A stretch of 64,000 nt of DNA, from positions 584,479-648,478 of the forward strand of contig CAVRPA010000008.1 of the NCBI GenBank assembly GCA_963723005.1, written 5' to 3'. The DNA is from an uncultured Acidobacteriota bacterium (lineage in GTDB: Bacteria > Acidobacteriota > Vicinamibacteria > Vicinamibacterales > UBA2999). Under the pieces are notes generated by a model, which did not search any database, had not been told where the DNA came from, and was given only the letters and a program-made list of their open reading frames with translations. This document shows, one piece after another, positions 1 to 64,000 of the stretch. Every line of letters begins with the position of its first letter. Positions within the stretch are counted from its first letter, which is position 1. Made by a program: the position numbers and the translations under genes.

Positions 1-843
1 CTGTGGTTCACGGCGATGGCGGCCAATCCGCTGGGCGCGGAGATTGCGCGTGGCCACGGTCTTGAGATTGGCTTCGGCTCGTGGCTCGTGGCCTCGTCCG
101 TGCCCACGCTGGTGGCGATGGCGTTGCTGCCCTGGCTGCTGTTCACGGTGATTCGGCCGGAAGTCACGGCCACGCCCGAAGCGCCGCGAGCAGCGCGGGC
201 GGCGCTTCTCGCCATGGGACCGTTGACCATGCACGAGAAAATCGTGGCAGTCACGTTCGCGGGGATGGTCGCGCTGTGGGGAGTGGCGGCCACCCTGGGC
301 CTCGATTCAACGGCCATCGCCTTTCTGGGGCTTGGCGTGCTGCTGACCGCCGGGGTCCTGACGCTGGATGACATCGCCAAGGAAGGTGACGTACTGGCAA
401 CGTTCATCTGGTTCGCGGTGTTGTTCACCATGAGCGGCCAATTGAACGACCTCGGGTTCATGGGCTACGTGGGCGAGCGTCTGGCGCGCGGCCTGGACGG
501 GCTGTCGCCGGGGGTTGCCGGCGTCGCGCTGGTGGTGGCCTACGTGGCGCTGCACTATCTGTTCGTGAGCCAGACCGCGCACCTGCTGGCGCTTTTCGGC
601 GTGTTCCTCGACGTTGGCGTGACGCTCGGCGTGCCGGCGGCGCCGCTCGCGTTCCTGTTGCTGTTCGCCACCAACTTTTTCTCGGCCAACACCCCGCAGG
701 GCTCGAGCGCAAACCTGCTGTTCGTGGGGAGCGGGTGTCTCACGCAGGGCGAGCTGTACCGGCTTGGCGCCATCACGACGGCATTCAACCTGGTGGTGTT
801 CCTGCTGGTGGGCACGCCGTGGCTGTTGTTTCTCTATCGGTAA
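1..843 (+). CDS. DASS/SLC13-like anion (di/tricarboxylate) permease, C-terminal fragment; the gene starts upstream of the window
   Basis: ORF 16..843 is open to the window edge. It has a string of hydrophobic TM-like segments and an 'FFSANTPQGSSAN' S-x-N-T hairpin-type motif typical of this permease class. Family resemblance only. Confidence 0.65.
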   Translation: MWFTAMAANPLGAEIARGHGLEIGFGSWLVASSVPTLVAMALLPWLLFTVIRPEVTATPEAPRAARAALLAMGPLTMHEKIVAVTFAGMVALWGVAATLGLDSTAIAFLGLGVLLTAGVLTLDDIAKEGDVLATFIWFAVLFTMSGQLNDLGFMGYVGERLARGLDGLSPGVAGVALVVAYVALHYLFVSQTAHLLALFGVFLDVGVTLGVPAAPLAFLLLFATNFFSANTPQGSSANLLFVGSGCLTQGELYRLGAITTAFNLVVFLLVGTPWLLFLYR

Positions 844-863
844 CGGGTCGAAGGAGGCTGGTC

Positions 864-1931
864 ATGTTCCGGATGTCTCGGCTGTCACTCGTCGGGGTGT
901 GTGTGGCGGTCCTGTTGACTGCGCCGGCCGGCGCTCAACCGAAGCTGCCGACGGTCGTGGTACTGGCCACGGGCGGTACGATTGCGGGTGCCGCCGGCAG
1001 CGACGTGCAGGCCGGCTACGCCTCGGGGCAGGTGGGCGTGGAGCAACTGCTGGCCGCGGTGCCCCAGGCCCGGAAGGTGGCCACGCTGCGCGGCGAGCAG
1101 ATCTCGAATATCGGGTCGCAGGACATGAATGACGAGGTCTGGCTGAAGCTGGCGCGCCGCGTCAACGAGCTCACTGCGATGGCCGACGTCGATGGCATCG
1201 TCATCACGCACGGCACCGATACCATCGAGGAAACCAGCTACTTCCTCAATCTGGTCGTGAAGTCGCGGAAACCGGTGGTGATGACGGCGTCCATGCGCCC
1301 TTCGACGGCGCTGTCGGCGGACGGTCCCCTCAACTTCTACAACGCGGTGGCCGTGGCGGCCGACCGGGATGCAGCCGGGCGCGGTGTGCTCGTGGTGATC
1401 AACGACTGGATTCACGGCGCGCGCTCGATCACCAAGACCAGCACGACGGCGGTGCAGACGTTCATGTCGCCGCTGCAGGGGCTGATCGGCACGGTCGCGT
1501 ACGGCACAGTGGAGTACTACCGCACTCCGGTTGGCAAGCACACCACGCAGTCGGAGTTCTCGCTCGACGGCGTGACCGCGCTGCCACGCGTGGACATCGT
1601 CATGGCGCACGAGAACATGGATGGAGTGATGCTCAACGCCGCCGCCGCGGCCGGCGCGAAGGGCGTGGTGGTGGCCGGAGTGGGCAACGGCAACATGACG
1701 GCCTCGGCGCTCGAGACGCTGGCCGGCCTCTCGACGAAGGGGATCATCGCCGTGCGATCCACCCGGGTGACGATAGGCCGCGTGGGTCGCAATGTCGAGG
1801 TGGATGACGACAAGCTTGGGCTCGTGGCGTCCGACGAGTTGAACCCCCAGAAGGCGCGTGTGCTGCTGCGGCTCGCGCTGCTGAAGCCGCGGCCGCTGGC
1901 TGAGATCCAGCGGCTCTTCCTCGAATACTGA
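864..1931 (+). CDS. ansB: periplasmic type II L-asparaginase
   Basis: Internal ATG at 864 is preceded by AAGGAGG (851-857). The N-terminus MFRMSRLSLVGVCVAVLLTAPAGA looks like a signal peptide. Signatures 'VVLATGGTIAG' and 'ITHGTDTIEETSYFL' are present. Confidence 0.9.
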   Translation: MFRMSRLSLVGVCVAVLLTAPAGAQPKLPTVVVLATGGTIAGAAGSDVQAGYASGQVGVEQLLAAVPQARKVATLRGEQISNIGSQDMNDEVWLKLARRVNELTAMADVDGIVITHGTDTIEETSYFLNLVVKSRKPVVMTASMRPSTALSADGPLNFYNAVAVAADRDAAGRGVLVVINDWIHGARSITKTSTTAVQTFMSPLQGLIGTVAYGTVEYYRTPVGKHTTQSEFSLDGVTALPRVDIVMAHENMDGVMLNAAAAAGAKGVVVAGVGNGNMTASALETLAGLSTKGIIAVRSTRVTIGRVGRNVEVDDDKLGLVASDELNPQKARVLLRLALLKPRPLAEIQRLFLEY

Positions 1932-1946
1932 GGAGACGCGAGGCGC

Positions 1947-4337
1947 CTAGTCCTTTAGCTCCACCACCGTTGCCCCGCCCCCGCCCTGGTTCTCCGGCGC
2001 CGGGGCGTATTTGGCCACCAGCGGGTGGTCCTTCAGGAACGCCTGCAGGCCGCGGCGCAACTGGCCGGTGCCGTGACCGTGGACGATGCGCAGCTCGCGC
2101 AGGTCGGTGACCATGGTGTCGTCGAGGAAGCGCGAGACCCGGTCGACCGCTTCTTCCACGGTGCAGCCGATCACGTTGATCTCGCTGAGCGAGCCTTCGC
2201 GCGGCCGCAGGTCCACGTTCACACGCACGCGCGACTGGCCGGCCGGCTGCGTGGACGGGCCGCCCAGCACCCGAACGTCCTTCGTCTTGGCCCGCATCCG
2301 CTTGCCGCGGACGTCAACTTCCACCTGCGATCCGTGGATCTGGACCACCGTGCCCTCGAGGCCCATGCCCACCGCCACCTTCGAACCGATCACCAGCGGC
2401 CCTGCCTGCGCGGCTTCGGCGGCCGGCTCGGCCGAGGGATTCTTCAACCCTTCGACAATGCGATCGAGTGCCGCCCGCGCCTCGGCCCTGGCCGCTCCCG
2501 ACTGCCCGGTGTTCAGCACCGCGCCGGCGGCGCGGACGCTGGACGCCTTCTCCACGAGCGCTTCGGACTTTTCCTTCAGCTGATCGATCACGCTGTCGAT
2601 GTCGCGGCGGGCTTGCCGCAGCCGATCGTCCAGCTTCTCGTTCAGCCGTTTCCTGAGCGCCTCTTCGCGCTCGGTGATCTGGCGCTCGCGCTGCTCGATC
2701 GCGGTGCGCTGTTCGGCGGCCGCGCGACGCTCGCGGTCCAGCTTGTTGCGCTCGGCATCGAGGGCGCGCGCCTGCGCGTCAACGCGATCGAGGTGCGCCT
2801 GCAGGCGCTTCTGGTCGTCACTCAGGAAGCCCCGTGCCGCGGCGACCACGGCCAGCGGCATCCCCAGACGCTGTGCCATCTCGATCGCCAGGCTGCGCCC
2901 CGGCGCGCCGTAGATCAGCCGATAGGTCGGCGCGTAGGTCTGCGGATCGAAGGCAAACCCCGCGACGGTGACGCCCTCGGTGGCGGTGCCCCACGTCTTT
3001 ACCACGTCGAAGTGGGTGGTCGCGATGAGGTGCGCCCCCCGCTGCCGGAAATGGTTCACCAGCGCCGTGGCCAGCGCGCCGCCCTCGTTCGGATCGGTGC
3101 CGGTGCCGACTTCGTCGAGCAGCACCAGCGCCGGGAGATCCAGCGACCGATCCATGGCCACCAGATTGGTGATGTGCGCCGAGAACGTGCTGAGGCTGGC
3201 GGCAATCGACTGCTCGTCACCGATGTCAGCGAACACCGAGCGGAACACCGGCAGCCGCGCGGTCACCGCCGGGACGTGCAGGCCGGACTGGGCCATCAGC
3301 GCGAACAATCCGGCGGTCTTCAGGGCGACGGTCTTGCCCCCGGTATTCGGGCCGGTGATGAGGAGCACGCGGCTGGGAGGTTCCAGCACGATGTCGATGG
3401 GAACGGCTTTCTCGAGCAGGGGATGTCGCGCCCCCCGCAGTTCGAAGGATCGATCAGCGACGAACACTGGCTCGATGCCGCCGAGGCGCGCGGAGTGTCG
3501 CGCCCGCGCCTGCAGCACGTCCAGCTCGGTGGCGACTGATTCCACCGCGCGCAGGTCGCCTGGCCGCCGGCGGAAGCGGTCGGTCAGCTCCAGCAGGATG
3601 CGGAAGATCTCTTCCCGCTCGCGCTCTTCGAGCTCGACGATGTCGTTGTTGATTTCGACCGTGGCGGCGGGCTCCAGGAACAGGCTTGCGCCGCTGCCCG
3701 AGCTGCCGTGCACGATGCCCGGGACGTTGCCCCGGTGTTCGGCGCGCACCAGCAGCACGTAGCGGCCGTTCCGCTCGGTGATCACTTCGTCCTGCAGATA
3801 CTTCGACGTGTCCTTGCCGCGCGCGAACTGTTCGAGCGTCTGGCGCAGCTTCTGCCGCAGGTGCCGCAGGCGGTCGCGAATGCCGCGGAGCGCGGGGCTG
3901 GCGTTGTCGAGCACCTCGCCCGAGACGTCGATGGCCTCGCGGACCGCAGCCACCTCGGCCTTGAAACTCGCCAGCTGGCTGACGATCGCGTTCAGCAGTG
4001 GAAACGAACCCTTCGCGGCCAGGATGCCGGCGCGCGACCGCTCCACCGAGTCGACGAACTCGGCCAGGGTCCGCAGCGACAGCGGATCCAGCGGGCGTCC
4101 CTCGATGCCGAGCGAGGCCAGCGACTCGACGAGGCCCTGCCCGGCGCGCAGCGGGAACGCGGGATTCTGCTCGAAGAATCGCACCGTCTCGCTGGTGCCG
4201 TGCTGCAGCGCCGCGACGTCGCGGAGCTCGGTGGCCGGCTTCGCCACCTCCAGCCGCGCCCGGCCGAGCGGCGTCAGCGACAGCCCGGCGACGTCAGCGA
4301 CGATGCGATCGAATTCAAGGGTCCGGAATGCCAACAT
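1947..4337 (-). CDS. mutS2: endonuclease MutS2 (MutS domain V ATPase plus C-terminal Smr domain)
   Basis: Walker A 'GPNTGGKTVALKT' and Smr tail 'IVHGHGTGQLRRGLQAFL'. Start placed at the internal Met (MLAFRTLEFDRI), because the 34 upstream codons of ORF 1947..4439 run through the repeat spacer. Confidence 0.9.
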   Translation of the reverse strand: MLAFRTLEFDRIVADVAGLSLTPLGRARLEVAKPATELRDVAALQHGTSETVRFFEQNPAFPLRAGQGLVESLASLGIEGRPLDPLSLRTLAEFVDSVERSRAGILAAKGSFPLLNAIVSQLASFKAEVAAVREAIDVSGEVLDNASPALRGIRDRLRHLRQKLRQTLEQFARGKDTSKYLQDEVITERNGRYVLLVRAEHRGNVPGIVHGSSGSGASLFLEPAATVEINNDIVELEEREREEIFRILLELTDRFRRRPGDLRAVESVATELDVLQARARHSARLGGIEPVFVADRSFELRGARHPLLEKAVPIDIVLEPPSRVLLITGPNTGGKTVALKTAGLFALMAQSGLHVPAVTARLPVFRSVFADIGDEQSIAASLSTFSAHITNLVAMDRSLDLPALVLLDEVGTGTDPNEGGALATALVNHFRQRGAHLIATTHFDVVKTWGTATEGVTVAGFAFDPQTYAPTYRLIYGAPGRSLAIEMAQRLGMPLAVVAAARGFLSDDQKRLQAHLDRVDAQARALDAERNKLDRERRAAAEQRTAIEQRERQITEREEALRKRLNEKLDDRLRQARRDIDSVIDQLKEKSEALVEKASSVRAAGAVLNTGQSGAARAEARAALDRIVEGLKNPSAEPAAEAAQAGPLVIGSKVAVGMGLEGTVVQIHGSQVEVDVRGKRMRAKTKDVRVLGGPSTQPAGQSRVRVNVDLRPREGSLSEINVIGCTVEEAVDRVSRFLDDTMVTDLRELRIVHGHGTGQLRRGLQAFLKDHPLVAKYAPAPENQGGGGATVVELKD

Positions 4338-4344
4338 AGGAGTG

Positions 4345-4490
4345 AACTGGCGAATCTGATGAGGTGGTGAGATGGTGATCTCGGAGATCGTGAACGTGAG
4401 ATCTAGAGATCGCGGCGATCGATCTGACGATCGCCACATCCCCCGATCAGATCACCACTTCACGACGTCACCACATCACCAGATCGGACC
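4345..4490. repeat. degenerate 7-nt-phased spacer (GAGATCN / GGTGATN / ATCACCA units) filling the larB-mutS2 intergenic region
   Basis: GATC-containing heptads recur in approximate 7-nt register: ggtgatc tcggaga tcgtgaa cgtgaga tctagag atcgcgg cgatcga. It shares GGTGATCTCGG-like words with 39007-39061. Confidence 0.6.
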
Positions 4491-4492
4491 GC

Positions 4493-5251
4493 CTAAAGAT
4501 GGTTGATCATACTGGCGATGCAGCCGGCGCCGAACCCGTTGTCGATGTTCACCACCGACACGCCGTTCGCGCAGGAGTTCAGCATCCCGAGCAGCGCGGC
4601 AACGCCGCCGAAGCTGGCCCCGTAGCCGATGCTCGTGGGGACGGCGACGACCGGAACATGGACCATACCGGCGATCACGCTCGGCAGCGCGCCCTCCATC
4701 CCCGCGACGACGACGATGACGCGCGCGGTCTCGAGGCGCGCCCGCTCGCGGAGCACCCGGTGGATGCCGGCCACGCCGACGTCGTAGAAGCGCTCCACGT
4801 CATTCCCCATCAGCTCCGCGGTGACCGCAGCTTCCTCGGCCACCGGCACGTCGGAGGTGCCCGCCGAGGCGATCGCGATGGTGCCCTTGCCGCGCGGCAC
4901 CTCGCGCCGCAAGGTGATGGCGCGGGCCAGTTCGTGGTACTCCGCGCCCGGGACACAGGCCTCGACGGCCTGCCACGCGGCATGGTCGGCGCGGGTGACG
5001 AGCAGCGGATGCCCGCGGTGCACAATCGCCGCGGCGATGGCGGCAATCTGCGCGGGGGACTTGCCCAGACCGAGGATGACCTCCGGGAATCCCTGACGCG
5101 TGGCGCGGTGGTGATCCACCCTGGCGAACCCCAGGTCAGTCAACGGTTCGGCGCGCAGCGCCGCCAGCAGCGCCCGATGGGCATCGTCGGCCGAGCGGCC
5201 GCCGTCGCGGACCTCGTCAAGGAGAATTCGCAGCTCGTCTGGGCTCATCAT
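4493..5251 (-). CDS. larB: nickel-pincer cofactor biosynthesis protein LarB (PurE-like AIR carboxylase fold)
   Basis: 252 aa. The C-terminal PurE-like half is 'GTIAIASAGTSDVPVAEEA...VVVAGMEGALPSVIAGMV...VVAVPTSIGYG', with the N-terminal LarB-type extension. Confidence 0.75.
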   Translation of the reverse strand: MMSPDELRILLDEVRDGGRSADDAHRALLAALRAEPLTDLGFARVDHHRATRQGFPEVILGLGKSPAQIAAIAAAIVHRGHPLLVTRADHAAWQAVEACVPGAEYHELARAITLRREVPRGKGTIAIASAGTSDVPVAEEAAVTAELMGNDVERFYDVGVAGIHRVLRERARLETARVIVVVAGMEGALPSVIAGMVHVPVVAVPTSIGYGASFGGVAALLGMLNSCANGVSVVNIDNGFGAGCIASMINHL

Positions 5252-5273
5252 CGGGTGTATCGTGCCTGTTTTG

Positions 5274-5301
5274 TTGACTTTAGCGTCTTCAAAAGTACAA
5301 T
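5274..5301 (+). promoter_or_regulatory. sigma70-like promoter for the GT2 gene (TTGACT-16 nt-TACAAT)
   Basis: Near-consensus -35 TTGACT (5274-5279) and -10 TACAAT (5296-5301) lie in an AT-rich divergent spacer between larB and the GT2 gene. Confidence 0.5.
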
Positions 5302-5337
5302 GGTGGTTTGAGTTGGCGTGACCAGCTCAGGCCAAGC

Positions 5338-6834
5338 ATGACCCCGATAGAAACGCTCATACTCGCATCGTACTTCTTCGTTCTGCTGATCCTCGCCGTT
5401 TACGGGTGGCACCGGTACTACATGGTCTACCTGTATATGAAGCACAAGGATGAGCAGCCGGTGCCGATCAAGGCATTCGACGCCCTGCCGGTCATCACGG
5501 TTCAGCTGCCCATCTTCAACGAGATGTACGTGGTGGACCGGCTGATCGACACGGTCTGCCAGTTGGACTACCCCCTCGAACTGCTTGAAATCCAGGTCCT
5601 CGACGACTCGACCGACGAGACGCAGGAGATCGCGGAACTGGCGGTACGCCGCCACGCGGCGCAGGGGATGGACATCAAGTACCTGCACCGGACCGACCGG
5701 ACGGGGTACAAGGCCGGCGCCCTGGACGAGGGCCTGAAAGTGGCGCGCGGACAGTTCGTCGCCATCTTCGACGCCGACTTCACGCCGAAGCCCGACTTCC
5801 TGATGCGGATGGTCCACTATTTCACGGATCCCAAGGTGGCGATGGTGCAGGCGCGCTGGGGGCACATCAACCAGGACTACTCGCTGCTGACCAAGATCCA
5901 GAGCATCCTGCTCGATGCGCACTTCGTCCTCGAGCACGGCTCGCGGAACCGGGGCGGCTGCTTCTTCAATTTCAACGGCACGGCCGGCATGTGGCGCCGC
6001 GAGGCGATTGCCGACGGCGGCGGCTGGCAGCACGACACGCTGACCGAAGACCTCGACCTCAGCTACCGCACGCAGCTGCGTGGCTGGCAGTTCGTGTTCG
6101 TGCAGGACCACGTCGCGCCGGCTGAGCTGCCGGTCGAGATGAACGCGTTCAAGTCACAGCAGCATCGCTGGGCGAAGGGGTCGATCCAGACCTTCCTGAA
6201 GCTGATGCCCCGCATCCTGCAGTCGAACCAGCCGACCAAGGTGAAGGTCGAAGCGTTCTTCCACCTGTCGGCGAACCTGAACTACCCGTTGATGTGCGTG
6301 CTGTCGGTGCTGATGGCGCCGTCGATGATCATCCGCTACAACATGGGGTGGTACGAGATGATGCTCATCGACATCCCGCTGTTCTTCGCGGCGACGGCGT
6401 CGGTGGCCAACTTCTACATGGTGTCGCAGCGCGAGGTCTACCCGGACACGTGGACCGACCGCCTGAAGTACCTGCCCTTTCTCATGTCGATCGGCATCGG
6501 GCTGGCGGTGAACAACACCCGCGCCGTGTTCGAGGCCCTGTTCCACAAGCCCAGCGAGTTTGCGCGCACGCCGAAGTACGGCGTCGAGGGCCGCGCCGAC
6601 GACTGGGCCACCAAGAAGTATCGCCAGAACGTAGCCGTCCAGCCGCTGATCGAGGTGGCCCTGGGGCTCTACTTCACCGCGACGCTCTTCTACGCGCTCG
6701 CCAATGGCATCTACGGCACCGTGCCGTTCCTGATGCTCTTCCAGGTGGGCTTCCTCTACACCGGCCTGCTCTCGGTGTTCCAGCAGTTCGGCGGGGACGC
6801 GGTCGTCGAGGTCGCGCAGAGCAAGGAAGCGTAG
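5338..6834 (+). CDS. family 2 glycosyltransferase, processive cellulose-synthase-like (CslA/BcsA-like), multi-TM C-terminus
   Basis: 'DDSTDET', 'DADF', 'TEDLDLS' and 'QQHRWAKGS' (QxxRW) motifs, with TM segments at both ends. ATG at 5338 is preferred to the TTG at 5308. Confidence 0.85.
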   Translation: MTPIETLILASYFFVLLILAVYGWHRYYMVYLYMKHKDEQPVPIKAFDALPVITVQLPIFNEMYVVDRLIDTVCQLDYPLELLEIQVLDDSTDETQEIAELAVRRHAAQGMDIKYLHRTDRTGYKAGALDEGLKVARGQFVAIFDADFTPKPDFLMRMVHYFTDPKVAMVQARWGHINQDYSLLTKIQSILLDAHFVLEHGSRNRGGCFFNFNGTAGMWRREAIADGGGWQHDTLTEDLDLSYRTQLRGWQFVFVQDHVAPAELPVEMNAFKSQQHRWAKGSIQTFLKLMPRILQSNQPTKVKVEAFFHLSANLNYPLMCVLSVLMAPSMIIRYNMGWYEMMLIDIPLFFAATASVANFYMVSQREVYPDTWTDRLKYLPFLMSIGIGLAVNNTRAVFEALFHKPSEFARTPKYGVEGRADDWATKKYRQNVAVQPLIEVALGLYFTATLFYALANGIYGTVPFLMLFQVGFLYTGLLSVFQQFGGDAVVEVAQSKEA

Positions 6835-6840
6835 ACGGAG

Positions 6841-6875
6841 AGTTCAAGGTTCAAAGTTCAAGGTGCAGAGTTGGG
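6841..6875. repeat. five phased heptads AGTTCAA/GGTTCAA/AGTTCAA/GGTGCAG/AGTTGGG
   Basis: Direct reading of the spacer immediately after the GT2 stop codon (6832-6834). Confidence 0.6.
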
Positions 6876-6898
6876 CGGCCGCGGGGCCGCCCTTTTTT
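6873..6898 (+). terminator. rho-independent terminator after the GT2 gene
   Basis: GGGCGGCC-gcgg-GGCCGCCC perfect 8-bp stem followed by TTTTTT. Confidence 0.8.
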
Positions 6899-6997
6899 GT
6901 TGCCGTGCCGAGGCGGGATCCCCTCCCACGGCGTGCGCGTCTTTACCTCCAGTTCATCGGTATTCACGCGACCGGTTGGTCGCCCCCTGGAGGTGAA

Positions 6998-7700
6998 ATG
7001 ATGGTTCGATTTCTACCGGCCGCCGCACTCGCGGCTGCCCTGTTTGTCTCGTCCAGCGGCATCGCGGCCGCCCAGCCCGCAACGGTCTTCGTGGTGCACG
7101 GGATTCCCGGCGCCAATGGATTTCCAGTCGATATCAGCGTGACCGGCCCCGGCGTCAACGCCTGCGTGCCGAATGTGACGTTTACCCAGATCCTCGGTCC
7201 GGTCGCCCTGCCCGCTGGCGCCTACTCCGTGGCGGTCTACGGCGGCGGCAGCGGCTGCACGGGGAGCGGCGCTCGGTCCGGTCAACCTGTCGTTTGCTCC
7301 CGGCGAAACCGCCGCGGTCGCTGCGCATCTCACGGCGACGGGTGACCCCACGGCGGGCAAGTACGCTGTCGACCTGTCGTCGGCGGGGCCGGGTGCCGCG
7401 CGTGTCAACGTGTTTCACACAGCGGCGGCGCCCGAAGTGGATCTCGTCGTGGCGCGCGCCTACGGGCGCGGCGCCTCGCCTGAAACCAAGGTGACCGGCA
7501 TCGCGAATGGCGCCAGCCTGTCGACGCCGCTGCGCGCGGGGCAGTGGGATGTCGCGCTGCTGCCCGCTGGTGGCAGCGTGCCGGCGTTCGGTCCGGTCAA
7601 CGTGCCGGTGCGCCCCAAGACCGCGTATCTCGTGTTCGCGGTCGGCTCGCTCTCGGGCGGCACCTTCACGCTGGCGTCCACCGCCGTGCCGACGCGCTGA
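6998..7700 (+). pseudogene. secreted DUF4397-like two-repeat protein with one frame disruption near 7250-7270
   Basis: GGAGGTG RBS and ATG at 6998, with signal peptide MMVRFLPAAALAAALFVSSSGIAAAQ. The first repeat 'TVFVVHGIPGANGFPVDISV' is in ORF 6863..7345. The second repeat 'ARVNVFHTAAAPEVDLVV' continues in the frame of ORF 7410..7700, which is open upstream without a start codon. Confidence 0.5.
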
Positions 7701-7913
7701 GTTACTCGCGCCAACGTTCGAGGAGGGCGGCCCTTCGGGGCCGTCCTTCGCGCATTCAGGGACTGTCGCGGCCGGTCCTCGCTTTACACCGCGCAGCTGA
7801 GGATGCCGTCAACGATCGCTGGAACAGCTGCGCCAGCCCTGAGACGGCCCAAGATCGCAGGAACTGCATCGATTTCGAGGCGATCGTGCCAGGCCCCACG
7901 TTAAGATCCCCTC

Positions 7914-9053
<1,140 letters not shown>

Positions 9054-9067
9054 TCGCGGAGCTGCCC

Positions 9068-9994
9068 ATGACCGACTCCACCGCGACGCCAACGCCGAGG
9101 CCGGCACTGCTCTGCATCGACGACGATGCGATGGTGCACCGGATCGTGACGCACCTCGTCGACGGCTTCCGCTACTCGCGATACGACTGCGACTTCGCCT
9201 CCTCCTACGAGGACGGGCTGGTCAAGCTGGTGAACGGGTCGTACGCCGTGTGTCTGCTCGACTACCAGCTGGACGAGCGCAACGGCATCGAGCTGCTGCG
9301 GGAAGCCCGGCGGGTGAATCCCGACACGCCGGTGATCATGATCACCTCGTCGGAGTCCGACGAAGTGGACATCGCGGCCGCGGAAACCGGCGCCGTCGAT
9401 TTCCTGCTCAAGTCGGAGCTGACGCCGCCGATGCTCGAGCGCGCCGTGCGCTACGCCGTGAAGCTCGGCGCCAGCCTCCAGCAGTTGCGGTCGATGGCGC
9501 TGAGGGACGAGCTGACCGGCCTGCTGAATCGCCGCGAGCTGCAGAACCTGCTGCAGAACGAGTGGATGCGCTCGGTGCGGTTCCGCCGCCCGTTCTCGGT
9601 CGGCCTCGCCGACATCGACTTCTTCAAGCGCGTGAACGACGGCCACGGCCACATGGTCGGCGACCGGGTGATTTGTCATGTGGGGAACGTGCTGACCTCC
9701 ACGCTGCGCCGGCTGGACCGCGTGGCCCGCTTCGGCGGCGAGGAGTTCGCCATCCTGATGCCGGAAACCGGCCGCCGCGAAGCGGTGATCGCGATGGAGC
9801 GCGTGCGGGCGGCGATGTCGCTGTCGCCGTGCATCATCCCCGAACAGAACCTGACGATCCCGGTGACGCTCAGCTTCGGTGTGGCGGTCTCGCTCGAGGA
9901 CGCCGAAACCGCGGACGGCCTGCTGGCCGCGGCGGACAAGCGGCTGTACGACGCCAAGAAGGGCGGCCGCGACCGCGTCTGCGTCGAGGGTTAA
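9068..9994 (+). CDS. response regulator receiver - GGDEF diguanylate cyclase (PleD/WspR-like)
   Basis: ATG at 9068 inside ORF 8324..9994. Receiver 'LLCIDDD...LLDYQLDERNG...VIMITS'. GGDEF domain with 'RFGGEEF' and an RxxD I-site (RRLD) five residues upstream. Confidence 0.85.
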   Translation: MTDSTATPTPRPALLCIDDDAMVHRIVTHLVDGFRYSRYDCDFASSYEDGLVKLVNGSYAVCLLDYQLDERNGIELLREARRVNPDTPVIMITSSESDEVDIAAAETGAVDFLLKSELTPPMLERAVRYAVKLGASLQQLRSMALRDELTGLLNRRELQNLLQNEWMRSVRFRRPFSVGLADIDFFKRVNDGHGHMVGDRVICHVGNVLTSTLRRLDRVARFGGEEFAILMPETGRREAVIAMERVRAAMSLSPCIIPEQNLTIPVTLSFGVAVSLEDAETADGLLAAADKRLYDAKKGGRDRVCVEG

Positions 9995-10015
9995 CCCCGT
10001 TGACTGTGGGGTGAG

Positions 10016-10834
10016 ATGCAGGCGCCGGCCACCCTCCTCGGCGTCCCGTGGGACGCCTCCTCCTCGTTCCAGCGCGGCCCGGCCGCGGCGCCGCCGCTGA
10101 TCCGCCAGGCGCTCTGGTCGCCGTCCAGCAACACCTGGAACGAGCGCGGCCAGGATGTGTCGCGCTCGGAACTGCTGCAGGACGATGGCGATCTGGCGCT
10201 TCCGGACGAGGGCGCCGAGGCGCGGACGATGATCGAGGCGCGGGTGCGTGCGCTGCTGGACGAGGGACGAACGCCGCTGGTGCTCGGCGGCGATCACTCC
10301 ATCACCTATCCGGTGCTGCGGGCCTGGCGCGGGCGTGAATCCGCGCTCACGGTGCTGCACTTCGACGCCCACTCCGATCTCTACGACGACTTCGAAGGCG
10401 ACCGCTACTCGCACGCCTGTCCGTTCGCGCGGGCCATGGAAGAAGGGCTGATGGTGCGGCTGGTGCAGGTGGGCATCCGCTGCATGACGGCGCATCTGCG
10501 GGCGCAGGTGGCGCGCTTCGGCGTGGAGGTGTACGAGGCCAGCCGCTGGCGCGAGGCCGCCACCGTGATCGCCCGGCTCGACGGGCCGGTCTACATCTCG
10601 CTCGACCTCGACGTCCTCGAGCCGATGCTCGCGCCCGGCTTGTCGCACCCGGAGCCTGGGGGGCTGTCGGTGAGAGAGGTCGTCGATCTGATCGGCGCCG
10701 TCCGCGCGCCGGTGGTGGGCGCTGATGTCGTCGAGTACAACCCGAGGAACGACGTGCGCGATCTCACCGCGCGGGTGGCGGCGAAGTTCGTGAAGGAACT
10801 CGTCGGCGCCGGCGCGAGCGGCGCCGGGATCTGA
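10016..10834 (+). CDS. speB: arginase-family ureohydrolase (agmatinase-like)
   Basis: Mn-binding motifs 'LGGDHSITYPVL', 'HFDAHSDL' and 'SLDLDVLEP'. Substrate not assignable from sequence. Confidence 0.7.
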   Translation: MQAPATLLGVPWDASSSFQRGPAAAPPLIRQALWSPSSNTWNERGQDVSRSELLQDDGDLALPDEGAEARTMIEARVRALLDEGRTPLVLGGDHSITYPVLRAWRGRESALTVLHFDAHSDLYDDFEGDRYSHACPFARAMEEGLMVRLVQVGIRCMTAHLRAQVARFGVEVYEASRWREAATVIARLDGPVYISLDLDVLEPMLAPGLSHPEPGGLSVREVVDLIGAVRAPVVGADVVEYNPRNDVRDLTARVAAKFVKELVGAGASGAGI

Positions 10835-10865
10835 ACCCCGGCGCGCGCCCGCAGCGGCGCTGCTG

Positions 10866-13796
10866 TCACTGCACTTTCAGGCTCCAGATGCCCTGGCCGT
10901 GCGTGCCGGCGTAGAGGACGCCGCGCTCCGGGACGTAGACCAGATCCGCCACGGTGACGTTCGGCAGCCCCGCCGCCGTCGTGTGCCACACCGGCGAGTT
11001 CTTCTGTTTCTGCACCACGCCGAAGTCGTTGCCGACGTACAGCGTGCCCTTGGGGCTGACGATGATCGAGGTGGCGGGAATGTCGCCGAAGCCGTTGTTC
11101 CGCTGCCCATCGAGGTTGGTGAACGTGGCGCTGCCGCCACCGCCGGTCGGGGTGTAGCGGATCTCGAAGACGTGTCCCGGCGTGTCCGGGGTCTTCGCGT
11201 TGAAGCCGCTGTAGGTAATCCAGGCGTGGTTCGAGTCCTCGGGATCTACGAAGATGGACGTCGGGTAGCGAGGCGGATCGTTCGGCGCGAGGCTGTCGAG
11301 GCGAGTGAACTGCACTGAGGCCGGGTTGGCGGCATCGGCATTCGTCGAGATGAAGACGCGTCCGGTGCTGGTCGCCACCCATAGCGTCGAGGTGTCGGCC
11401 CGTCCGCGCTCCACCACCGACACCGAGCCACCGGCGCGGTCGCCGTACCCGGGGTCGGTCAGGCGGCCGGCCGCCCCGGATTGCCCAACGGCTGGAAGTC
11501 GTCGCAGATGTCGACGGTGGGCTGATAGACGCCGTTCTCGTCGATGTCGCCGTCACCCGTCCACACGTTGCAGTGTTCCAGCACGTTGTCGCGTGGGAAG
11601 GCGGGGTTCAGGCCGTAGTTCCTCGAGCGGAACACATGCTCGCGGCCGTGCCACATCCACCCCGGCTGGACCGGATCGGTGATCGCGTTGCCGATGAACG
11701 GCACCTGTTCGCCGCCGTAGAACACGAACATGGTGTCGGAGACCCACGTGATGTCGGTCTGGTTCTGCGGCGTGAAGCTCACCTCGAGCTGACCCTGCTG
11801 CCAGGCTGTCATGCGGAAGGCGGGGTTGCCGCCGAGCGCGTCGTAGGCATTGTGGCCGCCGTCGGCGATGTTGGTGTTCAGCCAGGTGGTGCCGCCGAGG
11901 GTTTCCCAGGACCCGTTGTCCTGAGTGCCCCCGGTAATGATGTCGGGGTTGGCCTTGTTGTATTCGACCTGGTAGAAGTGCAGCGTTCGCAGCCCGTTGT
12001 TGATGGCCTGCAGGCGCTCCGGGATGCGCGCGAGCACGAGCTGGCAGAACGCCAGCCGTGCGGCATTGGTGATGCCCTTGATGGTGGCGCAGTCGCCCGA
12101 GTCGTCCACGAAGACGCCGTTCGAGCGGATGATGCCGCCGTCCCCCACGTCGAAGAACTGGCGCCAGTTTCCGGGGTTCGTGACGATCGCGTGATGATCC
12201 GGATGCGCCTGCACCGGGTAGAAGTTGTCCGAGGCGTCCTCGGTCATGTCCGTGAAGTGCACGCCCGCGTTGGTGGAGAGCAGGATGCCGCGGCCGTTCG
12301 AGCGGCCCGTGACGTAGTTGTTCTCGTTGTACTCGTAGTCGCCGACCAGGTACACCGTATTGGCGTCGGCGCCTGGCGGCACGTAGACGTAGTTGTCGTA
12401 CGAGCACTGACCGTCGCAATAGCCGAAGCTCGAGTACCCGGCAGGGTCCGCCGCCACGTTGCTGCTGGTGAGGTCAATCCACGCCACCGCGGCGGCAGCC
12501 GGGCCTCGCACGGCATCGCTACGGCGGAAGCGAGCGTACTGGGCAACCGCGGGGGGGCCGAGCGAGGACGCCGCCTCCGACACCGACGTACATCCGCGTC
12601 TCATCGCCGAGCTGCACCACGTCGAACTCGGCCCGCTCGGTGGTGCCGACGGGACCAACCGGCGCCATGATCTGTTCCCAGTTGTCGCCGAGGTCGCGCG
12701 ACCGCCAGATACCGCGCGCAAAGAAGGAGACGTAGACGGTGTTCGCATCCACCGGGTCGAACATGACGCGCCGCGCCCCGCGTGGGCCACACGGGGTCTG
12801 ATTGAGTGCCACCTGATCGGGCGTCGACGCGGTGCACAGCGCCAGGGCGCCCTGGTTGACCAGTTCCCAGCTGCCGCCGCCGTTCAGCGAGCGATACAGG
12901 CCGAAATGCGGCGCGCCCGGGATCAGGGCATCCACGCCGCCGCAGCAGGTGTTCGACACGCCCAGCACGCCGCGGCCAGACGCCGCGAAGATCACCTGAG
13001 AATTGCCCGGCTGCACTGCGATGGAGCCCACGGCGCGGCCGGCGAACTGCGCGGTGCCATAGGGGCCCTGCCACGATCTCCCGCCATTGGTGCTCTTGTA
13101 GAGCCCGACGCCCGCGGTGCAGCCGCTGCCGCAGGCATTCGGCTCGCCGGTGCCGGCCCACAGGGTGTTCGAGCCTGGATCGTTCGGGTCGAGCGTCAGC
13201 TCGGCGACGTTGTTGTGCTCGAAGGTGTGAGACTGGAACTCCCACGCCGGTTCCGGCGCCAGCGCATCGCTGGTCATCCAGACGCCGCCGTTGGCGTTGG
13301 CGAGCCACAGGCGGCAGTCGCCCGACACGCAGGCCGGATCGATCGCGGCGGCGATGGTGCGGCCGCTGAAGTTCTCGGTCCCGGCGTTGTAGACGGACCG
13401 GTCCCGGTAGGGGTTCTCCGCCGACAGCCCGTTCACCGGTCCCTGGGCTGTCCAGGCGCCGCCGCCGACCGCGGGCCGTGCCTTCAGCCCGCGCCAGTCG
13501 TTCCGTGCACCGGCGAAGGCCGCGAACGGAATGTCGAGGCCCGGGGTCGAGTGCTCGATCCAGTCCTGCACGCCCGGGCCGCCGGCGCGTTCCTCGTACA
13601 GACTGGCCGCGCCTGGCGAAAAGGTGGCCATCGCGGCGAACTTCCTCGCGAGGCCGACGGGCAGCTTCTTCAGCCGACCCTGTGACTCAATCGCCGCATC
13701 GGCGGGAGCCGCCGGGACAGCCCGATCGAGGGCAAGTGGGGAAACCAGTGCCGTCAGCGCGACGGCGAAAGCGCCAACGTAGAGCCGCTTCTGCAT
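10866..13796 (-). pseudogene. large secreted BNR/Asp-box (sortilin/VPS10-like beta-propeller) protein split into three frames
   Basis: Signal peptide MQKRLYVGAFAVALTALVS with an [11 protein letters not shown]. Asp-box variants 'KSTNGGRSWQ', 'RSLNGGGSWE' and 'LSTNAGVHFT'. ORFs 12519..13796, 11459..12790 and 10866..11423 join colinearly, with frame changes at about 12550 (G7 run) and about 11460. Confidence 0.6.
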
Positions 13797-13915
13797 GCGT
13801 TCTCTCCTTCAGGCGGGGGCATTGTGATGACGGAAAGGAGAGGTTTATACCTTTCCGCAAGGAGAGGTCAACTGCGAAGGTTGTGATCGCGAGGCCGAGG
13901 CCGCGCGGCGCCCCT

Positions 13916-15109
13916 TCAGCGCGCCACGCCAGCGGCGCGGAGCTGCTCCACTTCATCCGGACTGTAGCCGGCGGCCTGCAGCACATCGTCGGTGTGCTCG
14001 CCCAGCATGGGCGCGCGGCGTCGCGGGTCGAGGGGGGTGGCTGACAGCTTGAGCGGCGTTCCAATCATGCGGGTGTCGCCCATGATCGGATGCGGCACCG
14101 TGACGGACATCTCGCGCGCCTCGGCCTGCGGGTGCGCGAACGCCTCGGCGTAATCGAGGATCGGCCCGCACGGGACGCCAGCCGTTTCCAGATGACCTAG
14201 CCACGTGTCCCGCGACGCCGTGCAGGTGACCGCTTCGATGAGTGCCGACAGGATGTCGCGATTCGCGACACGCGTGCTGGCCGTGACGAACCGCTCATCC
14301 GCCGTCCATTCGGGGTGGCCGAGCGTCGCCGCAAACCTGGCGAACGTGCGATCGTTGGCGGCCCCGACGTTGATGAATCCGTCGGCGCAGCGGAAGGCCT
14401 GATACGGCGCCACCATCCGGTGCGCGGAGCCGAGCCGCGCCGGGATGCCGCGCCCGGAGAAGTATTCGGTCGCTTCCCACACCGACAGGGCCAGCCCGGC
14501 TTCGAACAACGAGGTGTCGATGTGCTGACCCCGGCCGGATGACGTGCGCCAGTGGAGCGCGGCGAGGATGCCGCTGAGCGCGAACAGCCCCGCACCGAGA
14601 TCGGTGATGGGGATGCCGGCCTTCATCGGCGGGCCGTCGGCCTCTCCGGTCACCGACATGATGCCCGACATACCCTGCGCCACGAGGTCGAAGCCACCCT
14701 TCGAGGCTTCGGGCCCGGTCTGGCCGAAGCCCGAGATCGAGGCGTAGATCAGCCGCGGGTTCTCGAGCGCGAGTCGCGGGTAATCGAGGCCCAGCCGCGC
14801 CATCACGCCGGGCCTGAAGTTCTCGATGAGGATGTCGGCGGATCGCGCCAGCCGGGTGAAGACATCGCGGCCCGTCGGCTGCGAGAGGTCGAGGACCATC
14901 CCGAGCTTGCCACGATTGACCGCTCCGAAGGCGGCGCTGTCGCCGCCGCGGGCGCCGGCCATCGCGCGGGTGGAATCGCCGTCGGGCGGCTCCACTTTGA
15001 TGACCCGCGCGCCCATGTCGGACAGTAACATCGCGCAGTAGGGCCCGGCCATCACCTGGGTCGCATCGAGAACGACTATGCCGTCGAGCAACGTAGCCTG
15101 GGACATCAT
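13916..15109 (-). CDS. family III CoA-transferase (CaiB/BaiF)
   Basis: 'LLDGIVVLDATQVMAGPYCAMLLSDMGARVIKVEPP' is a typical N-terminus, and the conserved Asp region is 'GGFDLVAQGMSG'. The start is uncertain (15091-15109). Confidence 0.85.
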   Translation of the reverse strand: MMSQATLLDGIVVLDATQVMAGPYCAMLLSDMGARVIKVEPPDGDSTRAMAGARGGDSAAFGAVNRGKLGMVLDLSQPTGRDVFTRLARSADILIENFRPGVMARLGLDYPRLALENPRLIYASISGFGQTGPEASKGGFDLVAQGMSGIMSVTGEADGPPMKAGIPITDLGAGLFALSGILAALHWRTSSGRGQHIDTSLFEAGLALSVWEATEYFSGRGIPARLGSAHRMVAPYQAFRCADGFINVGAANDRTFARFAATLGHPEWTADERFVTASTRVANRDILSALIEAVTCTASRDTWLGHLETAGVPCGPILDYAEAFAHPQAEAREMSVTVPHPIMGDTRMIGTPLKLSATPLDPRRRAPMLGEHTDDVLQAAGYSPDEVEQLRAAGVAR

Positions 15110-15854
15110 CGATTCGGTTGGGATCCTGACCTTCACCCGTCCTCACGCGCGCAACGCGCTCACGTGGGACATGTACGAAGCGCTCGATCGCGCCTGCGCC
15201 GAGGCCGGCACCAGCGCCGGTCTGCGTGCGCTCATCATACGCGGCTCGGGCGGCTCGTTCGCGGCCGGCACCGACATCGCCCAGTTCGCCGGCTTCGCCT
15301 CGGGTGCGGACGGCGTGGCCTACGAGCGACGGCTCGACCGGATGATCGACACGCTCGAGCGGGTGAGAGTGCCGACCATCGCCGAGGTGGACGGCGTGGC
15401 GGCGGGCGGCGGCTGCCTGATCGCGCTCGCCTGCGACATTCGCGTCTGTTCGCCGCGGGCGAAGTTCGGCATCCCGGTGGCGCGCACGCTCGGCAACTGC
15501 CTGTCGATGGCCAACACCGTCCGCCTGCTGGACCTCGTCGGCCCGGCGCGCTTGCGCGACCTGATGCTGACCGGCCGGCTGGTGGACGCTACGGAGGCGC
15601 TCGCGCTTGGCTTCGCGACGCGCATCGTCGATGGGGACGCGCTGTCCACGCACGTCAGCGCGCTGGCGGCCGAACTGGCGTCGCGGGCGCCCAGCACCGT
15701 CATCGCCACCAAGGCCATGCTGGCGCGGCTGCGCGAGTTCCGCACCCCGCCCGAGGGATCCGCCGACGACATCATCGCCGCGTGTTACGGCAGCGACGAC
15801 TTCCGCGAGGGCGTGGCCGCGTTCAACGAGGGCCGCCCGCCAAAGTGGCGGTAG
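15078..15854 (+). CDS. enoyl-CoA hydratase/isomerase (crotonase) family protein
   Basis: 'ILTFTRPHARNALT', 'GSGGSFAAGTDI' and 'AEVDGVAAGGGCLIALACD' oxyanion-hole motifs. Confidence 0.85.
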   Translation: MPSSNVAWDIIDSVGILTFTRPHARNALTWDMYEALDRACAEAGTSAGLRALIIRGSGGSFAAGTDIAQFAGFASGADGVAYERRLDRMIDTLERVRVPTIAEVDGVAAGGGCLIALACDIRVCSPRAKFGIPVARTLGNCLSMANTVRLLDLVGPARLRDLMLTGRLVDATEALALGFATRIVDGDALSTHVSALAAELASRAPSTVIATKAMLARLREFRTPPEGSADDIIAACYGSDDFREGVAAFNEGRPPKWR

Positions 15855-15906
15855 GCGGATAGCGTCGGGAGGCGGGAGTCGGGAGTCGAGCGCCCAAGCC
15901 TCAAGC
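15855..15906. repeat. seven phased heptads (GAGGCGG/GAGTCGG/GAGTCGA ... AGCCTCA) filling a convergent spacer
   Basis: Read directly between the crotonase stop (15852-15854) and the transporter stop (15907-15909). Confidence 0.55.
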
Positions 15907-17148
15907 CTAAAACATCACCCAGCAGATCAGCGCCCCGATAACCGTCATCGACAGGCCCCACGCCAGCAGCTGATTGAACAGCTTGCGCGGGTCGGCGCCG
16001 GCAGGCAGCGCCGCGATGCAGAGCGCGCCGATCGTCGAGAGCGGGGAAAGGTCCACGAGATGGCCGCCCACCATCATGGCGGAGGCGATGCCCAGCGGAT
16101 CGCCGCCGCCCAGCCGCTCCACCAGGCCGGGGATGGTCGGCAGGAACGCAGGCAGCACCACTCCCGACGTGCTGCTGTACACCGACACCACTCCGGTCAC
16201 CAGGGCGACGATGCCGGTGACCGTGGACGGCGTCGAGATGCGCGCGAGCAGATCGGAGAAGAGCGCCATTCCCTGGGTCTTCTCCAGCACGCCGATCAGC
16301 ACCGTCACGCCGCACACCATCAGCACGACGCCCCACGGCATCTTGCGGATCGCCTCCTTCTCGTCCGCGGCGCCGGCCAGCGACAGCACCGCGGCTCCGG
16401 TGAGCGCCGCCATGCCGACCTGCAGATCCCAGCCGATCACGCCGGCGACGAGCGCGACGAGAATGCCGAGCGTCAGGAAATGCACGGGCGAGAACGGCTC
16501 CAGCCGCACCGCCTGGGTCTCGGCGATTTCCTTCGAGCCTTTGCGGAACAGCGCCGCGCCGCCGAAGATCAGGTAGGCGACGAGCGTGACCGCGGTGTGC
16601 GCCATCAGGTTGTTGGTGTAGGTGGCGAACTCGACGCCGTGCAGGCCGATGCGGTCCATGATGCCGTTGACGATCACGCCGGTGGGCGCGAACGGCGACA
16701 GGGCGCCGGCCTGAGCGCCGTTGCCCACCATCAGCGCCATCAGGAACGGAGGAACCGCGGCTTGCGCGCCCACCGCCATCGCCATCGGCGCCAGGATCGC
16801 CGTGGTCGAGATGTTGCCGGGGCCGATGCTCGAGAGCAGCACCGCCACCCCGAAGAACATCACCGGGATCAGGCCGGCGTTGCCGCGACAGACGTGGACC
16901 GCGCGCGCCGCCAGTCGTTCGAGCGTGCCATTGGCGGAGGCCATGCCGAAGAGCAGCGTCACGCCGGCCAGCGTCAGGAACAACTGCACCGGGAAGGTGC
17001 CGATCACCGTGTTGAGCGGCATGCCGCCGAGGTACACGCCGACAATCCACGCCAGAGCGAGCGACACCACGCCCACGTTGACCTTCGTCAGCATGCTCAG
17101 CGTGACGGCGGCGGCGAGCGCGATGAGAGAGATCCACGCAAGACTCAT
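15907..17148 (-). CDS. MatC-like dicarboxylate carrier (ion-transporter superfamily permease)
   Basis: 413 aa polytopic protein. 'FPVQLFLTLAGVTLLFGMASANGTLERL...RGNAGLIPVMFF' resembles the MatC N-terminal domain as I recall it. Family call from memory only. Confidence 0.6.
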   Translation of the reverse strand: MSLAWISLIALAAAVTLSMLTKVNVGVVSLALAWIVGVYLGGMPLNTVIGTFPVQLFLTLAGVTLLFGMASANGTLERLAARAVHVCRGNAGLIPVMFFGVAVLLSSIGPGNISTTAILAPMAMAVGAQAAVPPFLMALMVGNGAQAGALSPFAPTGVIVNGIMDRIGLHGVEFATYTNNLMAHTAVTLVAYLIFGGAALFRKGSKEIAETQAVRLEPFSPVHFLTLGILVALVAGVIGWDLQVGMAALTGAAVLSLAGAADEKEAIRKMPWGVVLMVCGVTVLIGVLEKTQGMALFSDLLARISTPSTVTGIVALVTGVVSVYSSTSGVVLPAFLPTIPGLVERLGGGDPLGIASAMMVGGHLVDLSPLSTIGALCIAALPAGADPRKLFNQLLAWGLSMTVIGALICWVMF

Positions 17149-17151
17149 GCT

Positions 17152-20035
17152 CTAGGGCTCCTCGAGGAGAGATCGGATCAGGACGGCGGGATGCGTGGCC
17201 TGCACGCCGGTGAAGTGGGCCACCTGGTGGCGGCACGAAGTGCCCGCCGCGGCCAGCACCCCGCCGGCCGGCAGGGCGCGCGCCGCCGGCAGCAGCTTCC
17301 GCTCGCCGATGGCCTGCGACACGCCGTAGTGATCGCAGGAGTAGCCGAACGAGCCGGCCATGCCGCAGCAGCCGGCATCGAGATCGGTGACCGTGGCGCC
17401 CGGGATGCGCCGGAGCAGCGCCGCGGCCGAGGCGCCGAGGCCCATCGACCGCTGGTGACAGTGCACGTGCAGCAGCACGTCGGACGGCCCGCCGGCCAGA
17501 GGCAGCGTCGCTCGCCCCGCGCCGACTTCGCGCTCCAGGTACTCCTCGAACAGGACGGATTGCCTGGCGACGACCTGGGCCTTCTCGCGCAGCGATCCCG
17601 CCAGGAGATCGGGGGCGTCCTCCCTGATGGCCGAGAGGCAGCTGGGCTCCACGAACACGATCGCCTGACCTTGCGACGCGCGGGGAAACAACGCCGCGAC
17701 GTTGCGGGCCGCCAGGTCGCGGGCGTCACCTAACAGGCCCTGCGAGATGAGTGGCCGTCCGCAGCACACGTGCGGCGCCAGCGCCGCGCCGATCCCGGCG
17801 CGGTCGAGCACCTCGAACGCGGCGACGCCAATCTCCGGCTCGACGTGCGAGGTGAACGTATCGGCGAACAGCACGGCGCGAGGCTCCGGCGTGCGCGCCC
17901 GCACGCCATTCAGTTGCGCACGCAAGGTGCGCCGGGCCCACTGCGGCGGCAGCCGGCGTCGGTCGATGCCCAGCATCGATTCGCCCAACCGCCGTCCCAG
18001 AGTGCTCGCCGAGATCGCGTTCACGATCGGGGCGAAGGCGCTGCCCCAACCAGCCAGCTCGTTGATGCGGCCGAAAGCCTGCACTTTGAGCGGCATCGCA
18101 TGGCGTTGCCAGTAGCCGGCCAGGAACTCGCTCTTGTAGCGGCCCACGTCCACGCCCACCGGGCACTCGCTCTTGCAGGCGCGGCACTCGAGACACAGGT
18201 CGAGTACCGCGTGGACGCCCTGATCGTCGAGCCCCGCCTCCGCCAGCCGTCCGCTGGTGGCCAGCCGCAGCACGTTGGCCCGGCCGCGAGTGGAGTGCGC
18301 CTCCTCGCGGGTGACCATGAACGACGGGCACATCGTGCCGTCGCGCGTTTTGCGGCACGCGCCGACGCCGCTGCACATCTCGACCGCGCGGCCGAAGCCG
18401 CCGAACGACGCGTAGTCGAAGAAGGTGGCCGGGTTGGGCGTCTGGTAGCCGGCGCCGTAGCGCAGGTGCGAGGTGATCGGCGGCGTGTCAACGATGCGCC
18501 CGGGGTTGAAGAGCCCCTGAGGATCGAAGGTCCGCTTCACGGTGCGGAACGCCTGGTATAGCTCTGTCCCGAACATCTGCTCGTTGAAGGCGCCGCGGAC
18601 CAGGCCGTCGCCGTGCTCGCCGGAGAGCGAGCCGCCGTATTCGAGGACCAGCTCCGCGACTTCCCGGGCGATCGACTCGAACCGGGCCACACCGTCGGCG
18701 GTCTTCAGGTCGATGACTGGCCGCACGTGGAGACAGCCGACCGAAGCATGGGCGTAGATGCCGGCGGCGGTCTGGTGGCGCTCGAGGACGCGGAGAAACC
18801 GTGCGATGTAGGCGCGCAGGTGCTCGGGCGCGACGGCGGTGTCCTCGACGAACGACACCGCCTTGCCGTCGCCCTTCATCGCCATCGACAGCCCGAGCGC
18901 GGCCTCGCGCAGGCTCCACACCTTCGCCTGAGCGCCGGCGTCGGTCAACGCGCGCGTGCGGCACGCGACGCCGCTCGCTCGCAGGTCGTGCTCGAGCGCC
19001 TCGAGCCGCGCCGGCAGCTCGTCGGCCTGATCGGCATAGAACTCGATGCAGAGCAGCGCCGAGCCGTCGCGCTGCACGATGGTCCGGCGGAGCGCGTCGA
19101 GGCCGGCGTTGTCGCGCGTGTGCCGCAGGATGAAGTCGTCCATCACCTCCACGGCGGCGGGACCGTGCCGGAGCACCAGCGGCGTTGCGCCGAGCGCGTC
19201 CAGCAAGTCGTCGAACTCCGCCGTCAGCAGCGCCTTTGCCCTGGGCAGCGGCACCAGACCCACCGTGGCTTCGATCACGAAGCCCAGGGTGCCTTCCGAG
19301 CCGACGATGATGCGCGAGAGATCCACGGGTTGCGCAGGATCGACGAAGGCGTCGAGGTTGTAGCCGCCGACGCGTCGCAGGAGCTTGGGGAAGCGACGCT
19401 CGATCTCACTCGCGTGGGCCTGCGCCAGCGAGGGGATCGCCCGGTACGCATCACCCTCGATGCCCTGTGCGGCGCAGGCGATGGCCAGATCTGCCGCGCT
19501 CAACGGACGGAGATGCGCCACACGGGCATCGGCCAGCACCACCTGCAGATCGCGAACGTGATCGATGGTCTTACCGTAGACGACCGAGCGGGCGCCGCTC
19601 GAGTTGTTCGCGATCATCCCGCCGACGGTGGCGCGGCTGGACGACGACACGTCCGGCGCGAAGCGGAGGTGATGTGGCTTGAGCGCGGCGTTCAGGTCGT
19701 CGAGCACCACGCCGGGCTGCTACCCGAGCCGTGCGCGCCTCCGGATCGATCGCGAGGACGCGGTTGAGGTACTTCGAGGTGTCGAGCACCAGTCCGGCGC
19801 CAATCGCCTGGCCGGCCTGCGAGGTGCCGCCCCCGCGCGGCGTCAGCGAAACGCCGTGACGGGCCGCCATCGCCACCGTCCGCACGACGTCGTCTGGGGA
19901 GCGCGGGACGATGACCCCGCGCGGCTCGATCTGATAGACGCTGGCGTCGGTCGCATACAGCGCGCGTGACGCGGCATCGAAGCGGACCTCGCCGTCGAGC
20001 ACGGCGCGGAGGTCGCGTTGCAGGAGATCGCTCAC
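17152..20035 (-). pseudogene. fused FAD-binding (GlcD/D-lactate dehydrogenase-like) and Fe-S (GlcF-like, CCG domain) oxidase with one frame disruption near 19720
   Basis: N-terminal ORF 19571..20035 (FAD PCMH domain, 'PRGGGTSQAGQ') and ORF 17152..19710 are colinear. The latter carries 'LCLECRACKSECP' 4Fe-4S and C-terminal 'CCG' motifs. Removing one base from GGGTAGCAG gives ...ARVQPGVVLDDLNAAL. Confidence 0.8.
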
Positions 20036-20107
20036 GCGGCGAGCGACCCCGACTGCGCGCTCGCGACGAATCCGATTCGCGGCTGGTCCATGAGCGGACC
20101 GATTGTA

Positions 20108-20142
20108 TTCCGCCTTCGGCCTTTTGCCTTGCGCCTTTCGCC
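20108..20142. repeat. five phased heptads TTnnGCC (TTCCGCC TTCGGCC TTTTGCC TTGCGCC TTTCGCC)
   Basis: Read directly in the spacer between the selenoprotein gene and the FAD/Fe-S oxidase gene. The same unit type closes the array at 20534-20561. Confidence 0.6.
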
Positions 20143-20176
20143 GAGTGGTGTCGCGCCCCTGAATCTGTCGGATGAC

Positions 20177-20407
20177 TCAGGAGGCCAGCGCGGCTCGTAC
20201 CGCCTGCACGACCTGGTCTTCCGCGGGGAAACCGGTCTTGCTTTTCTGCGCGACCACGTGATCGCCCACGCGGACGGAGAACTCGCCGCGGGCGCCTTCG
20301 ACCACGGCCGGATCGACACCCGTCGCTGCCTTGATGAGCGCGGCCACACGGGTCGCGCGCGGAAGGTAGTTTCAGACGCGGCAGTAACGGATTTCGATCT
20401 GGGGCAT
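20177..20407 (-). CDS. SelW/Rdx-family selenoprotein (CxxU), 76 residues with in-frame UGA at 20374..20372
   Basis: Minus-strand translation: MPQIEIRYCRV-U-NYLPRATRVAALIKAATGVDPAVVEGARGEFSVRVGDHVVAQKSKTGFPAEDQVVQAVRAALAS. The total is 231 nt, a multiple of 3. GAGG lies 4 nt upstream of the ATG. The Rdx-family pattern IxYCxxU...RA...L......GxFxVxV....K.TGxFP is present. Confidence 0.75.
20338..20360 (-). promoter_or_regulatory. putative bacterial SECIS hairpin
   Basis: RNA GCGCGCGACC-CGUGU-GGCCGCGC begins 11-12 nt after the UGA. GC-rich stem with two bulges and a G/U-containing apical loop. Folded by eye only. Confidence 0.4.
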
Positions 20408-20428
20408 AGGGCCTCGGGGGGGAAGACT

Positions 20429-20565
20429 GGTCTTAGGTCTTAGGTCTTAGGGTCTTGGGGCTTGGGGCTTGGGGCTTGGGGCTCGGGGCTTGGGGCTTGA
20501 GGCTCGAGACTTGCGGCCGTCTGCCGACTGCCGTTTTGCCTTCTGCCTTTAGCCTTTTGCCTTCC
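20429..20565 (-). repeat. array of about 19 phased heptads filling the whole spacer upstream of the selenoprotein gene
   Basis: Plus strand reads (GGTCTTA)x3, GGGTCTT, (GGGGCTT)x5 plus one GGGGCTC, GAGGCTC, GAGACTT, then TnTGCCn units. On the gene (minus) strand the order is AAGGCAA-type > AAGCCCC > AAGACCC > TAAGACC > start codon. Confidence 0.85.
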
Positions 20566-21683
20566 TACTGACTTTTCCCCCTGGCCGCAATCGGCCACAC
20601 GGCTTCGACCACATTACCGCGAAGCGCGTGAATCTGATCGTACAGGTTGACCGTGGGATCGCAGTGCGGCGGCACGAACTCGAGGCGGTCGCCGACCCTG
20701 ACGTCGCGGTCGACGTTGGTGAGGTCGAGCCGGCCGTGTTCGTCGCCGGCCCACGAATAGACCGCGCCGGGCAGGTCCACGGCGACGGGGGTGAACGGCC
20801 GGTCGGTGGCGAACGCCTTGTACCCGGCGTCCACAATCGCCAGTCCCGGGCGGCGGGAGATGACGGTCGCCACCACGGTGAGCGCCTGCTCGAAGTCGCG
20901 GTAGTCGGTGTTGTCCGGCCCGCCGATCTGGCCGTACTCCATGTCCATGAAGATGAAGCTGCCCGGCTGGATCTCGGTGACGCCGTCGATCTCGGCGTCG
21001 ATCCGGTAGGTGCCCGTCGATCCTCCCGTGACCAGCGGACAGTCGATGCCGGCGCGCTCGATCATCCGCCGGGTCTCCACCGCCTGCTTCATGCTGCCGC
21101 TGGTGCGCGTCCGGCGCGCGTCGAACGGCGCCGTGTGCGCGGCCGCCCCGTCGTAGGACTGCAGGCCGACGAACCGCACGCGCGGCTGGCGGGTGATGAA
21201 GCGCGTCAGGTCCAGGGCCGGCGCTCCGGGCGAAATGCCGGTGCGGCCGAAGTGCAGGTCCACGGCCAGGTTCACCTCGACGCCGGGAAACCGGCCGGCG
21301 GCGTCGCTCAGCTCGCGCACGTTCTGCTCGGATTCGACGATGAAGATCGTGTCGGGCGCGATCCGGGCCAGCTCCAGGGCCCGCTCGATCTTCCCCGCGC
21401 CAACCACCGCCGTCGTGATCAGCAGTCCCCGGATGCCGTGCGCCGCGAACACCTCCGCCTCGCTCAGGCGGGCGGTGCAGACGCCCACGGCTCCCGCCGC
21501 GATCAGGCGCCGGGCGATTTCCGGGCACTTGTGCGTCTTGCCATGGGGCCGGAACGCCTTGCCCCGCTCTCGCAGGAACCCCGTCATACGGGTGACATTG
21601 GCTTCGAACCGGTCCAGGTCCAGCAGCAGGGCAGGGGTGGGCACATTCGTCGCGGAACCGCATGGGCGCGGGCATGCTAGCAC
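20565..21683 (-). CDS. DSD1-family PLP-dependent enzyme (alanine-racemase-fold D-serine/D-threo-3-hydroxyaspartate dehydratase or D-threonine aldolase-like)
   Basis: '[13 protein letters not shown]...[15 protein letters not shown]' carries the PLP-lysine context. C-terminal 'EHGRLDL...[19 protein letters not shown]' is present. Confidence 0.75.
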
Positions 21684-21700
21684 TACTTCCGGGGAGCGGC

Positions 21701-23539
<1,839 letters not shown>

Positions 23540-23658
23540 GAAATCAGGGATCAGGGATCAGGGATCAGGGATCAGGGATCAGGAGCTCAAGCCCCAAGCC
23601 CCAAGCCCCAAGCCCCAAGCCCCAAGCCCCAAGCCCCAAGCCCCAAGCCTCAAGACCC
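23540..23658 (+). repeat. 17 phased heptads filling the lepA-lepB spacer: GAAATCA, (GGGATCA)x5, GGAGCTC, (AAGCCCC)x8, AAGCCTC, AAGACCC
   Basis: Counted base by base from the lepA stop (23537-23539) to 2 nt before the lepB ATG (23661). Confidence 0.9.
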
Positions 23659-23660
23659 CT

Positions 23661-24281
23661 ATGGCCGAGACGACGTTTCGAAAATCCACCGCCCGGGAGT
23701 ACTTCGAGTCCCTCGTCGTCGCGGTGATCCTGGCGCTGTTCGTCCGCACTTTCGGGTTCCAGGCCTTCAAGATTCCAACCGGGTCGATGGAGCCGAACCT
23801 GCTCGTCGGCGATCACCTGCTCGTCAACAAGTTCATCTTCGGGCCGGCCACCTCCGGGCTCGAGCGCACGCTGCTGCCAATGCGGCAGGTGGAGCGCGGC
23901 GAAGTGCTGGTCTTCAAGTTTCCCGAGGAGCCCGAGCGCGACTTCATCAAGCGGGTGATCGGGTTGCCCGGCGAGACGCTGGAGTACAAGGACCAGCGCG
24001 TGTTCATCAACGGCATGCCGCTGATCGAGCCCTACGCGCACTATCAGCTGCCGGCAACGGGTGAAGGCAACAGCAGCGACCCTCGCGTCCGCTACGGTCC
24101 GGTGACCATCCCCGCCGACCACTACTTCATGATGGGCGACAATCGCGACGACTCGCAGGACAGCCGTTACTGGGGCTTCCTGCCGGCCAGCTACGTCAAG
24201 GGCCGCGCGCTCTTCATCTACTGGTCGTTCGGCGGGCCGCAGGGCACACGGTTCGATCGCCTGCTGCACCAGATCCACTAA
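23661..24281 (+). CDS. lepB: signal peptidase I
   Basis: 'FKIPTGSMEPNLLVGD' (Ser box), 'DFIKRVIGLPGE' (Lys box) and 'GDNRDDSQDSRYWG'. ATG at 23661, since the upstream part of ORF 23526..24281 is the repeat array. Confidence 0.9.
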   Translation: MAETTFRKSTAREYFESLVVAVILALFVRTFGFQAFKIPTGSMEPNLLVGDHLLVNKFIFGPATSGLERTLLPMRQVERGEVLVFKFPEEPERDFIKRVIGLPGETLEYKDQRVFINGMPLIEPYAHYQLPATGEGNSSDPRVRYGPVTIPADHYFMMGDNRDDSQDSRYWGFLPASYVKGRALFIYWSFGGPQGTRFDRLLHQIH

Positions 24282-25312
24282 CCTCGACTGCGCCCGATGA
24301 GCAGCAGTACCACCGAACGCCAGAGATCCGCTGAGCGCTGCGGTCACGTACGAGCGGGCGAGCCATGACGTGCGGCCGAGCGCCAGAGCGAAGGTGGCGA
24401 CCAACGGCACCCAGAGGCCATCCACGCCTTGATAGGTGCTCCCGATGATGCCGACCCGGACTACGGGCTGCTTCCTCGCACCGAACAATTCTGGCAGGTG
24501 GAGCCGAGCGAGCGCGCTCAGGCGAGTGGGGATACCGGCCGGGTCCCAGCAGAACCGCTGTTGGACCTCGGCGGCGTGAGTCGGCACACCAGCTTCGAGG
24601 TAGCTCGTGCCCGGTCCACGGGCTGAGGCGTACGGCACCAGCACCTGCACGCCCTGCCACACGCCGATCGCGACCAGCCCCGCGAGAGCCAGTCCGCGCA
24701 GGCGTTCGATCGAGAACAAGCGGTGCGTCCACGCCTCCACGGCGATCAGGGCCACCAGACCATAGAACGTGAACTCGCGGTTGAGCACCCCCACGCCCAG
24801 TACCAGCCGAGCCACAACGGCCGGTCGCGCAGGAACCAGATCAGCAGGACATAGATGAAGGGCTCGATGTTGCAGCCGTTGGCCTGCACCAGCCGGCTGG
24901 CAGCGGACGGCGGCGGCAGAATGAAGAACAGCGCGGCGAGCCCGGCGTGCCACGGGCGAAGTCCCACGAACCGCTCAAGGCCGGCCAGCAGCAGGATGAC
25001 CGCTGCCACGTTCAGGAGCAGAATCGGCAGCTTGAGAGTGGCTACCGACACGCCCCCGATCAGGAAGAAGGGCGCGACCAGCCATGACTCCACGCCGAGC
25101 AGATACTGCTGTCCGTAGAAGAACAACGGGAAGGCGCGGCCCTCGAGCAGATGTTTCGCCATGAGGCCGACGATCGCCTGGTCGGCGTCGAAATGAGACT
25201 GCTCCCAGCCGACGAAGACGATGGCGCGGAAGGCGATCAGCGTGGTTGCGAGTGCGATCACGGCGGCCCGCTCCCGCGCTCTCGGCGTCGTGGTCGCGGC
25301 GTCGGTGCCCAT
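24278..25312 (-). pseudogene. polytopic GT-C/ArnT-like membrane glycosyltransferase-like protein, frame-disrupted; 3' end uncertain
   Basis: ORF 24746..25312 ('DADQAIVGLMAKHLLEGRAFPLFFYGQQYLLGVESW') continues colinearly in the frame of ORF 23565..24953 after a G-run near 24780. A third frame gives a plausible C-terminus 'VVLLLIGRSRG*' ending at 24278-24280. Confidence 0.45.
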
Positions 25313-25319
25313 CGGGCGC

Positions 25320-25330
25320 TATACTATACT
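25320..25330. promoter_or_regulatory. TATACTATACT element, candidate shared -10 region for two divergent leaderless transcripts
   Basis: The intergenic region is only 26 nt (25313-25338). TATACT ends 8 nt before the plus-strand ATG at 25339. TATAGT/TAGTAT on the other strand lies 8-10 nt before the minus-strand ATG at 25312. Neither side has a Shine-Dalgarno sequence. Confidence 0.45.
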
Positions 25331-25338
25331 GGCGCTCG

Positions 25339-26964
25339 ATGGCGCCGGCGCGTTCGAGGGCAGCAAGCGTCGGGGTCGGCGTCGGTGTCGCGGCGCTGGC
25401 CATTTACGTCGTGAGCCTCGCGCCCGAGTTGGCGCCCCGAGGCGGCCTCGAAAGCGACAGGCCGTTCCAGGCCACCGATCCCGTGTGGCTCCAGCAGGTG
25501 CTGTCGTTTGCCGGCAGTGCGGAGAGCTGGTGGCCCTCGGGTGCCCTGGCCAAGGCCTGGACCTCGTTGCCGGGCTCATCGAACTTCAACTTCGCATCTG
25601 CGGCACTGGCGGCGAGTGCGGCGGCGCTGCTTACGCGGCTGATCACCGGCATGAGCTCGACACTGATGGCCGTAGCGGCCGGCCTCGGCTTTGCGCTGTC
25701 ACCTTCCGTGTGGGCTGTTGCCGTGGCCGCCGAGGGCAGCGTCGGCGCCTTGCTCATTGCCGTCGCGGTCCTTACCTCGCTGCTGTGTCTGAACGAATGG
25801 CAGCGCTCCGGGCGCGCTGCCGCACTGCTGGGTGTCGGTGGCGCCCTGATGGTGGCGGCTTGCGAAGACGTCACTGCGGCCATCGTCGCTGCACCGATGC
25901 TGATGTACGCCGCGCCCCACACGAGGCCGTTCCGACGATGGTGGATGCTGGCGATGGTGGGCGGCGTTGGTTTCGCGGCGGTGTACCAGTGGTGGCAGCT
26001 GCGCGCCTTGCTCGGTGCGACCGCCGTTGATGGAGGGGTGCTGCCAGACGTCGGCCGCGCCTGGGTCGAGGTCTGGCGATGGGGTTTCCCGTCCGAGCAA
26101 TCCGTGGCGGCCATCGGCGGCGCTCGCGCGCGAGCTCTCACGTCGGCAGTGACCGAGAACCTGGGACTCTTTGGCATCTTGGTGGCCGCACTTGGGCTGC
26201 GTTGGCACCTATCGACCCTGGCGATCCTCGCGCTCTGCGCGGGCGCGGCACTCGGGCCGCTGGGAGCACCTTGGGACCCGACGACCCGCAGCGTGCTGCT
26301 GCTGACACCGCTCTGGTACCTCATTGCCATGGGGATCGCGCGCGTGGCGTCGTGGACCAGCGCGGGAGGGCGTCCGGTGGCCCTCGCGCTGTGCGGCTTG
26401 TTGCCGGCCCTCCAGATCCTGCGGCTGGGCGCCGAGCCCCACACTCTGGTCGATCGGCCGGCCGGCGGGATGCTCGGAGCGTTTGCCTTGGCGCCGACTG
26501 GGCCCGCGGACCTCATTGCGGACCGCGCTCGCGTTGCCCGTCTGCTGATCCTCAGCAATCGCCGGCGTCCCACGAGCGCTCGATGGGAGCTGGCGCCGCA
26601 GGACCCCGTGCGTCTCGCGCAGGCGATCGAACTGGGCCGGACGATCGTGGCGACGGGGCCGGCGGCCGACCGGCTATCGCTCTCGGGACTGACCGGCGAG
26701 ACGAGGTCAGTCAGAGGGCGGACCCTGAGCGAGGTGCTGGCGTCAACGGATTCGCGGGCGCTGGTTGGCGTCGTGGCGACTCCTGGTGCTTTCGCAGAAC
26801 AGCCTGCGGCAGCCAATCGTCTGGCGGAGCTCGTTGGAGAACGGCGGGCGGCGACGCCGCTGCCCGAAGGCGCATTCGGGTTGCTCGCACGTCGATCCGG
26901 GTTCACGTCGCAGCTGGTCACAGCCGCGTTCGCGTCGAGTCGCCGGCGCGGACCTGGCTTCTGA
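25339..26964 (+). CDS. hypothetical polytopic membrane protein with soluble C-terminal region
   Basis: Many Ala/Leu/Gly-rich TM segments over the first roughly 370 residues. No motif I can name. ATG at 25339 within ORF 25246..26964. Confidence 0.5.
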   Translation: MAPARSRAASVGVGVGVAALAIYVVSLAPELAPRGGLESDRPFQATDPVWLQQVLSFAGSAESWWPSGALAKAWTSLPGSSNFNFASAALAASAAALLTRLITGMSSTLMAVAAGLGFALSPSVWAVAVAAEGSVGALLIAVAVLTSLLCLNEWQRSGRAAALLGVGGALMVAACEDVTAAIVAAPMLMYAAPHTRPFRRWWMLAMVGGVGFAAVYQWWQLRALLGATAVDGGVLPDVGRAWVEVWRWGFPSEQSVAAIGGARARALTSAVTENLGLFGILVAALGLRWHLSTLAILALCAGAALGPLGAPWDPTTRSVLLLTPLWYLIAMGIARVASWTSAGGRPVALALCGLLPALQILRLGAEPHTLVDRPAGGMLGAFALAPTGPADLIADRARVARLLILSNRRRPTSARWELAPQDPVRLAQAIELGRTIVATGPAADRLSLSGLTGETRSVRGRTLSEVLASTDSRALVGVVATPGAFAEQPAAANRLAELVGERRAATPLPEGAFGLLARRSGFTSQLVTAAFASSRRRGPGF

Positions 26965-26977
26965 CGTCCCGCCGTCG

Positions 26978-28042
26978 TTGGATCCGGGTGCGGGGGTCCG
27001 GCTGGTCGCCGATCCTTCCGGTGCGAGGGTTGAACTCGGCGCCCGGGAACTGGCGCAGGTGGATGGCGGGGCCATCGTGGTCACATGGTCGCCGGTGAGC
27101 GGCGACGTCTCTTGGTCAGTCCTCGACCGCCGCGCCGGCCTGACCGCATCGTGGGAGCACGCTGGTTGGCGCTTTTCACGCCTCGGCCCGCAGCGGGCGT
27201 GTGTGACGGCCACCAGCGGCCAGTGGGCTGACATCACGAACAGCACGAGGGCGGCTCGGATCGGCGTCCAGTTGGCGCGTGGCCAGCGGCTCCGGCTCTA
27301 CCTGGCCCGGGATCGCGGCCTCTTCGTTCGCGCCGCAGCCTTTCCGGATCGTCATCCTCCTGAAGTCGCAGTCTTGCGCTGGGACCGCGAGAATCCTGAA
27401 CAGGAACGCTCGGCAGTCGCGGCACTTGACGCTGCCGGGGCGCGACTGCGCACGGCTGCGGCGACCGCGCGCTTCATCTGGCAGGTGACAATCACGGCAT
27501 CTCCGTCCGAGGACGGCCTGTTCGCGGTCGGTCTGGGCGGTACCCCCGATTGGGCGCAAGCACGGGTCGAGTCCCCTGCCGGCGAGTCCGCCGTCATTTG
27601 CCCTGGGGTCGCCGGTGCGCAGCTGTTCGCCCGCGACGACATTCGAGAGGACGTGATCTCGCTGACCGACGGCGACAGCTTCGGTGCCGGGTGGCTGGAG
27701 ATGGAGCGTGAAGGCGGCCAGCGTTGGCGGCAGACGCGCAACGGCGAAAGCGATCTGTTCGTCCGGCTGGATGTGGCTCGAACCCTGACGATGACGGTCA
27801 CAACCAGGCCTGGCGCGCCTCCGAATACGGCGGGCCGCATCGGCTTGCGCGTGAACGGAGCACTGCTCGACTTTCGCGACCTGCAAGGCGGCGGCAACGA
27901 CTACACATGGACGGTGCCCGAGAGTCAGTGGCGGGCGGGAACGAATCGTCTGGTCCTCGTCACGACGCCGATCGACTCCTCGCAGGGTAATGAAGTCGTG
28001 TCGCCGGTTCTCCACGTCACCAGCCTGCGTTTTCGACGCTGA
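26978..28042 (+). CDS. hypothetical protein; either a separate TTG-initiated gene or a frame-shifted continuation of the preceding membrane protein
   Basis: ORF 26765..28042 overlaps the end of 25339..26964 in another frame. Coding-looking sequence starts about 'LDPGAGVRLVADPSGARVELG'. No recognisable domain. Confidence 0.4.
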   Translation: MDPGAGVRLVADPSGARVELGARELAQVDGGAIVVTWSPVSGDVSWSVLDRRAGLTASWEHAGWRFSRLGPQRACVTATSGQWADITNSTRAARIGVQLARGQRLRLYLARDRGLFVRAAAFPDRHPPEVAVLRWDRENPEQERSAVAALDAAGARLRTAAATARFIWQVTITASPSEDGLFAVGLGGTPDWAQARVESPAGESAVICPGVAGAQLFARDDIREDVISLTDGDSFGAGWLEMEREGGQRWRQTRNGESDLFVRLDVARTLTMTVTTRPGAPPNTAGRIGLRVNGALLDFRDLQGGGNDYTWTVPESQWRAGTNRLVLVTTPIDSSQGNEVVSPVLHVTSLRFRR

Positions 28043-28138
28043 CCTCGACGGTCGCCGCCGGCCCGTCGTACCGATCAAGCGCCAGTGTGACCGCGCCCAC
28101 CGCCAGCGAGGCCGTCTGGACACCGTTAGCGTCGATTC

Positions 28139-29323
28139 TTACGGAGCGATCCAGTCCGTGAGCGCGACCAGGCGCCCGCCCTGCATCTCGCAGATGAAAC
28201 CGGCCCGCTGGGCGTGGTGATTCGTCGCCGAGAAGCTCACGTTCGGCAACACTCCGCCGGCGTCCCAGTTGACGATACCCTCCATCGCGTCGATGAATCG
28301 CTCGCGCGTCAGCGTCTTCCCCGCGCGCTCGACGCCTTCCACGACCAGCCGGCCGAAGGTGTAGCCGTAAAGCGTATAGCGATCGACCTGACGGCCTGGG
28401 TAGGTGCGCGCGAGGGCAGACCGGTAACGCTCGACGCCAGGCGCCTGGCTCCGTTCCGGATCCGGGTAATGGCAGAAACCAAGCGTCCCATCGGCGCTGC
28501 CGCCGGGCACCGTCAGCGAGGCCTCGTCGGTGAGCGGGCCGGCCGACACCATCCGTCCGCGCCAGCCGGCGCGCGCTCGCGCCGCCATCAGGGCCTGCGC
28601 CTGTTCGGGATAGATGGCCATCACGATCGCATCGGGGCGGGTCGCCACCAGCGCCGCGAACTCCGAAGACAGGTCCGTGGGCTTGCGCGCGGTGATCGGC
28701 ACCGCGCCGGCGACCTCGTACCCGAACTCGCTCGCATGCGCGGTCAGGCGATCACGGAAGGTCAGCCCGTAGGCGTTGGGATCGTGCGCGATCGCAAGCC
28801 GCGTGAGCTTGCGGTCCTTCGACAGGTAGCGGAACATCACCGCCGCCTCGCCCTCGAAGCGCGGGAACGACGTGAAGAGGTAACGCTCGCCCTCGGAGGA
28901 CACCAGCGCGGTGTGCGGGAACATCACCGGCACCCGCTGAGACCGCGCGTAGGCCGCGATGTCGCCGATCGCCGGACCGCTGAAGTTGACCAGGGCAAAG
29001 ACGTGGTCGTCGTCGATCATCTGGCGCGCCACGGCCAGCACGTCGGCGGGCTCGCCGCTCTTCCGCCGTCGATCGGCCCACACGAATCGCCGGCCATGAA
29101 CGCCGCCGCGTGCGTTCGCCTCCTCGAATGCCAGCCGGAACCCCTGGTTCTCGCCGTCCAGCGACAGCGAGCCGACACCTGCTTCGACGCCGATTGCGAT
29201 TGTGGTATCGGTGATTCCCTCGGGCGACGGCTGTTCGGCGGCCGTTCCCGCGAGCGCGGTGACGCCGAGAAGGAGCGCCCAGAGCGTGCGGCGCGAGAGC
29301 AGCGGGCTGTGCATGACGACCAC
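28139..29323 (-). CDS. ABC transporter substrate-binding protein (type I periplasmic binding fold, LivK/branched-chain amino acid-like)
   Basis: Signal peptide 'LLSRRTLWALLLGVTALAGTAAEQ'. Overall pattern 'IAIGVEAG...FEEANARGGVHGRRF...DDHVFALVNFSGP'. Confidence 0.75.
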   Translation of the reverse strand: MVVMHSPLLSRRTLWALLLGVTALAGTAAEQPSPEGITDTTIAIGVEAGVGSLSLDGENQGFRLAFEEANARGGVHGRRFVWADRRRKSGEPADVLAVARQMIDDDHVFALVNFSGPAIGDIAAYARSQRVPVMFPHTALVSSEGERYLFTSFPRFEGEAAVMFRYLSKDRKLTRLAIAHDPNAYGLTFRDRLTAHASEFGYEVAGAVPITARKPTDLSSEFAALVATRPDAIVMAIYPEQAQALMAARARAGWRGRMVSAGPLTDEASLTVPGGSADGTLGFCHYPDPERSQAPGVERYRSALARTYPGRQVDRYTLYGYTFGRLVVEGVERAGKTLTRERFIDAMEGIVNWDAGGVLPNVSFSATNHHAQRAGFICEMQGGRLVALTDWIAP

Positions 29324-29415
29324 GGCGCCATTCTACTGGAGCGTATCGACGATGACTGTGGTGGCCAGGTCTCCCACCAGGCGCGCTTTCCGCAGCCAGA
29401 GTCCGTCAGGTTGCG

Positions 29416-30399
29416 TCAGCGCTCCGCCTTCTCCTGGATGACCGGTCCGGTCCGATGGCGCGTCGGCGGCAACGACCGCAAGTAGCGGTAGATGGCGCGC
29501 AGATCCTCGTCGGTCAGCCGCGCGAACGCCCCCCACGGCATCGGTGTACCCGCAACCGTGGGACCGCTGCGGAAGCGCGCGACGAACGCGTCCTCGGTCC
29601 AGTTGCCGATGACGCTGGTGTCGGCATCCGGCGTGAGATTCGGCGGCACGAAGACCTTGGTGTCGTCAAAGGCGACATCCATCCGCTGGCCGCCGCCGAA
29701 GGCCGGCCCCACCAGGGCGCCGTCCGGTCCGCGGTCGGTGTGGCACGACGCACACGACGACACATGATTCGCCAGATATGCGCCGCGCTCGACGGTCGCG
29801 CCGCGCGGGCTCGTCGTGGGCGCCGCCTTCGCGGGCTGGGTCGGCGACACCGCGAATGCCATCAGCGTCTTGCCGAACATCGTCAGCCGGTGCTCGGGCA
29901 CCTGGTGCGAGACCGCCGGCCGCGATCGCAGGTACGAAGCGACCGCCGACAGATCCTCGTCGGTGAGCTGGAACTCCATCAGCGGGAATGCGGCGCGACC
30001 GTCCGCACGCACGCCGAAGCGCAACACGCGCGCCAGTTCCGCGTCGCTCCGCCCGCCGATGCCGGTGCCGTTGTCGGGGGTCAGGTTCGGCGAGTAGAAA
30101 TCACCGAACGGCAGCCGGAACAGGTGATGCCCGGTGAGCGGCAGCCGCTCTCCCTTGTCCAGCCGATCCCATTCCTCGCGTGGCACGTGGCAGTAAGCGC
30201 ATGCCGCCGCGCTGTAGACCAGGTATTCACCGCGCGCCACGACGTCGGGGTCGTGGCTGGCCGCGATGGAGGGATAGGGTGCCTCGAATCGCCGCGTCCA
30301 TCGCCACTCGATCGCGGCGAGCGCTGCCACCACGAGCACCAGCCCGGTGACTGCCGCGCCGCCCCACACCCGCCGCCAATTCATCCGCTGTAGACTCAT
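29416..30399 (-). CDS. membrane-anchored dihaem c-type cytochrome
   Basis: Two CxxCH motifs (CAYCH, CASCH) and an N-terminal TM 'VWGGAAVTGLVLVVAALAAI'. Start at ATG 30399, or at 30384. Confidence 0.8.
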   Translation of the reverse strand: MSLQRMNWRRVWGGAAVTGLVLVVAALAAIEWRWTRRFEAPYPSIAASHDPDVVARGEYLVYSAAACAYCHVPREEWDRLDKGERLPLTGHHLFRLPFGDFYSPNLTPDNGTGIGGRSDAELARVLRFGVRADGRAAFPLMEFQLTDEDLSAVASYLRSRPAVSHQVPEHRLTMFGKTLMAFAVSPTQPAKAAPTTSPRGATVERGAYLANHVSSCASCHTDRGPDGALVGPAFGGGQRMDVAFDDTKVFVPPNLTPDADTSVIGNWTEDAFVARFRSGPTVAGTPMPWGAFARLTDEDLRAIYRYLRSLPPTRHRTGPVIQEKAER

Positions 30400-30988
30400 G
30401 ACCCTGTCTGCCTTCCCAGTTTTGCGTGCGTATCTCGAAGCTCGCGCCTCATTCACCGAGGACGAGATGGCATTCGTGCGCGACCGGTTCGATTCGACAA
30501 CGCTGGCCGCCGGCGCGTTCCTGCAGCGCGCAGGCGACGTGACCACGCACGCCGCCTTCGTGGCGACGGGGTGCCTGCGCAGCTACGTGATCGACGCGAA
30601 GGGCAAGGAGCACATCGTCCAGTTCGCCCCGGAGACCTGGTGGCTCGCCGACGGCACCAGCCTCACCAAGGGGACGCCGTCGCCCTACTTTTTCGATGCC
30701 ATCGAGGTGTCGGAACTGCTGCTGATCGACCCGCGCTCGCACCAGGAGCTCGTTGACCAGGTGCCTGGCTTTGCCGCCGCGTTCCGCAACGGCCTGCAGC
30801 GTCACAGCGCCGCGAAGGACCAGCGAATTGTGACGGCGTTGGCCGCGTCGGCCGAGGAGCGCTATCTCGAGTTCATGACGACCTACTCCTCGATCGCGCA
30901 ACGGGTGCCGCAATGGATGGTCGCGTCGTACCTCGGCGTCTCGCCCGAGACCGTCAGCCGCATCCGCAAGAGGTTGTCGCGGCGGTAG
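30398..30988 (+). CDS. Crp/Fnr-family transcriptional regulator
   Basis: cNMP-binding-like N-terminal domain and C-terminal HTH 'QRVPQWMVASYLGVSPETVSRIRKRL'. Confidence 0.85.
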   Translation: MTLSAFPVLRAYLEARASFTEDEMAFVRDRFDSTTLAAGAFLQRAGDVTTHAAFVATGCLRSYVIDAKGKEHIVQFAPETWWLADGTSLTKGTPSPYFFDAIEVSELLLIDPRSHQELVDQVPGFAAAFRNGLQRHSAAKDQRIVTALAASAEERYLEFMTTYSSIAQRVPQWMVASYLGVSPETVSRIRKRLSRR

Positions 30989-31130
30989 CCGGTGGTCGCG
31001 CGCCGGTCCCACGCCCCCTCGCATCGTCATGACGTGCAACGGTAGCGTGCGACGTCCGCCGCGGCCATTGATCTGGATCAAGAACGGCAGGTGGCGGGCC
31101 CCCCAGATGCGGAGGCCCGGGCGCCGGCAG

Positions 31131-33543
31131 CTACTCCGCGCGCATCGCGATGACCGGGTCGATCCGCGTCGCCCGGCGCGCCGGCACCAGTCCGGCGATT
31201 GCCGCGACCACCATGAGGACGAGGAGACTGGCCAGGTAGGAGAACGGATCGGACGCCGTCACCTCGTACAGCAGCGAACCAAGCAGGCGCGACAGCACCA
31301 CCGCGGCAATGAGCCCGGCCGCTACTCCGGCCGTGACCGCCCCCATCGTGTCGCGGAGAATCAGGCCCACCACCGACCCCGGCGCCGCGCCAAGGGCCAT
31401 GCGCACGCCGATTTCCGGCGCGCGCGCGGTCACCGTCTGCGCGAGCACGCTGTAGATGCCCACGGCGGCGAGCAGCAGCGCCAGCGCGCCAAAGCCGCTC
31501 AGCAGAAGGACGGCAAACCGCTGATCCGCCACCGCCCGGCCGACCGATGCCTCCATGGTGGACAACTCCGCAGGCACGTCCGGATCGATCTGGCGCACCG
31601 CGTCGCGCATTCGCGGCACCACCGTCGCGACCGACACGCCCGGCGCCACCCGCGCCACCGTCGTGACGAAGAAGGCCATGCGCGCCGGCCGCTGCGGGTA
31701 GTGCACGTACACTTCGGGCGCGGCATCGCTTGCCAGCCGATGCCGCACGTCACCGGCCACACCCACGATGGTGAGCCAGGGATTGTCTTCGTCCATGCCG
31801 GCGAAGCGGATGCGCGCGCCGACGGGATCGCGGCCGGCGAAGTGCCGCGCGGCCATCGCCTGGTTGACGACCGCCACGTATTCCGCCCCGGCGACATCGC
31901 CTGTGCCGAACGTCCGACCGCGAACGATCGGGATGCCCATCGCCTGGAAATAGTCACCGGACACGACTCGATAGGAAGCGGATTGCGCCGTCCAGTTGCT
32001 GCTGATCTCGCTCCATTCCTGACCCTCGTGCAGGAACGCTCCGTTGGCGTCCTGCCCGCTGAGGGGAGGCGTGTTGATCAGGCCGGCGCGCTGCACGCCC
32101 GGCACCGCCGAAACCCGTTCGAGCAGCGAGCCATAGAACTGCGAGGCCCGGGCCGGATCGGCATAGGTATCGCCCGGCACCGTCGTCTGCATCGTCACCA
32201 CCCCGGACGCCTGGAAGCCGGGATTCACCGACAGCAGCGCGACGAAGCTGCGCACCAGCAGCCCGGCGCCGCAGACCAGCACCACGGCCAGCGCCGCTTC
32301 GATCGCAACCAGCGTCAGTCGCGCACGCGCGCGGCCGCCGGCGGCCATGCCGCGGCCGGATTCGACCATCGCGTCGCGCAGATCGGGCCGCGAGAAGCGG
32401 AGCGCGGGCCACAGCCCGAAGAGGAGCGGCGTCAGCGAGCGCCACGAGGACGCCGAACGCCACGACCGGGCCGTCGATGCCGACCTCATCGAGCCGAGGC
32501 AGCTGCGGCGGCGCCAGCGTCACGAGCGCCCGCATCAGCACGCTGGCGAGGCCCAGGCCGAGTAGCGCGCCGGCCAGCCCGAGGATCATGTTCTCGGTGA
32601 GCAGCAAGCGCACCAGCTGGCCGCGGCTGGCGCCCAGGGCCAGCCGCACGGCGAGCTCCTTTCGCCGATCGGTGCTCCGCGCCACCAGCATGCTGGCTAC
32701 GTTGACGCAGGCGCCGAGCAGCACCACCGCGACCGCTCCTAGCAGCACCAGCAGCAATGGACGAGACGCGCCGACGAGGCGCTCCTGAAGGCTGTCCACG
32801 GCGGCGTCGGTGCCGTCGTGGTCGTCACCGTGGGCAGCTTCGAGGCGCGCGGCGATGGCCGACATCTCGGCGCGGGCCTGCGCCAGCGGAACATCTCCGC
32901 GGATACGCGCCACGACCCGCAGGTTGTGGGCCGTGCGGCCCGACGCGTCGGGCACCCGCTCCTTCGGCGTCCACACTTCGGCGCCGGCCGGATACGCAAA
33001 CCCGGGCGGCATCACACCCACCACAGCGGCCACCTGTCCATCCACGCGGACGGTCAAGGCCTCGAGATCCTGGCGGCCGCCGAGCACGCGCTGCCAGAAG
33101 CCGTGACCGACGACCACCGCTGCCGCGCCGTGCTCGCGGTGCTCGTCCTCCGCGAACGCGCGCCCGTGCAGCGGCATCACGCCCATGGTGTCGAAGAAAC
33201 CGCCCGTCACCTGGTAGACGCCCGTCACCACGGGCTCCAGCCCGCCGATCACAGTGGCGCGGCCCCCACTCCACGCGAACATCGCCTCGAAGCTTCGTGC
33301 CGCGGCGATCCAATCTCGAAAATTCGGGAAGGACACCCCCATCGTCCTCGTGCGCGCGTTGGCTTCGGAGATCACGACGATGCGGTCGGCGTCCGGATAG
33401 GCGAGCGGCCGCAGCAGCACGCCATTGACGACGCTGAAGACCGCGGTCGTGCCGCCGATTCCAAGCCCAAGAGTGAGGATGGCGAGGAGCGCGAACATCG
33501 GGGTGCGGCCGAGCGAGCGAATCGCGTGGCGGAACTGGTCCAT
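31131..33543 (-). pseudogene. ADOP-family duplicated FtsX/MacB-type ABC permease with one frame disruption near 32440
   Basis: N-terminus 'FRHAIRSLGRTPMFALLAILTLGLGIGGTTAVFSVVNGVLLRPLAYPDADRIV' is typical of the acidobacterial duplicated orphan permease family. ORFs 31954..33543 and 31131..32489 are colinear: '...IDGPVVAFGVLVA' continues as 'LTPLLFGLWPALRFSRPDL'. Confidence 0.8.
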
Positions 33544-33616
33544 CGGGTGGCCCTCGTAAGCGTGAAGGGTTGGTGCCCAATGAGACGGGAGAGAAGCCTG
33601 AAGGGTTCATCGGTAC

Positions 33617-33654
33617 AAAAAAAGAGAGACGACAGGGAACCCCCGTCGTCTCTC
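33617..33654 (-). terminator. rho-independent terminator after the amidohydrolase gene
   Basis: Perfect 10-bp stem GAGAGACGAC/GTCGTCTCTC with an 11-nt loop. On the minus strand it is followed by a U7 run (plus-strand A7 at 33617-33623). Confidence 0.8.
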
Positions 33655-33674
33655 TCCGTAACTCGAACAGCGCG

Positions 33675-35357
33675 CTAGCGCTGCTGTGAGGTCGTGCTCG
33701 GCGCACGCCGCTTTTCGGCGGCCACGTCCGCGGCCACTTCGGCCAGCAGCTTCTGCGCGTCGTAGACGATGCCGTCCTTGACGGTGAACTTGACGCCGCC
33801 GACCTTCTCCTGGCGGTTGGTCTGCGGGTTGAGCCGCATGTGGCCGGTGCCGTAGAGCACCTTCAGGTTCGACAGCGGGTTCTCGCCGACGATGACGAGG
33901 TCCGCGAGCATCCCGGTGCGGACCACGCCCATCGGCGCCGCCTCGCCCTTCGGCTCGTAAAGGGTCTTCGCGCCCCACATCGTCGCCGAGCGGATGATCT
34001 CGAGCGGCGAGAAGCCGGCCTCGCGCAGCAGCTCCATCTCCTCGATGTAGGCGAAGCCGTAGGTCTTCCAGATGAAGCCGGAGTCGGTGCCGACGGTCAC
34101 CCGGCCGCCCATGTTCTTGTAGTCGTTGATCAGCCGCATGTAGCGCTGATAGAACATCTTCCACTGGTACTCGTTCTCGGTGGTCCAGTCGTAGAAGTAC
34201 GAGCCGTGGTTGTCGCGCGTGCTCTGGAAGTAGTTCCAGAGCTGCGGCATGGTGTAGGTCTGATGCCAGTCGGCGTTGCGCGCCCGCATCAGGTCGCGCG
34301 AGGCGGCGTAGATGTTGAAGGTCGGATCGAAGGTGACGTGGTTCGCCTTCTGGTGCTCGAGGTACTCGACCCATTCCTTCGAACCGGGCTCGTAGGTCTG
34401 GCTCCAGATGCGGGCGATGTCGCCGAAGCGATCCTGCTCGTTGTTGTAGTCGTAGCCGATCGGGTACTCCTGGATGGTCTTGTCCTTCAGGAGCGATTCC
34501 ATGTGGCCGTAGTAGTGGGTCACCGCGTCGAGGTGCGCGTCGCCGGCGTTACGGGCATTGAAGTTGGCGACGCCGTTCTGCGACAGGTGCGCGACCGTGC
34601 CCATCTTGTTCTTGTGGGCTTCGTCGATCGCCGCGGTGATGATCTCGGGCGTCTCGTCACCGCGATTGAAGAACTTGATGCCGTCGATGTTGTTGGCCGC
34701 GGCCCACTTCACCCATTCGCGGGCCTTCTCGGGCGAGGTCACCGGGCCGTTCGGCCAGCCGGAGCCCAGCGTCTGGTAGTTGATGATGCGGGGGGCGGCG
34801 ATCTCGTTCTTCGCCGAGCGGTCCTTCTCGGAACTGGACACCGCCGCCGACGACAGCGACACGCCGCGGACCGTGGTGACGCCGTGCGCCAGCCACAGCT
34901 TGTAGGCGTAGCTCAGGTCGGGCGCCTTGCCGGTCGTCGAGCCGTGGACGTGCATGTCGACGAACCCGGGCATCACGTACATGCCCTTGCCGTCGATCTC
35001 GAAGTCGGCGTCGCGCGGTTCGCGGGTGGCCTCCAGTGGCAGCCCCGGCCAGCCGGCCTGGCGGACCTGCGTGATGCGATTGCCCTCGATGACGATGTCC
35101 ATCGGGCTGAGGGGCGGGCCGCCGGTGCCGTCGATGAGGGTGACCCCGCGGATCACCATCTTCTTGAACGGTCCCTGTCCGTCGCCGGCCTTGCGCGCCG
35201 GCGCGGGCGTGTCGCCGGCGCCGCGTCCCTGGCGGGCCTGTGCCGCAGCCGGGGCGGGCGCAGGCGCCGCCGGCGTCTGCGCCGACGGGATCTGGCTGGT
35301 CGCCAGGGCCATACCGGCCACCAGCGCGGCGGCATGGATTGCAGAACGTGTCTTCAT
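33675..35357 (-). CDS. secreted metal-dependent amidohydrolase-family protein
   Basis: Signal peptide MKTRSAIHAAALVAGMALATSQIPSAQ. 'PGFVDMHVHG' is the HxH metal motif, followed by a long amidohydrolase-fold body. Confidence 0.8.
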   Translation of the reverse strand: MKTRSAIHAAALVAGMALATSQIPSAQTPAAPAPAPAAAQARQGRGAGDTPAPARKAGDGQGPFKKMVIRGVTLIDGTGGPPLSPMDIVIEGNRITQVRQAGWPGLPLEATREPRDADFEIDGKGMYVMPGFVDMHVHGSTTGKAPDLSYAYKLWLAHGVTTVRGVSLSSAAVSSSEKDRSAKNEIAAPRIINYQTLGSGWPNGPVTSPEKAREWVKWAAANNIDGIKFFNRGDETPEIITAAIDEAHKNKMGTVAHLSQNGVANFNARNAGDAHLDAVTHYYGHMESLLKDKTIQEYPIGYDYNNEQDRFGDIARIWSQTYEPGSKEWVEYLEHQKANHVTFDPTFNIYAASRDLMRARNADWHQTYTMPQLWNYFQSTRDNHGSYFYDWTTENEYQWKMFYQRYMRLINDYKNMGGRVTVGTDSGFIWKTYGFAYIEEMELLREAGFSPLEIIRSATMWGAKTLYEPKGEAAPMGVVRTGMLADLVIVGENPLSNLKVLYGTGHMRLNPQTNRQEKVGGVKFTVKDGIVYDAQKLLAEVAADVAAEKRRAPSTTSQQR

Positions 35358-35429
35358 GTGTTTCCTCGGGGTGAACGTAGTGCGGATTCGCCCCTTATTA
35401 GACCCCAATCGGCAGCCGCACGCGACACC

Positions 35430-36554
35430 TCAGCGCACGGGCGTCGCGGGACGGGCAGCGGCCACCGGCGGGGCAACGTTGATCCCGGCCCGCTTCAGCA
35501 GCGCGTCGAAGCCGGCCTTGTCCACCGCCTTGGAGATCGCCTCTTCAGGCGCCACCAGCTTCTTCGTCACCAGGTCCATCAACGCGTCGTTGAGGCTGAC
35601 CATGCCCGCGGCCTTGTTGACCTGCATGATCGAGGCGATCTGGAACGTCTTGCCCTCGCGGATCAGGTTGCTCACGGCCTGGGTGGCGATCAGCACCTCG
35701 AGCGCCGCTACCCGTCCGCCGCCGATCTTCCGGCACAGCGTCTGGGCGATCACGCCGCGCAGCGACTCGGACAGCATGATGCGGATCTGCGCCTGCCGGT
35801 CGGCCGGGAACTGGTCGATGATGCGGTCCACGGTGGACGCCGCGGTCGTCGTGTGGAGCGTGCCGAACACCAGGTGCCCGGTCTCGGCCGTTTCGATGGC
35901 GATCGCCACGGTCTCGAGGTCGCGGAGCTCGCCGACCAGCAGGATGTCCGGATCCTCGCGCAGCGCCGCGCGCAGGGCGCCCTTGAACGAGTCGGTGTGG
36001 GTGCCCACCTCGCGCTGGTTGATGAGGCAGCTCTGGTTCTCGTGCACGAACTCGATCGGGTCCTCGATCGTGATGATGTGGTCCTGTCGCACGCGATTGA
36101 CGTAGTCCACCATCGCGCAAAGCGTGGTGGACTTGCCCGACCCGGTCGGCCCCGTCACCAGCACCAGACCCTTGGACAGGTGGCAGAGCTGCATGATGTG
36201 CGGCGACAGGCCGAGCGTCTCCGCCGAGAGAATCTTTGCCGGGATGACGCGGAACACGGCGCCGGGACCGCGACGGTCCTCGAACACGTTCGAGCGGAAC
36301 CGGGCGAGCCCGGCAATCTCGTACGCGAAGTCGGTGTCGTGGCGCTCGGCGAACTCCTGCCGGTTCTTGTCCGGCACGATGGGTGCGAGCAGTTCCGTCA
36401 CCATCGGAGCGGTCAGCGGGGCCATCGCGGGGTCGAGCGGCTGCATGCGACCGTCCTTGCGGACCATCGGCGTCGCGCCAACCGAGAGATGGAGGTCGGA
36501 CGCACCGACCGCCACCATCGCGCGAAACAACGTATCAATTCGTGGGCTTTCCAT
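35430..36554 (-). CDS. pilT: type IV pilus retraction ATPase
   Basis: 'VTGPTGSGKSTTL' Walker A, 'ILVGELRD' Walker B and 'GHLVFGTLHT' His box, with the PilT-type AIRNLIRE-like 'AVSNLIREGK'. Confidence 0.9.
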   Translation of the reverse strand: MESPRIDTLFRAMVAVGASDLHLSVGATPMVRKDGRMQPLDPAMAPLTAPMVTELLAPIVPDKNRQEFAERHDTDFAYEIAGLARFRSNVFEDRRGPGAVFRVIPAKILSAETLGLSPHIMQLCHLSKGLVLVTGPTGSGKSTTLCAMVDYVNRVRQDHIITIEDPIEFVHENQSCLINQREVGTHTDSFKGALRAALREDPDILLVGELRDLETVAIAIETAETGHLVFGTLHTTTAASTVDRIIDQFPADRQAQIRIMLSESLRGVIAQTLCRKIGGGRVAALEVLIATQAVSNLIREGKTFQIASIMQVNKAAGMVSLNDALMDLVTKKLVAPEEAISKAVDKAGFDALLKRAGINVAPPVAAARPATPVR

Positions 36555-36556
36555 CG

Positions 36557-37048
36557 TCACTCTGGGATCTCACTGACTTCGACAATGTGCGAGGCGTTCA
36601 GCAGGCAGGTGCCGCTGGTGGTTTCGACGTACCGGAAGCGCCCCGGTTGGCGGGTCCAGTCGCTGAGGCGATCGTGCCCCTCGGGCCGGTGGACATGCAC
36701 CACGCCCGTGATGCGCTGGCCCGAAGAGAGGAGCAGGGAGACGGGCTGGCGGCGTGCCACCGCGTAACCCGAGTCGCTGCGGGCCTCGTCCTCAGCCAGC
36801 TCGACCATTAGGATGTGACTGGGGTTGATCAGGAGGGTCCGGGCATCCGCGCCGGCGTTCGACTCGAGGGGCAGGAAGCCGTCGTGCTTCTCGAGCAGTT
36901 CGCCGACCCGCTCCGGGCCCTCGTGCCAGGCGCTGACCCCGGCCACGAAGAAGCAGCCGTCGCGCCGTTCGCCGTTGGAGAGAAGAATCCGCGCGAAGGC
37001 GCGTTGCTTCTCGAACTGCAGGCCAGCCGAGCGATTGAGTCCACTCAT
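36557..37048 (-). CDS. hypothetical 163-aa protein made of two homologous ~65-aa halves, tightly coupled to pilT
   Basis: Its stop (36559..36557) lies 2 nt before the pilT ATG. Internal repeat: 'ILLSNGERRDGCFFV...ERVGELLEKHDGFLPLE...TLLINPSHILMVE' against 'LLLSSGQRITGVVHV...DRLSDWTRQPGRFRYVE...TCLLNASHIVEVSE'. Confidence 0.5.
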   Translation of the reverse strand: MSGLNRSAGLQFEKQRAFARILLSNGERRDGCFFVAGVSAWHEGPERVGELLEKHDGFLPLESNAGADARTLLINPSHILMVELAEDEARSDSGYAVARRQPVSLLLSSGQRITGVVHVHRPEGHDRLSDWTRQPGRFRYVETTSGTCLLNASHIVEVSEIPE

Positions 37049-37162
37049 CACTTCTGACTTATCGGCCGATCCCGTCCCGACATTGCACGGAATCTGCTGA
37101 TTCCGCACGGTCCGGCTGGTGATACCGTGAACCGCGGCAGTCCGCAGGACCCGGAGGGAACG

Positions 37163-37828
37163 ATGAGCGGCGTATTCGACGGACAGGTGGCGCTGGTGAC
37201 CGGCGGCAGTTCGGGTCTGGGCCGGACCGCGGCCGTGGCCTTTGCCGCCCAGGGCGCCCGCGTGGTGGTCGCCAGCAGGCGTTCGGGCGAGTCCGAGGAC
37301 ACGGTCCGGACGATCCGCGAGGCTGGCGGCGATGCCATATTCATCAAGGCCGACGTCTCGATCGCCGGCGACGTGGCAGCCCTTGTCGCGCAGACCGTTG
37401 CCCACTATGGCGCCCTCCACGTCGCCTTCAACAACGCCGGCATCGAAGGCGACCCGTTCGACTGCCGCATCTCATCGCCACCCGCGGCGCCATCGTCAAC
37501 ATGGCGTCGGTGGCGGGCCTGAAGGGCGGCCGCGTCGGCGTGGCGTACTACGCCACCAAGCACGGCGTGGTGGGAATGACCAAGGCCGCCGCGCTCGAAT
37601 ACGCCGGCCAGGGGGTGCGGATCAACGCCGTGGCGCCAGCAGTCATCCGCACCGACATGGCCGATCGGGCGTTCTTCCACGACGAGGCGCTTGGTGCGCG
37701 CATTACCGCGCTGCACCCGCTCGGCCGGGTCGGCACACCGGACGAAGTGGCCACGCCGTGCTGTGGCTGTGCTCGCGGCGTTCACCACCGGACACGTGCT
37801 GCCGGTTGATGGCGGGTATTTGCTTTAG
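37163..37828 (+). pseudogene. short-chain dehydrogenase/reductase remnant (internal deletion plus at least 2 frame changes)
   Basis: GGAGGGA RBS. '[12 protein letters not shown]' and 'NNAGI' are in frame 1. 'IVNMASVAG...[13 protein letters not shown]' (S, YxxxK) are in frame 2. 'AVLWLCS' and '[15 protein letters not shown]' are in two further frames. Only about 22 residues separate NNAG and IVNxxS, where about 45 are usual. Confidence 0.7.
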
Positions 37829-37976
37829 CCTCGCGCAGAATTGCGCGCTTGCGTGCAATCGCACCGACCGGTTCCCTCGCGCCGGCCCTACAGCCGAGGC
37901 CGGCTGCGGCCGATAAATGCAGTTCAAGAGGTCACGAAAGCGGCCGGCTGCCCCTCCGGGCCCGCCCGTGGTGCCC

Positions 37977-38354
37977 ATGAAGAACATCATCAAGATCCTG
38001 CTCGGGTTGGTCCTGGTCACTGCTGCCGTCCAGGGAGGACGGGCGGCGCTGAAGCACTACACGTTCGTCGACGCGGTCCAGGAGGCGATGCTGTTCGGCA
38101 GCAGCCGGAACGAAACGCAGATCGCCGAGAAAGTGATGGAGCTGGCGGGCGACTACCAGATCCCGCTGGACCCCGATCTCGTGTCGGTGACGCGCGAGCC
38201 GTTCCTGATCACCATCGACGCGCCCTACACCGACACCGTGAATCTGCTGCCCGGGTTCTACTCCCGAAAGTGGGACTTCGACGCCTCCGTCAGCGTGCGC
38301 CTGCTCGAGGACACCCGCCCGCGCGGCACGGCGCCGCGAGGCCGTCGACGGTAG
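37977..38354 (+). CDS. hypothetical small membrane-anchored protein
   Basis: ATG at 37977. N-terminal TM 'IIKILLGLVLVTAAV'. No motif recognised. Confidence 0.45.
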   Translation: MKNIIKILLGLVLVTAAVQGGRAALKHYTFVDAVQEAMLFGSSRNETQIAEKVMELAGDYQIPLDPDLVSVTREPFLITIDAPYTDTVNLLPGFYSRKWDFDASVSVRLLEDTRPRGTAPRGRRR

Positions 38355-38382
38355 AATCCCGTCCCCGGTTCCCGCCCTCTGT

Positions 38383-39006
38383 TCACCCCGCCAGAGCGGT
38401 GCGGATGCGGGCCAGGATTGCGGCAGCCTGGGCTGACAAGGCGTCGGCCTCGGCGGCGGTTTCCGTCCTGAACTTCTCCTCCGACCACGCGCCCAGGTTG
38501 ATCCGCACGTTGGCCGCGGCGCCCTCGCTCGCTGCGTAGAGCAGGCTGGCGGCCACGCCGACGTCGCTGGCCGCTGAGACGTTGCCGTGTTGCGCCACCG
38601 TCTCACCCAACCCCAGCGCGCGGCACGCGAGGCGCAGCGTCTGTAGCGGCACCTCGGTCGCGCCCTGCATTGCCCGGGCGATCGCCGCCTTTCGCGGCGC
38701 CTTGTCTTCGTCGGTGGCTTTCGGCAGCCGGTACGCCGCCATCACGGCGTCGAACGCCTCGGCATCACGATCCGCGCACACCTCGAGCGAGGCCCGCAGC
38801 GGCAGCAGTTCGGCGCGCACTCCGTCCAGCGCCGCGCGCGACTCGTCGGTGTTGGTGCGCGTCTTCGGCAGCCCGGCCACCATCACCAGCAGAGCGGCGC
38901 CCATCGCGCCCGCCACGGCGGACGCGGTGCCGCCGCCAGGAGTGGGCTCCGCACTGGCCAGGGCATCGAGAAACTGACTCAACGACAGAGACGAGAAGGT
39001 TTTCAT
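38383..39006 (-). CDS. cyclodeaminase/cyclohydrolase family protein (formiminotetrahydrofolate cyclodeaminase-like)
   Basis: 'FLDALASAEPTPGGGTASAVAGAMGAALLVMV' is the characteristic N-terminus of the FTCD C-terminal domain family. All-helical, 207 aa. Confidence 0.8.
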   Translation of the reverse strand: MKTFSSLSLSQFLDALASAEPTPGGGTASAVAGAMGAALLVMVAGLPKTRTNTDESRAALDGVRAELLPLRASLEVCADRDAEAFDAVMAAYRLPKATDEDKAPRKAAIARAMQGATEVPLQTLRLACRALGLGETVAQHGNVSAASDVGVAASLLYAASEGAAANVRINLGAWSEEKFRTETAAEADALSAQAAAILARIRTALAG

Positions 39007-39061
39007 GAGTGATGCGATCTCGTGATGTGGTGATGTGGTGAACTTGAGTGTGATCTCGGCA
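39007..39061. repeat. degenerate heptad spacer (GTGATGC GATCTCG TGATGTG GTGATGT GGTGAAC TTGAGTG TGATCTC)
   Basis: Read directly. Same GTGATnn/GATCTCG vocabulary as 4345-4490. Confidence 0.55.
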
Positions 39062-40309
39062 TTACGCCGCCATGCGGCCGTTCTTGATCACGCCGCCGAT
39101 GACGGGGGCGCCGACGCGGACCAGCTCGCTCAGCGGGCCTTCGATGATGACGGCGTCGAAAGGCTTGCCGACTTCGAGGCTGCCGCAGATTGCCTGACGA
39201 TCGAGCGCGGCCGCGGCGTTGATGGTCGAGGCGACCAGTGCCTCTTCGACCGTCATGTTCATGCCGAAGCAGGCGAGCGACATCACGAAGGGGATGGACG
39301 GCGAGAAGCCGCCGCCCGGGTTGAGATCGGTGGCCAGCGCCACCGCCACGCCACGCTCGATCAGCATCCGCGCAGGAGCGAAGCGGCCCAGCTTCAGGAA
39401 GAACGCGGCCGCCGGCAACAGCGTGGCGACGACGCCCGCCTGTGCCAGTTGATCGGCATGAGCTTCGTCCACGAAGATGAGGTGATCCGCCGACCGCGCG
39501 CCAACCCGCGCCGCTACGGCCGACCCGCCGCTCAGCGCCAGTTCGTCGGCATGGATGCGCGGCTTCAATCCGTTGGCCCGGCCGGCCCGCAGGATCGTTT
39601 CGGATTCCTCTGGCGTGAACACGCCCTGCTCGCAGAACACGTCACACCACTCGGCCAGCCCCTCGGCGGCGACGGCCGGCAGCATCGTGTTGACCACCAG
39701 GTCCACGTAGCGGGCCGGGTCGCCGCGGAACTCGACGGGGAACTCGTGCGCGCCCATGAACGTCGCGGTCAGTGACACCGGCTGCTCGGTGCCCAGCCGC
39801 CGGATCGCGCGCAACATCTTCAGTTCCGATTCGAGGTCGAGCCCGTAGCCGCTCTTCGCCTCCGCGGTCGTGGTGCCGTGCGCCAGCATCGCCGCCAGGC
39901 GCGGACGCGCCGCCGCGACCAGGTCGCTCTCGTCGGCCTCGCGCGTTGCCGCCACCGTCTTGATGATGCCGCCACCGGAGGCGGCGATGTCGGCATAGGT
40001 CGCGCCCGCCAGCCGGCGCTGCAGCTCGTCGCGCCGATCGCCGGCGAACACCAGATGGGTATGCGAATCGACGAAGCCGGGGATCACCGTGCGGCCGCGC
40101 CCGGAGACGACCGTGGCATCCGGCTTCAGCGACAGCTCGTGGCGGGCGTCCTGGGCCCGCCCGACGAAGACGATCTGCCCGTCGAACGAAGCCACCGAGG
40201 CCCGCGGCAGCGCGGCGATGTCGCCCTGGGCGGCGCCCGCCCGTGGCGCGGCGCCGGCGCAGGTCGCCACCATGTCGGCGTCTTCGATCAGGAAGTCGGC
40301 AGGGATCAC
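39062..40309 (-). CDS. hutI: imidazolonepropionase
   Basis: 'PGFVDSHTHLVFAG', 'KSGYGL', 'HADE' and 'ALATDLNPG' are HutI-type amidohydrolase motifs. Confidence 0.85.
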   Translation of the reverse strand: MIPADFLIEDADMVATCAGAAPRAGAAQGDIAALPRASVASFDGQIVFVGRAQDARHELSLKPDATVVSGRGRTVIPGFVDSHTHLVFAGDRRDELQRRLAGATYADIAASGGGIIKTVAATREADESDLVAAARPRLAAMLAHGTTTAEAKSGYGLDLESELKMLRAIRRLGTEQPVSLTATFMGAHEFPVEFRGDPARYVDLVVNTMLPAVAAEGLAEWCDVFCEQGVFTPEESETILRAGRANGLKPRIHADELALSGGSAVAARVGARSADHLIFVDEAHADQLAQAGVVATLLPAAAFFLKLGRFAPARMLIERGVAVALATDLNPGGGFSPSIPFVMSLACFGMNMTVEEALVASTINAAAALDRQAICGSLEVGKPFDAVIIEGPLSELVRVGAPVIGGVIKNGRMAA

Positions 40310-40575
40310 GCAGTCACTCCCAGCTTCTGCAGCGCGGCGTCGCGCGACAACCCGTCCACGCGCACGCGCTTGTTCCGCGACGTCGTCCCGCTGGTGATGG
40401 TGAGGGCCCGCCGGGGAAGGTCCAGCGCGCGGGCCAGGGTCTCGATCAGTTCCGCATTGGCGGCGCCGTCCACCGGTGCCGCCGCGATGCGCACGAGGAT
40501 GGCGTGGTCGCGCGTGCCGGCCACGCCTGCCTTCGAGGCGCGCGGCACGACGCGGACGGCCAGCTCGCAGGTCAC
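40306..40575 (-). CDS. yggU: DUF167 (YggU) family protein
   Basis: 89 aa. 'VRVVPRASKAGVAG......LVRIAAAPVDGAANAELIETLARAL' is the typical YggU pattern. Overlaps the hutI start by 4 nt. Confidence 0.8.
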   Translation of the reverse strand: MTCELAVRVVPRASKAGVAGTRDHAILVRIAAAPVDGAANAELIETLARALDLPRRALTITSGTTSRNKRVRVDGLSRDAALQKLGVTA

Positions 40576-40645
40576 CGTAACCGACTAGTGGAGCGTATCG
40601 ACGATAACTGTGGTGGTCAGCGGCATGCTCAGCCCATACATCCCA

Positions 40646-41218
40646 CTAGCCCTGCGAGGCGCTCTTCTCGGTGTCGGCCACCGGCGTGCCCGCCGCCGTG
40701 GCCGGGGCCGGCGTGTCGGCCTGCTTGGGCCGGTGCAGCAGCAGCACCTTGTCGTCGCGGTGCTTGGCGTCCTGGTCCTTGAGGAAGGTGAGGGTGGTCT
40801 GCAGCGACTTCACCAGCCCCTCGACGCCTTCCTCGACTTCGCGGCGCTTGATCCGCAGCCCGTCGATCTCCCGCTGCACGTCCTCGAGCCGCCCCTGCGA
40901 CTTCTGCACGATCAGGTCGGCGCGGGCCTCGGCGTCGCGCAGCACGCGCTGCGATTCGTCGTTCGCCTGATCCTTGATCTCGTCCGCCACCTTCTGCGCG
41001 GTGAGCAGGGTGTTACGCAGGCTGCGCTCCTGGCCGCGATGCTCGCTCAGCACGGACTCGAGCTTCGCCACTTCCTGGCGCAGCTTCTCGGTCTCGCGCA
41101 GGGCGTTCTCGTAATCGTCGGCGACTTCCGTCAGGAAAGCCGTGACCTCACCGCGGTCGTAGCCGCGCATCACGGTGTTGAATCGCTGCTGACGGAGATC
41201 GAGCGGAGTTACCTTCAT
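40646..41218 (-). CDS. divIVA: DivIVA domain-containing protein
   Basis: 'LTPLDLRQQRFNTVMRGYDRGEVTAFLTEVADDYE' is the canonical DivIVA N-terminus, followed by a coiled coil. Confidence 0.85.
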   Translation of the reverse strand: MKVTPLDLRQQRFNTVMRGYDRGEVTAFLTEVADDYENALRETEKLRQEVAKLESVLSEHRGQERSLRNTLLTAQKVADEIKDQANDESQRVLRDAEARADLIVQKSQGRLEDVQREIDGLRIKRREVEEGVEGLVKSLQTTLTFLKDQDAKHRDDKVLLLHRPKQADTPAPATAAGTPVADTEKSASQG

Positions 41219-41249
41219 GCTGCAAACCTTTCACTGCCCCCTGCGGGGC

Positions 41250-41942
41250 CTAATACCTGCTGCCGAAAATCGCGCTGCCGACGCGGACCATGGTGGCTCC
41301 TTCCGCGATCGCCACCTCGAAGTCGTGGCTCATGCCCATCGACAGCTCGTGGAGACGGTCGGCCGGCGTGCCATCCTGCACCCAGCCGTCGCGCAACTCG
41401 CGCAAGCGGCGGAACCATGGCCTGGCGTCCTCCGGGTCGTCCACCGCCGGTGGCAGCAGCATCAAGCCCGCGAGGGCGGCCCCGCGCATGCCATCCGCGG
41501 CCGCCAGCATCGCCGGGACATCTTCCACCCGGGCGCCGTGCTTGGTGGCTTCGAGCGCGAGGTCCACCTGGATCAGCACCCGCACCTGTCGGCCTTCGCT
41601 CGCCGCCACATCGTCCACGCGCCGCAGCAGGTCCAGGCTGTCGATCGCGTGAATCCAGCCCACCCGTCCCGCGGCCTTTCGCACCTTGTTCGACTGCAAA
41701 TGGCCGATCAGGTGCCACCCGATCTGCATGTCGGCCGCAGCGTCGATCTTCTGCAGGGCTTCCTGCACCTTGTTCTCGCCGAAATCGCGCTGCCCGGCGT
41801 CGTAGGCCTCCCGGACGGCCTCGATCGGGAACGTCTTGGACACCGCGATCAGGCGGACGTCCCCGGCGCGCCGGCCCGCCCGCAGGGCCGCGTTCGCGAC
41901 CCGCTCGCGCACCGCCGCGAGCCGTTCGCCAACCTCACTCAT
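41250..41942 (-). CDS. yggS: YggS-family pyridoxal-phosphate homeostasis protein
   Basis: 'LIAVSKTFP' (PLP Lys), 'FGENKVQE', 'WHLIGHLQSNK' and 'LSMGMSHDFEVAI'. The ATG overlaps the upstream stop (ATGA). Confidence 0.9.
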   Translation of the reverse strand: MSEVGERLAAVRERVANAALRAGRRAGDVRLIAVSKTFPIEAVREAYDAGQRDFGENKVQEALQKIDAAADMQIGWHLIGHLQSNKVRKAAGRVGWIHAIDSLDLLRRVDDVAASEGRQVRVLIQVDLALEATKHGARVEDVPAMLAAADGMRGAALAGLMLLPPAVDDPEDARPWFRRLRELRDGWVQDGTPADRLHELSMGMSHDFEVAIAEGATMVRVGSAIFGSRY

Positions 41943-42871
41943 TTCTTCAGCTGCGCCACCATCGTCTTCGCCTGCGTGGCGAACTGACCGGTGGGGGCGA
42001 GCTTGAGGTACGACTCGAACGAGCCGACCGCCTCGGGCATCTTGCCCTCGTTCAACAGCGCCATGCCGAGCTGGTAGTGGGCGTCGGCAAAGTTTGGATC
42101 CGCCTTGATGGCTTCCTCGAACTTGGTCTTGGCCTCGGCAATCTTGCCCTGGTTCCAGAGGATGATGCCCTGGTTGTAGATGGCATCCGCCGAGCCGCCG
42201 GAGGCGCCGCCGGCCGAGCCGGCCTTGGCGCTCATCGCCGCCGCTTCGTCGAACCGCTTCTGGTTGTTGTACAGCGTCGCCAGGGCGTTCAGGGCGTTGG
42301 CGTTGTCGGGCTTCAGTTCGAGGACCTTCTTCCACGACTCTTCCGCCTGCTTCTCGTCCTTCTTCTGAAGCTGGGAAACGCCGAGGTTGTAGTAGCAGTC
42401 GGTGCAGTCGGGGCTGGCCTTGGCCGCTTCGGTGAAGCGGGCGATGGCGGTGTCGTGGTCGCCGGAGCGGCTGGCGGCGACGCCTTCGTCGAACAGCTTG
42501 TTGGCGGCCGCCTTGGCCGGGTCGGCAGCAGCGCCTGCCCCGGGCGTGAGCGTGATGGTGACATCGGCTGGCGCGCCGAGCCTCACCCGCACCGGCGCGC
42601 TCTGCGTGCCCACCTTATCGGCGCTGGCCGTCACCATGTACTCGCCGGACTCGGTGAGCAGTTGTACGAACTCGCCGCGCTTGTCGCTCTTGGTCTGGAA
42701 CTTCCGGTTCGTCCCGCCCTTGAACTCGATGACGACGGCCGCGCCAACGATGGGCTGGCCTTGTCCGTCGATGACCTTGCCCTTGATCATGGTGGACTGG
42801 GCCAGCGCGCCGGTGGCGAGCATCAGCACCGCGGCCAGTGCCAGAAATGAAGTAGTCAGTGTCTTGGACAT
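41939..42871 (-). CDS. secreted protein with carboxypeptidase-regulatory-like domain and TPR repeats
   Basis: Signal peptide MSKTLTTSFLALAAVLMLATGALAQ. 'IKGKVIDGQGQPIVGAAVVIEF' is a CarboxypepD_reg-like beta-sandwich. Several TPR units follow ('YYNLG', 'ALNALATLY', 'AHYQLGMAL'). Confidence 0.75.
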   Translation of the reverse strand: MSKTLTTSFLALAAVLMLATGALAQSTMIKGKVIDGQGQPIVGAAVVIEFKGGTNRKFQTKSDKRGEFVQLLTESGEYMVTASADKVGTQSAPVRVRLGAPADVTITLTPGAGAAADPAKAAANKLFDEGVAASRSGDHDTAIARFTEAAKASPDCTDCYYNLGVSQLQKKDEKQAEESWKKVLELKPDNANALNALATLYNNQKRFDEAAAMSAKAGSAGGASGGSADAIYNQGIILWNQGKIAEAKTKFEEAIKADPNFADAHYQLGMALLNEGKMPEAVGSFESYLKLAPTGQFATQAKTMVAQLKK

Positions 42872-42898
42872 GTGCGCACCCTCGTTGAAGAGTGTAGA

Positions 42899-44869
42899 TT
42901 ACTCCGCCATAAAGCGGTCGATGGCGCCCAGATCGTAGGAGATTGGGGCCGGGGGGAACGAGTCGAGGAAGCGCCGGCCGTAGGGCATGGTCCGGAGGCG
43001 GGGGTCCAGCACCGCCAGCACGCCCCGGTCGTCCCGGTGCCGAATCAGCCGGCCCAGGCCCTGGAGCATGGCCAGCACCGCCAGCGGCACCTGATAGTCC
43101 TGGAAGGCATCGCCGCCGTCGGCGGTAATCGCCTCGACCCTGGCCGCCGTGATGGGGTCTCCCGGCGAGGCGAACGGCAGCTTGTCGATAATCACGCAGC
43201 TCAGCTGTTCTCCCGCTACATCGACCCCCTGCCAGAAGGACGAGGTGGCCAGGAGCACGGCATTCGGGGTGGTCCGGAACCGCTGGAGGAGGACCGTTCG
43301 CGGCGCGTCGCCCTGCACCAGCAGCGGATACGGCAGCGAGTGGGTCACCAGCTCCTGCACCTCCCGCAGCACGCCGTAGCTGGTGAAGAGCACGAAGGCG
43401 CGGCCACGGGTGCGGCGCAGGATCTCGAGCACCTCGCGCGCGGCGGCCTCGCCGAAGCCGGGCATCTTGGGCGACGGCATCCGCCGCGGCAGGTAGAGCA
43501 TGGCCTGGGTGGCGAAGTCGAACTCCGACGGGATGGAGATCTCCTCGGCGTTCCGCACCCCCAGGCGTCCGCGCACGTAGTCGAACGACCCTTCCACGGT
43601 CAGCGTGGCCGAGGTGAGGATCGTCGCCCGCATGCGATCGAACAGCATCTGCTGCAGGATCTCGGCGACGTCAATCGGCGCCGCGCGCAGGAACACGCCG
43701 CGCCCGCGCGTCTCCACGAAATACACATGGTGCGGATCGGAGGCCGACATCAGGAAGCGCAGGTGATCGCGGATCTCGGCGGCGCGCTTGCCTGCCGCCA
43801 GCGCGTCTTCGCTGCCTCCGCTGGATGTGGCGCTCGACGCCGCCAGGCTCATCGCGCCTTCCAGCCCGTCGAGCGCGCTGACGAGCGCCAGGCCGTCGTT
43901 GATGACGTCGCCGAACCAGGCCGGCCCGATGCGCAGGCGTTCGTTGGCGTTGCCGCGGCTGGCGCGCGCCAGCGTCAGCCCGCCGAAGAACGCCCGCGCG
44001 TGATCGTCCACGCGGCGAACCTGCCGCCGCAGCGCGCTGTCCTCGTCGCTCACCACGCCGGCGTTGATCAGGCGCTCGCAGTCGCGGCCGAGCTCGTCGA
44101 GGCGGTAGTTGCTGACGGCAATCCCGAAATACTGGGTGGCCACGTCTTCGAGCTGGTGCGCTTCGTCCACGACCGCGTAGTGGCAGGTGGGAATCACTTC
44201 GCCGTACGAGCCCTGGCGTACGGCGGCATCCGCGCACAGCAGGTGATGGTTGACGATCACCAGGTCCGAGGACGCCGCGCGCTGCCGCATGCGCGTGACG
44301 AAGCACTCCTGATACTGCGGGCAGTCGCTGCCGAGGCAGGTCTCGGACGTGGCCGAGATGTCGTGCCACAACGGCGACGATTCCGGCAGGTCCTCGAGCT
44401 CGGCGCGATCGCCGGTGTCGGAGGTCTCCGACCATACGGCGATACGTTCCAGTTCGGCGCCAGCCGACGACCCGCCGCGGGCCTGCTGGAGCCGGTGGAG
44501 GCATAGATAGTTCGACCGGCCCTTCATGTAGGTGGCGGTGAACGGCACGCCGAGCGCCTGCTGCAGCACCGGCAGATCCTTGAAGTAGATCTGCTCCTGC
44601 AGGTTCTTGGTGCCGGTGGACACCAGCACGCGGTTCCCGCTGAGGATGGCAGGGACGAGATAAGCGAGCGTCTTCCCAGTGCCCGTGCCGGCCTCGGCAA
44701 GCAGCACTCCGCCCTGTTCGAGCGTGTCGGCGACGGCGCCCGCCATGGCGCGCTGACCCTGACGCGGTTCGAAGTGGGGCAGTTCGCGCGCGAGCGGGCC
44801 GTCGTCGGCGAAGACGGCCTCGGCCGCGGCTCTCAGGCCAGTTCCGGGTACAGCGGGAACTTCCGGCAC
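42899..44869 (-). CDS. dinG: DinG/XPD-like ATP-dependent DNA helicase (Fe-S, DEAH)
   Basis: '[14 protein letters not shown]' Walker A, '[10 protein letters not shown]' and a Cys cluster '[12 protein letters not shown]'. The start is uncertain: GTG at 44869 overlaps the glyA 3' end, and the rest of ORF 42899..45367 is antisense-free read-through. Confidence 0.75.
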
Positions 44870-46110
44870 AGCGTTTCGACTTCGGCTTTCACCATGGCGA
44901 GGGCCTGCGTGTCTTCGGGCGAGGCCAGGACGCGCGCGATGAACGCGGCGATCTGGTCCATCTCGGGTTCCTTCATGCCGCGCGTGGTGACCGCGGGCGT
45001 GCCGACGCGCACGCCGCTCGCCACCATCGGTGGATTGGTGTCGAAGGGGATGGCGTTCTTGTTCACGGTGATGCCGGCCTCGTTCAGCGCCTTCTCGGCG
45101 ACCTTGCCGGTGAGACCCTTCGAGAACACGTCCACGAGGACGAGGTGGTTGTCGGTGCCGCCGCTGACGAGACGGAACCCCGCGGCGCCCAGCCCCGCCG
45201 CCAACCGCTGCGCGTTCTTCACTACCTGCGTCTGGTAGTCCACGAACGCCTGTTCGGACGCTTCCTTGAAGCAGACCGCCTTGGCGGCGATGACGTGCAT
45301 CAGCGGGCCGCCCTGGATGCCCGGGAACACCGAGCGGTCGAGGTCCTTCGCGTACTGCGAGCGGCACAGCACCATGCCGGCGCGCGGCCCACGCAGGGTC
45401 TTGTGCGTCGTCGTGGTGACGAAGTCCGCGTGCGGCACCGGGCTCGGGTGCACCTTCGCGGCCACCAGGCCGGCGATGTGCGCCATGTCCACCATCAGCA
45501 GCGCGCCGGTGTCCCTGGCGACCTTGCCGGCGCGTTCGAAGTCGAGGACGCGCGGATAGGCGCTGGCGCCGACGATGATCAGCTTCGGCTTGTGCTCGTG
45601 CGCCAGCCGCTCGAACTCGTCGTAGTCGATCCGCTCGTCCTCCTTGCGCACGCCGTAGGGGACGATCTTGTAGAACTTGCCCGAGAAGTTCAGCGGGTGG
45701 CCGTGCGTGAGGTGCCCGCCGTGAGCCAGGTTCATGCCGAGGATGGTGTCACCGGGCTGGAGCACGGTGATGAACACGCTCATGTTCGCCTGCGCTCCGG
45801 AGTGCGGCTGGACGTTGGCGTGCTCGGCGCCGAACAGCGCCTTCGCGCGGGCGATCGCCAGCGACTCGGCGACGTCCACGAACTCGCAGCCGCCGTAGTA
45901 GCGCTTGCCCGGGTAGCCCTCGGCGTACTTGTTGGTCAACACCGAGCCGACCGCTTCGAGGATGGCCGGGCTGACGAAATTCTCCGAGGCAATCAGTTCG
46001 AGACCGCTTTCCTGGCGACCGAGCTCGTGCCCGATAGCGGCGGCGATTTCGGGATCCATCTGGGCGAGCGTGCGGGGGGCGAGGCGTGTGTCGGTGGACA
46101 TCGTGAACAA
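44833..46110 (-). CDS. glyA: serine hydroxymethyltransferase
   Basis: '[15 protein letters not shown]' and '[13 protein letters not shown]' (PLP Lys). 425 aa. Confidence 0.95.
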
Positions 46111-46113
46111 ATT

Positions 46114-47688
46114 CTACTGCGGCCAACAGCGGTGAGGGGCGACAACCGTGGGTGGTCGCTCGAGGGGCGGGCTGGCTCTGCATTGCTCCGAGTTGGAAGA
46201 ATCTCGATACCGGAGTTCACGTCGCTCGCCTGCCCGACAACCGCCACCGAACGATAGTGCGACCGAATCCACTGCATCTTCTCTGCCCGTAGTGGGCCGC
46301 GGAGCCAAATGGCGGATATCCGTATTCGCTCGTGTCCTTCGCCACCAACGCCACGAAGTCCGGGGGCGCGGAGACGAGCGATTGCAACACCGCATCCTCG
46401 CCAAAGATCAGAATCTCCGGGGGCATCAGCGTGACGATACGCAGCGGCGACGCGCGTCGCAGGAGGTAGTTCAGCATCACGCCCTTCGGGCAGCACGGCG
46501 ACGGTGTACTTCCGGTCGCCGCCGAGTCGCTGGATCTCGTGCAGGGCCTGATTGACCGCGGCGCCTTGCCACGCATCCGGGGCCGACGAGGCCAGGAACT
46601 GGTCCGACCCCGTTCCGACGAGCGTTGTCTTCGCCTGATACCACCGCTGCGACACCATCAGGTACGGCAGCACCGCGGCCGCAATCGCGCCAATGGCGAT
46701 CAGCCGGAAGGTTCGATCGGCCCCGGGCGGAGACCATGGGCGCAGCAGTGCGGGAATCAGCCAGCAGACCGTCACGATGAACACCACGGTGGCTGGCAGT
46801 GGCGAGATAGAAGCCGTAGTGGCCAAGGCGTGGGTTGAGCCCGATCTTGAATCAGCAGAACCAACCCGCATGCCGCCAACATCAGGATCGGCGTCGCGGC
46901 GACCGCGGCCTCGTGGGTCGTTGCTCGGGCCCGCACCCAGCCCACCATGGCGAGCAGGCCCGAAAGACAGAACAAGGGCAGCCCCAACGCGAAGGTCCCC
47001 CACCCAGAAGCAAACAGTGGCACGACGGCCATTCCCAAAGGCAGGACCGGCCCCATCAATGAAGCCCGTCGGGACGGTGCGTGGTTCAACCAGGCGAGAA
47101 TTGCGGCCACCAGCAGATACGCCGAAACGGCGACGAACGTGATGACCATCCGCGCCATGTTCTGCCAGGGCCGGTCCAGACCCATGCCCGCCACGTAATA
47201 CGGGTTCTGCGCCACCGAGTGTTGAAGAGCACCGCCACCGGCCGCGCCACCGCGTTGAACGCATCCATCGCGGGCATGTGCAGCAGGAAATAGCCGACAA
47301 ACAGAAGCGGCGGACCGGTTGCGGCGCCGAGGAACAGCGCCGCCGTCCTGGCGAGGCCGTCGGCGGCTGCAGCCAGGCGCGCGCGCCATGAGAAACGCGG
47401 TGACGACGGCGGCCGCCGCCAGCCAGCGCGGTCTCTGGCTTCGTGAGCATGACGCCGCCGAAGCACACTCCGGCGACAGCCCATGGAAGCCGGCGGCCAG
47501 ACGCGAGGGCTCGATGGAGGCAGCACGATCATCGCGACGACGAGTGCCACACCATGAGTGGCGTCGTGGGCATAGGGCGTCACGAAGTTGTAGTTGCCGA
47601 CGGCCAGGTACTCGGAGAAGCCGAAGAGCAGCAGCGTCGCGAGGCCGGCGACTGCTACCATGCCGCCGTTCGGAGGAACCCTGCCCAT
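46114..47688 (-). pseudogene. polytopic membrane protein (GT-C/PMT_2-like?) fragmented over all three frames; 3' limit uncertain
   Basis: Colinear coding-looking pieces lie in ORFs 47086..47811 (MGRVPPNGGMVAVAGLATLLLFGFSEYL...), 46772..48541 (...NPYYVAGMGLDRPWQNMARMVITFVAVSAYLLV...), 45993..47468 (...VVFIVTVCWLIPALL...QFLASSAPDAWQGAAVNQAL...) and 46217..46576 (...GVMLNYLLRRASPLRIVTLMPPEILIFGEDAVL...). At least 4 frame changes. Confidence 0.45.
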
Positions 47689-48718
47689 GCGATATGTCCT
47701 GACCCTGGTGTGTGCGCTCTCGCTGTCCATCGCTCTCACCGGCCAGGCGCAGGCGCCCCTGCAGCGGCTGCTGCAGGCCGAGCTCTCGCGCATCCCCGCG
47801 AAGGCCGGCATCTACGTCAAACACCTGAAGACCGGCGAGACGGCGGCGGTGCTGCCCGACGAGAAGTTCAACAGCGCCAGCGTGATCAAGATCCCGGTGC
47901 TGGTGATGGCCTATCAGATGGCCGAGAAGTCCACGCTGGATCTGAACGCGCGCGTGACGATCGCCAAGGGCGACAAGCGCGGCGGCTCCGGCGTGCTGCG
48001 CTACCACGACGCGGGATTGCAGCCGACGCTGCGTGACGTGATGATGCAGATGATCATCACGAGCGACAACACCGCCACCGACATCGCCATCGCCAGGGTG
48101 GGCGGCGTGCCGGCAGTCAACGCCTGGCTGAAGGCCAACGGCTATGCGCCGGCGCTGCAGTTGAACGGCACGATTCTCGAGGTGTTCCGCAACCGCTTCG
48201 TGCTGGCCGACCCCAAGGCGTCCACGCTGACCGCCGAAGACGTCTACGGCCTCGGCTCCGGCGACCTCGCCTATGGCACCTCGCCGCGGGCCTTCCTCGA
48301 GAGCATCCAGGCCGGCATGCAGAAGCCCGAGGTGCAGGCGGAGAACGTGCGGCGGCTCGACGAAGTTCCGGCGAGCTGGCTGGGTGAAATCACGCCGGCC
48401 GGTGTGGCCCGGATGATCGAGGCCATGGAGACCGGCAAGCTCACCTCCACCGCGTCGGCCGACGAAATGAGCCGCATGTTCCGGTGGCAACAGTCGGGAG
48501 CGCGCCGCCTGCCGCACTTCATCACCGTCCCGGTCGGCCACAAGACCGGCGACTTCGCGCCCTCGGTTGCCAACGACGTGGGGATCATCTACACACGGTC
48601 GGGTCCGGTGGTGGTGTCGTTTCTATTGAACGCCATCCGCGAACCCTATGCCGAGGCCGAGGACCGCATGGGCCACGTGGCGCGCGTGATCGTCGAGTAC
48701 TTCGACGGCAGGCCCTGA
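47687..48718 (+). CDS. class A beta-lactamase-like serine hydrolase
   Basis: Signal peptide MRYVLTLVCALSLSIALTGQAQA. 'SASVIK' (SxxK), 'SDN' and 'HKTGD' (KTG) motifs. GGAGGA lies about 10 nt upstream. Confidence 0.75.
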   Translation: MRYVLTLVCALSLSIALTGQAQAPLQRLLQAELSRIPAKAGIYVKHLKTGETAAVLPDEKFNSASVIKIPVLVMAYQMAEKSTLDLNARVTIAKGDKRGGSGVLRYHDAGLQPTLRDVMMQMIITSDNTATDIAIARVGGVPAVNAWLKANGYAPALQLNGTILEVFRNRFVLADPKASTLTAEDVYGLGSGDLAYGTSPRAFLESIQAGMQKPEVQAENVRRLDEVPASWLGEITPAGVARMIEAMETGKLTSTASADEMSRMFRWQQSGARRLPHFITVPVGHKTGDFAPSVANDVGIIYTRSGPVVVSFLLNAIREPYAEAEDRMGHVARVIVEYFDGRP

Positions 48719-48784
48719 CGGCTCCCGCGATGTCCACCACTGGGTGCTGACAGGAGCCGTCCGACAGGCTCCCGCTTCAGGCGG

Positions 48785-50110
48785 TCAACGGCGCTGAGCT
48801 CGGCCCCAGCCAGGGATCGAGCGGAGCACGTAGAGGCAGATCGAGACGCCGACGAGCGCTGCCAGCCCGAGAGCTTCTTCAGCGGTCAGCTGCCACAACA
48901 GCCAGCCGACGACGAGGCAGCTCAGGACGGGAATGGCCGGCCCGCCGGGAATCGTGAAGGCGCCGCCTGGCGGATGACCATCCCGTTGTCGCAGGCGAAG
49001 GACGGCCAGGCTCACGCCGCCATAGACGACGAGGATCGACCCCGACGCCACCACCGCCAGTGGCTTGAACGTGCCGCTCAACGCGAGCGCGCAGATCACC
49101 GCCGCGAAGAAGATGATGGACACATACGGCGTCTTGTAGCGGGGATGCACCCGGGCGAGGATGCCTGGCAGGTTGCCGTCTCGCGCCGACGCGAAGACAA
49201 CACGCGGCGCGGCGAGCATGTCGCCGCTAACCGTGGCGTAAATCGAGATCACACCCGCGACCAGCAGCATTCGTGACCCCCAATCACCGAATATCGCCTG
49301 GGCCACGGCGGCAAGCGGGGCCTCGGTGTTGCGCGCGAGCTCGGGCCCCAGCACACCCTGCGCGACCGTCTGCAGGCCCAGGTACAGCAGGAGGACGCCC
49401 CCCAGTCCCATCAGCAACCCACGTGGCACGGTCTTCGGCGGGTGCGTGATCTCGCCGCTCGCGTGCAACCCGGCCTCGGCTCCGGCAAAGGCGAAGAACA
49501 AGACCAGTGTGCCCGCGCCCAGTGACGAGAGCGACGGCCATTCGGTGATCGACAGGAAGTCGGTGTCGATGGCGAAGAGCCCCACGGCGACGAGCAGAAG
49601 CAGCGGCACGAGCTTGGCCACCGTATTGAGCGCGAGCAGCCTGAGACCCGCGCGGACGCCGGTGACGTTGACCCAGGCGAGGAACCCGCACAAGGCGACG
49701 ATGACGATCCCGCGCGGCACCGGTTGCGCAAGAGTGGGCAGCGCCACCGCCATCGTCTCGACCATGGCCACCGTGATGGCGGCGTCTGAGAGCACGGACC
49801 AGCCGAACCAGATCAGCACCGAGGCAATGAATCCGGCGAACGGGCCGAAGGCGTCTTCGATGTAGGCGTAGGCGCCGCCGCTGCGCGTGATGCGGCTGCC
49901 GATCTCGGCAAAGCAGAGGAAGACCAGCGCCACTGCCACCGAGCATGCGAGGTAGGCCAGGATCGCGGCCGGGCCGAGTTGCGCGGCGATCAGGCCGGGC
50001 AGCACGAAGATGCCGCCGCCGACGGTCAGGTTGATGATGCTGAGGCCCAGGGCGCGCGGGCCGATGGCGCGCACCAGCCCTTCGTCGGAGTCGCGACCAT
50101 CCCGGTTCAT
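48785..50110 (-). CDS. APC-family amino acid/polyamine/organocation permease
   Basis: ATG at 50110 inside the 1055-aa read-through ORF. 12-TM-like profile with 'LGLSIINLTVGGGIFVLPG' and 'AFAGAEA'. Confidence 0.85.
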   Translation of the reverse strand: MNRDGRDSDEGLVRAIGPRALGLSIINLTVGGGIFVLPGLIAAQLGPAAILAYLACSVAVALVFLCFAEIGSRITRSGGAYAYIEDAFGPFAGFIASVLIWFGWSVLSDAAITVAMVETMAVALPTLAQPVPRGIVIVALCGFLAWVNVTGVRAGLRLLALNTVAKLVPLLLLVAVGLFAIDTDFLSITEWPSLSSLGAGTLVLFFAFAGAEAGLHASGEITHPPKTVPRGLLMGLGGVLLLYLGLQTVAQGVLGPELARNTEAPLAAVAQAIFGDWGSRMLLVAGVISIYATVSGDMLAAPRVVFASARDGNLPGILARVHPRYKTPYVSIIFFAAVICALALSGTFKPLAVVASGSILVVYGGVSLAVLRLRQRDGHPPGGAFTIPGGPAIPVLSCLVVGWLLWQLTAEEALGLAALVGVSICLYVLRSIPGWGRAQRR

Positions 50111-50172
50111 TGACCTTCCTTCGGTCTGCTGGTGACGGCGCCCGGCAGCCACGCCGCCGCCGGAGAGGCGGT

Positions 50173-51253
50173 TCAGCTCAGGAACTCGTGTAGAAGCGCG
50201 TGGAAGTGATGGACGCCCTGCTCCTGGCGCGGCGCGTAGCGTCCCCGGTCGTAGACACGCGAACCGAGATTGCGTTGGACGACCTCGCAGATCTCGCGGT
50301 CCTCGTCCTGGACCTTGTCGCTGAAGGCGATGCGACGTGCCCAGTCGTCGCTCTTGGGATCGACGCTCTGGTCCAGCGCGAACCACTCGAAGACGACCGT
50401 GGTGCGGTCGTGCCCTCGTGGCAGCACCACGTTGGTCTGCAGCTGCCCGAAGTAGACGTTGAGCATGATGTTCGGGAACAGCCAGTAGGTACTGGGCCGA
50501 CTCGTTCTTCGCATCAGGGCGATACAGGCGGTCCGCGTCTCCCGCCGCCGCGCCCCGCAACGGAGCATGCTGGATGGAGTAGTAGCGTCGCGGCTCGACC
50601 CGATACTGCTTGTCATCCAGCTCCTTGTGCAGCGTCGGGTGGACGAGCGGGATGTGATACCCCTCGAGGTAGTTGTCGACGTAGACCTTCCAGTTGCACG
50701 CCACGTCGTATTCGCGCCGCTCGATGCACGAGTAGGTCAGGCTCGAATCGAAGGCGACCCTGGCCGGCAGGTCCTCGAGGAAGTGCGCGAGCGGCGGCGC
50801 CTTGAGGTCGAGATTGGCGAACACCAGCGGCCCCCAGGCCTCGACCAGCAGCGGCACGAGATGCATCTCGTCGGCGGCGAAGTTGCGTGCGTCCTCCATG
50901 CCCGGCGTGCGGAGCAGCGACCCGTCGAGCCGATAGGTCCAGCCGTGATACTTGCACTGCAGCGTCTGGCGGCTTCCGCACCCGGATGCCACCGGGCCGG
51001 CGCGGTGCAGGCAGACGTTGTGGAACCCCCGCAACGTGTCGCCGTCGCGCACCACGACGATGGCCTCGCCGCCGATCTCGGTGGTGAAGTACTGCCCGCT
51101 CCGGGTCACGTCCGCGGTGCGGCCGACCAGTTGCCACGTGCGGCCGAAGACGCGCTCCTGTTCCAGTTCGAGGAAGACGGGATCCGTATAGAGCCGCGCC
51201 GGGATGGTCGCGGCGCGCTCGATGTTCAGATCGAAGGGGAAGGGCGTGGCCAC
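50173..51253 (-). pseudogene. Rieske [2Fe-2S] ring-hydroxylating/betaine-type oxygenase alpha subunit with one frame disruption near 50480
   Basis: Rieske motif 'CLHRAGPV...CKYHGWTY' and catalytic 'NWKVYVDNYLEGYHIPLVHP'. The C-terminal part continues in ORF 50173..50616 ('YWLFPNIMLNVYFGQ...'). GTG start at 51253. Confidence 0.75.
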
Positions 51254-51342
51254 GGCCGCAGTATAGCGATCCGCGGGTCCGTGCTCTCGCGTGGGGGCGC
51301 GACGTATACTGGCGCCCTCGTGAGGATGACAAGGGGCGGCAC

Positions 51343-52472
51343 GTGCACGCAGAGTTCGTAATCGTCGGCGGCGGCATCTATGGCGCGGCCACGGCGCTCG
51401 CCCTCGCCCGCCGCGGTGCCGACGTGCTGGTGCTGGAAGCCCGGGACATCGCGTGCGGGGCATCAGGCGGTCTCGGCAAGCGTGGCGTCCGCGCCAATGG
51501 CCGCGACATCCGCGAGCTGCCGCTGATGCGCCTTGCCTACGAGCAGTGGCCGACGCTCGATGCGGAGCTTGGAGCGCCCACCGGCTACGAACGCATCGGC
51601 CACTTGCAGCTGTACGAGCGTCATCACGACATCGGCGGGCGCCGCGATCCGCGCGCGCGTGCAAACCGCCCTCGGGATCCAGACGAAGCACCTGGAGGGC
51701 GAGCGCGTGCGCGACGTCGAGCCCGGCCTCGGCGCGCAGGTGCTGGGCGGACTGCATGCTCCGCTCGACGGCGTCGCCGATCACGAGGCGACCACGCACG
51801 CCTACGCCAGGGCCGCGGAACGCGCCGGCGCAAGAATCCGCACCAACGCCCGCGTCGCCGCCATCTCGCACGGCGTCGGGACGCGTGCACGCCGTCACGC
51901 TGGACGATGGTTCGTCCATCGCCGTGGGACGCGACCTGCTGCTGCTCGCCAACGGCGGGATGGGCGGCCTGCTCGAGGATCAGCTGCAGTGCCGCCTCCC
52001 GGTGTGGACGGTGTTTCCGCAGGTAGTGCGTTCGACGCCGGCAGCCGCCGCGCCGTTCCACTCGCTGATCGGCCACCTGCACAGGCCGGTGGCCCTCAAG
52101 ATGATTCCGGGTGGATCGGTGATGCTCTCGGGCGGATGGCGCGGCCGCTGGAATCCCGAGAGCGGGCGCGGGGAGGCCATCGCGAAATCGGTGACCGGCA
52201 ACTGGGCCGAAGCCGTGTCGCTGTTTCCGGCGATCGGCGAGTTGCAGGTTGCGGAGTCGATGGCGGATCGGGCGGAGACCACCAGTCTCGACCTGGTGCC
52301 CGTCATCGATCGCGTCCCCGGCGTGTCGAACGCGCTGGTCGCGGCCGGGTGGTCCGGCCACGGCTGGGCGATTGCGCCGGCGGTGGCGCCGCTTCTCGCC
52401 GACTGGGCACTGACCGGTGAGGTCCCCGAGCTGCTGCAGCCGTTTGCGTTGTCGCGTTTCCCGTCGATCTAG
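51343..52472 (+). pseudogene. FAD-dependent oxidoreductase (DAO / sarcosine-oxidase-beta-like) spread over three frames
   Basis: 'FVIVGGGIYGAATALALARRGADVLVLEA' is a dinucleotide fold in ORF 51343..52026. The middle part is in ORF 51533..52420 ('AAIRARVQTALGIQTKHLEG...'). The C-terminal part is in ORF 51453..52472 ('GRVHAVTLDDGSSIAVGRDLLLLANGG...AAGWSGHGWAIAP'). Frame changes at about 51630 and about 51865. Confidence 0.7.
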
Positions 52473-52487
52473 CCGCCGCTCTCGCGC

Positions 52488-53810
52488 CTAAGCGGCCACG
52501 GCCGGACGACCGGGCCAGAAGTAGACGAGCAGCGTCGTGGCCGTCACTGCCGCCAGCATCGGCCACAGTCCGAATTGCACCAGCAGCAGCGGCATGGTCG
52601 CGGTCACGAGGCCGCCGCCGAGGAGCGGCGAAGTGATCATCGAACGCGCGGCGAACGCCTGCGCCGCCGTCGTGCGATTGTCCGGATCGACGATGCGCAG
52701 CAGCATGAGCCCCACCGCCGCCACGCCCGTCAGCGTGCCGTAGACCACGATGCCCTGCTCGAACCAGTCCTCGCGCAGCATCCGCGGGGCCAGCAGCAGG
52801 AACGAAACCACGCACCAGATGATGCCCGCGATCATCAGCAGCGTGAACGGGACCACGTTCTGCAGGAACAGGTCGAGCTGCATCGAGGCGATCGCCGCGG
52901 TGACGAGCAGGTCCAGGCAGAGCCCGGTGATGCGCTGGAACGTGGCGCGATCGAAATAGGTGGCCGCGCCCAGGCGATCGGCCGTGGCCTGGATCAGCAT
53001 CCCGCCGATCATCGCCAGCGGAAACAGCGGGAAGCCGTCGAGCGACGGGTGGATGGCCCGAACGCCGAGCAGGATCACCCAGCCCACCAGCGCCGCCAGC
53101 GACACGATCGCCAGGTGCAGGGTCAGCGGCTCGAGCACGTCGCCGGTGATCGTCCCCATGGCAATCGGCCGCCGCGCGGCTGGCGGCACCAGCCCTGCGC
53201 CGCCCGATGGGACTCCGCCGTCGAGGTCCGCGCCGACCGACGTGAAGCCGCGTCGCACGCCGTACTGAATCAGCGCCACGCCACCGACGACGCTGGTGAT
53301 GATGCCGACCGTGGCGGACATCTGTCCCAGCGGGCCGCCGGCGGGGAAGCCGAGCGACGCGAACACGCTGGTCATGGCGCCTGCGGTTCCATGGCCGCCG
53401 GAGAAGCCCACTTCGAGCAGGCAGGCAAACAGCGCCGGTGTGCCGAACAGCGGCCCGAGCACCAACCCCGTCAGCAGCAACCCGACGATGTACTGCCCGA
53501 GCGCGCCGACCACCGTGAAGCGCACCAACGGCCCGCCCAGGCGCGCGATTGTGGCGAACGACGGAACCGCCACGCCCAGGAACAATCCCGCGAACACGAA
53601 GTTGATCAGGATCGACGGCAGCGTCGTCCAGATCGCGAAGATGTCGCGTGGCACGAGGTCGAGGCCGAACGGGCCGGCCGCCACCCCGACGAAGCCGCCG
53701 ACGAGCGGCACGGGCAGCGCCAGGCGCCGCAGCAGCGGGATGCCAAGCCAGAGGAGCAGCCCCGAGAGCAGCAGCAGACCAAGGCCTCCAAGGGCCAGCA
53801 GCACGATCAT
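52488..53810 (-). CDS. gltS: sodium/glutamate symporter (ESS family)
   Basis: 440-aa polytopic protein with 'LPVPLVGGFVG', 'LINFVFAGLFLG' and 'FSGGHGTAGAM' GltS-like segments. Confidence 0.75.
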   Translation of the reverse strand: MIVLLALGGLGLLLLSGLLLWLGIPLLRRLALPVPLVGGFVGVAAGPFGLDLVPRDIFAIWTTLPSILINFVFAGLFLGVAVPSFATIARLGGPLVRFTVVGALGQYIVGLLLTGLVLGPLFGTPALFACLLEVGFSGGHGTAGAMTSVFASLGFPAGGPLGQMSATVGIITSVVGGVALIQYGVRRGFTSVGADLDGGVPSGGAGLVPPAARRPIAMGTITGDVLEPLTLHLAIVSLAALVGWVILLGVRAIHPSLDGFPLFPLAMIGGMLIQATADRLGAATYFDRATFQRITGLCLDLLVTAAIASMQLDLFLQNVVPFTLLMIAGIIWCVVSFLLLAPRMLREDWFEQGIVVYGTLTGVAAVGLMLLRIVDPDNRTTAAQAFAARSMITSPLLGGGLVTATMPLLLVQFGLWPMLAAVTATTLLVYFWPGRPAVAA

Positions 53811-53919
53811 GGTGGGCCGCTCCCGTGAAACGGCCGAGCCACCATACCATGCGGATTTCGATTACGATCCCCCGTCCCCGTTGGTGACGCGTCGTTCGTG
53901 CATTCCCTGGAGGTAAGCG

Positions 53920-55068
53920 GTGAGACGTGTATTCCTTGCGCTCGTGCTCGTCGGTGTGACGATGGCTCCGGCCGTCGCGCAGACCGTTCCGGAACTTCCA
54001 TTCCAGTCCGTGACAGATCCGCTGACCCTGCCGCCCGATGTCCACTTCGGTGAGATCGCGGGCGTCGCGGTCAACTCGAAGGGGCACGTGTTCGTGTTCT
54101 CCCGCGGCAACTCCGTCGGCCCGGCCTACATGGCGACGGCCGCGCAGTTGCTGGAGTTCGACCAGGCCGGCAAGTTCGTCCGCGAGATCGGCAAGAACCT
54201 GTTTGCCTGGGCCTACGCCCATGCGGTCCGCATCGACAAGCAGGACAACATCTGGGTGGTGGACAAGGGCTCGAACATGATCCTGAAGTTGAACCCGCAG
54301 GGGCGGGTCGTCTGGGTGTTCGGCCGCAAGGGCGAATCGTCGCATCTCGACGTGCCGCCCGATTACGCCTCGCAGCTGGGGAACCTGCTGAAGCGGGCCG
54401 GCGTCGCCGTGACGATTCCAGAGAACAACAACCCGCGCAACCCGGTGCCGGTGCACCGCGACAACGTGTTCAACCAGCCGACCGACGTGGCGTGGGACTC
54501 GCAGGGCAACTCCTACTTCACCGACGGCTACGTCAATTCGCGCGTCGCCAAGGTCAATGCCAAGGGCGAGTGGGTGGCGAGCTGGGGCGCGCTCGGGAAG
54601 GGGCCCGGCGAATTCGACACGCCGCACGGCATCGCCGTGTCGCCGAAGGACGAAATCTACGTGGCGGATCGCGGCAACCGGCGCATCCAGGTGCTCGACA
54701 CCGAGGGCAAGTTCCTGCGCGAGTTCATCATCGACGTGCCGGTAGACGTGAAGCGCGGGAAGATCACCTACGGTGCGGAGACGCCGAATGCGAAGACCGG
54801 ATCGCAGGCGCCCGGCGCGCCGGACGCGCTGTGCATGACGCCGGGGCCGAACCCGGTGCTGTTCGTCGGCGACCTCTACCCGAGCCGCATCTACAAGGTG
54901 TCGCTCGAGGGGAAGGTGCTCGGGGTCTACGGGCAGCCGGGCCGCAACCTCGGCGAGTTCGGCTGGATCCACGCGATTGCCTGCCCCTCGGAGAACGAGA
55001 TCTGGGTGGGCGAGCTGATCAACTGGCGCGTGCAGAAGCTCGTGACCAAGGGCACCAGCAGCCGCTAG
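53920..55068 (+). CDS. secreted NHL-repeat six-bladed beta-propeller protein (peptidyl-alpha-hydroxyglycine lyase-like)
   Basis: Signal peptide MRRVFLALVLVGVTMAPAVAQ. Repeated 'F.QPTDVAWDSQGNSYFTD', 'FDTPHGIAVSPKDEIYVADRGNRRIQV' and 'WIHAIACPSENEIWVGE' NHL units. Confidence 0.75.
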   Translation: MRRVFLALVLVGVTMAPAVAQTVPELPFQSVTDPLTLPPDVHFGEIAGVAVNSKGHVFVFSRGNSVGPAYMATAAQLLEFDQAGKFVREIGKNLFAWAYAHAVRIDKQDNIWVVDKGSNMILKLNPQGRVVWVFGRKGESSHLDVPPDYASQLGNLLKRAGVAVTIPENNNPRNPVPVHRDNVFNQPTDVAWDSQGNSYFTDGYVNSRVAKVNAKGEWVASWGALGKGPGEFDTPHGIAVSPKDEIYVADRGNRRIQVLDTEGKFLREFIIDVPVDVKRGKITYGAETPNAKTGSQAPGAPDALCMTPGPNPVLFVGDLYPSRIYKVSLEGKVLGVYGQPGRNLGEFGWIHAIACPSENEIWVGELINWRVQKLVTKGTSSR

Positions 55069-55100
55069 ACGCAATCACCCGAATCCGGGCGGCGCGTCAG

Positions 55101-56147
55101 TCACGCGCGTCGCCCGGCTCCGGTCAGCTCGATCCTCGTGGGCAGGAACATCCGGCGGTACAGCCCCGGCGTGACGCCCACCATCCGCTTGAACAGCCGC
55201 CGGAAGAACGACGCGTCCGAATAGCCCACCACCGCGCCGATCTCTTCCGCTGCGCGATCGCTGGCTTCCAGCATCCGCTTGGCTTCCTCGATCCGCAGGT
55301 TCTGCAGGTACTCGATCAGCGAACAGCCGGTGGCGGCCTTGAAGCGCCGCTTGAGCGTGCGCTCGGGGATTCTCGCGTAGGCCACCGCCTCGCTCACCGC
55401 TTCGACATCGCGGAAGTTCTCCTGCAGCCAGGCTTCGCACCGCCTGACGGCGGCGTCTCCGTGCGGCAGGCGGCGGACGAGCGCGGCATAGGGCAGGTCG
55501 CCTTCGTCGTGCCACTTGAGCAGGTAGACCTTGGCGATCCGCATCGCCTCTCCCGGGCTGGCGTGCCGCGCGATGATGTGCAGCGCCAGGTCGTGCCACG
55601 ACGTGGTCCCGCCCGCGGTGACGATGCGCCCGGCAGGATCGGCGAGCACGAGGTTGGGCGCGGGGTCGAAGCGCACCTTCGGGTAGTGCGTGCGAAAGAG
55701 ATCCTGATAGCCCCAGTGCGACGTCGCCGGGCACCCGTCGAGCAGCCCGGTCTCCGCCAGCATGATTGAACCCGAGCACGCCGAGTAGAGCGTGGCGCCG
55801 ACCCGGTAACGCTGCCGCAGCCACTCCACCAGCGCCGGATGCCGGCCGTGCATCGGCTCGTCCGGTCCCAGCCACAACTCCGGCAGGATCACGACCGGCG
55901 CGGCAGGGGCCGTGGCGATGTCGAAATCCGGGTGGACGGGAATGCCGTTGCCGCAGGTGAACGGCCTCGACTCGACAGAGACGATTCGCACCCGGAACAG
56001 CTGCCGCGATGTCTCGCGAACGAGCGTCTGCCAGAGGTTTCCGGCCGCCGACAGGACGTCGATGAGCCCGTAGAGCGCGGAAGCCGCGGTTTCGGGCACC
56101 GCCACGATGAGGATGTCGAGCGGTTGAAGAGACTCGGCGTTTGCCAC
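55101..56147 (-). CDS. GlxA-family (DJ-1/PfpI domain + AraC HTH) transcriptional regulator, GbdR/CdhR-like
   Basis: N-terminal GATase1-like 'ILIVAVPETAASALYGLIDVL...CSGSIMLAETGLLDG'. C-terminal AraC 'YSDASFFRRLFKRMVGVTPGLYRR'. GTG start. Confidence 0.85.
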   Translation of the reverse strand: MANAESLQPLDILIVAVPETAASALYGLIDVLSAAGNLWQTLVRETSRQLFRVRIVSVESRPFTCGNGIPVHPDFDIATAPAAPVVILPELWLGPDEPMHGRHPALVEWLRQRYRVGATLYSACSGSIMLAETGLLDGCPATSHWGYQDLFRTHYPKVRFDPAPNLVLADPAGRIVTAGGTTSWHDLALHIIARHASPGEAMRIAKVYLLKWHDEGDLPYAALVRRLPHGDAAVRRCEAWLQENFRDVEAVSEAVAYARIPERTLKRRFKAATGCSLIEYLQNLRIEEAKRMLEASDRAAEEIGAVVGYSDASFFRRLFKRMVGVTPGLYRRMFLPTRIELTGAGRRA

Positions 56148-56159
56148 ATGGCGATTTGT

Positions 56160-56234
56160 GGCACAAAAAGCACTATTTAGTCAAATTAGCAGATTATTGG
56201 ACATTGTTTATGCATTTAAAGTGCTGTTTGTGCC
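56160..56234. promoter_or_regulatory. 15-nt inverted repeat GGCACAAAAAGCACT / AGTGCTGTTTGTGCC in an AT-rich divergent promoter region
   Basis: Arms at 56160-56174 and 56220-56234 (14/15 complementary) are separated by a 45-nt AT-rich core. The surrounding region (56150-56260) is far below the window's GC content. Confidence 0.5.
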
Positions 56235-56394
56235 GAATGGCATGTTGTCAACGGAAACAATCCCGGCTCTCGAGGAACATTGCCGGCAGCCGTTCGTGGG
56301 GCCCTTGGAGGCGTGCTCGAGGTCCCTTTTCTTCTCGCCGCGGTGCTACCATCGCGCCCGCCACCGTCGCGGTAACGGCACTGCTGGAGACACC

Positions 56395-57192
56395 ATGGCT
56401 CTCCCGGACTATGCGATGCGGCAGCCGTCCTTCCCTGAGATGTACGAGCGCTTGCTCGTGCAACCCCTCTTCCGGCCCTTCGCCGAATCCGTGCTCGATC
56501 GCGTCAACCTCACGCCCGGGGATCGCGTCCTCGACATCGCCTGCGGCACCGGCATCGTCGCCCGCCTCGCCCGAGAGCGCATGGGCGGCGGAACCGTTGT
56601 CGGTGTGGACCTGAGCCCGCAGATGCTGGCGGTGGCCAGCGCCGTCGCGCCGGAGATCGAGTGGCGCGAAGGCTCGGCGCAGGCGTTACCGGTTGCTGAC
56701 GGCGAGCGGTTCGACCTCGTCTTGTGTCATCAAGGCTTGCAGTTCTTCGCCGACCAGCCGGCCGCGCTCCGCGAGATCAAACGGGTGCTGGCGCCGGGCG
56801 GCCGCGTGGCGGTGGCGACGTGGTGTTCGGTGGAGAACTCGCCGGTGCTCGGCGAGTTGCAGCGCGTGGCGGAACGCCATCTCGGCCCGATTGTCGATCA
56901 GCGCTACACCTTCGGCGGCGCCGCCGATCTCGAGGCGCTCCTGGTCGCGGCCGGCTTCAACAACGTCCGCGTCGAGACCGAGACGCGCACGGTGCGGTTC
57001 CCCGAGGGAAAGACCTTCGTGCGGATGAACACGATGGCGTTTGTCGGCATGAGCGCGGCGAAAGCGCTGGACGAGACGGCGCGCGCCGCGGTGGTGGACG
57101 CCATTGCCGTGGCCAGCATGGAGGCGGTGTCCCCGCACCTGCGCAACAACGAGCTGGTGTTCGACTTGAGCAGCAATCTGGCGACGGCTTGA
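56395..57192 (+). CDS. class I SAM-dependent methyltransferase
   Basis: 'VLDIACGTGIVARLA' motif I and 'LAPGGRVAVATW' post-I/II. ATG at 56395 inside ORF 56158..57192. Confidence 0.8.
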   Translation: MALPDYAMRQPSFPEMYERLLVQPLFRPFAESVLDRVNLTPGDRVLDIACGTGIVARLARERMGGGTVVGVDLSPQMLAVASAVAPEIEWREGSAQALPVADGERFDLVLCHQGLQFFADQPAALREIKRVLAPGGRVAVATWCSVENSPVLGELQRVAERHLGPIVDQRYTFGGAADLEALLVAAGFNNVRVETETRTVRFPEGKTFVRMNTMAFVGMSAAKALDETARAAVVDAIAVASMEAVSPHLRNNELVFDLSSNLATA

Positions 57193-57249
57193 GGCCGCCC
57201 CGCCGAGGCCTGGCGGCCGGGTTTACTCGACCCGCCGGCCGCACCCGGC

Positions 57250-57696
57250 TCAGGAGGCGCTCTTCTCCGCGTCGTGAATCTTGGCCACGCGTCCCTCGTG
57301 GCGCCCGCCCTGGAACGGCGTGGTCAGGAAGATTTTGAGAATCTCCTCGGCCCGATCCGGCGCCAGCATCCGTGCGCCCAGCGTCAGGACGTTGAGGTCG
57401 TTGTGCTCGCGCGACAGCCGGGCGGTCTCCTCGTCGGTAATCGCCGCGGCGCGAATCCCCGGCACCTTGTTCGCGGTGATCGCCATGCCGACGCCGCTGC
57501 CGCAGACCAGGACGCCGCGGTCGAAGCGGCCATCGTGGACGCCGCGCGCCACCGCCACCGCAAAGTCGGGGTAGTCCACCGAGGCTGGACCATTCGTGCC
57601 GACGTCCTCGTAGGCCACGCCCATGGCGTCCAGCGTCCGCTTCAGCTCGTCCTTCAACACCACTCCCGCGTGATCGGCACCAATCGCAACTCGCAT
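57250..57696 (-). CDS. rpiB: ribose-5-phosphate isomerase B
   Basis: 'MRVAIGADHAG...LVCGSGVGMAITANK...LTLGAR'. 148 aa. Confidence 0.9.
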   Translation of the reverse strand: MRVAIGADHAGVVLKDELKRTLDAMGVAYEDVGTNGPASVDYPDFAVAVARGVHDGRFDRGVLVCGSGVGMAITANKVPGIRAAAITDEETARLSREHNDLNVLTLGARMLAPDRAEEILKIFLTTPFQGGRHEGRVAKIHDAEKSAS

Positions 57697-57702
57697 GCAA
57701 GA

Positions 57703-57710
57703 AGTATAGG
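57703..57710. promoter_or_regulatory. AGTATAGG element, candidate shared -10 for divergent leaderless rpiB and the 57717 gene
   Basis: The intergenic region is 20 nt. TATAGG lies 6 nt before the plus-strand ATG at 57717. TATACT (complement of 57703-57708) lies 6 nt before the minus-strand ATG at 57696. Neither side has a Shine-Dalgarno sequence. Confidence 0.45.
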
Positions 57711-57716
57711 GGTAAG

Positions 57717-58295
57717 ATGCGCGGCATGCGAAGACGTACGCTGCTCCAGGCCATCGTCACCACGCTCCCCGCGCTGTCGTTCTCGCGCGTGCGGCTGAAC
57801 GCGCAGCTCCGGACGCTGACGCCGGAGGCGATCGCGACCCTGCAGGAGGTCGCGGCCACCGTGTTGCCGGCGTCGCTCGGTGCCGACAAGATTTCTCTCA
57901 CCGCCGATCGCTTCGTGGCCTGGACCAACGGCTACCAGGAAGGCATTCCGCTGCAGCACGGCTACGGCCACCCGCGGCTGGTGAAGACCGCGGCGTCCCC
58001 CGTTCCCGACTACGCGGCGCAGCTCGCGTCGATCGCCGCCGCCGCCCGCGCGCGCGGCGGCCGGTTCGGGTCGCTGCCGCTCGACGCGCGTCGCGCGCTG
58101 CTGGACGAGGCGCTGACGGCGGCGAACGTCACGCAGCTCCCCTCGCGCCCGAGCGGCGGCCACGTGGTCTCCGACCTGATGGCGTTCTACTTCCGCAGCA
58201 GCGAAGCCAACGACGTCGCCCATCGCGCGCGCATCGGGCGTCAGGTGTGCCGCCCGATCGAATTGACGACGCGACGCCCGACGTCCACAGCGTAA
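57717..58295 (+). CDS. gluconate 2-dehydrogenase subunit 3-family small subunit (Tat-type signal)
   Basis: 'MRRRTLLQAIVTTLPAL' is a twin-arginine-like leader. Size and position upstream of a GMC oxidoreductase fit this family. Family resemblance only. Confidence 0.6.
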   Translation: MRGMRRRTLLQAIVTTLPALSFSRVRLNAQLRTLTPEAIATLQEVAATVLPASLGADKISLTADRFVAWTNGYQEGIPLQHGYGHPRLVKTAASPVPDYAAQLASIAAAARARGGRFGSLPLDARRALLDEALTAANVTQLPSRPSGGHVVSDLMAFYFRSSEANDVAHRARIGRQVCRPIELTTRRPTSTA

Positions 58296-58300
58296 ACCTC

Positions 58301-58363
58301 AGGCCCCAAGCCCCAAGCCCCAAGCCCCAAGCCTCAAGACTCAAGACCCAAGACCCAAGACCT
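58301..58363 (+). repeat. nine phased heptads AGGCCCC, (AAGCCCC)x3, AAGCCTC, AAGACTC, (AAGACCC)x2, AAGACCT
   Basis: Counted from 6 nt after the stop (58293-58295) to 2 nt before the ATG at 58366. Confidence 0.85.
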
Positions 58364-58365
58364 GA

Positions 58366-59960
58366 ATGTCCCTCCACGAAAGCGACGTCTGCATCATCGG
58401 CGGAGGCATCACCTCGGCGATGCTCGCGAGGAAGCTCGCCAACCTCCGCCCCGGCACCACCATCACCATCGTCGAGGCGGGCCGCTCGATCTTCGACGTC
58501 GAGAATCGCGGAATGTACCGCGATCGCGCGCTGTCCTACGGCGAGCACCCGTGGCGAGACGACTACATCGAGGACCAGAAGGCCGAGGGCATCATCTCGA
58601 TGACCATGGCGGTGGGCGGGCTGGCGCTGCACTGGGGGGGCGCGTGCAACCGCTTCTCCGAGGAAGACCTGCGGCTCAAGTCGATGTACGGCCTGGCTGC
58701 CGACTGGCCGGTGGCCTGGGACGAGCTCGAGCGCTACTACGTGGAGGCGGAGCGGGCGCTGAACGTGGCCGGCGAGCCAAGCCCCTATCCGGAGGATCGG
58801 CGCTCCGGTCCCTACCCGCAGCCGGCGGTGCCGCTGTCCTACAACCTGCAGGTGCTGAAGACCTGGGCGGAGCAGAGCGGGCTGAAGTTCAATGCGCTGC
58901 CGATGGCGAGGAACCTGACGCCGGCCGACGGCCGCGGCAGTTGCTGCGTGTTCGACACCTGCGGCGACGTGTGTCCGTCCGGCGCCCGCTATTCACCCGA
59001 CTTCACCTTCCGTCAGCTGATCGAGCGCAAGCAGATTGTGCTGCACGATCGCACGCTGATCCGGAAGCTGACGCTCGACGAGTCGCGGCCGGTCGATTTC
59101 GGCGGCCATGGGCGTGCACCAGAATCGGCCCGGCGAGACCGAGGAGTACCGCGCGCGGCTCTTCGTGCTGGCGTCGGGCTACTGCTGGAGCTCGCACCTG
59201 CTGCTGCTCTCGGCGAACGTCGCGCTTCCCGGACGGGCTGGCCAATCGCTCCGGCCTGGTCGGGCGCTACATGACCGGGCATCCGTTCATCGAAGCGCGC
59301 GCGACCATCGACGACCAGACGTATCCGGGTCAGCACATGGTGCACAGCCTGATCTCGCGCGAGCACTTCCGCTGCGCGACGGACAAGCCGTTCGTGCGGC
59401 ACGACACGCGCGTGTGGGAGAGCTCGTCGGGCCGCGAGCCGCGGCTCCGCGGCGCCGACGGCCGCCTGCTGCTGGGCGACGAAGTGTTCGAGGACTGGCG
59501 GTCGCGCACCAAGGGCAGCTCCGTGCGTCTGCGCACCTACCTCGACATGCATCCCTCGGCCGACAGTCGCCTGACACTCGATGCCACCCGCAAGAACCGC
59601 TACGGCGATCCGATGCCATCGATCGTGCACCGCTACGACGAGGCCACGACCGCCCGCCAGGCGGCGTCGAAGCAGCACGTGCTGGATCTCTTCAACCGGA
59701 TGGCGCGCGCGAGCAACGGCAAGATCGTGAACACCAGCGAAGGGGACTACCTGGATCACCCCGCGGGTGGTTGCCGCATGGGCGCCGATCCCGCGACCAG
59801 CGTGTGCGACAGTTTCGGCCGCACACACGATCACGAGAACCTCTACGTCGTCGGCGCGCCGACGTTGCCGACCGGCGGCTGCACCAACGCCACGCTGACG
59901 TTCGTCGCGCTGACGTTGCGATCGTCCGAGCGCATCGCCGAGGCGCTCGGCCGCGCGTGA
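58366..59960 (+). pseudogene. GMC-family FAD oxidoreductase spread over three frames
   Basis: 'DVCIIGGGITSAMLARKL' is a dinucleotide fold in ORF 58366..59274. The middle part 'MGVHQNRPGETEEYRARLFVLASGYCWSSHLLLLS' is in ORF 59108..59974. The C-terminal part 'RFPDGLANRSGLVGRYMTGHP...HPAGGCRMG...NLYVVGAPTLPTGG' is in ORF 58551..59960. Frame changes at about 59090 and about 59220. Confidence 0.75.
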
Positions 59961-59983
59961 TCAACGGCCGCTGAGGCGCGGCG

Positions 59984-61489
59984 TCAGACCTGATCCTGGA
60001 GGAATGACGCCAGGAGCTCCCGCGACTGCTGGACGACGCCGCGGCGCTGCCACGCCTCCAACGTCAGGCGGGTGCTCACCGCTTCGTCGGCGTGATAGGT
60101 GCCCTCCAGTTCCGCCACCAGCGCCGCATCGGTGAACGAGATGTTGCTCTCCTCGTTGAACGCGAACGAGCGGTTGTCGAAGTTCGTGGTGCCAATCGTC
60201 GCCCATCGCCCGTCCACCACCATCGTCTTGTGGTGCAGCATCGTGCGGTCGTACTCGAACACGGCAATGCCGGCGCGGAGCAGCGGCCCGTACAGCCGGA
60301 TGCTGTTGTTCCGTGCCAGCCAGTTGTCGTTGAAGCGGCCGCACACGGTGATGCGAACGTCCACGCCGCGGCGGCGCGCCTCGACCAGCGCCTCGATCGC
60401 CGTGTGATCCGGGATGAAGTAGGGATTTGCGATCAGGATTGATTTGCGCGCGCAGATGATCGCGAAGTAGTAGATGATGCGCGCTGCCGAGGCGCCGGCG
60501 GAGGGCGAGCTGAGCATGCCGTGGATGGAGACGTCCCCCGCCGCGGGAATCGTCGGAAAGAAGCGGGGACCACTCACCAGTTCGCGGGTCGTCTGCAGCC
60601 AGTTCTGTGCGAACCCGGTCTGGAGCGGAACGATGCCCGGCCCCTCGATCTCGATCTGCATGTCGCGCCAGTGCTCCGGGTCCTCGGCGTTGCCAGTCCA
60701 CTGATCGGCGATCCCCGCACCTCCGGTGAAGCCCACCCGGCCATCGACGACCAGCGTCTTGCGATGCGTGCGGTAGTTGAAGCGTCCGATCGAGAAGGGG
60801 CGGATCGGGTTGAACCACGCCAGCTCGCAGCCGCCCGACTCCAGGACCTGCAGGATCTCGGTGCCGATGCTGGACGAGCCCACGGCGTCGAGCAGGATCT
60901 TGACGCTCACCCCGCTCCGCGCGCGATCGGCCAGCGCCTCGGCGAACTCCATGCCGACGCGACCCTTCCAGTAGATATAGGCCTCGATCGTGATCGACTC
61001 GGACGCCTCGCGCACGGCGCTCAGCATCGCGGGATAGAACTCGTCGCCGTTGTTGAGCAGCCGCACCCGGTTGCCGTCGATCATCGGCATGCCGGTGAGC
61101 CCGACCACGCTCGGCAGGTAGGCCGCCGAATTGACGGTGGTGTCGTGATCCAGCCCGTAGGCCGGCGGCTGCTCGTACGGCGCGATCAGATAGGTGGCGA
61201 GCGCGACCAGCGCGAAGCTCACCGCCGTCCACCACCGGTCGGCGTACAAGGCCGCGGCGGCGATCGTCAGCCACAGCCCCCACGACCACAACAGGCGCCG
61301 CGCCCTCGTCCACAGCCCGGGAATGCCGTGCGGCCGGCGCTTGCGCGTCTCCAGCGGCTCCAGCCGATGACGCCATTTCCTGGGGACCCGAGACACTCGC
61401 AGCTTGACGCGAGGGCGGGCCGGCGAGCGACGGGGGGCCGCGCGCATCAGCGGAGCACGAGGTAGGGATCGATCGGCAGGCCCTGCCAC
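59984..61489 (-). CDS. cls: cardiolipin synthase (PLD superfamily, two HKD motifs)
   Basis: 'HRKTLVVDGRVGFTGGAGI' and 'HHKTMVVDGRWATIGTTNFDNRS'. N-terminal TM pair. An alternative start at Met15 (about 61447) would abut the upstream stop. Confidence 0.85.
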   Translation of the reverse strand: MAGPADRSLPRAPLMRAAPRRSPARPRVKLRVSRVPRKWRHRLEPLETRKRRPHGIPGLWTRARRLLWSWGLWLTIAAAALYADRWWTAVSFALVALATYLIAPYEQPPAYGLDHDTTVNSAAYLPSVVGLTGMPMIDGNRVRLLNNGDEFYPAMLSAVREASESITIEAYIYWKGRVGMEFAEALADRARSGVSVKILLDAVGSSSIGTEILQVLESGGCELAWFNPIRPFSIGRFNYRTHRKTLVVDGRVGFTGGAGIADQWTGNAEDPEHWRDMQIEIEGPGIVPLQTGFAQNWLQTTRELVSGPRFFPTIPAAGDVSIHGMLSSPSAGASAARIIYYFAIICARKSILIANPYFIPDHTAIEALVEARRRGVDVRITVCGRFNDNWLARNNSIRLYGPLLRAGIAVFEYDRTMLHHKTMVVDGRWATIGTTNFDNRSFAFNEESNISFTDAALVAELEGTYHADEAVSTRLTLEAWQRRGVVQQSRELLASFLQDQV

Positions 61490-62289
61490 CAGTGGCGGTC
61501 GGAGCCCAGCTTGAAGACCGCGAAATGCAGGTGAGGCGCGTCGGGCGACGCGTTGCCCGACGAGCCGACGTAACCAATCACCTCGCCCGCCGTCACCACT
61601 TTGCCTTCGTCGAGCGTGTGCGAGTAGCGATCGAGGTGCGCGTAGTAGTAGCAGAACGACTCGGACGGGTCGAACTGGTAGATGGTCAGACCACCCTTCT
61701 TGCTCGTGAACAGCTTTGCGATGCGCCCGCTTTCAACCGCCAGCACCGGCGTGCCGCGCGCCGCCATGATGTCCATGGCTTCGTGACTGCCAGCGCCACG
61801 AGCCTGGTGAAAGTTGGACATGAGCGTCGCCCGGTCAACGCCTTCCACGGGAATGCGCAATCGTCTGGCCCGCAGGCTGTCCACGTCATCCTGCGATACA
61901 ACCGCATCAGGCACGTCGGTCGTCCCGGTCGTGCCCGTGGCGACCGGCGAGTCGGCGGACGCAGCGCTCTCAGCGATGGCGGGCACGCCGCCCGACGTCG
62001 CGGATTCTGGAGACCGGGCCGCTGAAGGCGACGAGTATCGCGGGTTCGGGAGCGATTCGTCTGCGGGCGCGCCCGGCCCACGCGTGTGCTGCGTGGCGTC
62101 GGCTCCGGCCCGCCTCGGCGCAGTGGTGGCCGGCGGCTCTGTCCGCGGCGCGGCAACGGTGTCGCGCGGGTTCCAGAACTCCGCAATCACCCGCGCACCG
62201 ACCCACCACACACCGAGGATCACGACCAGCACCAGCGCCGGCGCCACGACGTCCTCGCGGAGCATTCGACGCCGGCCAGGCCGTGTCAT
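61447..62289 (-). CDS. M23-family metallopeptidase with N-terminal membrane anchor and low-complexity linker
   Basis: 'HEAMDIMAARGTPVLAVESG...YYYAHLD...GYVGSSGNASPDAPHLHFAV' (HxxxD ... HxH). The ATG overlaps the upstream stop (ATGA). Confidence 0.85.
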   Translation of the reverse strand: MTRPGRRRMLREDVVAPALVLVVILGVWWVGARVIAEFWNPRDTVAAPRTEPPATTAPRRAGADATQHTRGPGAPADESLPNPRYSSPSAARSPESATSGGVPAIAESAASADSPVATGTTGTTDVPDAVVSQDDVDSLRARRLRIPVEGVDRATLMSNFHQARGAGSHEAMDIMAARGTPVLAVESGRIAKLFTSKKGGLTIYQFDPSESFCYYYAHLDRYSHTLDEGKVVTAGEVIGYVGSSGNASPDAPHLHFAVFKLGSDRHWWQGLPIDPYLVLR

Positions 62290-63314
62290 TGCAGGACGAC
62301 CTTGGTTCCCGGGCCGACCAGCGCCGCCAGCCGCATCGCATCCCAGTTCGTCAGGCGCAGGCAGCCATGAGACTGCGACCGCCCGATGCGCGCCGGTTCC
62401 GGTGTGCCATGGAAACCCAGGTGCTCCTTGTTGAGATCGATCCAGACCACACCGACCGGGTTGTTGGGGCCGGGTGCAATCGTGGCCTTGGCGTGCGATG
62501 CGTCCGCATCCCAGAAGAGATCCGGGTTGTAGTGGAACTTCGGCAGCACCGCCGTGCCGTTGACTTTCCATTCGCCCTTCGGCAACGGATCCTTCTCGCT
62601 CCCCATCGATACCGGCGCATGGAACACCAGCGTGCCGTCGGCCTTCGTCACGTCGAGCGAGCGCGACGCTTCCGACACCACGATCGTCGCAGGCCCTCCA
62701 GCAACGGGCGCCGGCTTGTCCTGGCCGCTCGCCGGCACGGTGAATGGTTCGACGTTCGGCACCACCAGCCGCTCGCCAGCCGCGAACCGTGCGCCGGGGT
62801 TCAAGCGGCGCAACAGCGCCGGACTGGCGTGGAACCGCTCCGCGATCATCTCGGCCGCCGACGAGTAGCCGAGCGCCTCGAGGCCGGCCATCGCCATCAT
62901 GTCCTCGGCCGTGGCGTGCACGAACGGACCGGCCGCGTCCTGCTCCGTCAGCACGTAGTCGACGACGGGGGACTTGTAGGGTTCGCCCAGGGCGGCCACC
63001 GTGGCCCAATCGGCGAGGCCGGTTTCAGCGAGCTCGCGTGACCGCTGGAACGCGCGCAGCGCGCGATCGGTATTCGCTCCGGCGGCGGCATCGAGCTCGC
63101 CCGGCGAGAACCCGGCACGATCGAGCGCTACCTGAATCGCAAGATGTTCGGTGGCCTGCCGAGGCAGCGTGGCAACGGTCGCGGGTTGTGACTGCGGGGC
63201 GCCGGTCGGGGCGCCGGTCCCAGGTGACTGAGGCGCGGCGATCAGCGTCCCTGCAAACGCGGCCGCGGCAACGATGGTCGTCAAGAACGTCGGGCAGGTG
63301 CGGGTCTGGTGCAT
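62286..63314 (-). CDS. L,D-transpeptidase (YkuD) with peptidoglycan-binding domain
   Basis: 'LGFHGTPEPARIGRSQSHGCLRLTNWD' is the catalytic motif. PG_binding-like 'LDRAGFSPGELDAAAGANTDRALRAFQ'. Signal peptide present. Confidence 0.85.
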   Translation of the reverse strand: MHQTRTCPTFLTTIVAAAAFAGTLIAAPQSPGTGAPTGAPQSQPATVATLPRQATEHLAIQVALDRAGFSPGELDAAAGANTDRALRAFQRSRELAETGLADWATVAALGEPYKSPVVDYVLTEQDAAGPFVHATAEDMMAMAGLEALGYSSAAEMIAERFHASPALLRRLNPGARFAAGERLVVPNVEPFTVPASGQDKPAPVAGGPATIVVSEASRSLDVTKADGTLVFHAPVSMGSEKDPLPKGEWKVNGTAVLPKFHYNPDLFWDADASHAKATIAPGPNNPVGVVWIDLNKEHLGFHGTPEPARIGRSQSHGCLRLTNWDAMRLAALVGPGTKVVLQ

Positions 63315-63493
63315 GGTCCTGCTATGACGTCAGCAATGGGCGTACCACGCCCCTCCACGCACCAGCTGACGGCCAGAGGCAGGCGATGTGGAGCCGAACG
63401 CCCAGAAAGAGCAGCCGGATGCCGTTTGCAGAGCTGGCAGGCGGCGTTGAAGCTGGCACGTACCTTGAAGTCCAGCTGCCTCGGAGGAACGCC

Positions 63494-64000
63494 GTGAAAA
63501 CACTGCAGTCGATGTTAGGTGTCGTTCTGGCCGTCTCGTCGCTCGCGGCGAGCCCGCTGGTCGAACCGGCCCGGCAGGATCAGCGGGTCAATCCGACTGG
63601 CGCCGCGGTCCAGGCGTTCCAGAAAGCGGTGGCCGACTACGTGAAGGTTCACAACGAGGCTGAATCGAAGGTTCCGGCCCTCTCTGAAACCAAGGATCCC
63701 GCGAAGATCTCCGCCCGTGAAGTGGCCCTGGGTGAGGCAATCAAGGGGCTGCGGACCGGCGCCAAGCCAGGCGACATCTTCGTCCCCGAGGTGCAGCCCG
63801 TGTTCATCGAGGCGGTGCGCCGCGATTTCTCGTCGCGAACCGCGGCCGATCGCAAGGCCATGGTGGAGGAGTTGCCGAAGCAGATGACCCTGACCATCAA
63901 CATGGTCTACCCGACCACGCTGCCGCTGGCGACGTTCCCGGCAAAGCTCCTGCGCTCGCTGCCGGACCTCCCGCCCGAGCTCGAATACCGCATCGTCGGA
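63494..64000 (+). CDS. hypothetical secreted protein, 5' part (runs off the window)
   Basis: GGAGGA (63483-63488) then GTG. VKTLQSMLGVVLAVSSLAASPL is a signal-like N-terminus. The frame is open to the window end, so it is absent from the ORF track. Confidence 0.5.
   Translation, partial: MKTLQSMLGVVLAVSSLAASPLVEPARQDQRVNPTGAAVQAFQKAVADYVKVHNEAESKVPALSETKDPAKISAREVALGEAIKGLRTGAKPGDIFVPEVQPVFIEAVRRDFSSRTAADRKAMVEELPKQMTLTINMVYPTTLPLATFPAKLLRSLPDLPPELEYRIVG

What the first reader, a model, noticed from the sequence alone, without database searches (positions are those of the whole stretch)
20177..20407. Hidden SelW/Rdx-family selenoprotein gene with a CxxU motif encoded by in-frame TGA
- Reading the minus strand from ATG 20407 gives MPQIEIRYCRV-[TGA 20374..20372]-NYLPRATRVAALIKAATGVDPAVVEGARGEFSVRVGDHVVAQKSKTGFPAEDQVVQAVRAALAS-stop (20179..20177). 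That is 77 codons.
- With UGA read as selenocysteine, the N-terminus becomes I-x-Y-C-R-V-U-x-x-x-P-R-A. This is the CxxU redox motif at the position where the Rdx (SelW/SelT/SelH) thioredoxin-like family carries CxxC/CxxU.
- The C-terminal half keeps the family pattern G-x-F-x-V-x-V ... K-x-x-T-G-x-F-P.
- A GC-rich hairpin with a G/U apical loop starts 11-12 nt after the UGA (20360..20338), where a bacterial SECIS is expected.
- GAGG lies 4 nt upstream of the ATG.
- An ORF caller truncates this gene to 11 codons. The only ORF-track entries here (20018..20443 +, 20032..20349 -) translate to Arg/Ser/Pro-rich junk.
- The family is known, but the gene would be missed by standard annotation. It lies directly upstream of an FAD/Fe-S oxidase on the same strand.
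Basis: partly seen in the sequence, partly recalled or inferred. Interest (0 to 1): 0.75.

Follow-up and report, generated by a model that had tools for sequence, protein, structure and literature searches.

The report
Hidden SelW-like selenoprotein gene, confirmed
A 76-codon gene for a small thioredoxin-like redox protein uses an in-frame UGA for selenocysteine, so gene callers truncate it; it is real, but it belongs to a selenoprotein family described about twenty years ago.

Summary
On the minus strand, ATG 20407 to stop 20177 encodes a 76-residue protein with an in-frame TGA at 20374..20372.

- **Family:** with U read as C it matches Pfam Rdx end to end (43.8 bits against a cutoff of 22.6) and TIGR02174 CXXU_selWTH.
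- **TGA conservation:** all 65 related loci that cover the site carry TGA there, never TAA or TAG. They are mostly Acidobacteriota of the order Vicinamibacterales.
- **Coding signal:** protein-level conservation starts at the ATG and runs across the TGA.
- **Cys forms:** distant homologues have TGC at the same codon.
- **Genetic code:** TGA is a normal stop for 8 of 21 other genes in the window.
- **Hairpin:** a hairpin at 20358..20338 follows the UGA. Its stability is unremarkable in this GC-rich DNA, but its third-codon-position pairs covary, and the loop-closing C:G pair sits on two four-fold-degenerate sites that never vary in 52 unique sequences. Low-GC relatives have a hairpin at the same distance.

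I could not test whether the genome encodes selA, selB, selC and selD; none lies in the window.

Bacterial SelW-like CxxU selenoproteins have been known since 2005, so this is a new member of a known kind and of modest interest. Side observations: a possible UxxU relative, intergenic heptamer repeats, and a one-base frameshift in the neighbouring oxidase.

The parts
20177..20407 (-). Full coding sequence of the SelW-like/Rdx selenoprotein: 76 residues plus the stop, MPQIEIRYCRV-U-NYLPRATRVAALIK...AALAS
   Evidence: Translation. Pfam Rdx 43.8 bits over profile 1-73 of 74. TIGR02174 37.3 bits against a cutoff of 34.2. Sequence matches to solved Rdx-fold proteins 3dex, 2fa8, 2ljk and 2p0g.
20412..20415 (-). 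Shine-Dalgarno-like GAGG, 4 nt upstream of the ATG
   Evidence: Read directly. Purine-rich stretches occur at a similar place in several relatives, but this was not tested statistically.
20405..20407 (-). Start codon ATG
   Evidence: Column entropy falls from about 1.9 bits to under 1 bit exactly at this codon. ATG or GTG is present in 42 of 52 unique relatives.
20381..20383 (-). TGC, the Cys of the CxxU redox motif (residue 9)
   Evidence: Cys in 52 of 52 unique Sec-form sequences. It aligns with the first Cys of CxxC in 3dex and 2fa8.
20372..20374 (-). In-frame TGA read as selenocysteine (residue 12)
   Evidence: TGA in all 65 related loci that cover the site, never TAA or TAG. TGC in the Cys-form homologues L022, L025, L026, L027 and L028. 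It aligns with the second Cys of CxxC in solved structures.
20338..20358 (-). Putative bacterial SECIS hairpin. 5' arm 20358..20351, loop CGUGU 20350..20346, 3' arm 20345..20338. The stem starts 13 nt after the UGA and has one A.C mismatch. Energy is -9.5 kcal/mol in this register.
   Evidence: RNAalifold recovers it independently. Third-codon-position pairs are 95% paired against 79+-2% in shuffles; covariation is 0.417 against 0.122, reached by 0 of 500 shuffles. Loop-closing C24:G30 is invariant at four-fold-degenerate sites in 52 unique sequences.
20177..20347 (-). The 56-aa GTG-start ORF that gene callers report in place of the real gene (an annotation artefact)
   Evidence: Public homologues are almost all called at 53-60 aa, starting just after the TGA.
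17152..20092 (-). Downstream same-strand FAD/Fe-S oxidase (FAD_binding_4, FAD-oxidase_C, Fer4, CCG). It is split in this window by a 1-nt insertion at about 19721. The upper coordinate is the top of the tblastn-matched N-terminal fragment; the true start codon was not determined.
   Evidence: Pfam. The three reading frames. Alignment to five relatives that lack the extra base. The gene is intact at 960 aa in a contig that carries the identical 56-aa Rdx ORF product (L080).

Best explanation
Window 20407..20177 (-) is a functional gene for a 76-residue SelW-like (Rdx family) selenoprotein of a soil acidobacterium. The nearest relatives are Vicinamibacterales.

The ribosome starts at ATG 20407 and translates beta-strand 1 (IEIRY) and Cys9. 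At UGA 20374..20372, SelB carrying Sec-tRNA(Sec) inserts selenocysteine. SelB is recruited by the mRNA hairpin at 20358..20338, which lies inside the coding sequence for P-R-A-T-R-V-A-A-L.

The product is a small thioredoxin-like protein. Its C9-R-V-U12 motif would cycle between a selenol/thiol pair and a selenenylsulfide, acting as a thiol-dependent oxidoreductase.

- **Shown here:** family membership, conservation of TGA and of the coding frame across it, Cys/Sec alternation among homologues, and RNA-level constraint on the hairpin.
- **Inferred:** actual Sec insertion, SelB binding, redox chemistry and the physiological substrate. The substrate is unknown for every bacterial member of the family.
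For: 1. **Family.** Pfam Rdx 43.8 bits against 22.6, full length across the TGA. TIGR02174 is above its cutoff. Seven solved Rdx-fold proteins match at phmmer E <= 1; the alignments printed for the top two (3dex, 2fa8) place C9 and U12 on their CxxC.
2. **TGA conserved.** 21 of 21 genome loci and every metagenome locus that covers the site have TGA, 65 loci and 47 unique 54-mers in all, with no TAA or TAG.
3. **Coding across the stop.** Per-codon entropy shows coding periodicity and strong conservation from codon -11 (the start) through the TGA. Cys at -3 is invariant, as are Pro+4, Ala+6 and Arg+8.
4. **Cys forms exist.** CxxC forms with TGC occur in more distant homologues.
5. **Standard code.** TGA ends 8 of the 21 other genes checked in the window (19 with Pfam support, 2 identified by eye), so the code is standard.
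6. **Hairpin, main clade.** RNAalifold finds it. Pair 21-33 is CG26/GC7/UG6/GU1/UA1 and pair 18-36 is CG31/GC3/UG2/GU1. Both pairs join synonymous third positions. No shuffle of 500 reaches the observed covariation. The four-fold sites at columns 24 and 30 have zero entropy, against 1.1-1.7 bits at other four-fold sites.
7. **Hairpin, low-GC relatives.** L024 keeps an 87.5%-GC hairpin in a 40%-GC contig. The marine clade L072-L075 has an unrelated 7-bp hairpin with a GGA loop at the same distance.
8. **Literature.** SelW-like CxxU proteins are an established, abundant bacterial selenoprotein family (PMC1088965, PMC1794560, PMC13188914).
Against: - No selA, selB, selD or tRNA-Sec gene was seen in the window or in about 0.54 Mb of related loci. 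This is uninformative for whole genomes but leaves a defining requirement untested.
- The window's hairpin alone is no more stable than shuffled sequence.
- Part of the hairpin is a by-product of Ala codons (GCN) on both arms. Two of five Cys forms that encode PRAARVAE keep 6-7 of the 8 pairs, so the Cys-form negative control is only partly clean.
- Much of the covariation at pair 21-33 may trace to a few clade-level events.
- Rfam returns no SECIS hit.
- No experimental evidence of selenium incorporation exists for this clade.
Confidence: 0.9

Rival explanations
1. The UGA is recoded without selenium. Near-cognate suppression, for example by tRNA-Trp or tRNA-Cys, would give a CxxW or CxxC protein in organisms that lack the Sec machinery.
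For: The Sec machinery was not found in any held sequence. Some public gene calls translate this TGA as W (P0051 and P0161), but those are code-4-style calls, not evidence of Trp insertion.
Against: - TGA is a frequent genuine stop in the window.
- The codon aligns with a catalytic Cys, where Trp would destroy the redox motif.
- The hairpin immediately downstream is under RNA-level constraint, which simple leaky suppression does not need.
- The family is a known selenoprotein family (PMC1088965).
Confidence: 0.04
2. The TGA is a true stop. The locus is either a decayed pseudogene or the real gene is the 56-aa GTG ORF at 20347..20177, and the upstream 11 codons are not translated together with it.
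For: All automated gene calls report the 56-aa ORF. The neighbouring oxidase carries a frameshift in this window, so sequence errors or decay occur locally.
Against: - The 11 upstream codons are conserved with coding periodicity in 52 unique sequences, and conservation begins exactly at an ATG/GTG.
- The stop is always TGA across phylum-level diversity.
- A 56-aa product would lack beta-strand 1 and the whole redox motif of the Rdx fold.
- The stop cannot be a sequencing error, because it recurs in 65 independent assemblies.
Confidence: 0.03
3. The conserved hairpin is only a by-product of the conserved peptide P-R-A-x-R-V-A-A in a high-GC genome and is not the SECIS. The true Sec-insertion signal, if there is one, lies elsewhere.
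For: First and second positions of the Ala codons on the two arms pair automatically. Cys forms L025 and L026 keep 7 and 6 of the 8 pairs. Single-sequence z-scores are not significant.
Against: - Pairs that involve only synonymous third positions still covary, with 0 of 500 shuffles reaching the observed score.
- Four-fold sites C24 and G30 are frozen.
- The hairpin persists as a GC island in the 40%-GC contig L024, and a hairpin of unrelated sequence lies at the same offset in the 30-34%-GC clade L072-L075.
- Three of five Cys forms lose it, with energies of -4.5, +3.3 and -2.1 kcal/mol against a Sec-form mean of -11.6.
Confidence: 0.1

Closest known systems
Bacterial SelW-like selenoproteins (Pfam PF10262 Rdx; TIGR02174 CXXU_selWTH). 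Described by Zhang, Gladyshev and colleagues in 2005-2008 and listed as the 'SELENOW-like protein, CxxU, 1 Sec' in the 2026 review PMC13188914.
   Same: Same domain and same CxxU position, with a UGA-encoded Sec followed by an in-ORF hairpin that has G in a small apical loop. Size is about 75-80 residues. Sec forms predominate in the clade, with few Cys homologues, as PMC1794560 reports for this family.
   Different: Nothing categorical. This is a Vicinamibacterales (Acidobacteriota) soil lineage. The SECIS lies on the conserved PRAxRVAAL coding segment. In this clade's public records the gene is systematically mis-called as a 56-aa ORF.
Cys-containing bacterial Rdx proteins with solved structures: SAV_2001 (3dex), Atu0228 (2fa8), the Vibrio 'selenoprotein W-related protein' (2p0g), 2ojl, 2oka and 2obk
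   Same: Homologous over the whole length. The printed alignments (3dex, 2fa8) show the same I-x-Y-C-x-x-C/U motif followed by a Leu and R-A (P-R-A in 3dex), and a G-x-F-x-[VI] motif (GVFVV, GLFEI).
   Different: Those proteins have CxxC, not CxxU, are about 25-30 residues longer, and need no recoding.
Eukaryotic SELENOW, SELENOT, SELENOH, and MIEN1 (C17orf37, 2ljk)
   Same: Same Rdx thioredoxin-like fold family and CxxU/CxxC redox motif.
   Different: Eukaryotic members use a 3'-UTR SECIS with SBP2 and eEFSec. Here the signal lies inside the ORF, right after the UGA, as bacterial SelB requires (PMC1088965).
The E. coli fdhF SECIS, the paradigm bacterial SECIS (recalled from memory, not from a tool)
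   Same: A stem-loop a short, fixed distance 3' of the UGA, inside the coding sequence, with G and U in a small apical loop.
   Different: The stem starts 13 nt after the UGA here, against about 11 nt as I recall for fdhF. The loop is C-G-K-N-Y. A bulged U was not identified. Binding to SelB is untested.

Membership tests
Rdx family (Pfam PF10262) / TIGR02174 CXXU_selWTH | Full-length match to the family HMM above the curated cutoff | tested here: met
   PF10262 43.8 bits against 22.6, profile positions 1-73 of 74. TIGR02174 37.3 bits against 34.2.
Rdx family (Pfam PF10262) / TIGR02174 CXXU_selWTH | CxxC/CxxU redox motif directly after the first beta-strand | tested here: met
   I-R-Y-C9-R-V-U12 aligns with I-E-Y-C-T-Q-C of 3dex and I-R-Y-C-T-Q-C of 2fa8.
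Bacterial SelW-like selenoprotein | In-frame UGA, not UAA or UAG, conserved in orthologues, with coding conservation on both sides | tested here: met
   TGA in 65 of 65 loci. Entropy and periodicity table.
Bacterial SelW-like selenoprotein | Cys-containing homologues with Cys aligned to the UGA | tested here: met
   P0059, P0114, P0120, P0136 and P0172 carry TGC at the aligned codon (DNA read: L022/L023 and L025-L029); P0146, P0168 and P0171 show CxxC at the protein level only.
Bacterial SelW-like selenoprotein | Bacterial SECIS: a stem-loop just 3' of the UGA with G in a small apical loop | tested here: met
   Hairpin at columns 17-37, with loop G26 invariant (the second position of an invariant Arg codon, so the protein also fixes it). 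Supported by covariation at synonymous sites and frozen four-fold sites. Caveats: not significant from the single sequence alone, and partly mimicked in 2 of 5 Cys forms.
Bacterial SelW-like selenoprotein | Genome encodes the Sec-decoding machinery: selA, selB, selC (tRNA-Sec) and selD | not testable with these tools
   None in the 64-kb window or in about 0.54 Mb of related loci.
Bacterial SelW-like selenoprotein | Selenium actually incorporated at the UGA | not testable with these tools
   This needs 75Se labelling or mass spectrometry. The 2026 review lists the prokaryotic family only as 'predicted with high confidence' (PMC13188914).
NF041051 SelTWH_Campy (equivalog) | Score at or above the 88-bit equivalog cutoff | tested here: not met
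   57.4 bits against 88. It is related to this specific equivalog group but is not a member.

The most novel reading that the evidence does not exclude
In Vicinamibacterales the Sec-containing Rdx protein could be a dedicated redox partner of the adjacent FAD/Fe-S (GlcD plus GlpC/CCG-type) 2-hydroxy-acid oxidase and the D-Ser-dehydratase-like enzyme, in a conserved cluster: DSD-like, Rdx, oxidase, MatC transporter. For example, it might re-reduce or protect the oxidase's CCG/Fe-S module. That would give the first physiological context for a bacterial SelW-like protein. The evidence does not exclude this. The cluster is kept in eight loci down to about 65% Rdx identity, and no minus-strand terminator lies between Rdx and the oxidase. 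However, more distant clades place Rdx next to unrelated genes, so the linkage may only reflect shared ancestry.
Probability: 0.08. Interest if true: 0.5.

Novelty: new member of a known kind. Interest (0 to 1): 0.2.

Why it matters
**Annotation.** Gene callers systematically mis-call this gene in metagenome-assembled genomes. Nearly every public homologue appears as a 53-60-aa fragment that lacks its active site, so selenoprotein content is under-counted in an abundant soil lineage, Vicinamibacterales/Acidobacteriota. The conserved TGA plus hairpin gives a simple rule for repairing those annotations. It also implies that these aerobic soil bacteria maintain the selenocysteine machinery.

**Biology.** The finding adds no new mechanism. 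The SelW-like CxxU family and bacterial in-ORF SECIS elements are long established.

Tried and rejected
1. **Single-sequence folding of the post-UGA region**. It is no better than shuffles in this 68%-GC DNA, so I dropped it as evidence and used comparative analysis instead.
2. **Rfam at gathering and permissive thresholds**. No SECIS or any credible RNA family was found.
3. **Search for Sec machinery.** ARAGORN on the window and 21 loci, Pfam on about 35 window ORFs, and tblastn with recalled E. coli SelD, SelB and SelA-core probes against all held DNA. Only LepA GTPase cross-hits appeared, which is uninformative.
4. **Other selenoprotein candidates in the window**, from same-frame abutting ORFs. 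The PilT gene simply ends in TGA and an independent amidohydrolase follows. The others end in TAG or TAA. Rejected.
5. **Alternative genetic code** (TGA as Trp or Gly). Rejected, because TGA terminates 8 of the 21 other genes checked, 19 of them with Pfam support.
6. **Cys forms as a negative control for the hairpin.** Only partly clean: 3 of 5 lose it and 2 of 5 keep most of it. This led me to restrict the test to third-codon-position pairs.
7. **Conserved gene neighbours as a clue to function.** Two separate synteny blocks exist in different clades with nothing shared, so no functional inference was drawn.
8. **Exhaustive profile search with the U-to-C sequence.** I repeated it with the exact post-TGA fragment as a profile.
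9. **Structure prediction.** Not attempted, because the substituted full-length sequence is not admissible and the 64-aa fragment lacks beta-strand 1.

Full report
**1. Observation**

GAGG lies at 20415..20412, 4 nt before the ATG.

The mechanical ORF list contains a 56-aa GTG-start ORF at 20177..20347 (-).

**2. Family**

With U replaced by C, the 76 residues match Pfam Rdx (PF10262) at 43.8 bits against a cutoff of 22.6. The match covers profile positions 1-73 of 74, so it crosses the TGA. NCBIfam TIGR02174 (CXXU_selWTH) scores 37.3 bits against a cutoff of 34.2. The Campylobacter equivalog NF041051 scores 57.4 bits, below its cutoff of 88.

A sequence search of the PDB finds seven Rdx-fold proteins: 3dex, 2fa8, 2ljk (MIEN1), 2ojl, 2p0g ('selenoprotein W-related'), 2oka and 2obk. 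The alignments printed for the top two (3dex, 2fa8) place C9 and U12 on their CxxC.

**3. Is the TGA conserved and translated?**

- Of 37 database homologues, almost all are 53-63 aa and begin at the Val/Met just after the TGA position. An exhaustive profile search gives the same picture: 419 hits, most about 55-60 aa with the match starting at residue 1.
- Fetching DNA gave 21 genome loci and 46 metagenome loci. The genome loci are mostly Acidobacteriota/Vicinamibacterales, with some Haliangiales and other Deltaproteobacteria.
- Every locus that covers the site, 65 in all with 47 unique 54-mers, has TGA at the CxxU position and never TAA or TAG.
- In 52 unique sequences, column entropy is about 1.9 bits upstream of codon -11. 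It falls sharply at codon -11 (ATG or GTG in 42 of 52) and then shows coding periodicity through the TGA. Ile-6 reads 0.14/0/0.97 bits at the three codon positions. Cys-3 is invariant, as are Pro+4, Ala+6, Arg+8 and Ala+10.
- More distant homologues are true Cys forms. Five of them (P0059, P0114, P0120, P0136, P0172) have TGC at the aligned codon in their DNA; P0146, P0168 and P0171 show CxxC at the protein level only.
- Two public proteins with 'W' at this position are TGA in the DNA. One relative has a real TGG and has lost the Cxx residues, and another has GAG.
- TGA terminates 8 of the 21 other genes checked in the window, 19 of them with Pfam support, so the genetic code is standard.

**4. 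The hairpin**

Folding the window sequence alone is uninformative, with z-scores of +0.4 and -0.6 against shuffles. Rfam finds nothing.

Comparison shows more. Counting the U of UGA as column 1, RNAalifold on 22 sequences predicts pairs 18-21 with 33-36 and 23-24 with 30-31. The full helix, columns 17-24 with 30-37, is 88-89% paired, and its covariation score exceeds all 500 shuffles and all slid registers.

Because Ala codons (GCN) lie on both arms, first and second codon positions pair automatically. Two of five Cys forms that encode PRAARVAE keep 6-7 of the 8 pairs. I therefore tested only the three pairs that join third codon positions: 18-36, 21-33 and 24-30.

- They are 95.2% paired, against 78.7 +/- 2.1% in shuffles.
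- The covariation score is 0.417 against 0.122, reached by 0 of 500 shuffles.
- Pair 21-33 occurs as CG 26, GC 7, UG 6, GU 1 and UA 1.
- Pair 18-36 occurs as CG 31, GC 3, UG 2 and GU 1.

The loop-closing pair C24:G30 falls on two four-fold-degenerate sites that have zero entropy in 52 unique sequences. Other four-fold sites (Pro+4, Ala+6, Ala+10, Gly+18) have 1.1-1.7 bits.

| Set | Energy in the shared register (kcal/mol) |
|---|---|
| Window | -9.5 |
| 42 unique Sec forms | mean -11.6 |
| 5 Cys forms | -4.5, -11.0, -8.9, +3.3, -2.1 |

(All.)

Two low-GC groups give independent support. L024 is a 40%-GC contig that keeps GCCGCC-CGUGU-GGCGG at 87.5% GC. The marine-like clade L072-L075 (30-34% GC) has an unrelated 7-bp hairpin with a GGA loop at columns 20-36, the same distance from the UGA.

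In window coordinates the element is 20358..20338, with the loop at 20350..20346. The stem starts 13 nt after the UGA and the loop starts 21 nt after it. As I recall the published bacterial SECIS model, that geometry is compatible with it. The papers available here state only the qualitative criterion of a small apical loop containing guanosine (PMC1088965).

**5. What could not be shown**

- No tRNA-Sec, selA, selB or selD lies in the window or in about 0.54 Mb of related loci. Whole genomes could not be scanned.
- Same-frame abutting ORFs elsewhere in the window are not selenoproteins.
- Incorporation of selenium is inferred, not shown.

**6. Context and function**

On the minus strand the order is:

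1. a D-Ser-dehydratase-like / alanine-racemase-N protein (20568..21722);
2. a 157-nt spacer made of heptamer repeats;
3. the Rdx gene;
4. an FAD/Fe-S oxidase of GlcD plus GlpC/CCG type;
5. a MatC/CitMHS transporter.

This order holds in the eight closest loci and in contigs that carry the identical 56-aa ORF product. A different block lies upstream of Rdx in another clade: a beta-lactamase-like hydrolase, an OMP beta-barrel protein and unknowns. No partner is conserved across clades.

The most likely function is the generic one proposed for the family: a thiol/selenol oxidoreductase that cycles through a Cys9-Sec12 selenenylsulfide. The substrate is unknown.

**7. Comparison with what is known, and novelty**

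SelW-like CxxU proteins were the most abundant selenoprotein family in the Sargasso Sea data, with 48 genes (PMC1088965). They were found in ten genomes in 2006, and that study notes the family has few Cys homologues in Sec-using organisms, which suggests Sec is the ancestral form (PMC1794560). The 2026 review lists them as 'predicted with high confidence', with CxxU and one Sec (PMC13188914). Acidobacteria are known users of Sec (PMC1794560, PMC12013277).

This locus is therefore a new member of a known kind. The main value is for annotation, since the gene is truncated throughout public metagenome and MAG data.

**8. Verdict**

- Best explanation (a real SelW-like selenoprotein with an in-ORF SECIS): confidence 0.9.
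- Interest: 0.2.

Noticed in passing
L024 58-288 (+); TGA at 82-84 and 91-93; hairpin 112-127 (NCBI GCA_020063875.1, JAITZF010463422.1): A distant Rdx relative reads I-R-H-TGA-M-V-TGA. The Cys position and the Sec position are both TGA, so this is a candidate UxxU Rdx selenoprotein. One GC-rich hairpin follows, in a 40%-GC contig. The 2026 review lists SELENOW-like proteins only with CxxU and one Sec. The contig is 438 nt, so a TGA=Trp organism cannot be excluded.
   Followed up: partly
window 20429-20564; also 15864-15888, 23543-23658 and 58303-58359: Intergenic spacers are filled with heptanucleotide tandem repeats: GGTCTTA, GGGGCTT x7.9, GCCTTCT, ATCAGGG, CAAGCCC x10, GCCCCAA x8. Relatives carry heptamer arrays with different units directly upstream of their Rdx genes (L010 CCTATTT, L016 AAGCGAA, L001 TCAAGAC). 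They resemble cyanobacterial STRR repeats. (GGGGCTT)n could form a G-quadruplex on the + strand. One full-text search found no paper on this for Acidobacteria.
   Followed up: partly
window about 19721 (minus-strand gene 17152..~20092): The FAD/Fe-S oxidase downstream of Rdx is broken by a single inserted base (GT-A-GCAG) that creates a TAG and a frameshift. Five relatives lack the extra base. A contig with the identical 56-aa Rdx ORF product has an intact 960-aa gene (L080), while L002 and L079 show other breaks. This is probably a long-read assembly indel and not a true pseudogene.
   Followed up: yes
L072-L075 (for example L072 TGA at 60-62): A low-GC (30-34%) clade of Sec-form Rdx genes (KYCPI-U-EGYDTRALEVSKEI) has a hairpin of quite different sequence, GGGCACU-GGA-AGUGUCU, at the same distance from the UGA as in the soil clade. 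It includes a G.U to A-U change between members.
   Followed up: partly
window 11459-13808 (-): Two long ORFs in different frames, 12519..13808 and 11459..12883, overlap by about 365 nt. The upstream ORF has no Pfam hit. This may be another indel-split gene.
   Followed up: no
L006 (CAZLBU010000005.1, labelled Bifidobacteriaceae) and L015 (CAWHWW010000001.1, labelled cyanobacterium): L006 shares the Vicinamibacterales-type synteny (DSD-like, Rdx, FAD/Fe-S oxidase, MatC, CoA-transferase) at about 80% protein identity to the window. L015 shares the second acidobacterial synteny block. Their taxonomic labels look like mis-binning or mislabelling.
   Followed up: no
L077 501-719 and L078 308-538: These are degenerate Rdx relatives. 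L077 has a genuine TGG at the Sec position and has lost the Cxx residues (IRH-W-GY). L078 has GAG (C-S-M-E). Both presumably lack redox activity.
   Followed up: partly
L008, L011, L013, L014, L015: about 3.5 kb upstream of Rdx: A second conserved same-strand block precedes Rdx in another acidobacterial clade: an unknown protein, a beta-lactamase-family serine hydrolase, an OMP beta-barrel protein and another unknown.
   Followed up: partly

What the first reader, a model, noticed from the sequence alone, without database searches (positions are those of the whole stretch)
20429..20565. Second AAGCCCC-family array (about 19 heptads) on the opposite strand with the same polarity relative to its downstream gene
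- The whole 137-nt spacer between the DSD1-family gene stop and the selenoprotein gene is one continuous 7-nt register.
- Read on the gene (minus) strand it runs (AAGGCAA/AAGGCTA/AAGGCAG)-type units, then GAGCCTC, then AAGCCCC (5 perfect copies plus 1 variant), then AAGACCC, then (TAAGACC)x3. About 21 nt carrying GAGG follow, then the ATG.
- The internal order AAGCCCC > AAGACC-type > start codon matches 23540-23660 and 58301-58363, although this locus is inverted in the genome.
- A conserved order and orientation relative to transcription argue for a functional or mechanistic polarity rather than random slippage.
Basis: seen in the sequence. Interest (0 to 1): 0.65.

Follow-up and report, generated by a model that had tools for sequence, protein, structure and literature searches.

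The report
Variable 7-base repeat tract between genes
The spacer in front of a small selenoprotein gene is a fast-changing tract of 7-base repeats (AAGCCCC), a new example of a repeat class already described in other bacteria whose function is still unknown; it is not a fixed-orientation signal for the gene downstream.

Summary
The tract is real. There are 19 head-to-tail units at 20429-20563 on the minus strand, lying between a DSD1-type gene and a SelW/Rdx selenoprotein gene, and this is far beyond chance.

It behaves as a hypervariable heptanucleotide microsatellite:
- A 98.6%-identical contig differs by exactly 35 nt here and by 14 nt in the lepA-lepB tract.
- Closer relatives keep AAGCCCC arrays at the same three spacers. 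Relatives with about 80% protein identity have 20-43 nt spacers with normal ribosome-binding sites, or a different 8-mer array.

(AAGCCCC)≥3 occurs in many genomes, about 40% of the sampled loci being Acidobacteriota or Vicinamibacterales. It is found in both orientations relative to flanking genes (20 sense, 18 antisense), including in the closest labelled relative.

A polarity does exist, but a different one. The C-rich strand's 3' end abuts the neighbouring gene whichever way that gene points (47 vs 15, p=6e-5). Arrays are C-rich in sense before starts and G-rich in sense just after stops. Rehm et al. 2015 published the same rule for GGGAATC and GGGGAYT repeats. Here it also held for heptads that cannot form G-quadruplexes.

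Verdict: a new member of a known kind, with function unproven.

The parts
20565..21683 (-). Upstream gene: DSD1-type D-serine dehydratase-like / alanine racemase-fold protein. Its stop codon TAG is at 20567-20565.
   Evidence: Pfam Ala_racemase_N (6e-22) and D-ser_dehydrat (1e-18). The GTG start at 21683 is not verified.
20513..20563 (-). Stop-proximal sub-array with G>C, purine-rich units: AAGGCAA AAGGCTA AAGGCAG AAGGCAA AACGGCAG TCGGCAG ACGGCCGC. Seven units, two of them 8 nt.
   Evidence: In the first 61 nt of the 20429-20565 stretch, which also holds the next unit AAGTCTC, G is 22 and C is 14.
20499..20512 (-). Transitional units AAGTCTC GAGCCTC. In the near-identical strain L119 they read AAGCCCC AAGCCCC.
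20457..20498 (-). AAGCCCC core: 5 perfect copies plus GAGCCCC. On the + strand (template strand for the selenoprotein gene) it reads (GGGGCTT)n, with six G4 runs.
   Evidence: A G-quadruplex is predicted for the + strand only.
20429..20456 (-). Start-proximal sub-array AAGACCC (TAAGACC)x3. The three TAAGACC copies are absent from L119.
20408..20428 (-). Non-repeat 21 nt, AGTCTTCCCCCCCGAGGCCCT, with GAGG 4 nt before the ATG. This is the only Shine-Dalgarno-like element in the spacer.
   Evidence: It is conserved with small changes in L119.
20177..20407 (-). SelW-like (Rdx family) selenoprotein gene of 76 aa. The in-frame UGA at 20374-20372 lies in the C-R-V-U motif, and the UGA lies within a stable predicted hairpin.
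   Evidence: Pfam Rdx 3e-11. Orthologues keep C-x-x-UGA. Fold z=-2.87.
20111..20142 (-). Small heptad tract AAAGGCG CAAGGCA AAAGGCC GAAGGCG, between the selenoprotein stop and the ATG (20091) of the FAD-linked oxidase gene.
   Evidence: It is identical in L119.
23543..23583 (+). (ATCAGGG)x6, G-rich in sense, starting 3 nt after the lepA stop. It forms the first half of the lepA-lepB compound tract.
   Evidence: L119 has about 4 copies.
23589..23658 (+). (AAGCCCC)x8 AAGCCTC AAGACCC, C-rich in sense, ending 2 nt before the lepB ATG (23661). No Shine-Dalgarno motif.
   Evidence: lepB is Peptidase_S26. An orthologous array is present in L007, L120 and L119.
58301..58363 (+). AGGCCCC (AAGCCCC)x3 AAGCCTC AAGACTC AAGACCC AAGACCC AAGACCT, filling the 70-nt spacer before the ATG (58366) of a GMC-type oxidoreductase gene. 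No Shine-Dalgarno motif.
   Evidence: An orthologous array is present in L063.
15861..15909 (+). Convergent-spacer version: CGTCGGG AGGCGGG AGTCGGG AGTCGAG, then CGCCC, then AAGCCTC AAGCCTA. The final CTA is the stop codon of the minus-strand gene 15907..17151.

Best explanation
The tract is a compound heptanucleotide simple-sequence repeat, that is, a microsatellite or VNTR. Its unit is AAGCCCC on the sense strand and GGGGCTT on the template strand. It is one of many such tracts that fill short intergenic spacers in this Vicinamibacterales-type acidobacterium.

**How it arises (shown).**
- It changes by slipped-strand mispairing or unequal exchange in 7-nt steps, with local homogenisation of units.
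- It is a derived, clade-specific expansion of a spacer that is only 20-43 nt long, or absent, in relatives.
- It is not required for expression of the selenoprotein gene as such.

**What it does in the cell (inferred).**
- It is transcribed with the downstream gene.
- There it forms a C-rich, G-poor leader with essentially no secondary structure.
- The complementary strand is G-quadruplex-capable.

**Orientation (shown).**
- Orientation is not tied to transcription.
- It follows the placement rule known for G-rich heptamer repeats of Xanthomonas and Nostoc. The array sits against the gene on the 5' side of its G-rich strand.
- So it is C-rich in sense when it abuts a start, and G-rich in sense when it abuts a stop.

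**Most likely cause of the rule (inferred, about 50% sure).** Selection filters where each orientation of a slippage-generated array is tolerated on the transcript. An unstructured C-rich RNA is harmless or mildly helpful at a ribosome-binding region. G-rich RNA, which is G4-forming or Shine-Dalgarno-like, is not tolerated there and persists only just after stop codons.
For: **Real and non-random.**

**Slippage.**
- L119 is 98.6% identical over 10.7 kb.
- It differs by exactly 35 nt (5 units) in this tract and 14 nt (2 units) in the lepA-lepB tract, and also by unit conversions. The neighbouring small tract and the coding flanks are near-identical.

**Derived and dispensable.**
- The DSD1-to-SelW spacer is 43 nt in L121 (with AGGAG) and 20 nt in L124 (with GAGG).
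- In L123 it is 165 nt of 8-mers (GATTGGGC).
- In L120 it is 83 nt with (AAGCCCC)x4 AAGACCT.
- lepA and lepB overlap (ATGGCTGA) in L125 but are separated by 52-121 nt of heptads in the window, L119, L120 and L007.

**Lineage-wide habit.**
- Period 7 is the commonest period that is not a multiple of 3 away from the seed arrays: 20 arrays per 332 kb of acidobacterial loci.
About 45 of them (about 40%) are Acidobacteriota or Vicinamibacterales.

**Orientation.** 20 sense vs 18 antisense, with antisense genes verified by Pfam.

**Placement rule.**
- 47 vs 15 overall (p=6e-5). By class: ++ 14:5, -- 16:2, +- 13:4.
- The result is robust to the gene-call threshold.
- It is independent of the seed family: 23 vs 5 for other skewed heptads.
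- Periodic sequence directly after stops is G>C in sense 39 vs 7, whereas non-periodic sequence after stops shows no skew (138 vs 154).

**Transcript properties.**
- Sense-strand folds are no better than shuffles: z = -0.49, +1.12, +0.69.
- With G-quadruplexes allowed, the antisense strand folds at -92, -82 and -44 kcal/mol, against -37, -30 and -4 for the sense strand.

**Published precedent.** Rehm et al. 2015, PMC4692102.
Against: - The selection-filter idea does not explain why the rule is as strong in convergent spacers, where both neighbours are stop codons and no ribosome-binding site is involved. Counts there are 13:4 for the seed arrays and 10:1 for other heptads.
- Arrays persist at the same three spacers across 77-87% nucleotide identity. 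This could mean they are maintained for a function.
- lepB and the GMC oxidoreductase gene have no Shine-Dalgarno motif within 15 nt of verified starts. The array may therefore have taken over a role in initiation.
- Gene calls in the fetched loci come from a crude GC-frame score, checked by Pfam for only 10 ORFs.
- Either the window or L119 looks like a noisy long-read assembly: 35 gap openings in 10.7 kb and split genes. Part of the strain difference could be assembly error, although differences in whole multiples of 7 argue otherwise.
- Transcription of the tract was not tested.
Confidence: 0.6

Rival explanations
1. The AAGCCCC > AAGACC tract is a dedicated, orientation-dependent leader element for the downstream gene. 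It would act as a Shine-Dalgarno-independent ribosome standby or S1-binding site, or as the binding site of an RNA-binding regulator. This is what MacGregor (2015) proposed for TAACTGA heptamer repeats.
For: - All three window arrays end 2-21 nt before verified start codons, in sense.
- Two of the three genes lack any Shine-Dalgarno motif.
- The sense RNA is structure-free.
- Orthologous arrays are kept in L120, L007 and L063.
- Among start-proximal arrays, the C-rich strand is in sense 18 times against 6.
- There is a precedent for start-proximal heptamers without ribosome-binding sites (PMC4679880).
Against: - The same unit is found as often in antisense (18 vs 20), where it abuts stop codons.
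- Orthologous SelW genes in L121 and L124 work with short ordinary spacers.
- Copy number and unit sequence differ between 98.6%-identical strains.
- The downstream genes share no functional theme.
Confidence: 0.15
2. The tract is a G-quadruplex or i-motif DNA element. (GGGGCTT)n on the template strand just upstream of the gene, or on the coding strand just after a stop, folds into G4 and modulates transcription. This is the idea discussed for GGGAATC and GGGGAYT repeats.
For: - There are six G4 runs with 3-nt loops, and a G4 is predicted on the + strand.
- The placement rule is identical to that of repeats shown to form G4 in vitro (PMC4692102).
Against: - The same placement rule holds for heptads that cannot form G4, such as TTTTCAC, TCAATCA and ACTACTG (23 vs 5).
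- There is no peak at four units: 77 arrays have 3 perfect copies, 27 have 4 and 6 have 5.
- Rehm et al. themselves found no regulatory role.
- Folding in vivo has not been tested.
Confidence: 0.1
3. The tract is a Rho-loading insulator. The C-rich, G-poor, unstructured strand is a rut-like site. It is placed so that any RNA polymerase travelling towards the adjacent gene transcribes it just before entering. That would stop antisense read-through into convergent genes and make entry into a downstream gene depend on ribosome loading.
For: - In 76 nt the composition is C 36 and G 12, with no structure.
- This is the only idea here that predicts one orientation-independent rule, namely that the C-strand 3' end faces a gene whether that boundary is a start or a stop. 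That is what is seen.
- It also fits the rarity of these arrays between divergent genes: 8 of 63 and 0 of 29.
Against: - This is inference only. No Rho data exist for this lineage.
- Several C>G heptads are poor in YC dimers.
- It would impose polarity inside apparent operons such as lepA-lepB.
- It does not explain why G-rich heptads sit directly on stop codons.
Confidence: 0.1
4. The tract is a phase-variation or 'rheostat' repeat. Changes in copy number would tune expression of the downstream gene, as with the ATCTTTC heptamer in the Haemophilus influenzae hmw 5'-UTR.
For: - Copy number is hypervariable between near-identical strains.
- The tract lies in a 5'-UTR or intercistronic position.
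- There is a precedent for a transcribed heptamer repeat with an RNA-level mechanism (PMC12721329).
Against: - The neighbouring genes are housekeeping or metabolic (lepB, SelW, oxidoreductase), not surface or contingency genes.
- No promoter-like site lies in or near the tract.
- There is no pairing partner that would give a significant hairpin (z=-0.49).
- Arrays also sit after stop codons of convergent genes.
Confidence: 0.07
5. The tract is a chance pattern or an assembly artefact.
For: The window and L119 both have split genes, which suggests indel errors.
Against: - Chance expects 0.01 matches and 18 are seen.
- The same arrays sit at orthologous sites in independent assemblies from ENA, JGI and NCBI.
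- They also occur in isolate genomes.
Confidence: 0.01

Closest known systems
G-rich heptameric intergenic simple sequence repeats GGGAATC (Xanthomonas) and GGGGA(C/T)T (Nostoc), Rehm et al. 2015, PLoS One, PMC4692102
   Same: - The unit is 7 nt with a G3-4 run on one strand.
- Arrays are tandem and their copy number varies between close relatives at the same locus.
- They are intergenic, mostly between co-directional ORFs and rarely between divergent ORFs.
- They lie against the ORF on the 5' side of the G strand. In gene terms, the G-rich strand is non-coding when the array lies upstream of a start and coding when it lies just after a stop.
- The neighbouring genes are housekeeping or of mixed function.
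- Function is unknown.
   Different: - The unit is GGGGCTT/AAGCCCC, which no paper in the searched library mentions as a bacterial repeat.
- The host is Acidobacteriota (Vicinamibacterales), with other high-GC phyla also represented.
- There is no visible preference for four units.
- Tracts here are compound. Several unit families lie side by side and fill 87-96% of a spacer.
- The placement rule here also covers units that cannot form G4.
Cyanobacterial STRR (short tandemly repeated repetitive) heptanucleotides of Calothrix/Anabaena. Mazel et al. 1990 is cited from memory and appears as ref. 39 in PMC4692102.
   Same: - Heptanucleotide tandem arrays in intergenic regions.
- STRR1, CCCCA(A/G)T as I recall it, differs from CCCCAAG by one base.
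- Function has remained unknown for decades.
   Different: - The lineage differs, since STRR are found in heterocystous cyanobacteria.
- The unit differs.
TAACTGA direct repeats upstream of start codons in marine Beggiatoaceae and some cyanobacteria/Bacteroidetes, MacGregor 2015, PMC4679880
   Same: - Heptamer direct repeats lie within a few nt of start codons, in the forward orientation.
- The spacers lack a canonical ribosome-binding site.
- The downstream genes share no common function.
   Different: - The unit is different and AT-rich.
- Arrays there are mostly 2-6 copies and mostly forward-oriented, whereas AAGCCCC arrays occur equally in both orientations.
- Related heptamers are rare there, whereas here many unit families coexist.
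Phase-variable heptamer ATCTTTC in the hmw 5'-UTR of Haemophilus influenzae, PMC12721329
   Same: A transcribed, pyrimidine-rich heptamer repeat lies upstream of a gene, and its copy number is hypervariable.
   Different: - There the repeat pairs with a G-rich arm to form a long hairpin cut by RNase III, and it controls an adhesin.
- Here no significant hairpin is predicted, and the genes are housekeeping.

Membership tests
G-rich heptameric intergenic SSRs (Rehm et al. 2015 class) | Tandem head-to-tail 7-nt unit carrying a run of 3 or more G on one strand | tested here: met
   The + strand reads (GGGGCTT)n. TRF finds period 7 with 7.9 copies and 91% matches.
G-rich heptameric intergenic SSRs (Rehm et al. 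2015 class) | Located in non-coding DNA and excluded from ORFs | tested here: met
   All window arrays lie between a stop and a start. Only 4 of 124 sampled arrays lie inside a single ORF. No genome-wide denominator is available.
G-rich heptameric intergenic SSRs (Rehm et al. 2015 class) | Preferentially between aligned ORFs and under-represented between divergent ORFs | tested here: met
   Seed arrays: tandem 38, convergent 17, divergent 8. Other heptads: tandem 18, convergent 11, divergent 0.
G-rich heptameric intergenic SSRs (Rehm et al. 2015 class) | Lies nearer the ORF on the 5' side of the G strand, whatever that ORF's orientation | tested here: met
   47 vs 15, p=6e-5, with medians of 16 nt against 52 nt. 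The result is robust to the gene-call threshold.
G-rich heptameric intergenic SSRs (Rehm et al. 2015 class) | Copy number and sequence vary between close relatives at the same intergenic site | tested here: met
   Window vs L119: -35 nt and -14 nt. L120, L007 and L063 carry orthologous arrays with other copy numbers.
G-rich heptameric intergenic SSRs (Rehm et al. 2015 class) | Clear preference for four units | tested here: inconclusive
   Perfect-core copy numbers are 3:77, 4:27, 5:6 and 6 or more:14, so there is no peak at 4. However, the scan required at least 3 perfect copies and imperfect units were not counted.
G-rich heptameric intergenic SSRs (Rehm et al. 2015 class) | Forms a G-quadruplex in vitro and is transcribed | not testable with these tools
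   There is only a ViennaRNA G-quadruplex prediction for the G strand. No spectroscopy or RNA-seq is available.
Cyanobacterial STRR heptanucleotides | Unit is one of the STRR sequences (STRR1 CCCCA(A/G)T from memory) in a heterocystous cyanobacterium | tested here: not met
   The unit is CCCCAAG. The nearest labelled relative is Vicinamibacterales (85% nt identity to L007).
Contingency-locus (phase-variation) SSR | Repeat lies inside the 5' part of an ORF or between promoter elements, so that unit changes switch expression | tested here: not met
   The tract lies between a stop and a start. No promoter-like site was found in 19900-24400. A 7-nt change cannot shift a reading frame here.
Contingency-locus (phase-variation) SSR | Associated with surface, virulence or restriction-modification genes | tested here: not met
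   The neighbours are an Rdx selenoprotein, signal peptidase I and a GMC oxidoreductase.
TAACTGA-type start-proximal heptamer repeats (MacGregor 2015) | Forward-oriented repeats within a few nt of the start codon, replacing the ribosome-binding site | tested here: inconclusive
   This holds for the three window arrays, with 2 of the 3 genes lacking a Shine-Dalgarno motif. Across genomes the unit family is as often in the reverse orientation, next to stops. The unit sequence also differs.
Rho utilisation (rut) site | At least about 60-80 nt of C-rich, G-poor, unstructured untranslated RNA | tested here: met
   C is 36 and G is 12 in 76 nt. Fold z-scores are -0.49 to +1.12.
Rho utilisation (rut) site | Rho-dependent termination downstream | not testable with these tools
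   This needs Term-seq or bicyclomycin treatment in a cultured relative.

The most novel reading that the evidence does not exclude
The heptad tracts are not passive filler. They would be products of one orientation-independent, gene-boundary-directed process or function.
- On either strand, G-rich (purine-rich) heptads are laid down directly on stop codons, and C-rich heptads face the next gene.
- This holds even for units that cannot form G-quadruplexes.
- It can create 50-160 nt spacers between genes that were formerly overlapping or translationally coupled, as with lepA/lepB.

Two candidate causes are Rho-loading insulation of gene boundaries and R-loop-driven polar repeat growth in untranslated RNA just after stops. 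Either would be a general mechanism of spacer genesis or transcription insulation that has not been described.
Probability: 0.12. Interest if true: 0.65.

Novelty: new member of a known kind. Interest (0 to 1): 0.36.

Why it matters
- Heptanucleotide repeats are the over-represented long microsatellite class in many large, GC-rich bacterial genomes. Their role has been open since the cyanobacterial STRR reports.
- This locus adds a new unit (GGGGCTT/AAGCCCC) and a new, poorly studied soil phylum to that class.
- The published placement rule holds there and is not limited to G-quadruplex-capable units. That argues against G4 as the cause.
- The locus documents such tracts arising between genes that overlap in relatives and leaving start codons without Shine-Dalgarno motifs.
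- On the practical side, these tracts are hypervariable strain markers and a source of contig breaks in metagenome assemblies.
- As a single finding, though, it is an example of a known phenomenon, without a demonstrated function.

Tried and rejected
- **Known RNA elements.** Rfam at gathering thresholds and ARAGORN found nothing in the window, so the tract is not a known RNA element.
- **Promoters and terminators.** The scan of 19900-24400 found no promoter-like site, and terminator-like sites occur at chance level.
- **Hairpin between the two halves of the tract.** I tested whether the G-rich 5' part pairs with the C-rich 3' part of the spacer. The fold is no better than shuffles in this spacer or in the lepA-lepB spacer.
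- **Universal 'G-rich heptads then C-rich heptads' architecture.** Left flanks of the AAGCCCC cores are not consistently G-rich (15 positive vs 22 negative skew). Inverted heptads of at least 9 nt occur in only 9 of 60. The arrangement is common but not general.
- **Arrays simply amplify local base composition after stops.** Rejected. Non-periodic sequence after stops has no G/C skew (138 vs 154), while periodic sequence is G>C 39 vs 7.
- **Replication direction sets orientation.** Unlikely, because arrays of opposite orientation lie 3 kb apart in the window.
- **Exact-protein look-up of the DSD1-type protein.** It found nothing. The LepB look-up worked.
- **Gene callers.** My first two whole-locus gene callers missed many genes. 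I replaced them with a local flank score, which I spot-checked with Pfam.
- **3.9-kb strain-specific segment (24282-28140).** Pfam on its ORFs gave nothing.
Full report
**1. What is there**

On the minus strand, the stop codon of a DSD1-type gene (20565-21683) is followed by 19 head-to-tail units. Pfam assigns that gene Ala_racemase_N and D-ser_dehydrat. The units are:
- seven purine-rich AAGGCAA-type units, two of which have 8 nt;
- AAGTCTC and GAGCCTC;
- six AAGCCCC-type units, five of them perfect;
- AAGACCC and three TAAGACC.

Then come 21 non-repeat bases containing GAGG, and the ATG (20407) of a 76-codon Rdx/SelW-type gene with UGA in its C-R-V-U motif.

Lag-7 identity is 0.78, against 0.30 +/- 0.04 in shuffles. 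TRF finds no repeat of any other period scoring above 60, apart from a period-21 (3 x 7) reading of this same array.

The description is therefore confirmed, with three corrections. The spacer is 157 nt, not 137. The register has two 1-nt insertions and one shift. Coordinate 20565 belongs to the stop codon.

**2. It is a hypervariable microsatellite**

An ENA metagenome contig (L119) encodes the identical LepB and is 98.6% identical to the window over 10.7 kb. The tracts compare as follows.
- *This tract:* L119 is exactly 35 nt (5 units) shorter. It has six perfect AAGCCCC where the window has AAGTCTC GAGCCTC ... GAGCCCC variants, and it lacks (TAAGACC)x3.
- *The lepA-lepB tract:* L119 is 14 nt (2 units) shorter.
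- *Coding flanks and the small tract at 20111-20142:* near-identical.

Caveat: both assemblies carry split genes, so some indel noise is possible. Differences in whole multiples of 7, together with unit conversions, are not what homopolymer errors look like.

**3. Evolution at orthologous sites**

A metagenome scan with the DSD1-type protein and the genome scan provide relatives.

| Locus | Similarity to window | Spacer state |
|---|---|---|
| L120 | 87.6% nt | (AAGCCCC)x4 AAGACCT before the SelW ATG |
| L120 | 87.6% nt | short GGTCAGG.../(CCCCAAG)x3 tract before lepB |
| L007 | 85% nt | lepA-lepB: CGGGAGT-type heptads, then (AAGCCCC)x3 AAGACCCCC ATG |
| L063 | 77% nt | GMC spacer: (AAGCCCC)x3 AAGGCCC AAGACC ATG |
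| L121 | 80% protein | DSD1-SelW: 43 nt with AGGAG, no array |
| L124 | 81% protein | DSD1-SelW: 20 nt with GAGG, no array |
| L123 | 80% protein | DSD1-SelW: 165 nt of GATTGGGC 8-mers |
| L125 | 79% nt | lepA stop overlaps the lepB start (ATGGCTGA) |

L007 and L063 come from the same Vicinamibacterales genome (CA_2019_TPBF_176). More distant relatives than those listed lack the SelW gene altogether.

So the tracts are derived. They are shared by a sub-clade, long-lived at a site, and constantly remodelled. They are not needed for SelW expression as such.

**4.

About 45 loci (about 40%) are Acidobacteriota or Vicinamibacterales. The rest include Phycisphaerae, Gemmatimonadales, Lysobacteraceae and 'Ca. 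Ribeiella'.

I called the coding strand on each flank from a position-specific GC likelihood. Results:
- Co-directional gene pairs carry AAGCCCC in sense 20 times and in antisense 18 times (p=0.87).
- In Acidobacteriota alone the split is 12 vs 6 (p=0.24).
- No score threshold makes the difference significant.
- Eight of ten right-flank ORFs taken from the antisense class (all ten lie on the strand opposite to AAGCCCC) have Pfam domains that run to the last profile position beside the array. Two are from the genome closest to the window.
- AAGAC-type units lie on the 3' side only in 13 arrays and on the 5' side only in 6. They are as frequent when the right-hand gene is on the other strand (9/48) as on the same strand (9/40).

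**5. The polarity that does exist**

Measured symmetrically from the perfect core, the array is nearer the gene on the 3' side of the C-rich strand in 47 cases against 15 (p=6e-5). The median distances are 16 nt and 52 nt. This holds across gene arrangements:

| Flanking genes | Nearer the right-hand gene | Nearer the left-hand gene |
|---|---|---|
| ++ | 14 | 5 |
| -- | 16 | 2 |
| +- (convergent, both boundaries are stops) | 13 | 4 |

In gene terms:
- start-proximal arrays are C-rich in sense (18 vs 6);
- stop-proximal arrays are G-rich in sense (29 vs 9).

Rehm et al. 2015 reported the same rule for GGGAATC in Xanthomonas and GGGGA(C/T)T in Nostoc. They also reported rarity between divergent ORFs, variation between close relatives, and no identified function (PMC4692102).

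The window itself obeys the rule in 8 of 9 heptad tracts. Examples:
- (ATCAGGG)x6 starts 3 nt after the lepA stop and is followed by (AAGCCCC)x8 up to the lepB ATG.
- The convergent spacer at 15855-15909 has G-rich heptads after one stop, and its AAGCCTC AAGCCTA units supply the other gene's stop codon.

**6. Two extensions beyond the published rule**

- The rule holds for 28 other skewed period-7 arrays lying at least 300 nt from the seeds (23 vs 5, p=9e-4; a 29th is tied, and none of the 29 lies between divergent genes). Many of these units cannot form G-quadruplexes.
- It is not a background composition effect. Sequence after stops has no G/C skew when it is non-periodic (138 vs 154). When it is 7-periodic, it is G>C in sense 39 times against 7.

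**7. Properties that bear on mechanism**

- The sense RNA of the three spacers folds no better than shuffles (z = -0.49, +1.12, +0.69). The third spacer region (101 nt folded) has an MFE of only -7.8 kcal/mol.
- With G-quadruplexes allowed, the opposite strand is predicted at -92, -82 and -44 kcal/mol, against -37, -30 and -4 for the sense strand.
- lepB and the GMC gene have starts verified by conserved N-termini but no Shine-Dalgarno motif within 15 nt. SelW keeps GAGG.
- No promoter-like site lies in the region, and terminator-like sites there are at chance level.

**8. Interpretation**

*Shown:*
- a compound heptanucleotide microsatellite, made and remodelled in 7-nt steps;
- derived in this clade;
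- a member of the class of strand-skewed heptamer repeats, with its characteristic placement.

*Inferred:*
- It is transcribed as an unstructured C-rich leader.
- The placement rule most likely reflects where each orientation is tolerated on transcripts. G-rich RNA would not be tolerated at ribosome-binding regions.

That filter does not explain the equally strong rule in convergent spacers. A Rho-loading or insulator role for the C-rich strand, or polar growth driven by R-loops, therefore remain open alternatives. A dedicated, orientation-fixed leader element is less likely but not excluded for start-proximal arrays.

**9. Novelty**

No paper in the searched library mentions GGGGCTT or AAGCCCC as a bacterial repeat, or heptamer repeats in Acidobacteria. 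The kind of element and its polarity are published. I therefore rate this a new member of a known kind, of moderate interest. The generalised, unexplained placement rule is the part worth following up.

Noticed in passing
window 17152-20091 (-) and 58366-59960 (+): Two genes are split by frameshifts. In the FAD-linked oxidase, FAD_binding_4 profile positions 1-70 fall in ORF 19571-20035 and positions 74-138 in ORF 17152-19710. The GMC oxidoreductase is split between 58366-59274 and 58551-59960. L119 also has the oxidase split, but differently. These are either assembly indel errors or pseudogenes.
   Followed up: partly
window 20177-20407 (-): This is an Rdx/SelW-type selenoprotein gene with in-frame UGA (20374-20372) in the C-R-V-U motif. 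The UGA lies within a stable predicted hairpin (z=-2.87) that could be a bacterial SECIS. Orthologues L120, L121, L123 and L124 keep C-x-x-UGA. More distant relatives lack the gene, and there the DSD1-type gene is followed directly by the FAD oxidase.
   Followed up: partly
window 23543-23583 (+): (AUCAGGG)x6, directly after the lepA stop, presents CAGGGAU every 7 nt. From memory, this matches the CsrA-binding core CARGGAU and recalls the GGA-repeat sponge RNAs CsrB and RsmZ. The same GGGATCA unit precedes AAGCCCC arrays in L105 and L118.
   Followed up: no
window 23540-23660; L125 about 640-670 (reverse strand): In L125 the lepA stop and lepB start overlap (ATGGCTGA). In the window, L119, L120 and L007 the two genes are separated by 52-121 nt made almost wholly of heptads. 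Repeat expansion appears to have uncoupled two formerly overlapping genes.
   Followed up: partly
window 15852-15909 (+): This convergent spacer has a mirrored layout. The stop TAG is followed by CGTCGGG AGGCGGG AGTCGGG AGTCGAG, then CGCCC, then AAGCCTC AAGCCTA. The final CTA is the stop codon of the minus-strand gene. Each gene is therefore followed by heptads that are G-rich in its own sense.
   Followed up: partly
window 6842-6900 (+): (GTTCAAG)x3 sits between the stop at 6834 and a textbook intrinsic terminator, GGGCGGCCGCGGGGCCGCCC followed by TTTTTT. Heptads can therefore lie between a stop and a terminator hairpin.
   Followed up: no
window 24282-28140: About 3.9 kb is present in the window but absent from the 98.6%-identical contig L119. 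Its long ORFs have no Pfam match and weak coding signal. It may be a strain-specific insertion.
   Followed up: partly
L010 (reverse strand about 4013-4030), L006, L032, L063: In several loci the G-rich strand of the array is read as the last codons of the adjacent gene. For example, the proline dehydrogenase ORF in L010 ends ...SWGLGVLGS*, and single G>A variants (TGG to TGA or TAG) supply the stop. Distances of -1 to -59 nt show arrays overlapping gene 3' ends.
   Followed up: no
L123 2819-2985: The orthologous DSD1-SelW spacer in this relative is filled by 8-nt units (GATTGGGC-type), G-rich in sense right up to the start codon. This is a different repeat family and period at the same site, and an exception to 'C-rich before starts'.
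   Followed up: no
L005, L036, L056, L062, L077, L091, L093 (contig ends): Many AAGCCCC arrays sit at the very ends of short-read contigs. This suggests these tracts regularly break metagenome assemblies, so they are under-counted in MAGs.
   Followed up: no

What the first reader, a model, noticed from the sequence alone, without database searches (positions are those of the whole stretch)
23540..23660. lepA-lepB spacer is made entirely of 17 phased heptanucleotide repeats and lacks a Shine-Dalgarno sequence
- The 121 nt between the lepA stop and the lepB ATG read GAAATCA, (GGGATCA)x5, GGAGCTC, (AAGCCCC)x8, AAGCCTC, AAGACCC, then CT-ATG.
- A single 7-nt register is kept across two different repeat units.
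- No GGAGG-like element precedes lepB, so its leader is a C/A-rich tract.
- The antisense strand is (GGGGCTT)n, a textbook G-quadruplex motif (at least four G4 runs with 3-nt loops). The sense RNA/DNA is i-motif-capable.
- Heptameric tandem intergenic repeats are known, as far as I recall, from heterocystous cyanobacteria (STRR elements with CCCCAAT-like units). I am not aware of a description in this kind of high-GC genome.
- Possible roles are an unstructured CA-rich translational leader, transcription pausing or attenuation between lepA and lepB, a protein-binding array, or a copy-number-variable contingency tract.
Basis: partly seen in the sequence, partly recalled or inferred. Interest (0 to 1): 0.7.

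Follow-up and report, generated by a model that had tools for sequence, protein, structure and literature searches.

The report
Hypervariable 7-base repeat spacer, lepA–lepB
The gap between two housekeeping genes of a soil acidobacterium is filled by a fast-changing array of 7-base repeats, a repeat type already described in other bacteria whose function is still unknown, so this is a clear new example and not a new kind of element.

Summary
Window 23540-23660 is 17 in-phase heptamers plus CT, lying between the lepA stop and the lepB ATG, and no SD lies within 75 nt of that ATG.

It is one of four heptamer arrays in the window. Period 7 is the only period from 4 to 13 with any array. The same bias appears in 295 kb of unselected related contigs (16 arrays against 0-3 for other periods).

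The source is a Vicinamibacterales (Acidobacteriota) genome. A 98-99% identical contig carries the same spacer two units shorter, and nearly all indels between the two lie in the arrays. Orthologous spacers range from overlapping stop/start codons to 121 nt and use unrelated units.

Array placement follows the published polarity of Xanthomonas/Nostoc G-rich heptamer repeats (Rehm 2015). The class was also surveyed by Mrázek 2007.

Best reading: a slippage-driven, hypermutable heptanucleotide microsatellite. It has pushed lepB away from its ancestral SD and left an unstructured, C-rich, SD-less leader. I found no evidence for sequence-specific function.

It is a new member of a known kind, of modest interest.

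The parts
21662..23539 (+). lepA (EF4), stop codon TAG at 23537-23539
   Evidence: Pfam GTP_EFTU, EFG_C, LepA_C
23528..23534 (+). GGAGAAG at the lepA 3' end: the probable ancestral Shine-Dalgarno of lepB, now 127 nt from the ATG
   Evidence: Relatives with a 2-nt spacer read ggagacgaaTAGCCatg, which puts GGAG about 10 nt before the lepB ATG. Its role as an SD is inferred, not shown.
23540..23546 (+). Degenerate first unit GAAATCA
23547..23581 (+). (GGGATCA)x5, G-rich on the sense strand, directly after the stop codon
   Evidence: A weak three-tetrad rG4 is possible in isolation (-12.2 vs -9.4) but brings no gain in the full context.
23582..23588 (+). Junction unit GGAGCTC, in phase with both arrays
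   Evidence: In L199 the junction differs.
23589..23644 (+). (AAGCCCC)x8, C-rich on the sense strand. The template strand is (GGGGCTT)8, which matches the G4 motif.
   Evidence: L199 has about 5-6 copies.
23645..23660 (+). Degenerate units AAGCCTC and AAGACCC plus CT, abutting the lepB ATG with no SD
23661..24281 (+). lepB (signal peptidase I). The true start is ATG 23661.
   Evidence: Pfam Peptidase_S26. The N-terminus MAETTFRK is conserved in relatives.
20429..20564 (-). Second composite heptamer array, about 20 units in one register. It fills the spacer between a D-Ser-dehydratase-like gene and an Rdx/SelW-like gene. On the sense (minus) strand it is G-rich (AAGGCAA-type) after the stop, then AAGCCCC, then TAAGACC before the start.
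   Evidence: It is 36 nt shorter in L199.
58297..58363 (+). Third array: (CCCCAAG)x4, then CCTCAAG, ACTCAAG and (ACCCAAG)x2. It ends 2-3 nt before the ATG of a GMC oxidoreductase, which has no SD.
15861..15908 (+). Fourth, short array in a convergent spacer: GTCGGGA-type units followed by GCCCAAG/CCTCAAG units
   Evidence: The orthologous spacer in L083 has (AAGCCCC)4 abutting the same stop codon.

Best explanation
The spacer is a composite heptanucleotide microsatellite. It belongs to the class called long simple-sequence repeats (LSSRs), which includes cyanobacterial STRRs and the Xanthomonas/Nostoc G-rich heptamers. The genome is a Vicinamibacterales (Acidobacteriota) genome whose intergenic DNA is generally prone to 7-nt tandem duplication. 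The array grows and shrinks by whole units, most likely through strand slippage or unequal exchange in a 7-nt register, and does so much faster than point substitutions accumulate. Units drift by point mutation and are re-homogenised locally, so one register runs through several unit types. The ancestral lepA-lepB junction was tight: a 2-nt or overlapping spacer, with an SD inside the lepA 3' end. In this lineage the array expanded between that SD and the lepB ATG. lepB is therefore still co-transcribed with lepA, but it is now preceded by about 120 nt of repeats whose last about 75 nt form an unstructured, C/A-rich, G-poor, SD-less leader. Translation of lepB must then rely on SD-independent initiation on an open leader, which appears common in this clade. 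I see no evidence that the array's sequence or length is itself selected. Selection seems to act only as a filter on where arrays are tolerated and in which orientation. Shown here: the anatomy, the period-7 specificity, the clade-wide occurrence, the strain-level unit gain and loss, the placement polarity, and the lack of structure, terminator or promoter. Inferred: slippage as the mechanism, co-transcription, SD-independent initiation, and near-neutrality.
For: Period 7 is the only period with arrays in the window. It also dominates 295 kb of related contigs chosen without regard to repeats: 16 arrays against 0-3 for periods 4-12, with about 11 different units. L199 encodes an identical LepB and is 98-99% identical in DNA. 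Its lepA-lepB spacer is 107 nt against 121 nt (difference 2x7) and its upstream array spacer is 116 against 152 nt. 24 of 26 gap openings lie in the two arrays, while about 4 kb of flanks have 2 single-base indels and 28 substitutions. The orthologous spacers vary widely: at 94% LepB identity, about 3 ATCAGGG-like units plus (CCCCAAG)3; at 87%, (CCCAAGA/T)6; at 85%, (GGATCAG)3; at 80%, 10 nt with no array; at 72-74%, 2 nt with GGAG inside lepA. 21 of 61 loci have an overlap or a spacer of <=2 nt, and distant relatives use unrelated heptamers (TGGCTAA, GGGCTGA, GAATTAA). The RNA fold is no better than shuffles (z=+0.9) and the C-only leader is unstructured. There is no promoter, terminator or Rfam hit in the spacer. 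SD use is weak in the clade. Placement matches the published class: 89 co-directional, 16 convergent and 5 divergent spacers, and arrays lie a median 15 nt from the ORF 5' of the G-rich strand against 73.5 nt on the 3' side (80 vs 28, p=6e-7) (PMC4692102).
Against: Placement is clearly non-random (the polarity rule, and rarity in divergent spacers). Something beyond neutral slippage therefore shapes the arrays, and a positive function cannot be excluded. Heptamer arrays recur in the same lepA-lepB spacer across deep divergence with unrelated units, which could mean a favoured spacer state and not only a mutational hot spot. lepB is normally essential, yet it tolerates losing its SD, which hints that the leader supports good translation. 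Why the unit length is seven is unexplained. No expression data were available.
Confidence: 0.6

Rival explanations
1. The array is a selected, tunable translational leader. The unstructured C/A-rich tract acts as an SD-independent (ribosomal protein S1-type) ribosome landing pad or enhancer. Slippage-driven changes in copy number act as a rheostat for lepB output relative to lepA.
For: In three of three cases in the window, C-rich units abut the start codon on the sense strand. In the pooled loci, 30 of 38 skewed arrays (neutral ones excluded) within 30 nt upstream of a start are C-rich on the sense strand. The leaders are unstructured. The ancestral SD is displaced, yet lepB is retained. TAACTGA heptamers in Beggiatoaceae likewise sit just upstream of starts where RBSs are rare (PMC4679880). 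Translation enhancement has been speculated for Nostoc heptamers (bioRxiv 10.1101/2022.06.06.494920).
Against: The upstream-C and downstream-G rules are mathematically the same single geometric rule, which holds regardless of gene orientation. The bias therefore does not specifically point to leaders. Relatives manage with G-rich-only arrays, no array, or overlapping genes. There is no conservation of unit or length.
Confidence: 0.2
2. The array acts through non-B DNA. The (GGGGCTT)n template strand folds into G-quadruplexes (with an i-motif on the other strand) and slows or blocks RNA polymerase between lepA and lepB, or it affects replication.
For: The antisense strand has a canonical G4 motif, and two tandem four-tetrad G4s are predicted (-64.9 vs -36.5 kcal/mol, RNA parameters as a proxy). 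4 of the 7 G4 motifs in the window lie in heptamer arrays. Related GGGNATC repeats form G4s in vitro (PMC4692102).
Against: In the unselected sample, only 7 of 16 arrays have a unit with a run of >=3 G or C. Units such as ACCTGAT, AAAATGC and AAGAATT cannot form G4s. Orthologous spacers swap G4-capable for incapable units, or lose the array. There is no preference for four copies here. Rehm et al. could not identify a regulatory role.
Confidence: 0.1
3. The C-rich, G-poor leader is a Rho loading (rut) site. It gives conditional polarity between lepA and lepB, with termination when lepB is poorly translated.
For: The lepB leader is the most extreme C>G 78-nt window on its strand in the 64 kb (41 C, 11 G). 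The other two C-rich leaders rank first and second on their strands. The RNA is unstructured and the region between the lepA stop and the lepB start is untranslated.
Against: The evidence is composition only and is an automatic consequence of the unit. Relatives have G-rich-only arrays or no spacer. An obligatory terminator in front of a normally essential gene is unlikely. The Rho specificity of this phylum is unknown.
Confidence: 0.07
4. The array is a binding site for a heptad-recognising regulator, as with ToxR on the TTTTGAT repeats of ctxAB or SARP regulators on heptameric direct repeats.
For: It consists of regular direct repeats. Three units span 21 bp, about two helical turns. A binding partner has been speculated for Nostoc repeats (bioRxiv 10.1101/2022.06.06.494920).
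Against: There are two unrelated units in one spacer, about 11 unit types in the clade and unrelated units in orthologous spacers. The arrays avoid divergent (promoter) spacers. No promoter is predicted in the spacer.
Confidence: 0.02
5. The array is an assembly artefact or a translated low-complexity N-terminal extension of LepB.
For: The lepB frame is open through the array back to TTG 23526. Arrays often end contigs in other assemblies.
Against: An independent assembly (L199) and several relatives have arrays at the same site. Spacer lengths (121, 107, 48, 49, 25, 10 and 2 nt) do not preserve frame. The LepB N-terminus MAETTFRK begins at the annotated ATG in relatives. The units contain no stop in any sense frame, so the open frame carries no information.
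Confidence: 0.01

Closest known systems
G-rich heptameric repeats GGGAATC / GGGGA(C/T)T of Xanthomonas and Nostoc (Rehm et al. 2015, PMC4692102)
   Same: Heptamers with a G3-4 run. [quoted passage not shown] Length and sequence vary extensively between close relatives, and the associated genes are housekeeping genes. All of these were reproduced here.
   Different: The units differ (GGGATCA and GGGGCTT), and so does the phylum (Acidobacteriota). There is no preference for four copies here (5 and 8). The arrays are composite, fill the whole spacer in one register, and include many non-G4 units in the same clade.
Long simple sequence repeats (LSSR) of prokaryotes, heptanucleotide class (Mrázek, Guo & Shah 2007, as summarised in PMC4679880 and PMC4692102)
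   Same: Period 7 is the dominant long-unit SSR in large, high-GC, non-pathogen genomes. The arrays are mostly non-coding. Polymerase slippage is the proposed origin.
   Different: That survey was taxon-wide and descriptive. I could not read it directly, so I do not know whether it flagged Acidobacteria. A full-text search for Acidobacteria + heptamer + tandem repeats + intergenic found nothing.
Cyanobacterial STRR elements (STRR1, CCCCAAT-type; from memory, Mazel et al. 1990)
   Same: Tandem intergenic heptamers. The STRR1 unit differs from CCCCAAG by one base.
   Different: STRRs are defined in heterocystous cyanobacteria with low-GC genomes. No homology or shared origin is implied, and the same unit can arise independently in any heptamer-prone genome.
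TAACTGA direct repeats of marine Beggiatoaceae (MacGregor 2015, PMC4679880)
   Same: Heptamer arrays lying a few nucleotides upstream of start codons, in spacers where canonical RBSs are rare. They occur in front of essential genes, and no functional pattern was found in the downstream genes.
   Different: Essentially one unit dominates that genome, with short arrays of 2-6 copies. The unit contains stop codons in all frames, whereas AAGCCCC and GGGATCA contain none on the sense strand.
Phase-variable contingency loci (SSRs in pathogens) and ToxR-bound TTTTGAT heptads of ctxAB
   Same: Slippage-driven copy-number change of a tandem repeat near a gene start.
   Different: Those repeats sit in ORFs or at spacing-critical promoter positions of surface or virulence genes and switch expression on and off. 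This one lies in an intercistronic spacer of housekeeping genes, with no spacing-critical element detected.

Membership tests
Heptanucleotide LSSR / bacterial heptamer microsatellites | Head-to-tail tandem copies of a 7-nt unit, longer than expected by chance | tested here: met
   17 phased units. Period 7 is the only period 5-13 with >=3 exact copies in the window.
Heptanucleotide LSSR / bacterial heptamer microsatellites | Genome- or clade-wide excess of period 7 over neighbouring periods, mainly non-coding | tested here: met
   16 arrays against 0-3 in 295 kb of unselected related contigs. All four window arrays are intergenic. The whole genome was not available.
Heptanucleotide LSSR / bacterial heptamer microsatellites | Copy-number instability between close relatives | tested here: met
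   The length differences are 14 nt and 36 nt against a 98-99% identical contig. 24 of 26 indels lie in the arrays.
Rehm-type G4-forming heptamer repeats | Unit with a G3-4 tract; at least four tracts in tandem (G4 motif) | tested here: met
   (GGGATCA)5 on the sense strand and (GGGGCTT)8 on the antisense strand. G4 is predicted for the latter.
Rehm-type G4-forming heptamer repeats | Polarity: the G-rich strand lies close to its 5' neighbouring ORF; enriched between aligned ORFs and depleted between divergent ORFs | tested here: met
   Median distances 15 vs 73.5 nt (80 vs 28 arrays, p=6e-7). Spacer types: 89 co-directional, 16 convergent, 5 divergent.
Rehm-type G4-forming heptamer repeats | Consensus GGGNATC / GGGGA(C/T)T and preference for four units | tested here: not met
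   The units are GGGATCA and GGGGCTT, with copy numbers 5 and 8. This is the same kind of repeat but not the same sequence family.
Rehm-type G4-forming heptamer repeats | G4 / i-motif formation in vitro | not testable with these tools
   This needs CD or thioflavin-T assays on (GGGGCTT)4 and (GGGATCA)4 oligonucleotides.
Cyanobacterial STRR | Heptamer families STRR1-3 in heterocystous cyanobacteria | tested here: not met
   The host is Vicinamibacterales (about 80% nt synteny to L083). The unit differs from STRR1 by one base (STRR1 recalled from memory).
Phase-variation contingency locus | The repeat lies in an ORF or between promoter elements, so that unit changes switch a (usually surface) gene on and off | tested here: not met
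   The array is intercistronic between lepA and lepB. No promoter is predicted in it. Frame is irrelevant because it is non-coding.
Intrinsic terminator / attenuator | A stable GC-rich hairpin followed by a U-tract, or alternative conserved structures | tested here: not met
   No terminator-like site lies in the spacer. The MFE is not better than shuffles, z=+0.9. There is no Rfam hit.
Rho utilisation (rut) site | About 70-80 nt of unstructured, C-rich, G-poor, untranslated RNA | tested here: inconclusive
   The composition criterion is met and extreme (41 C, 11 G; top-ranked in the window), and the RNA is unstructured. Rho dependence cannot be tested in silico.
REP/BIME, MITE, CRISPR | Palindromic units, terminal inverted repeats, or repeats interspaced by unique spacers | tested here: not met
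   The array is pure head-to-tail direct repeats with no spacers.

The most novel reading that the evidence does not exclude
In Vicinamibacterales (and perhaps in all heptamer-rich bacteria), heptamer arrays are functional, polar boundary elements of transcription units. Any polymerase leaving an ORF first makes G-rich RNA and any polymerase entering one makes C-rich RNA. On this reading, the lepB leader is a slippage-tunable, SD-independent translation/Rho-coupling module that sets the LepB:LepA ratio, which would make it a rheostat on housekeeping genes as opposed to an on/off switch on contingency genes.
Probability: 0.1. Interest if true: 0.65.

Novelty: new member of a known kind. Interest (0 to 1): 0.32.

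Why it matters
Why bacterial genomes favour 7-nt tandem repeats, and why the repeats sit with a fixed polarity next to ORFs, has been open since 2007-2015. This locus does not answer those questions. It does extend the phenomenon to Acidobacteriota with new units, and it shows that the published polarity rule holds across many more lineages.

It also offers an unusually clean natural series. The same lepA-lepB junction runs from overlapping or 2-nt coupled to 10, 25, 48, 107 and 121 nt of repeats, and in the longer versions the ancestral SD is progressively displaced. That series could be used directly to test whether such arrays affect translational coupling, Rho polarity or transcription.

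There is a practical side too. These arrays break short-read assemblies and confuse start-codon and RBS prediction in this clade.

Tried and rejected
1. Hairpin between the G-rich and C-rich halves. The MFE is a ladder of 3-bp GGG:CCC helices, but it is no better than dinucleotide shuffles (z=+0.9) and the ensemble is diffuse. Across loci, G->C and C->G composites are equally rare (4 vs 3). Rejected.

2. The strand bias as evidence for RNA-level selection. The two rules, 'C-rich before starts' and 'G-rich after stops', are algebraically one geometric rule that holds in all four spacer types. The bias therefore cannot discriminate RNA-level from DNA-level causes.

3. G4 as the reason the arrays exist. 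Most units in an unselected sample cannot form G4s.

4. A translated N-terminal extension of LepB from TTG 23526. Spacer lengths in relatives do not preserve frame, and the N-terminus is conserved at the ATG.

5. Horizontal spread of (AAGCCCC)n. The unit occurs in many phyla, but a heptamer-prone genome can generate any unit, and the loci share no flanking similarity apart from one syntenic relative. I found no support for transfer, and did not pursue it further.

6. Known RNA families, tRNAs, promoters and terminators in or near the spacer: none found.

7. Reading Mrázek et al. 2007 directly: the paper is not held in the library. Its content is cited second-hand from PMC4679880 and PMC4692102.

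8. A look-up of the exact LepA protein found nothing. Only the LepB look-up gave the strain-level relative.

9. My first GC3-only gene map confused sense and antisense frames. I replaced it with a GC3>GC1>GC2 rule. Start codons remain approximate, so distances to starts are rough.

Full report
**Observation**

The lepA stop TAG (23537-23539) is followed by GAAATCA, (GGGATCA)x5, GGAGCTC, (AAGCCCC)x8, AAGCCTC, AAGACCC and CT, and then the lepB ATG at 23661. That is 17 heptamers in one register plus 2 nt, 121 nt in all. TRF reports two adjoining period-7 arrays with 100% and 95% matches. Pfam confirms lepA (GTP_EFTU, EFG_C, LepA_C) and lepB (Peptidase_S26). No SD-like motif lies within 75 nt of the ATG.

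**More than chance, and not alone**

- In the 64-kb window (68% G+C), period 7 has six exact arrays of >=3 copies. Periods 5, 6 and 8-13 have none and period 4 has one. A degenerate-repeat scan gives five period-7 regions and none for any other period from 4 to 12.
- The other arrays lie at 15861-15908 (a convergent spacer), at 20429-20564 and at about 58297-58363.
- The 20429-20564 array fills the spacer between a D-Ser-dehydratase-like gene and an Rdx/SelW-like gene, both on the minus strand. It has about 20 units in a single register, morphing GTCTTAG > GGGCTTG > AGGCTCG > CTGCCGA > TTTGCCT.
- The 58.3-kb array ends 2-3 nt before the ATG of a GMC oxidoreductase.
- In all three start-proximal cases, the AAGCCCC-type C-rich unit is on the sense strand of the downstream gene.

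**Source organism and clade-wide bias**

- Window 7900-19311 is syntenic and about 80% identical to a Vicinamibacterales MAG contig, L083. The window therefore comes from Acidobacteriota, order Vicinamibacterales.
Many are Vicinamibacterales, Luteitalea or other Acidobacteriota, but Phycisphaerae, Gemmatimonadales, Lysobacteraceae, Burkholderiales, Streptomyces and some Cyanobacteria also appear.
- For an unbiased test I used 80 lepB loci from metagenomes. These were chosen by protein similarity and total 295 kb. Period 7 gives 16 arrays of >=3 exact copies; periods 4-12 otherwise give 0-3. The arrays use about 11 different units, including AGGGATC, ACCTGAT, AACGCCC, AAAATGC, AAGCCCC and AAGAATT.

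**Hypervariability**

- A contig encoding an identical LepB (L199) is 98-99% identical to window 20109-24282.
- Between conserved anchors, the lepA-lepB spacer is 107 nt in L199 against 121 nt in the window (difference 2x7). The upstream array spacer is 116 against 152 nt.
- 24 of the 26 gap openings in the 4.2-kb alignment fall inside the two arrays. The flanks have two single-base indels and 28 substitutions.
- The arrays therefore change by unit gain and loss much faster than point mutations accumulate, and they are not an assembly artefact.

**Orthologous lepA-lepB junctions**

| LepB identity | Locus | Spacer |
|---|---|---|
| 94% | L119 | about 3 ATCAGGG-like units + (CCCCAAG)3, 48 nt |
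| 87% | L120 | (CCCAAGA/T)6 |
| 85% | L121 | (GGATCAG)3 |
| 80% | L123 | 10 nt, no repeat |
| 72-74% | L125, L128, L129 | 2 nt: ggagacgaaTAGCCatg |

- 21 of 61 loci have an overlap or a spacer of <=2 nt.
- Several distant relatives have arrays of unrelated heptamers (TGGCTAA, GGGCTGA, GAATTAA).
- The 2-nt junctions place a GGAG inside the lepA 3' end about 10 nt before the lepB ATG. The window retains GGAGAAGACTAG (23528-23539), so the array has expanded between the probable ancestral SD and the start codon.
- Spacer lengths do not preserve reading frame, and the N-terminus MAETTFRK is conserved at the ATG. The open frame from TTG 23526 is therefore not a translated extension.

**Placement rules**

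I used a crude GC-frame gene caller that recovers lepA, lepB and their neighbours correctly. I applied it to 200 arrays in 99 high-GC sources.

- Within 30 nt upstream of a start, the sense strand is C-rich in 30 arrays and G-rich in 8. Within 30 nt after a stop, it is G-rich in 51 and C-rich in 18 (p=5e-4 and 9e-5).
- Flanking genes are co-directional in 89 cases, convergent in 16 and divergent in 5.
- These two rules are algebraically one geometric rule: on either strand, the G-rich side of an array abuts the ORF on its 5' side. The rule holds in all four spacer types (left boundary G 56 vs C 17; right boundary C 53 vs G 27).
- The median distance is 15 nt to the ORF 5' of the G-rich strand, against 73.5 nt on the 3' side (80 vs 28 arrays, p=6e-7).
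- This is the pattern Rehm et al. reported for GGGAATC and GGGGA(C/T)T repeats in Xanthomonas and Nostoc: 28 vs 160 nt, 'irrespective of the ORFs orientation', depletion between divergent ORFs, and extensive length variation between close relatives (PMC4692102).
- Because the rule does not depend on gene orientation, it cannot by itself show RNA-level selection.

**Structure and signals**

- The sense RNA folds into a ladder of 3-bp GGG:CCC helices (-41.5 kcal/mol). This is no better than dinucleotide shuffles (z=+0.9) and the centroid is essentially open.
- The C-only GMC leader is unstructured.
- G->C and C->G composite arrays are equally rare across loci (4 vs 3), so there is no selection for a hairpin.
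- No sigma-70-like promoter or intrinsic terminator is predicted in the spacer, and no Rfam family matches it. This fits co-transcription, as does the conserved lepA-lepB adjacency.
- The template strand (GGGGCTT)n can form two tandem four-tetrad G4s (-64.9 vs -36.5 kcal/mol, RNA parameters as a proxy). The sense RNA gains nothing from G4 formation in context.
- More than half of the arrays in the unselected sample have units that cannot form G4s, so G4 formation is not what defines these arrays.
- The last 78 nt of the leader are the most extreme C>G window on their strand in the 64 kb (41 C, 11 G). The two other C-rich leaders rank similarly. This is a rut-like composition, but it follows automatically from the unit.
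- SD use is weak in this clade: 23% of predicted first starts carry GGAG/GAGG/AGGA at -16 to -5, against 12% of internal controls, with a modest peak at -14 to -8. An SD-less lepB is therefore not exceptional here.

**Interpretation**

- The most economical account is a slippage-driven, hypermutable heptanucleotide microsatellite of a known class. It is filtered by selection as to where and in which orientation it is tolerated.
- At this locus it has turned a tightly coupled lepA-lepB junction into a long, unstructured, SD-less intercistronic leader.
- The mechanism (replication slippage or unequal exchange in a 7-nt register) and the near-neutrality are inferred. The unit-wise instability, the period specificity and the placement rules are shown.
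- Published experimental work has not established a function for such repeats. Rehm et al. found none. A Nostoc reporter study saw roughly 2-3-fold effects and speculated about an unidentified binding partner and translation enhancement (bioRxiv 10.1101/2022.06.06.494920). MacGregor proposed translational regulation for TAACTGA repeats that lie just upstream of start codons where RBSs are rare (PMC4679880).
- The rivals cannot be excluded in silico. The tunable translational leader is the most plausible, followed by template-strand G4 and Rho loading. A sequence-specific binding array is disfavoured by the unit turnover.

**Novelty and score**

- Heptamer SSR excess in large high-GC genomes and the polarity rule are already published. 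A full-text search found no report linking Acidobacteria with heptamer tandem repeats.
- This is a new member of a known kind, with new units, a new phylum and a particularly clean comparative series at one housekeeping junction.
- Interest is modest (0.32). The underlying questions, why seven and why the polarity, remain open, and this locus gives good material for experiments without being a surprise in itself.

Noticed in passing
window 20177-20407, minus strand (in-frame TGA at about 20372-20374): A small gene directly downstream of the 20.4-kb array reads MPQIEIRYCRV*NYLPRA...AALAS. With the TGA read as Sec/Cys it matches Pfam Rdx (SelW/SelT-like, 3e-11). It is a probable CxxU selenoprotein. 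A hairpin starts about 12 nt after the UGA but is not better than shuffles. The gene caller used for L199 annotated only the 56-aa part downstream of the TGA.
   Followed up: partly
window 24283-28139 and about 29460-31127: Two segments (3.86 kb directly 3' of lepB, and about 1.7 kb) are absent from the 98-99% identical contig L199. The ORFs in the first segment have no Pfam hits, and my GC3 gene caller calls genes over only a small part of it (24746-25318). These look like strain-specific insertions or deletions of unknown nature.
   Followed up: partly
window 58366-59960: The GMC oxidoreductase behind the 58.3-kb array is split across two frames. The FAD-binding N-terminus is in 58366-59274 and GMC_oxred_C is in 58551-59960. 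This is a frameshift, which could be a pseudogene or a sequence error.
   Followed up: partly
loci L016, L024, L031, L037, L038, L043, L047, L048, L064, L068, L069, L078, L079: At least 12 of the first 80 (AAGCCCC)4 genome hits lie within about 120 nt of a contig end. These arrays commonly terminate short-read assemblies, so their abundance and length are probably underestimated in MAGs.
   Followed up: no
L083 4560-4600 vs window 15861-15908: An orthologous convergent spacer (enoyl-CoA hydratase / MatC-like transporter) carries (AAGCCCC)4 abutting the transporter's stop codon in the 80%-identical relative. The window has only degenerate GCCCAAG/CCTCAAG units plus a GTCGGGA-type array. The position persists while the sequence turns over.
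   Followed up: partly
lep loci L121, L134, L143, L148, L150, L161, L163 (lepA stop region): In many relatives the array starts at, or includes, the lepA stop codon, for example TAA(TGGCTAA)n, TGA(GGGCTGA)n and TAG(GGATCAG)n. Because 7 is coprime with 3, such units place a stop in all three frames every 21 nt. Whether this is selected, or simply reflects nucleation at the ORF end, was not tested.
   Followed up: no
window 1-64000: The whole 64 kb contains no tRNA gene and no Rfam family at gathering threshold.
   Followed up: yes
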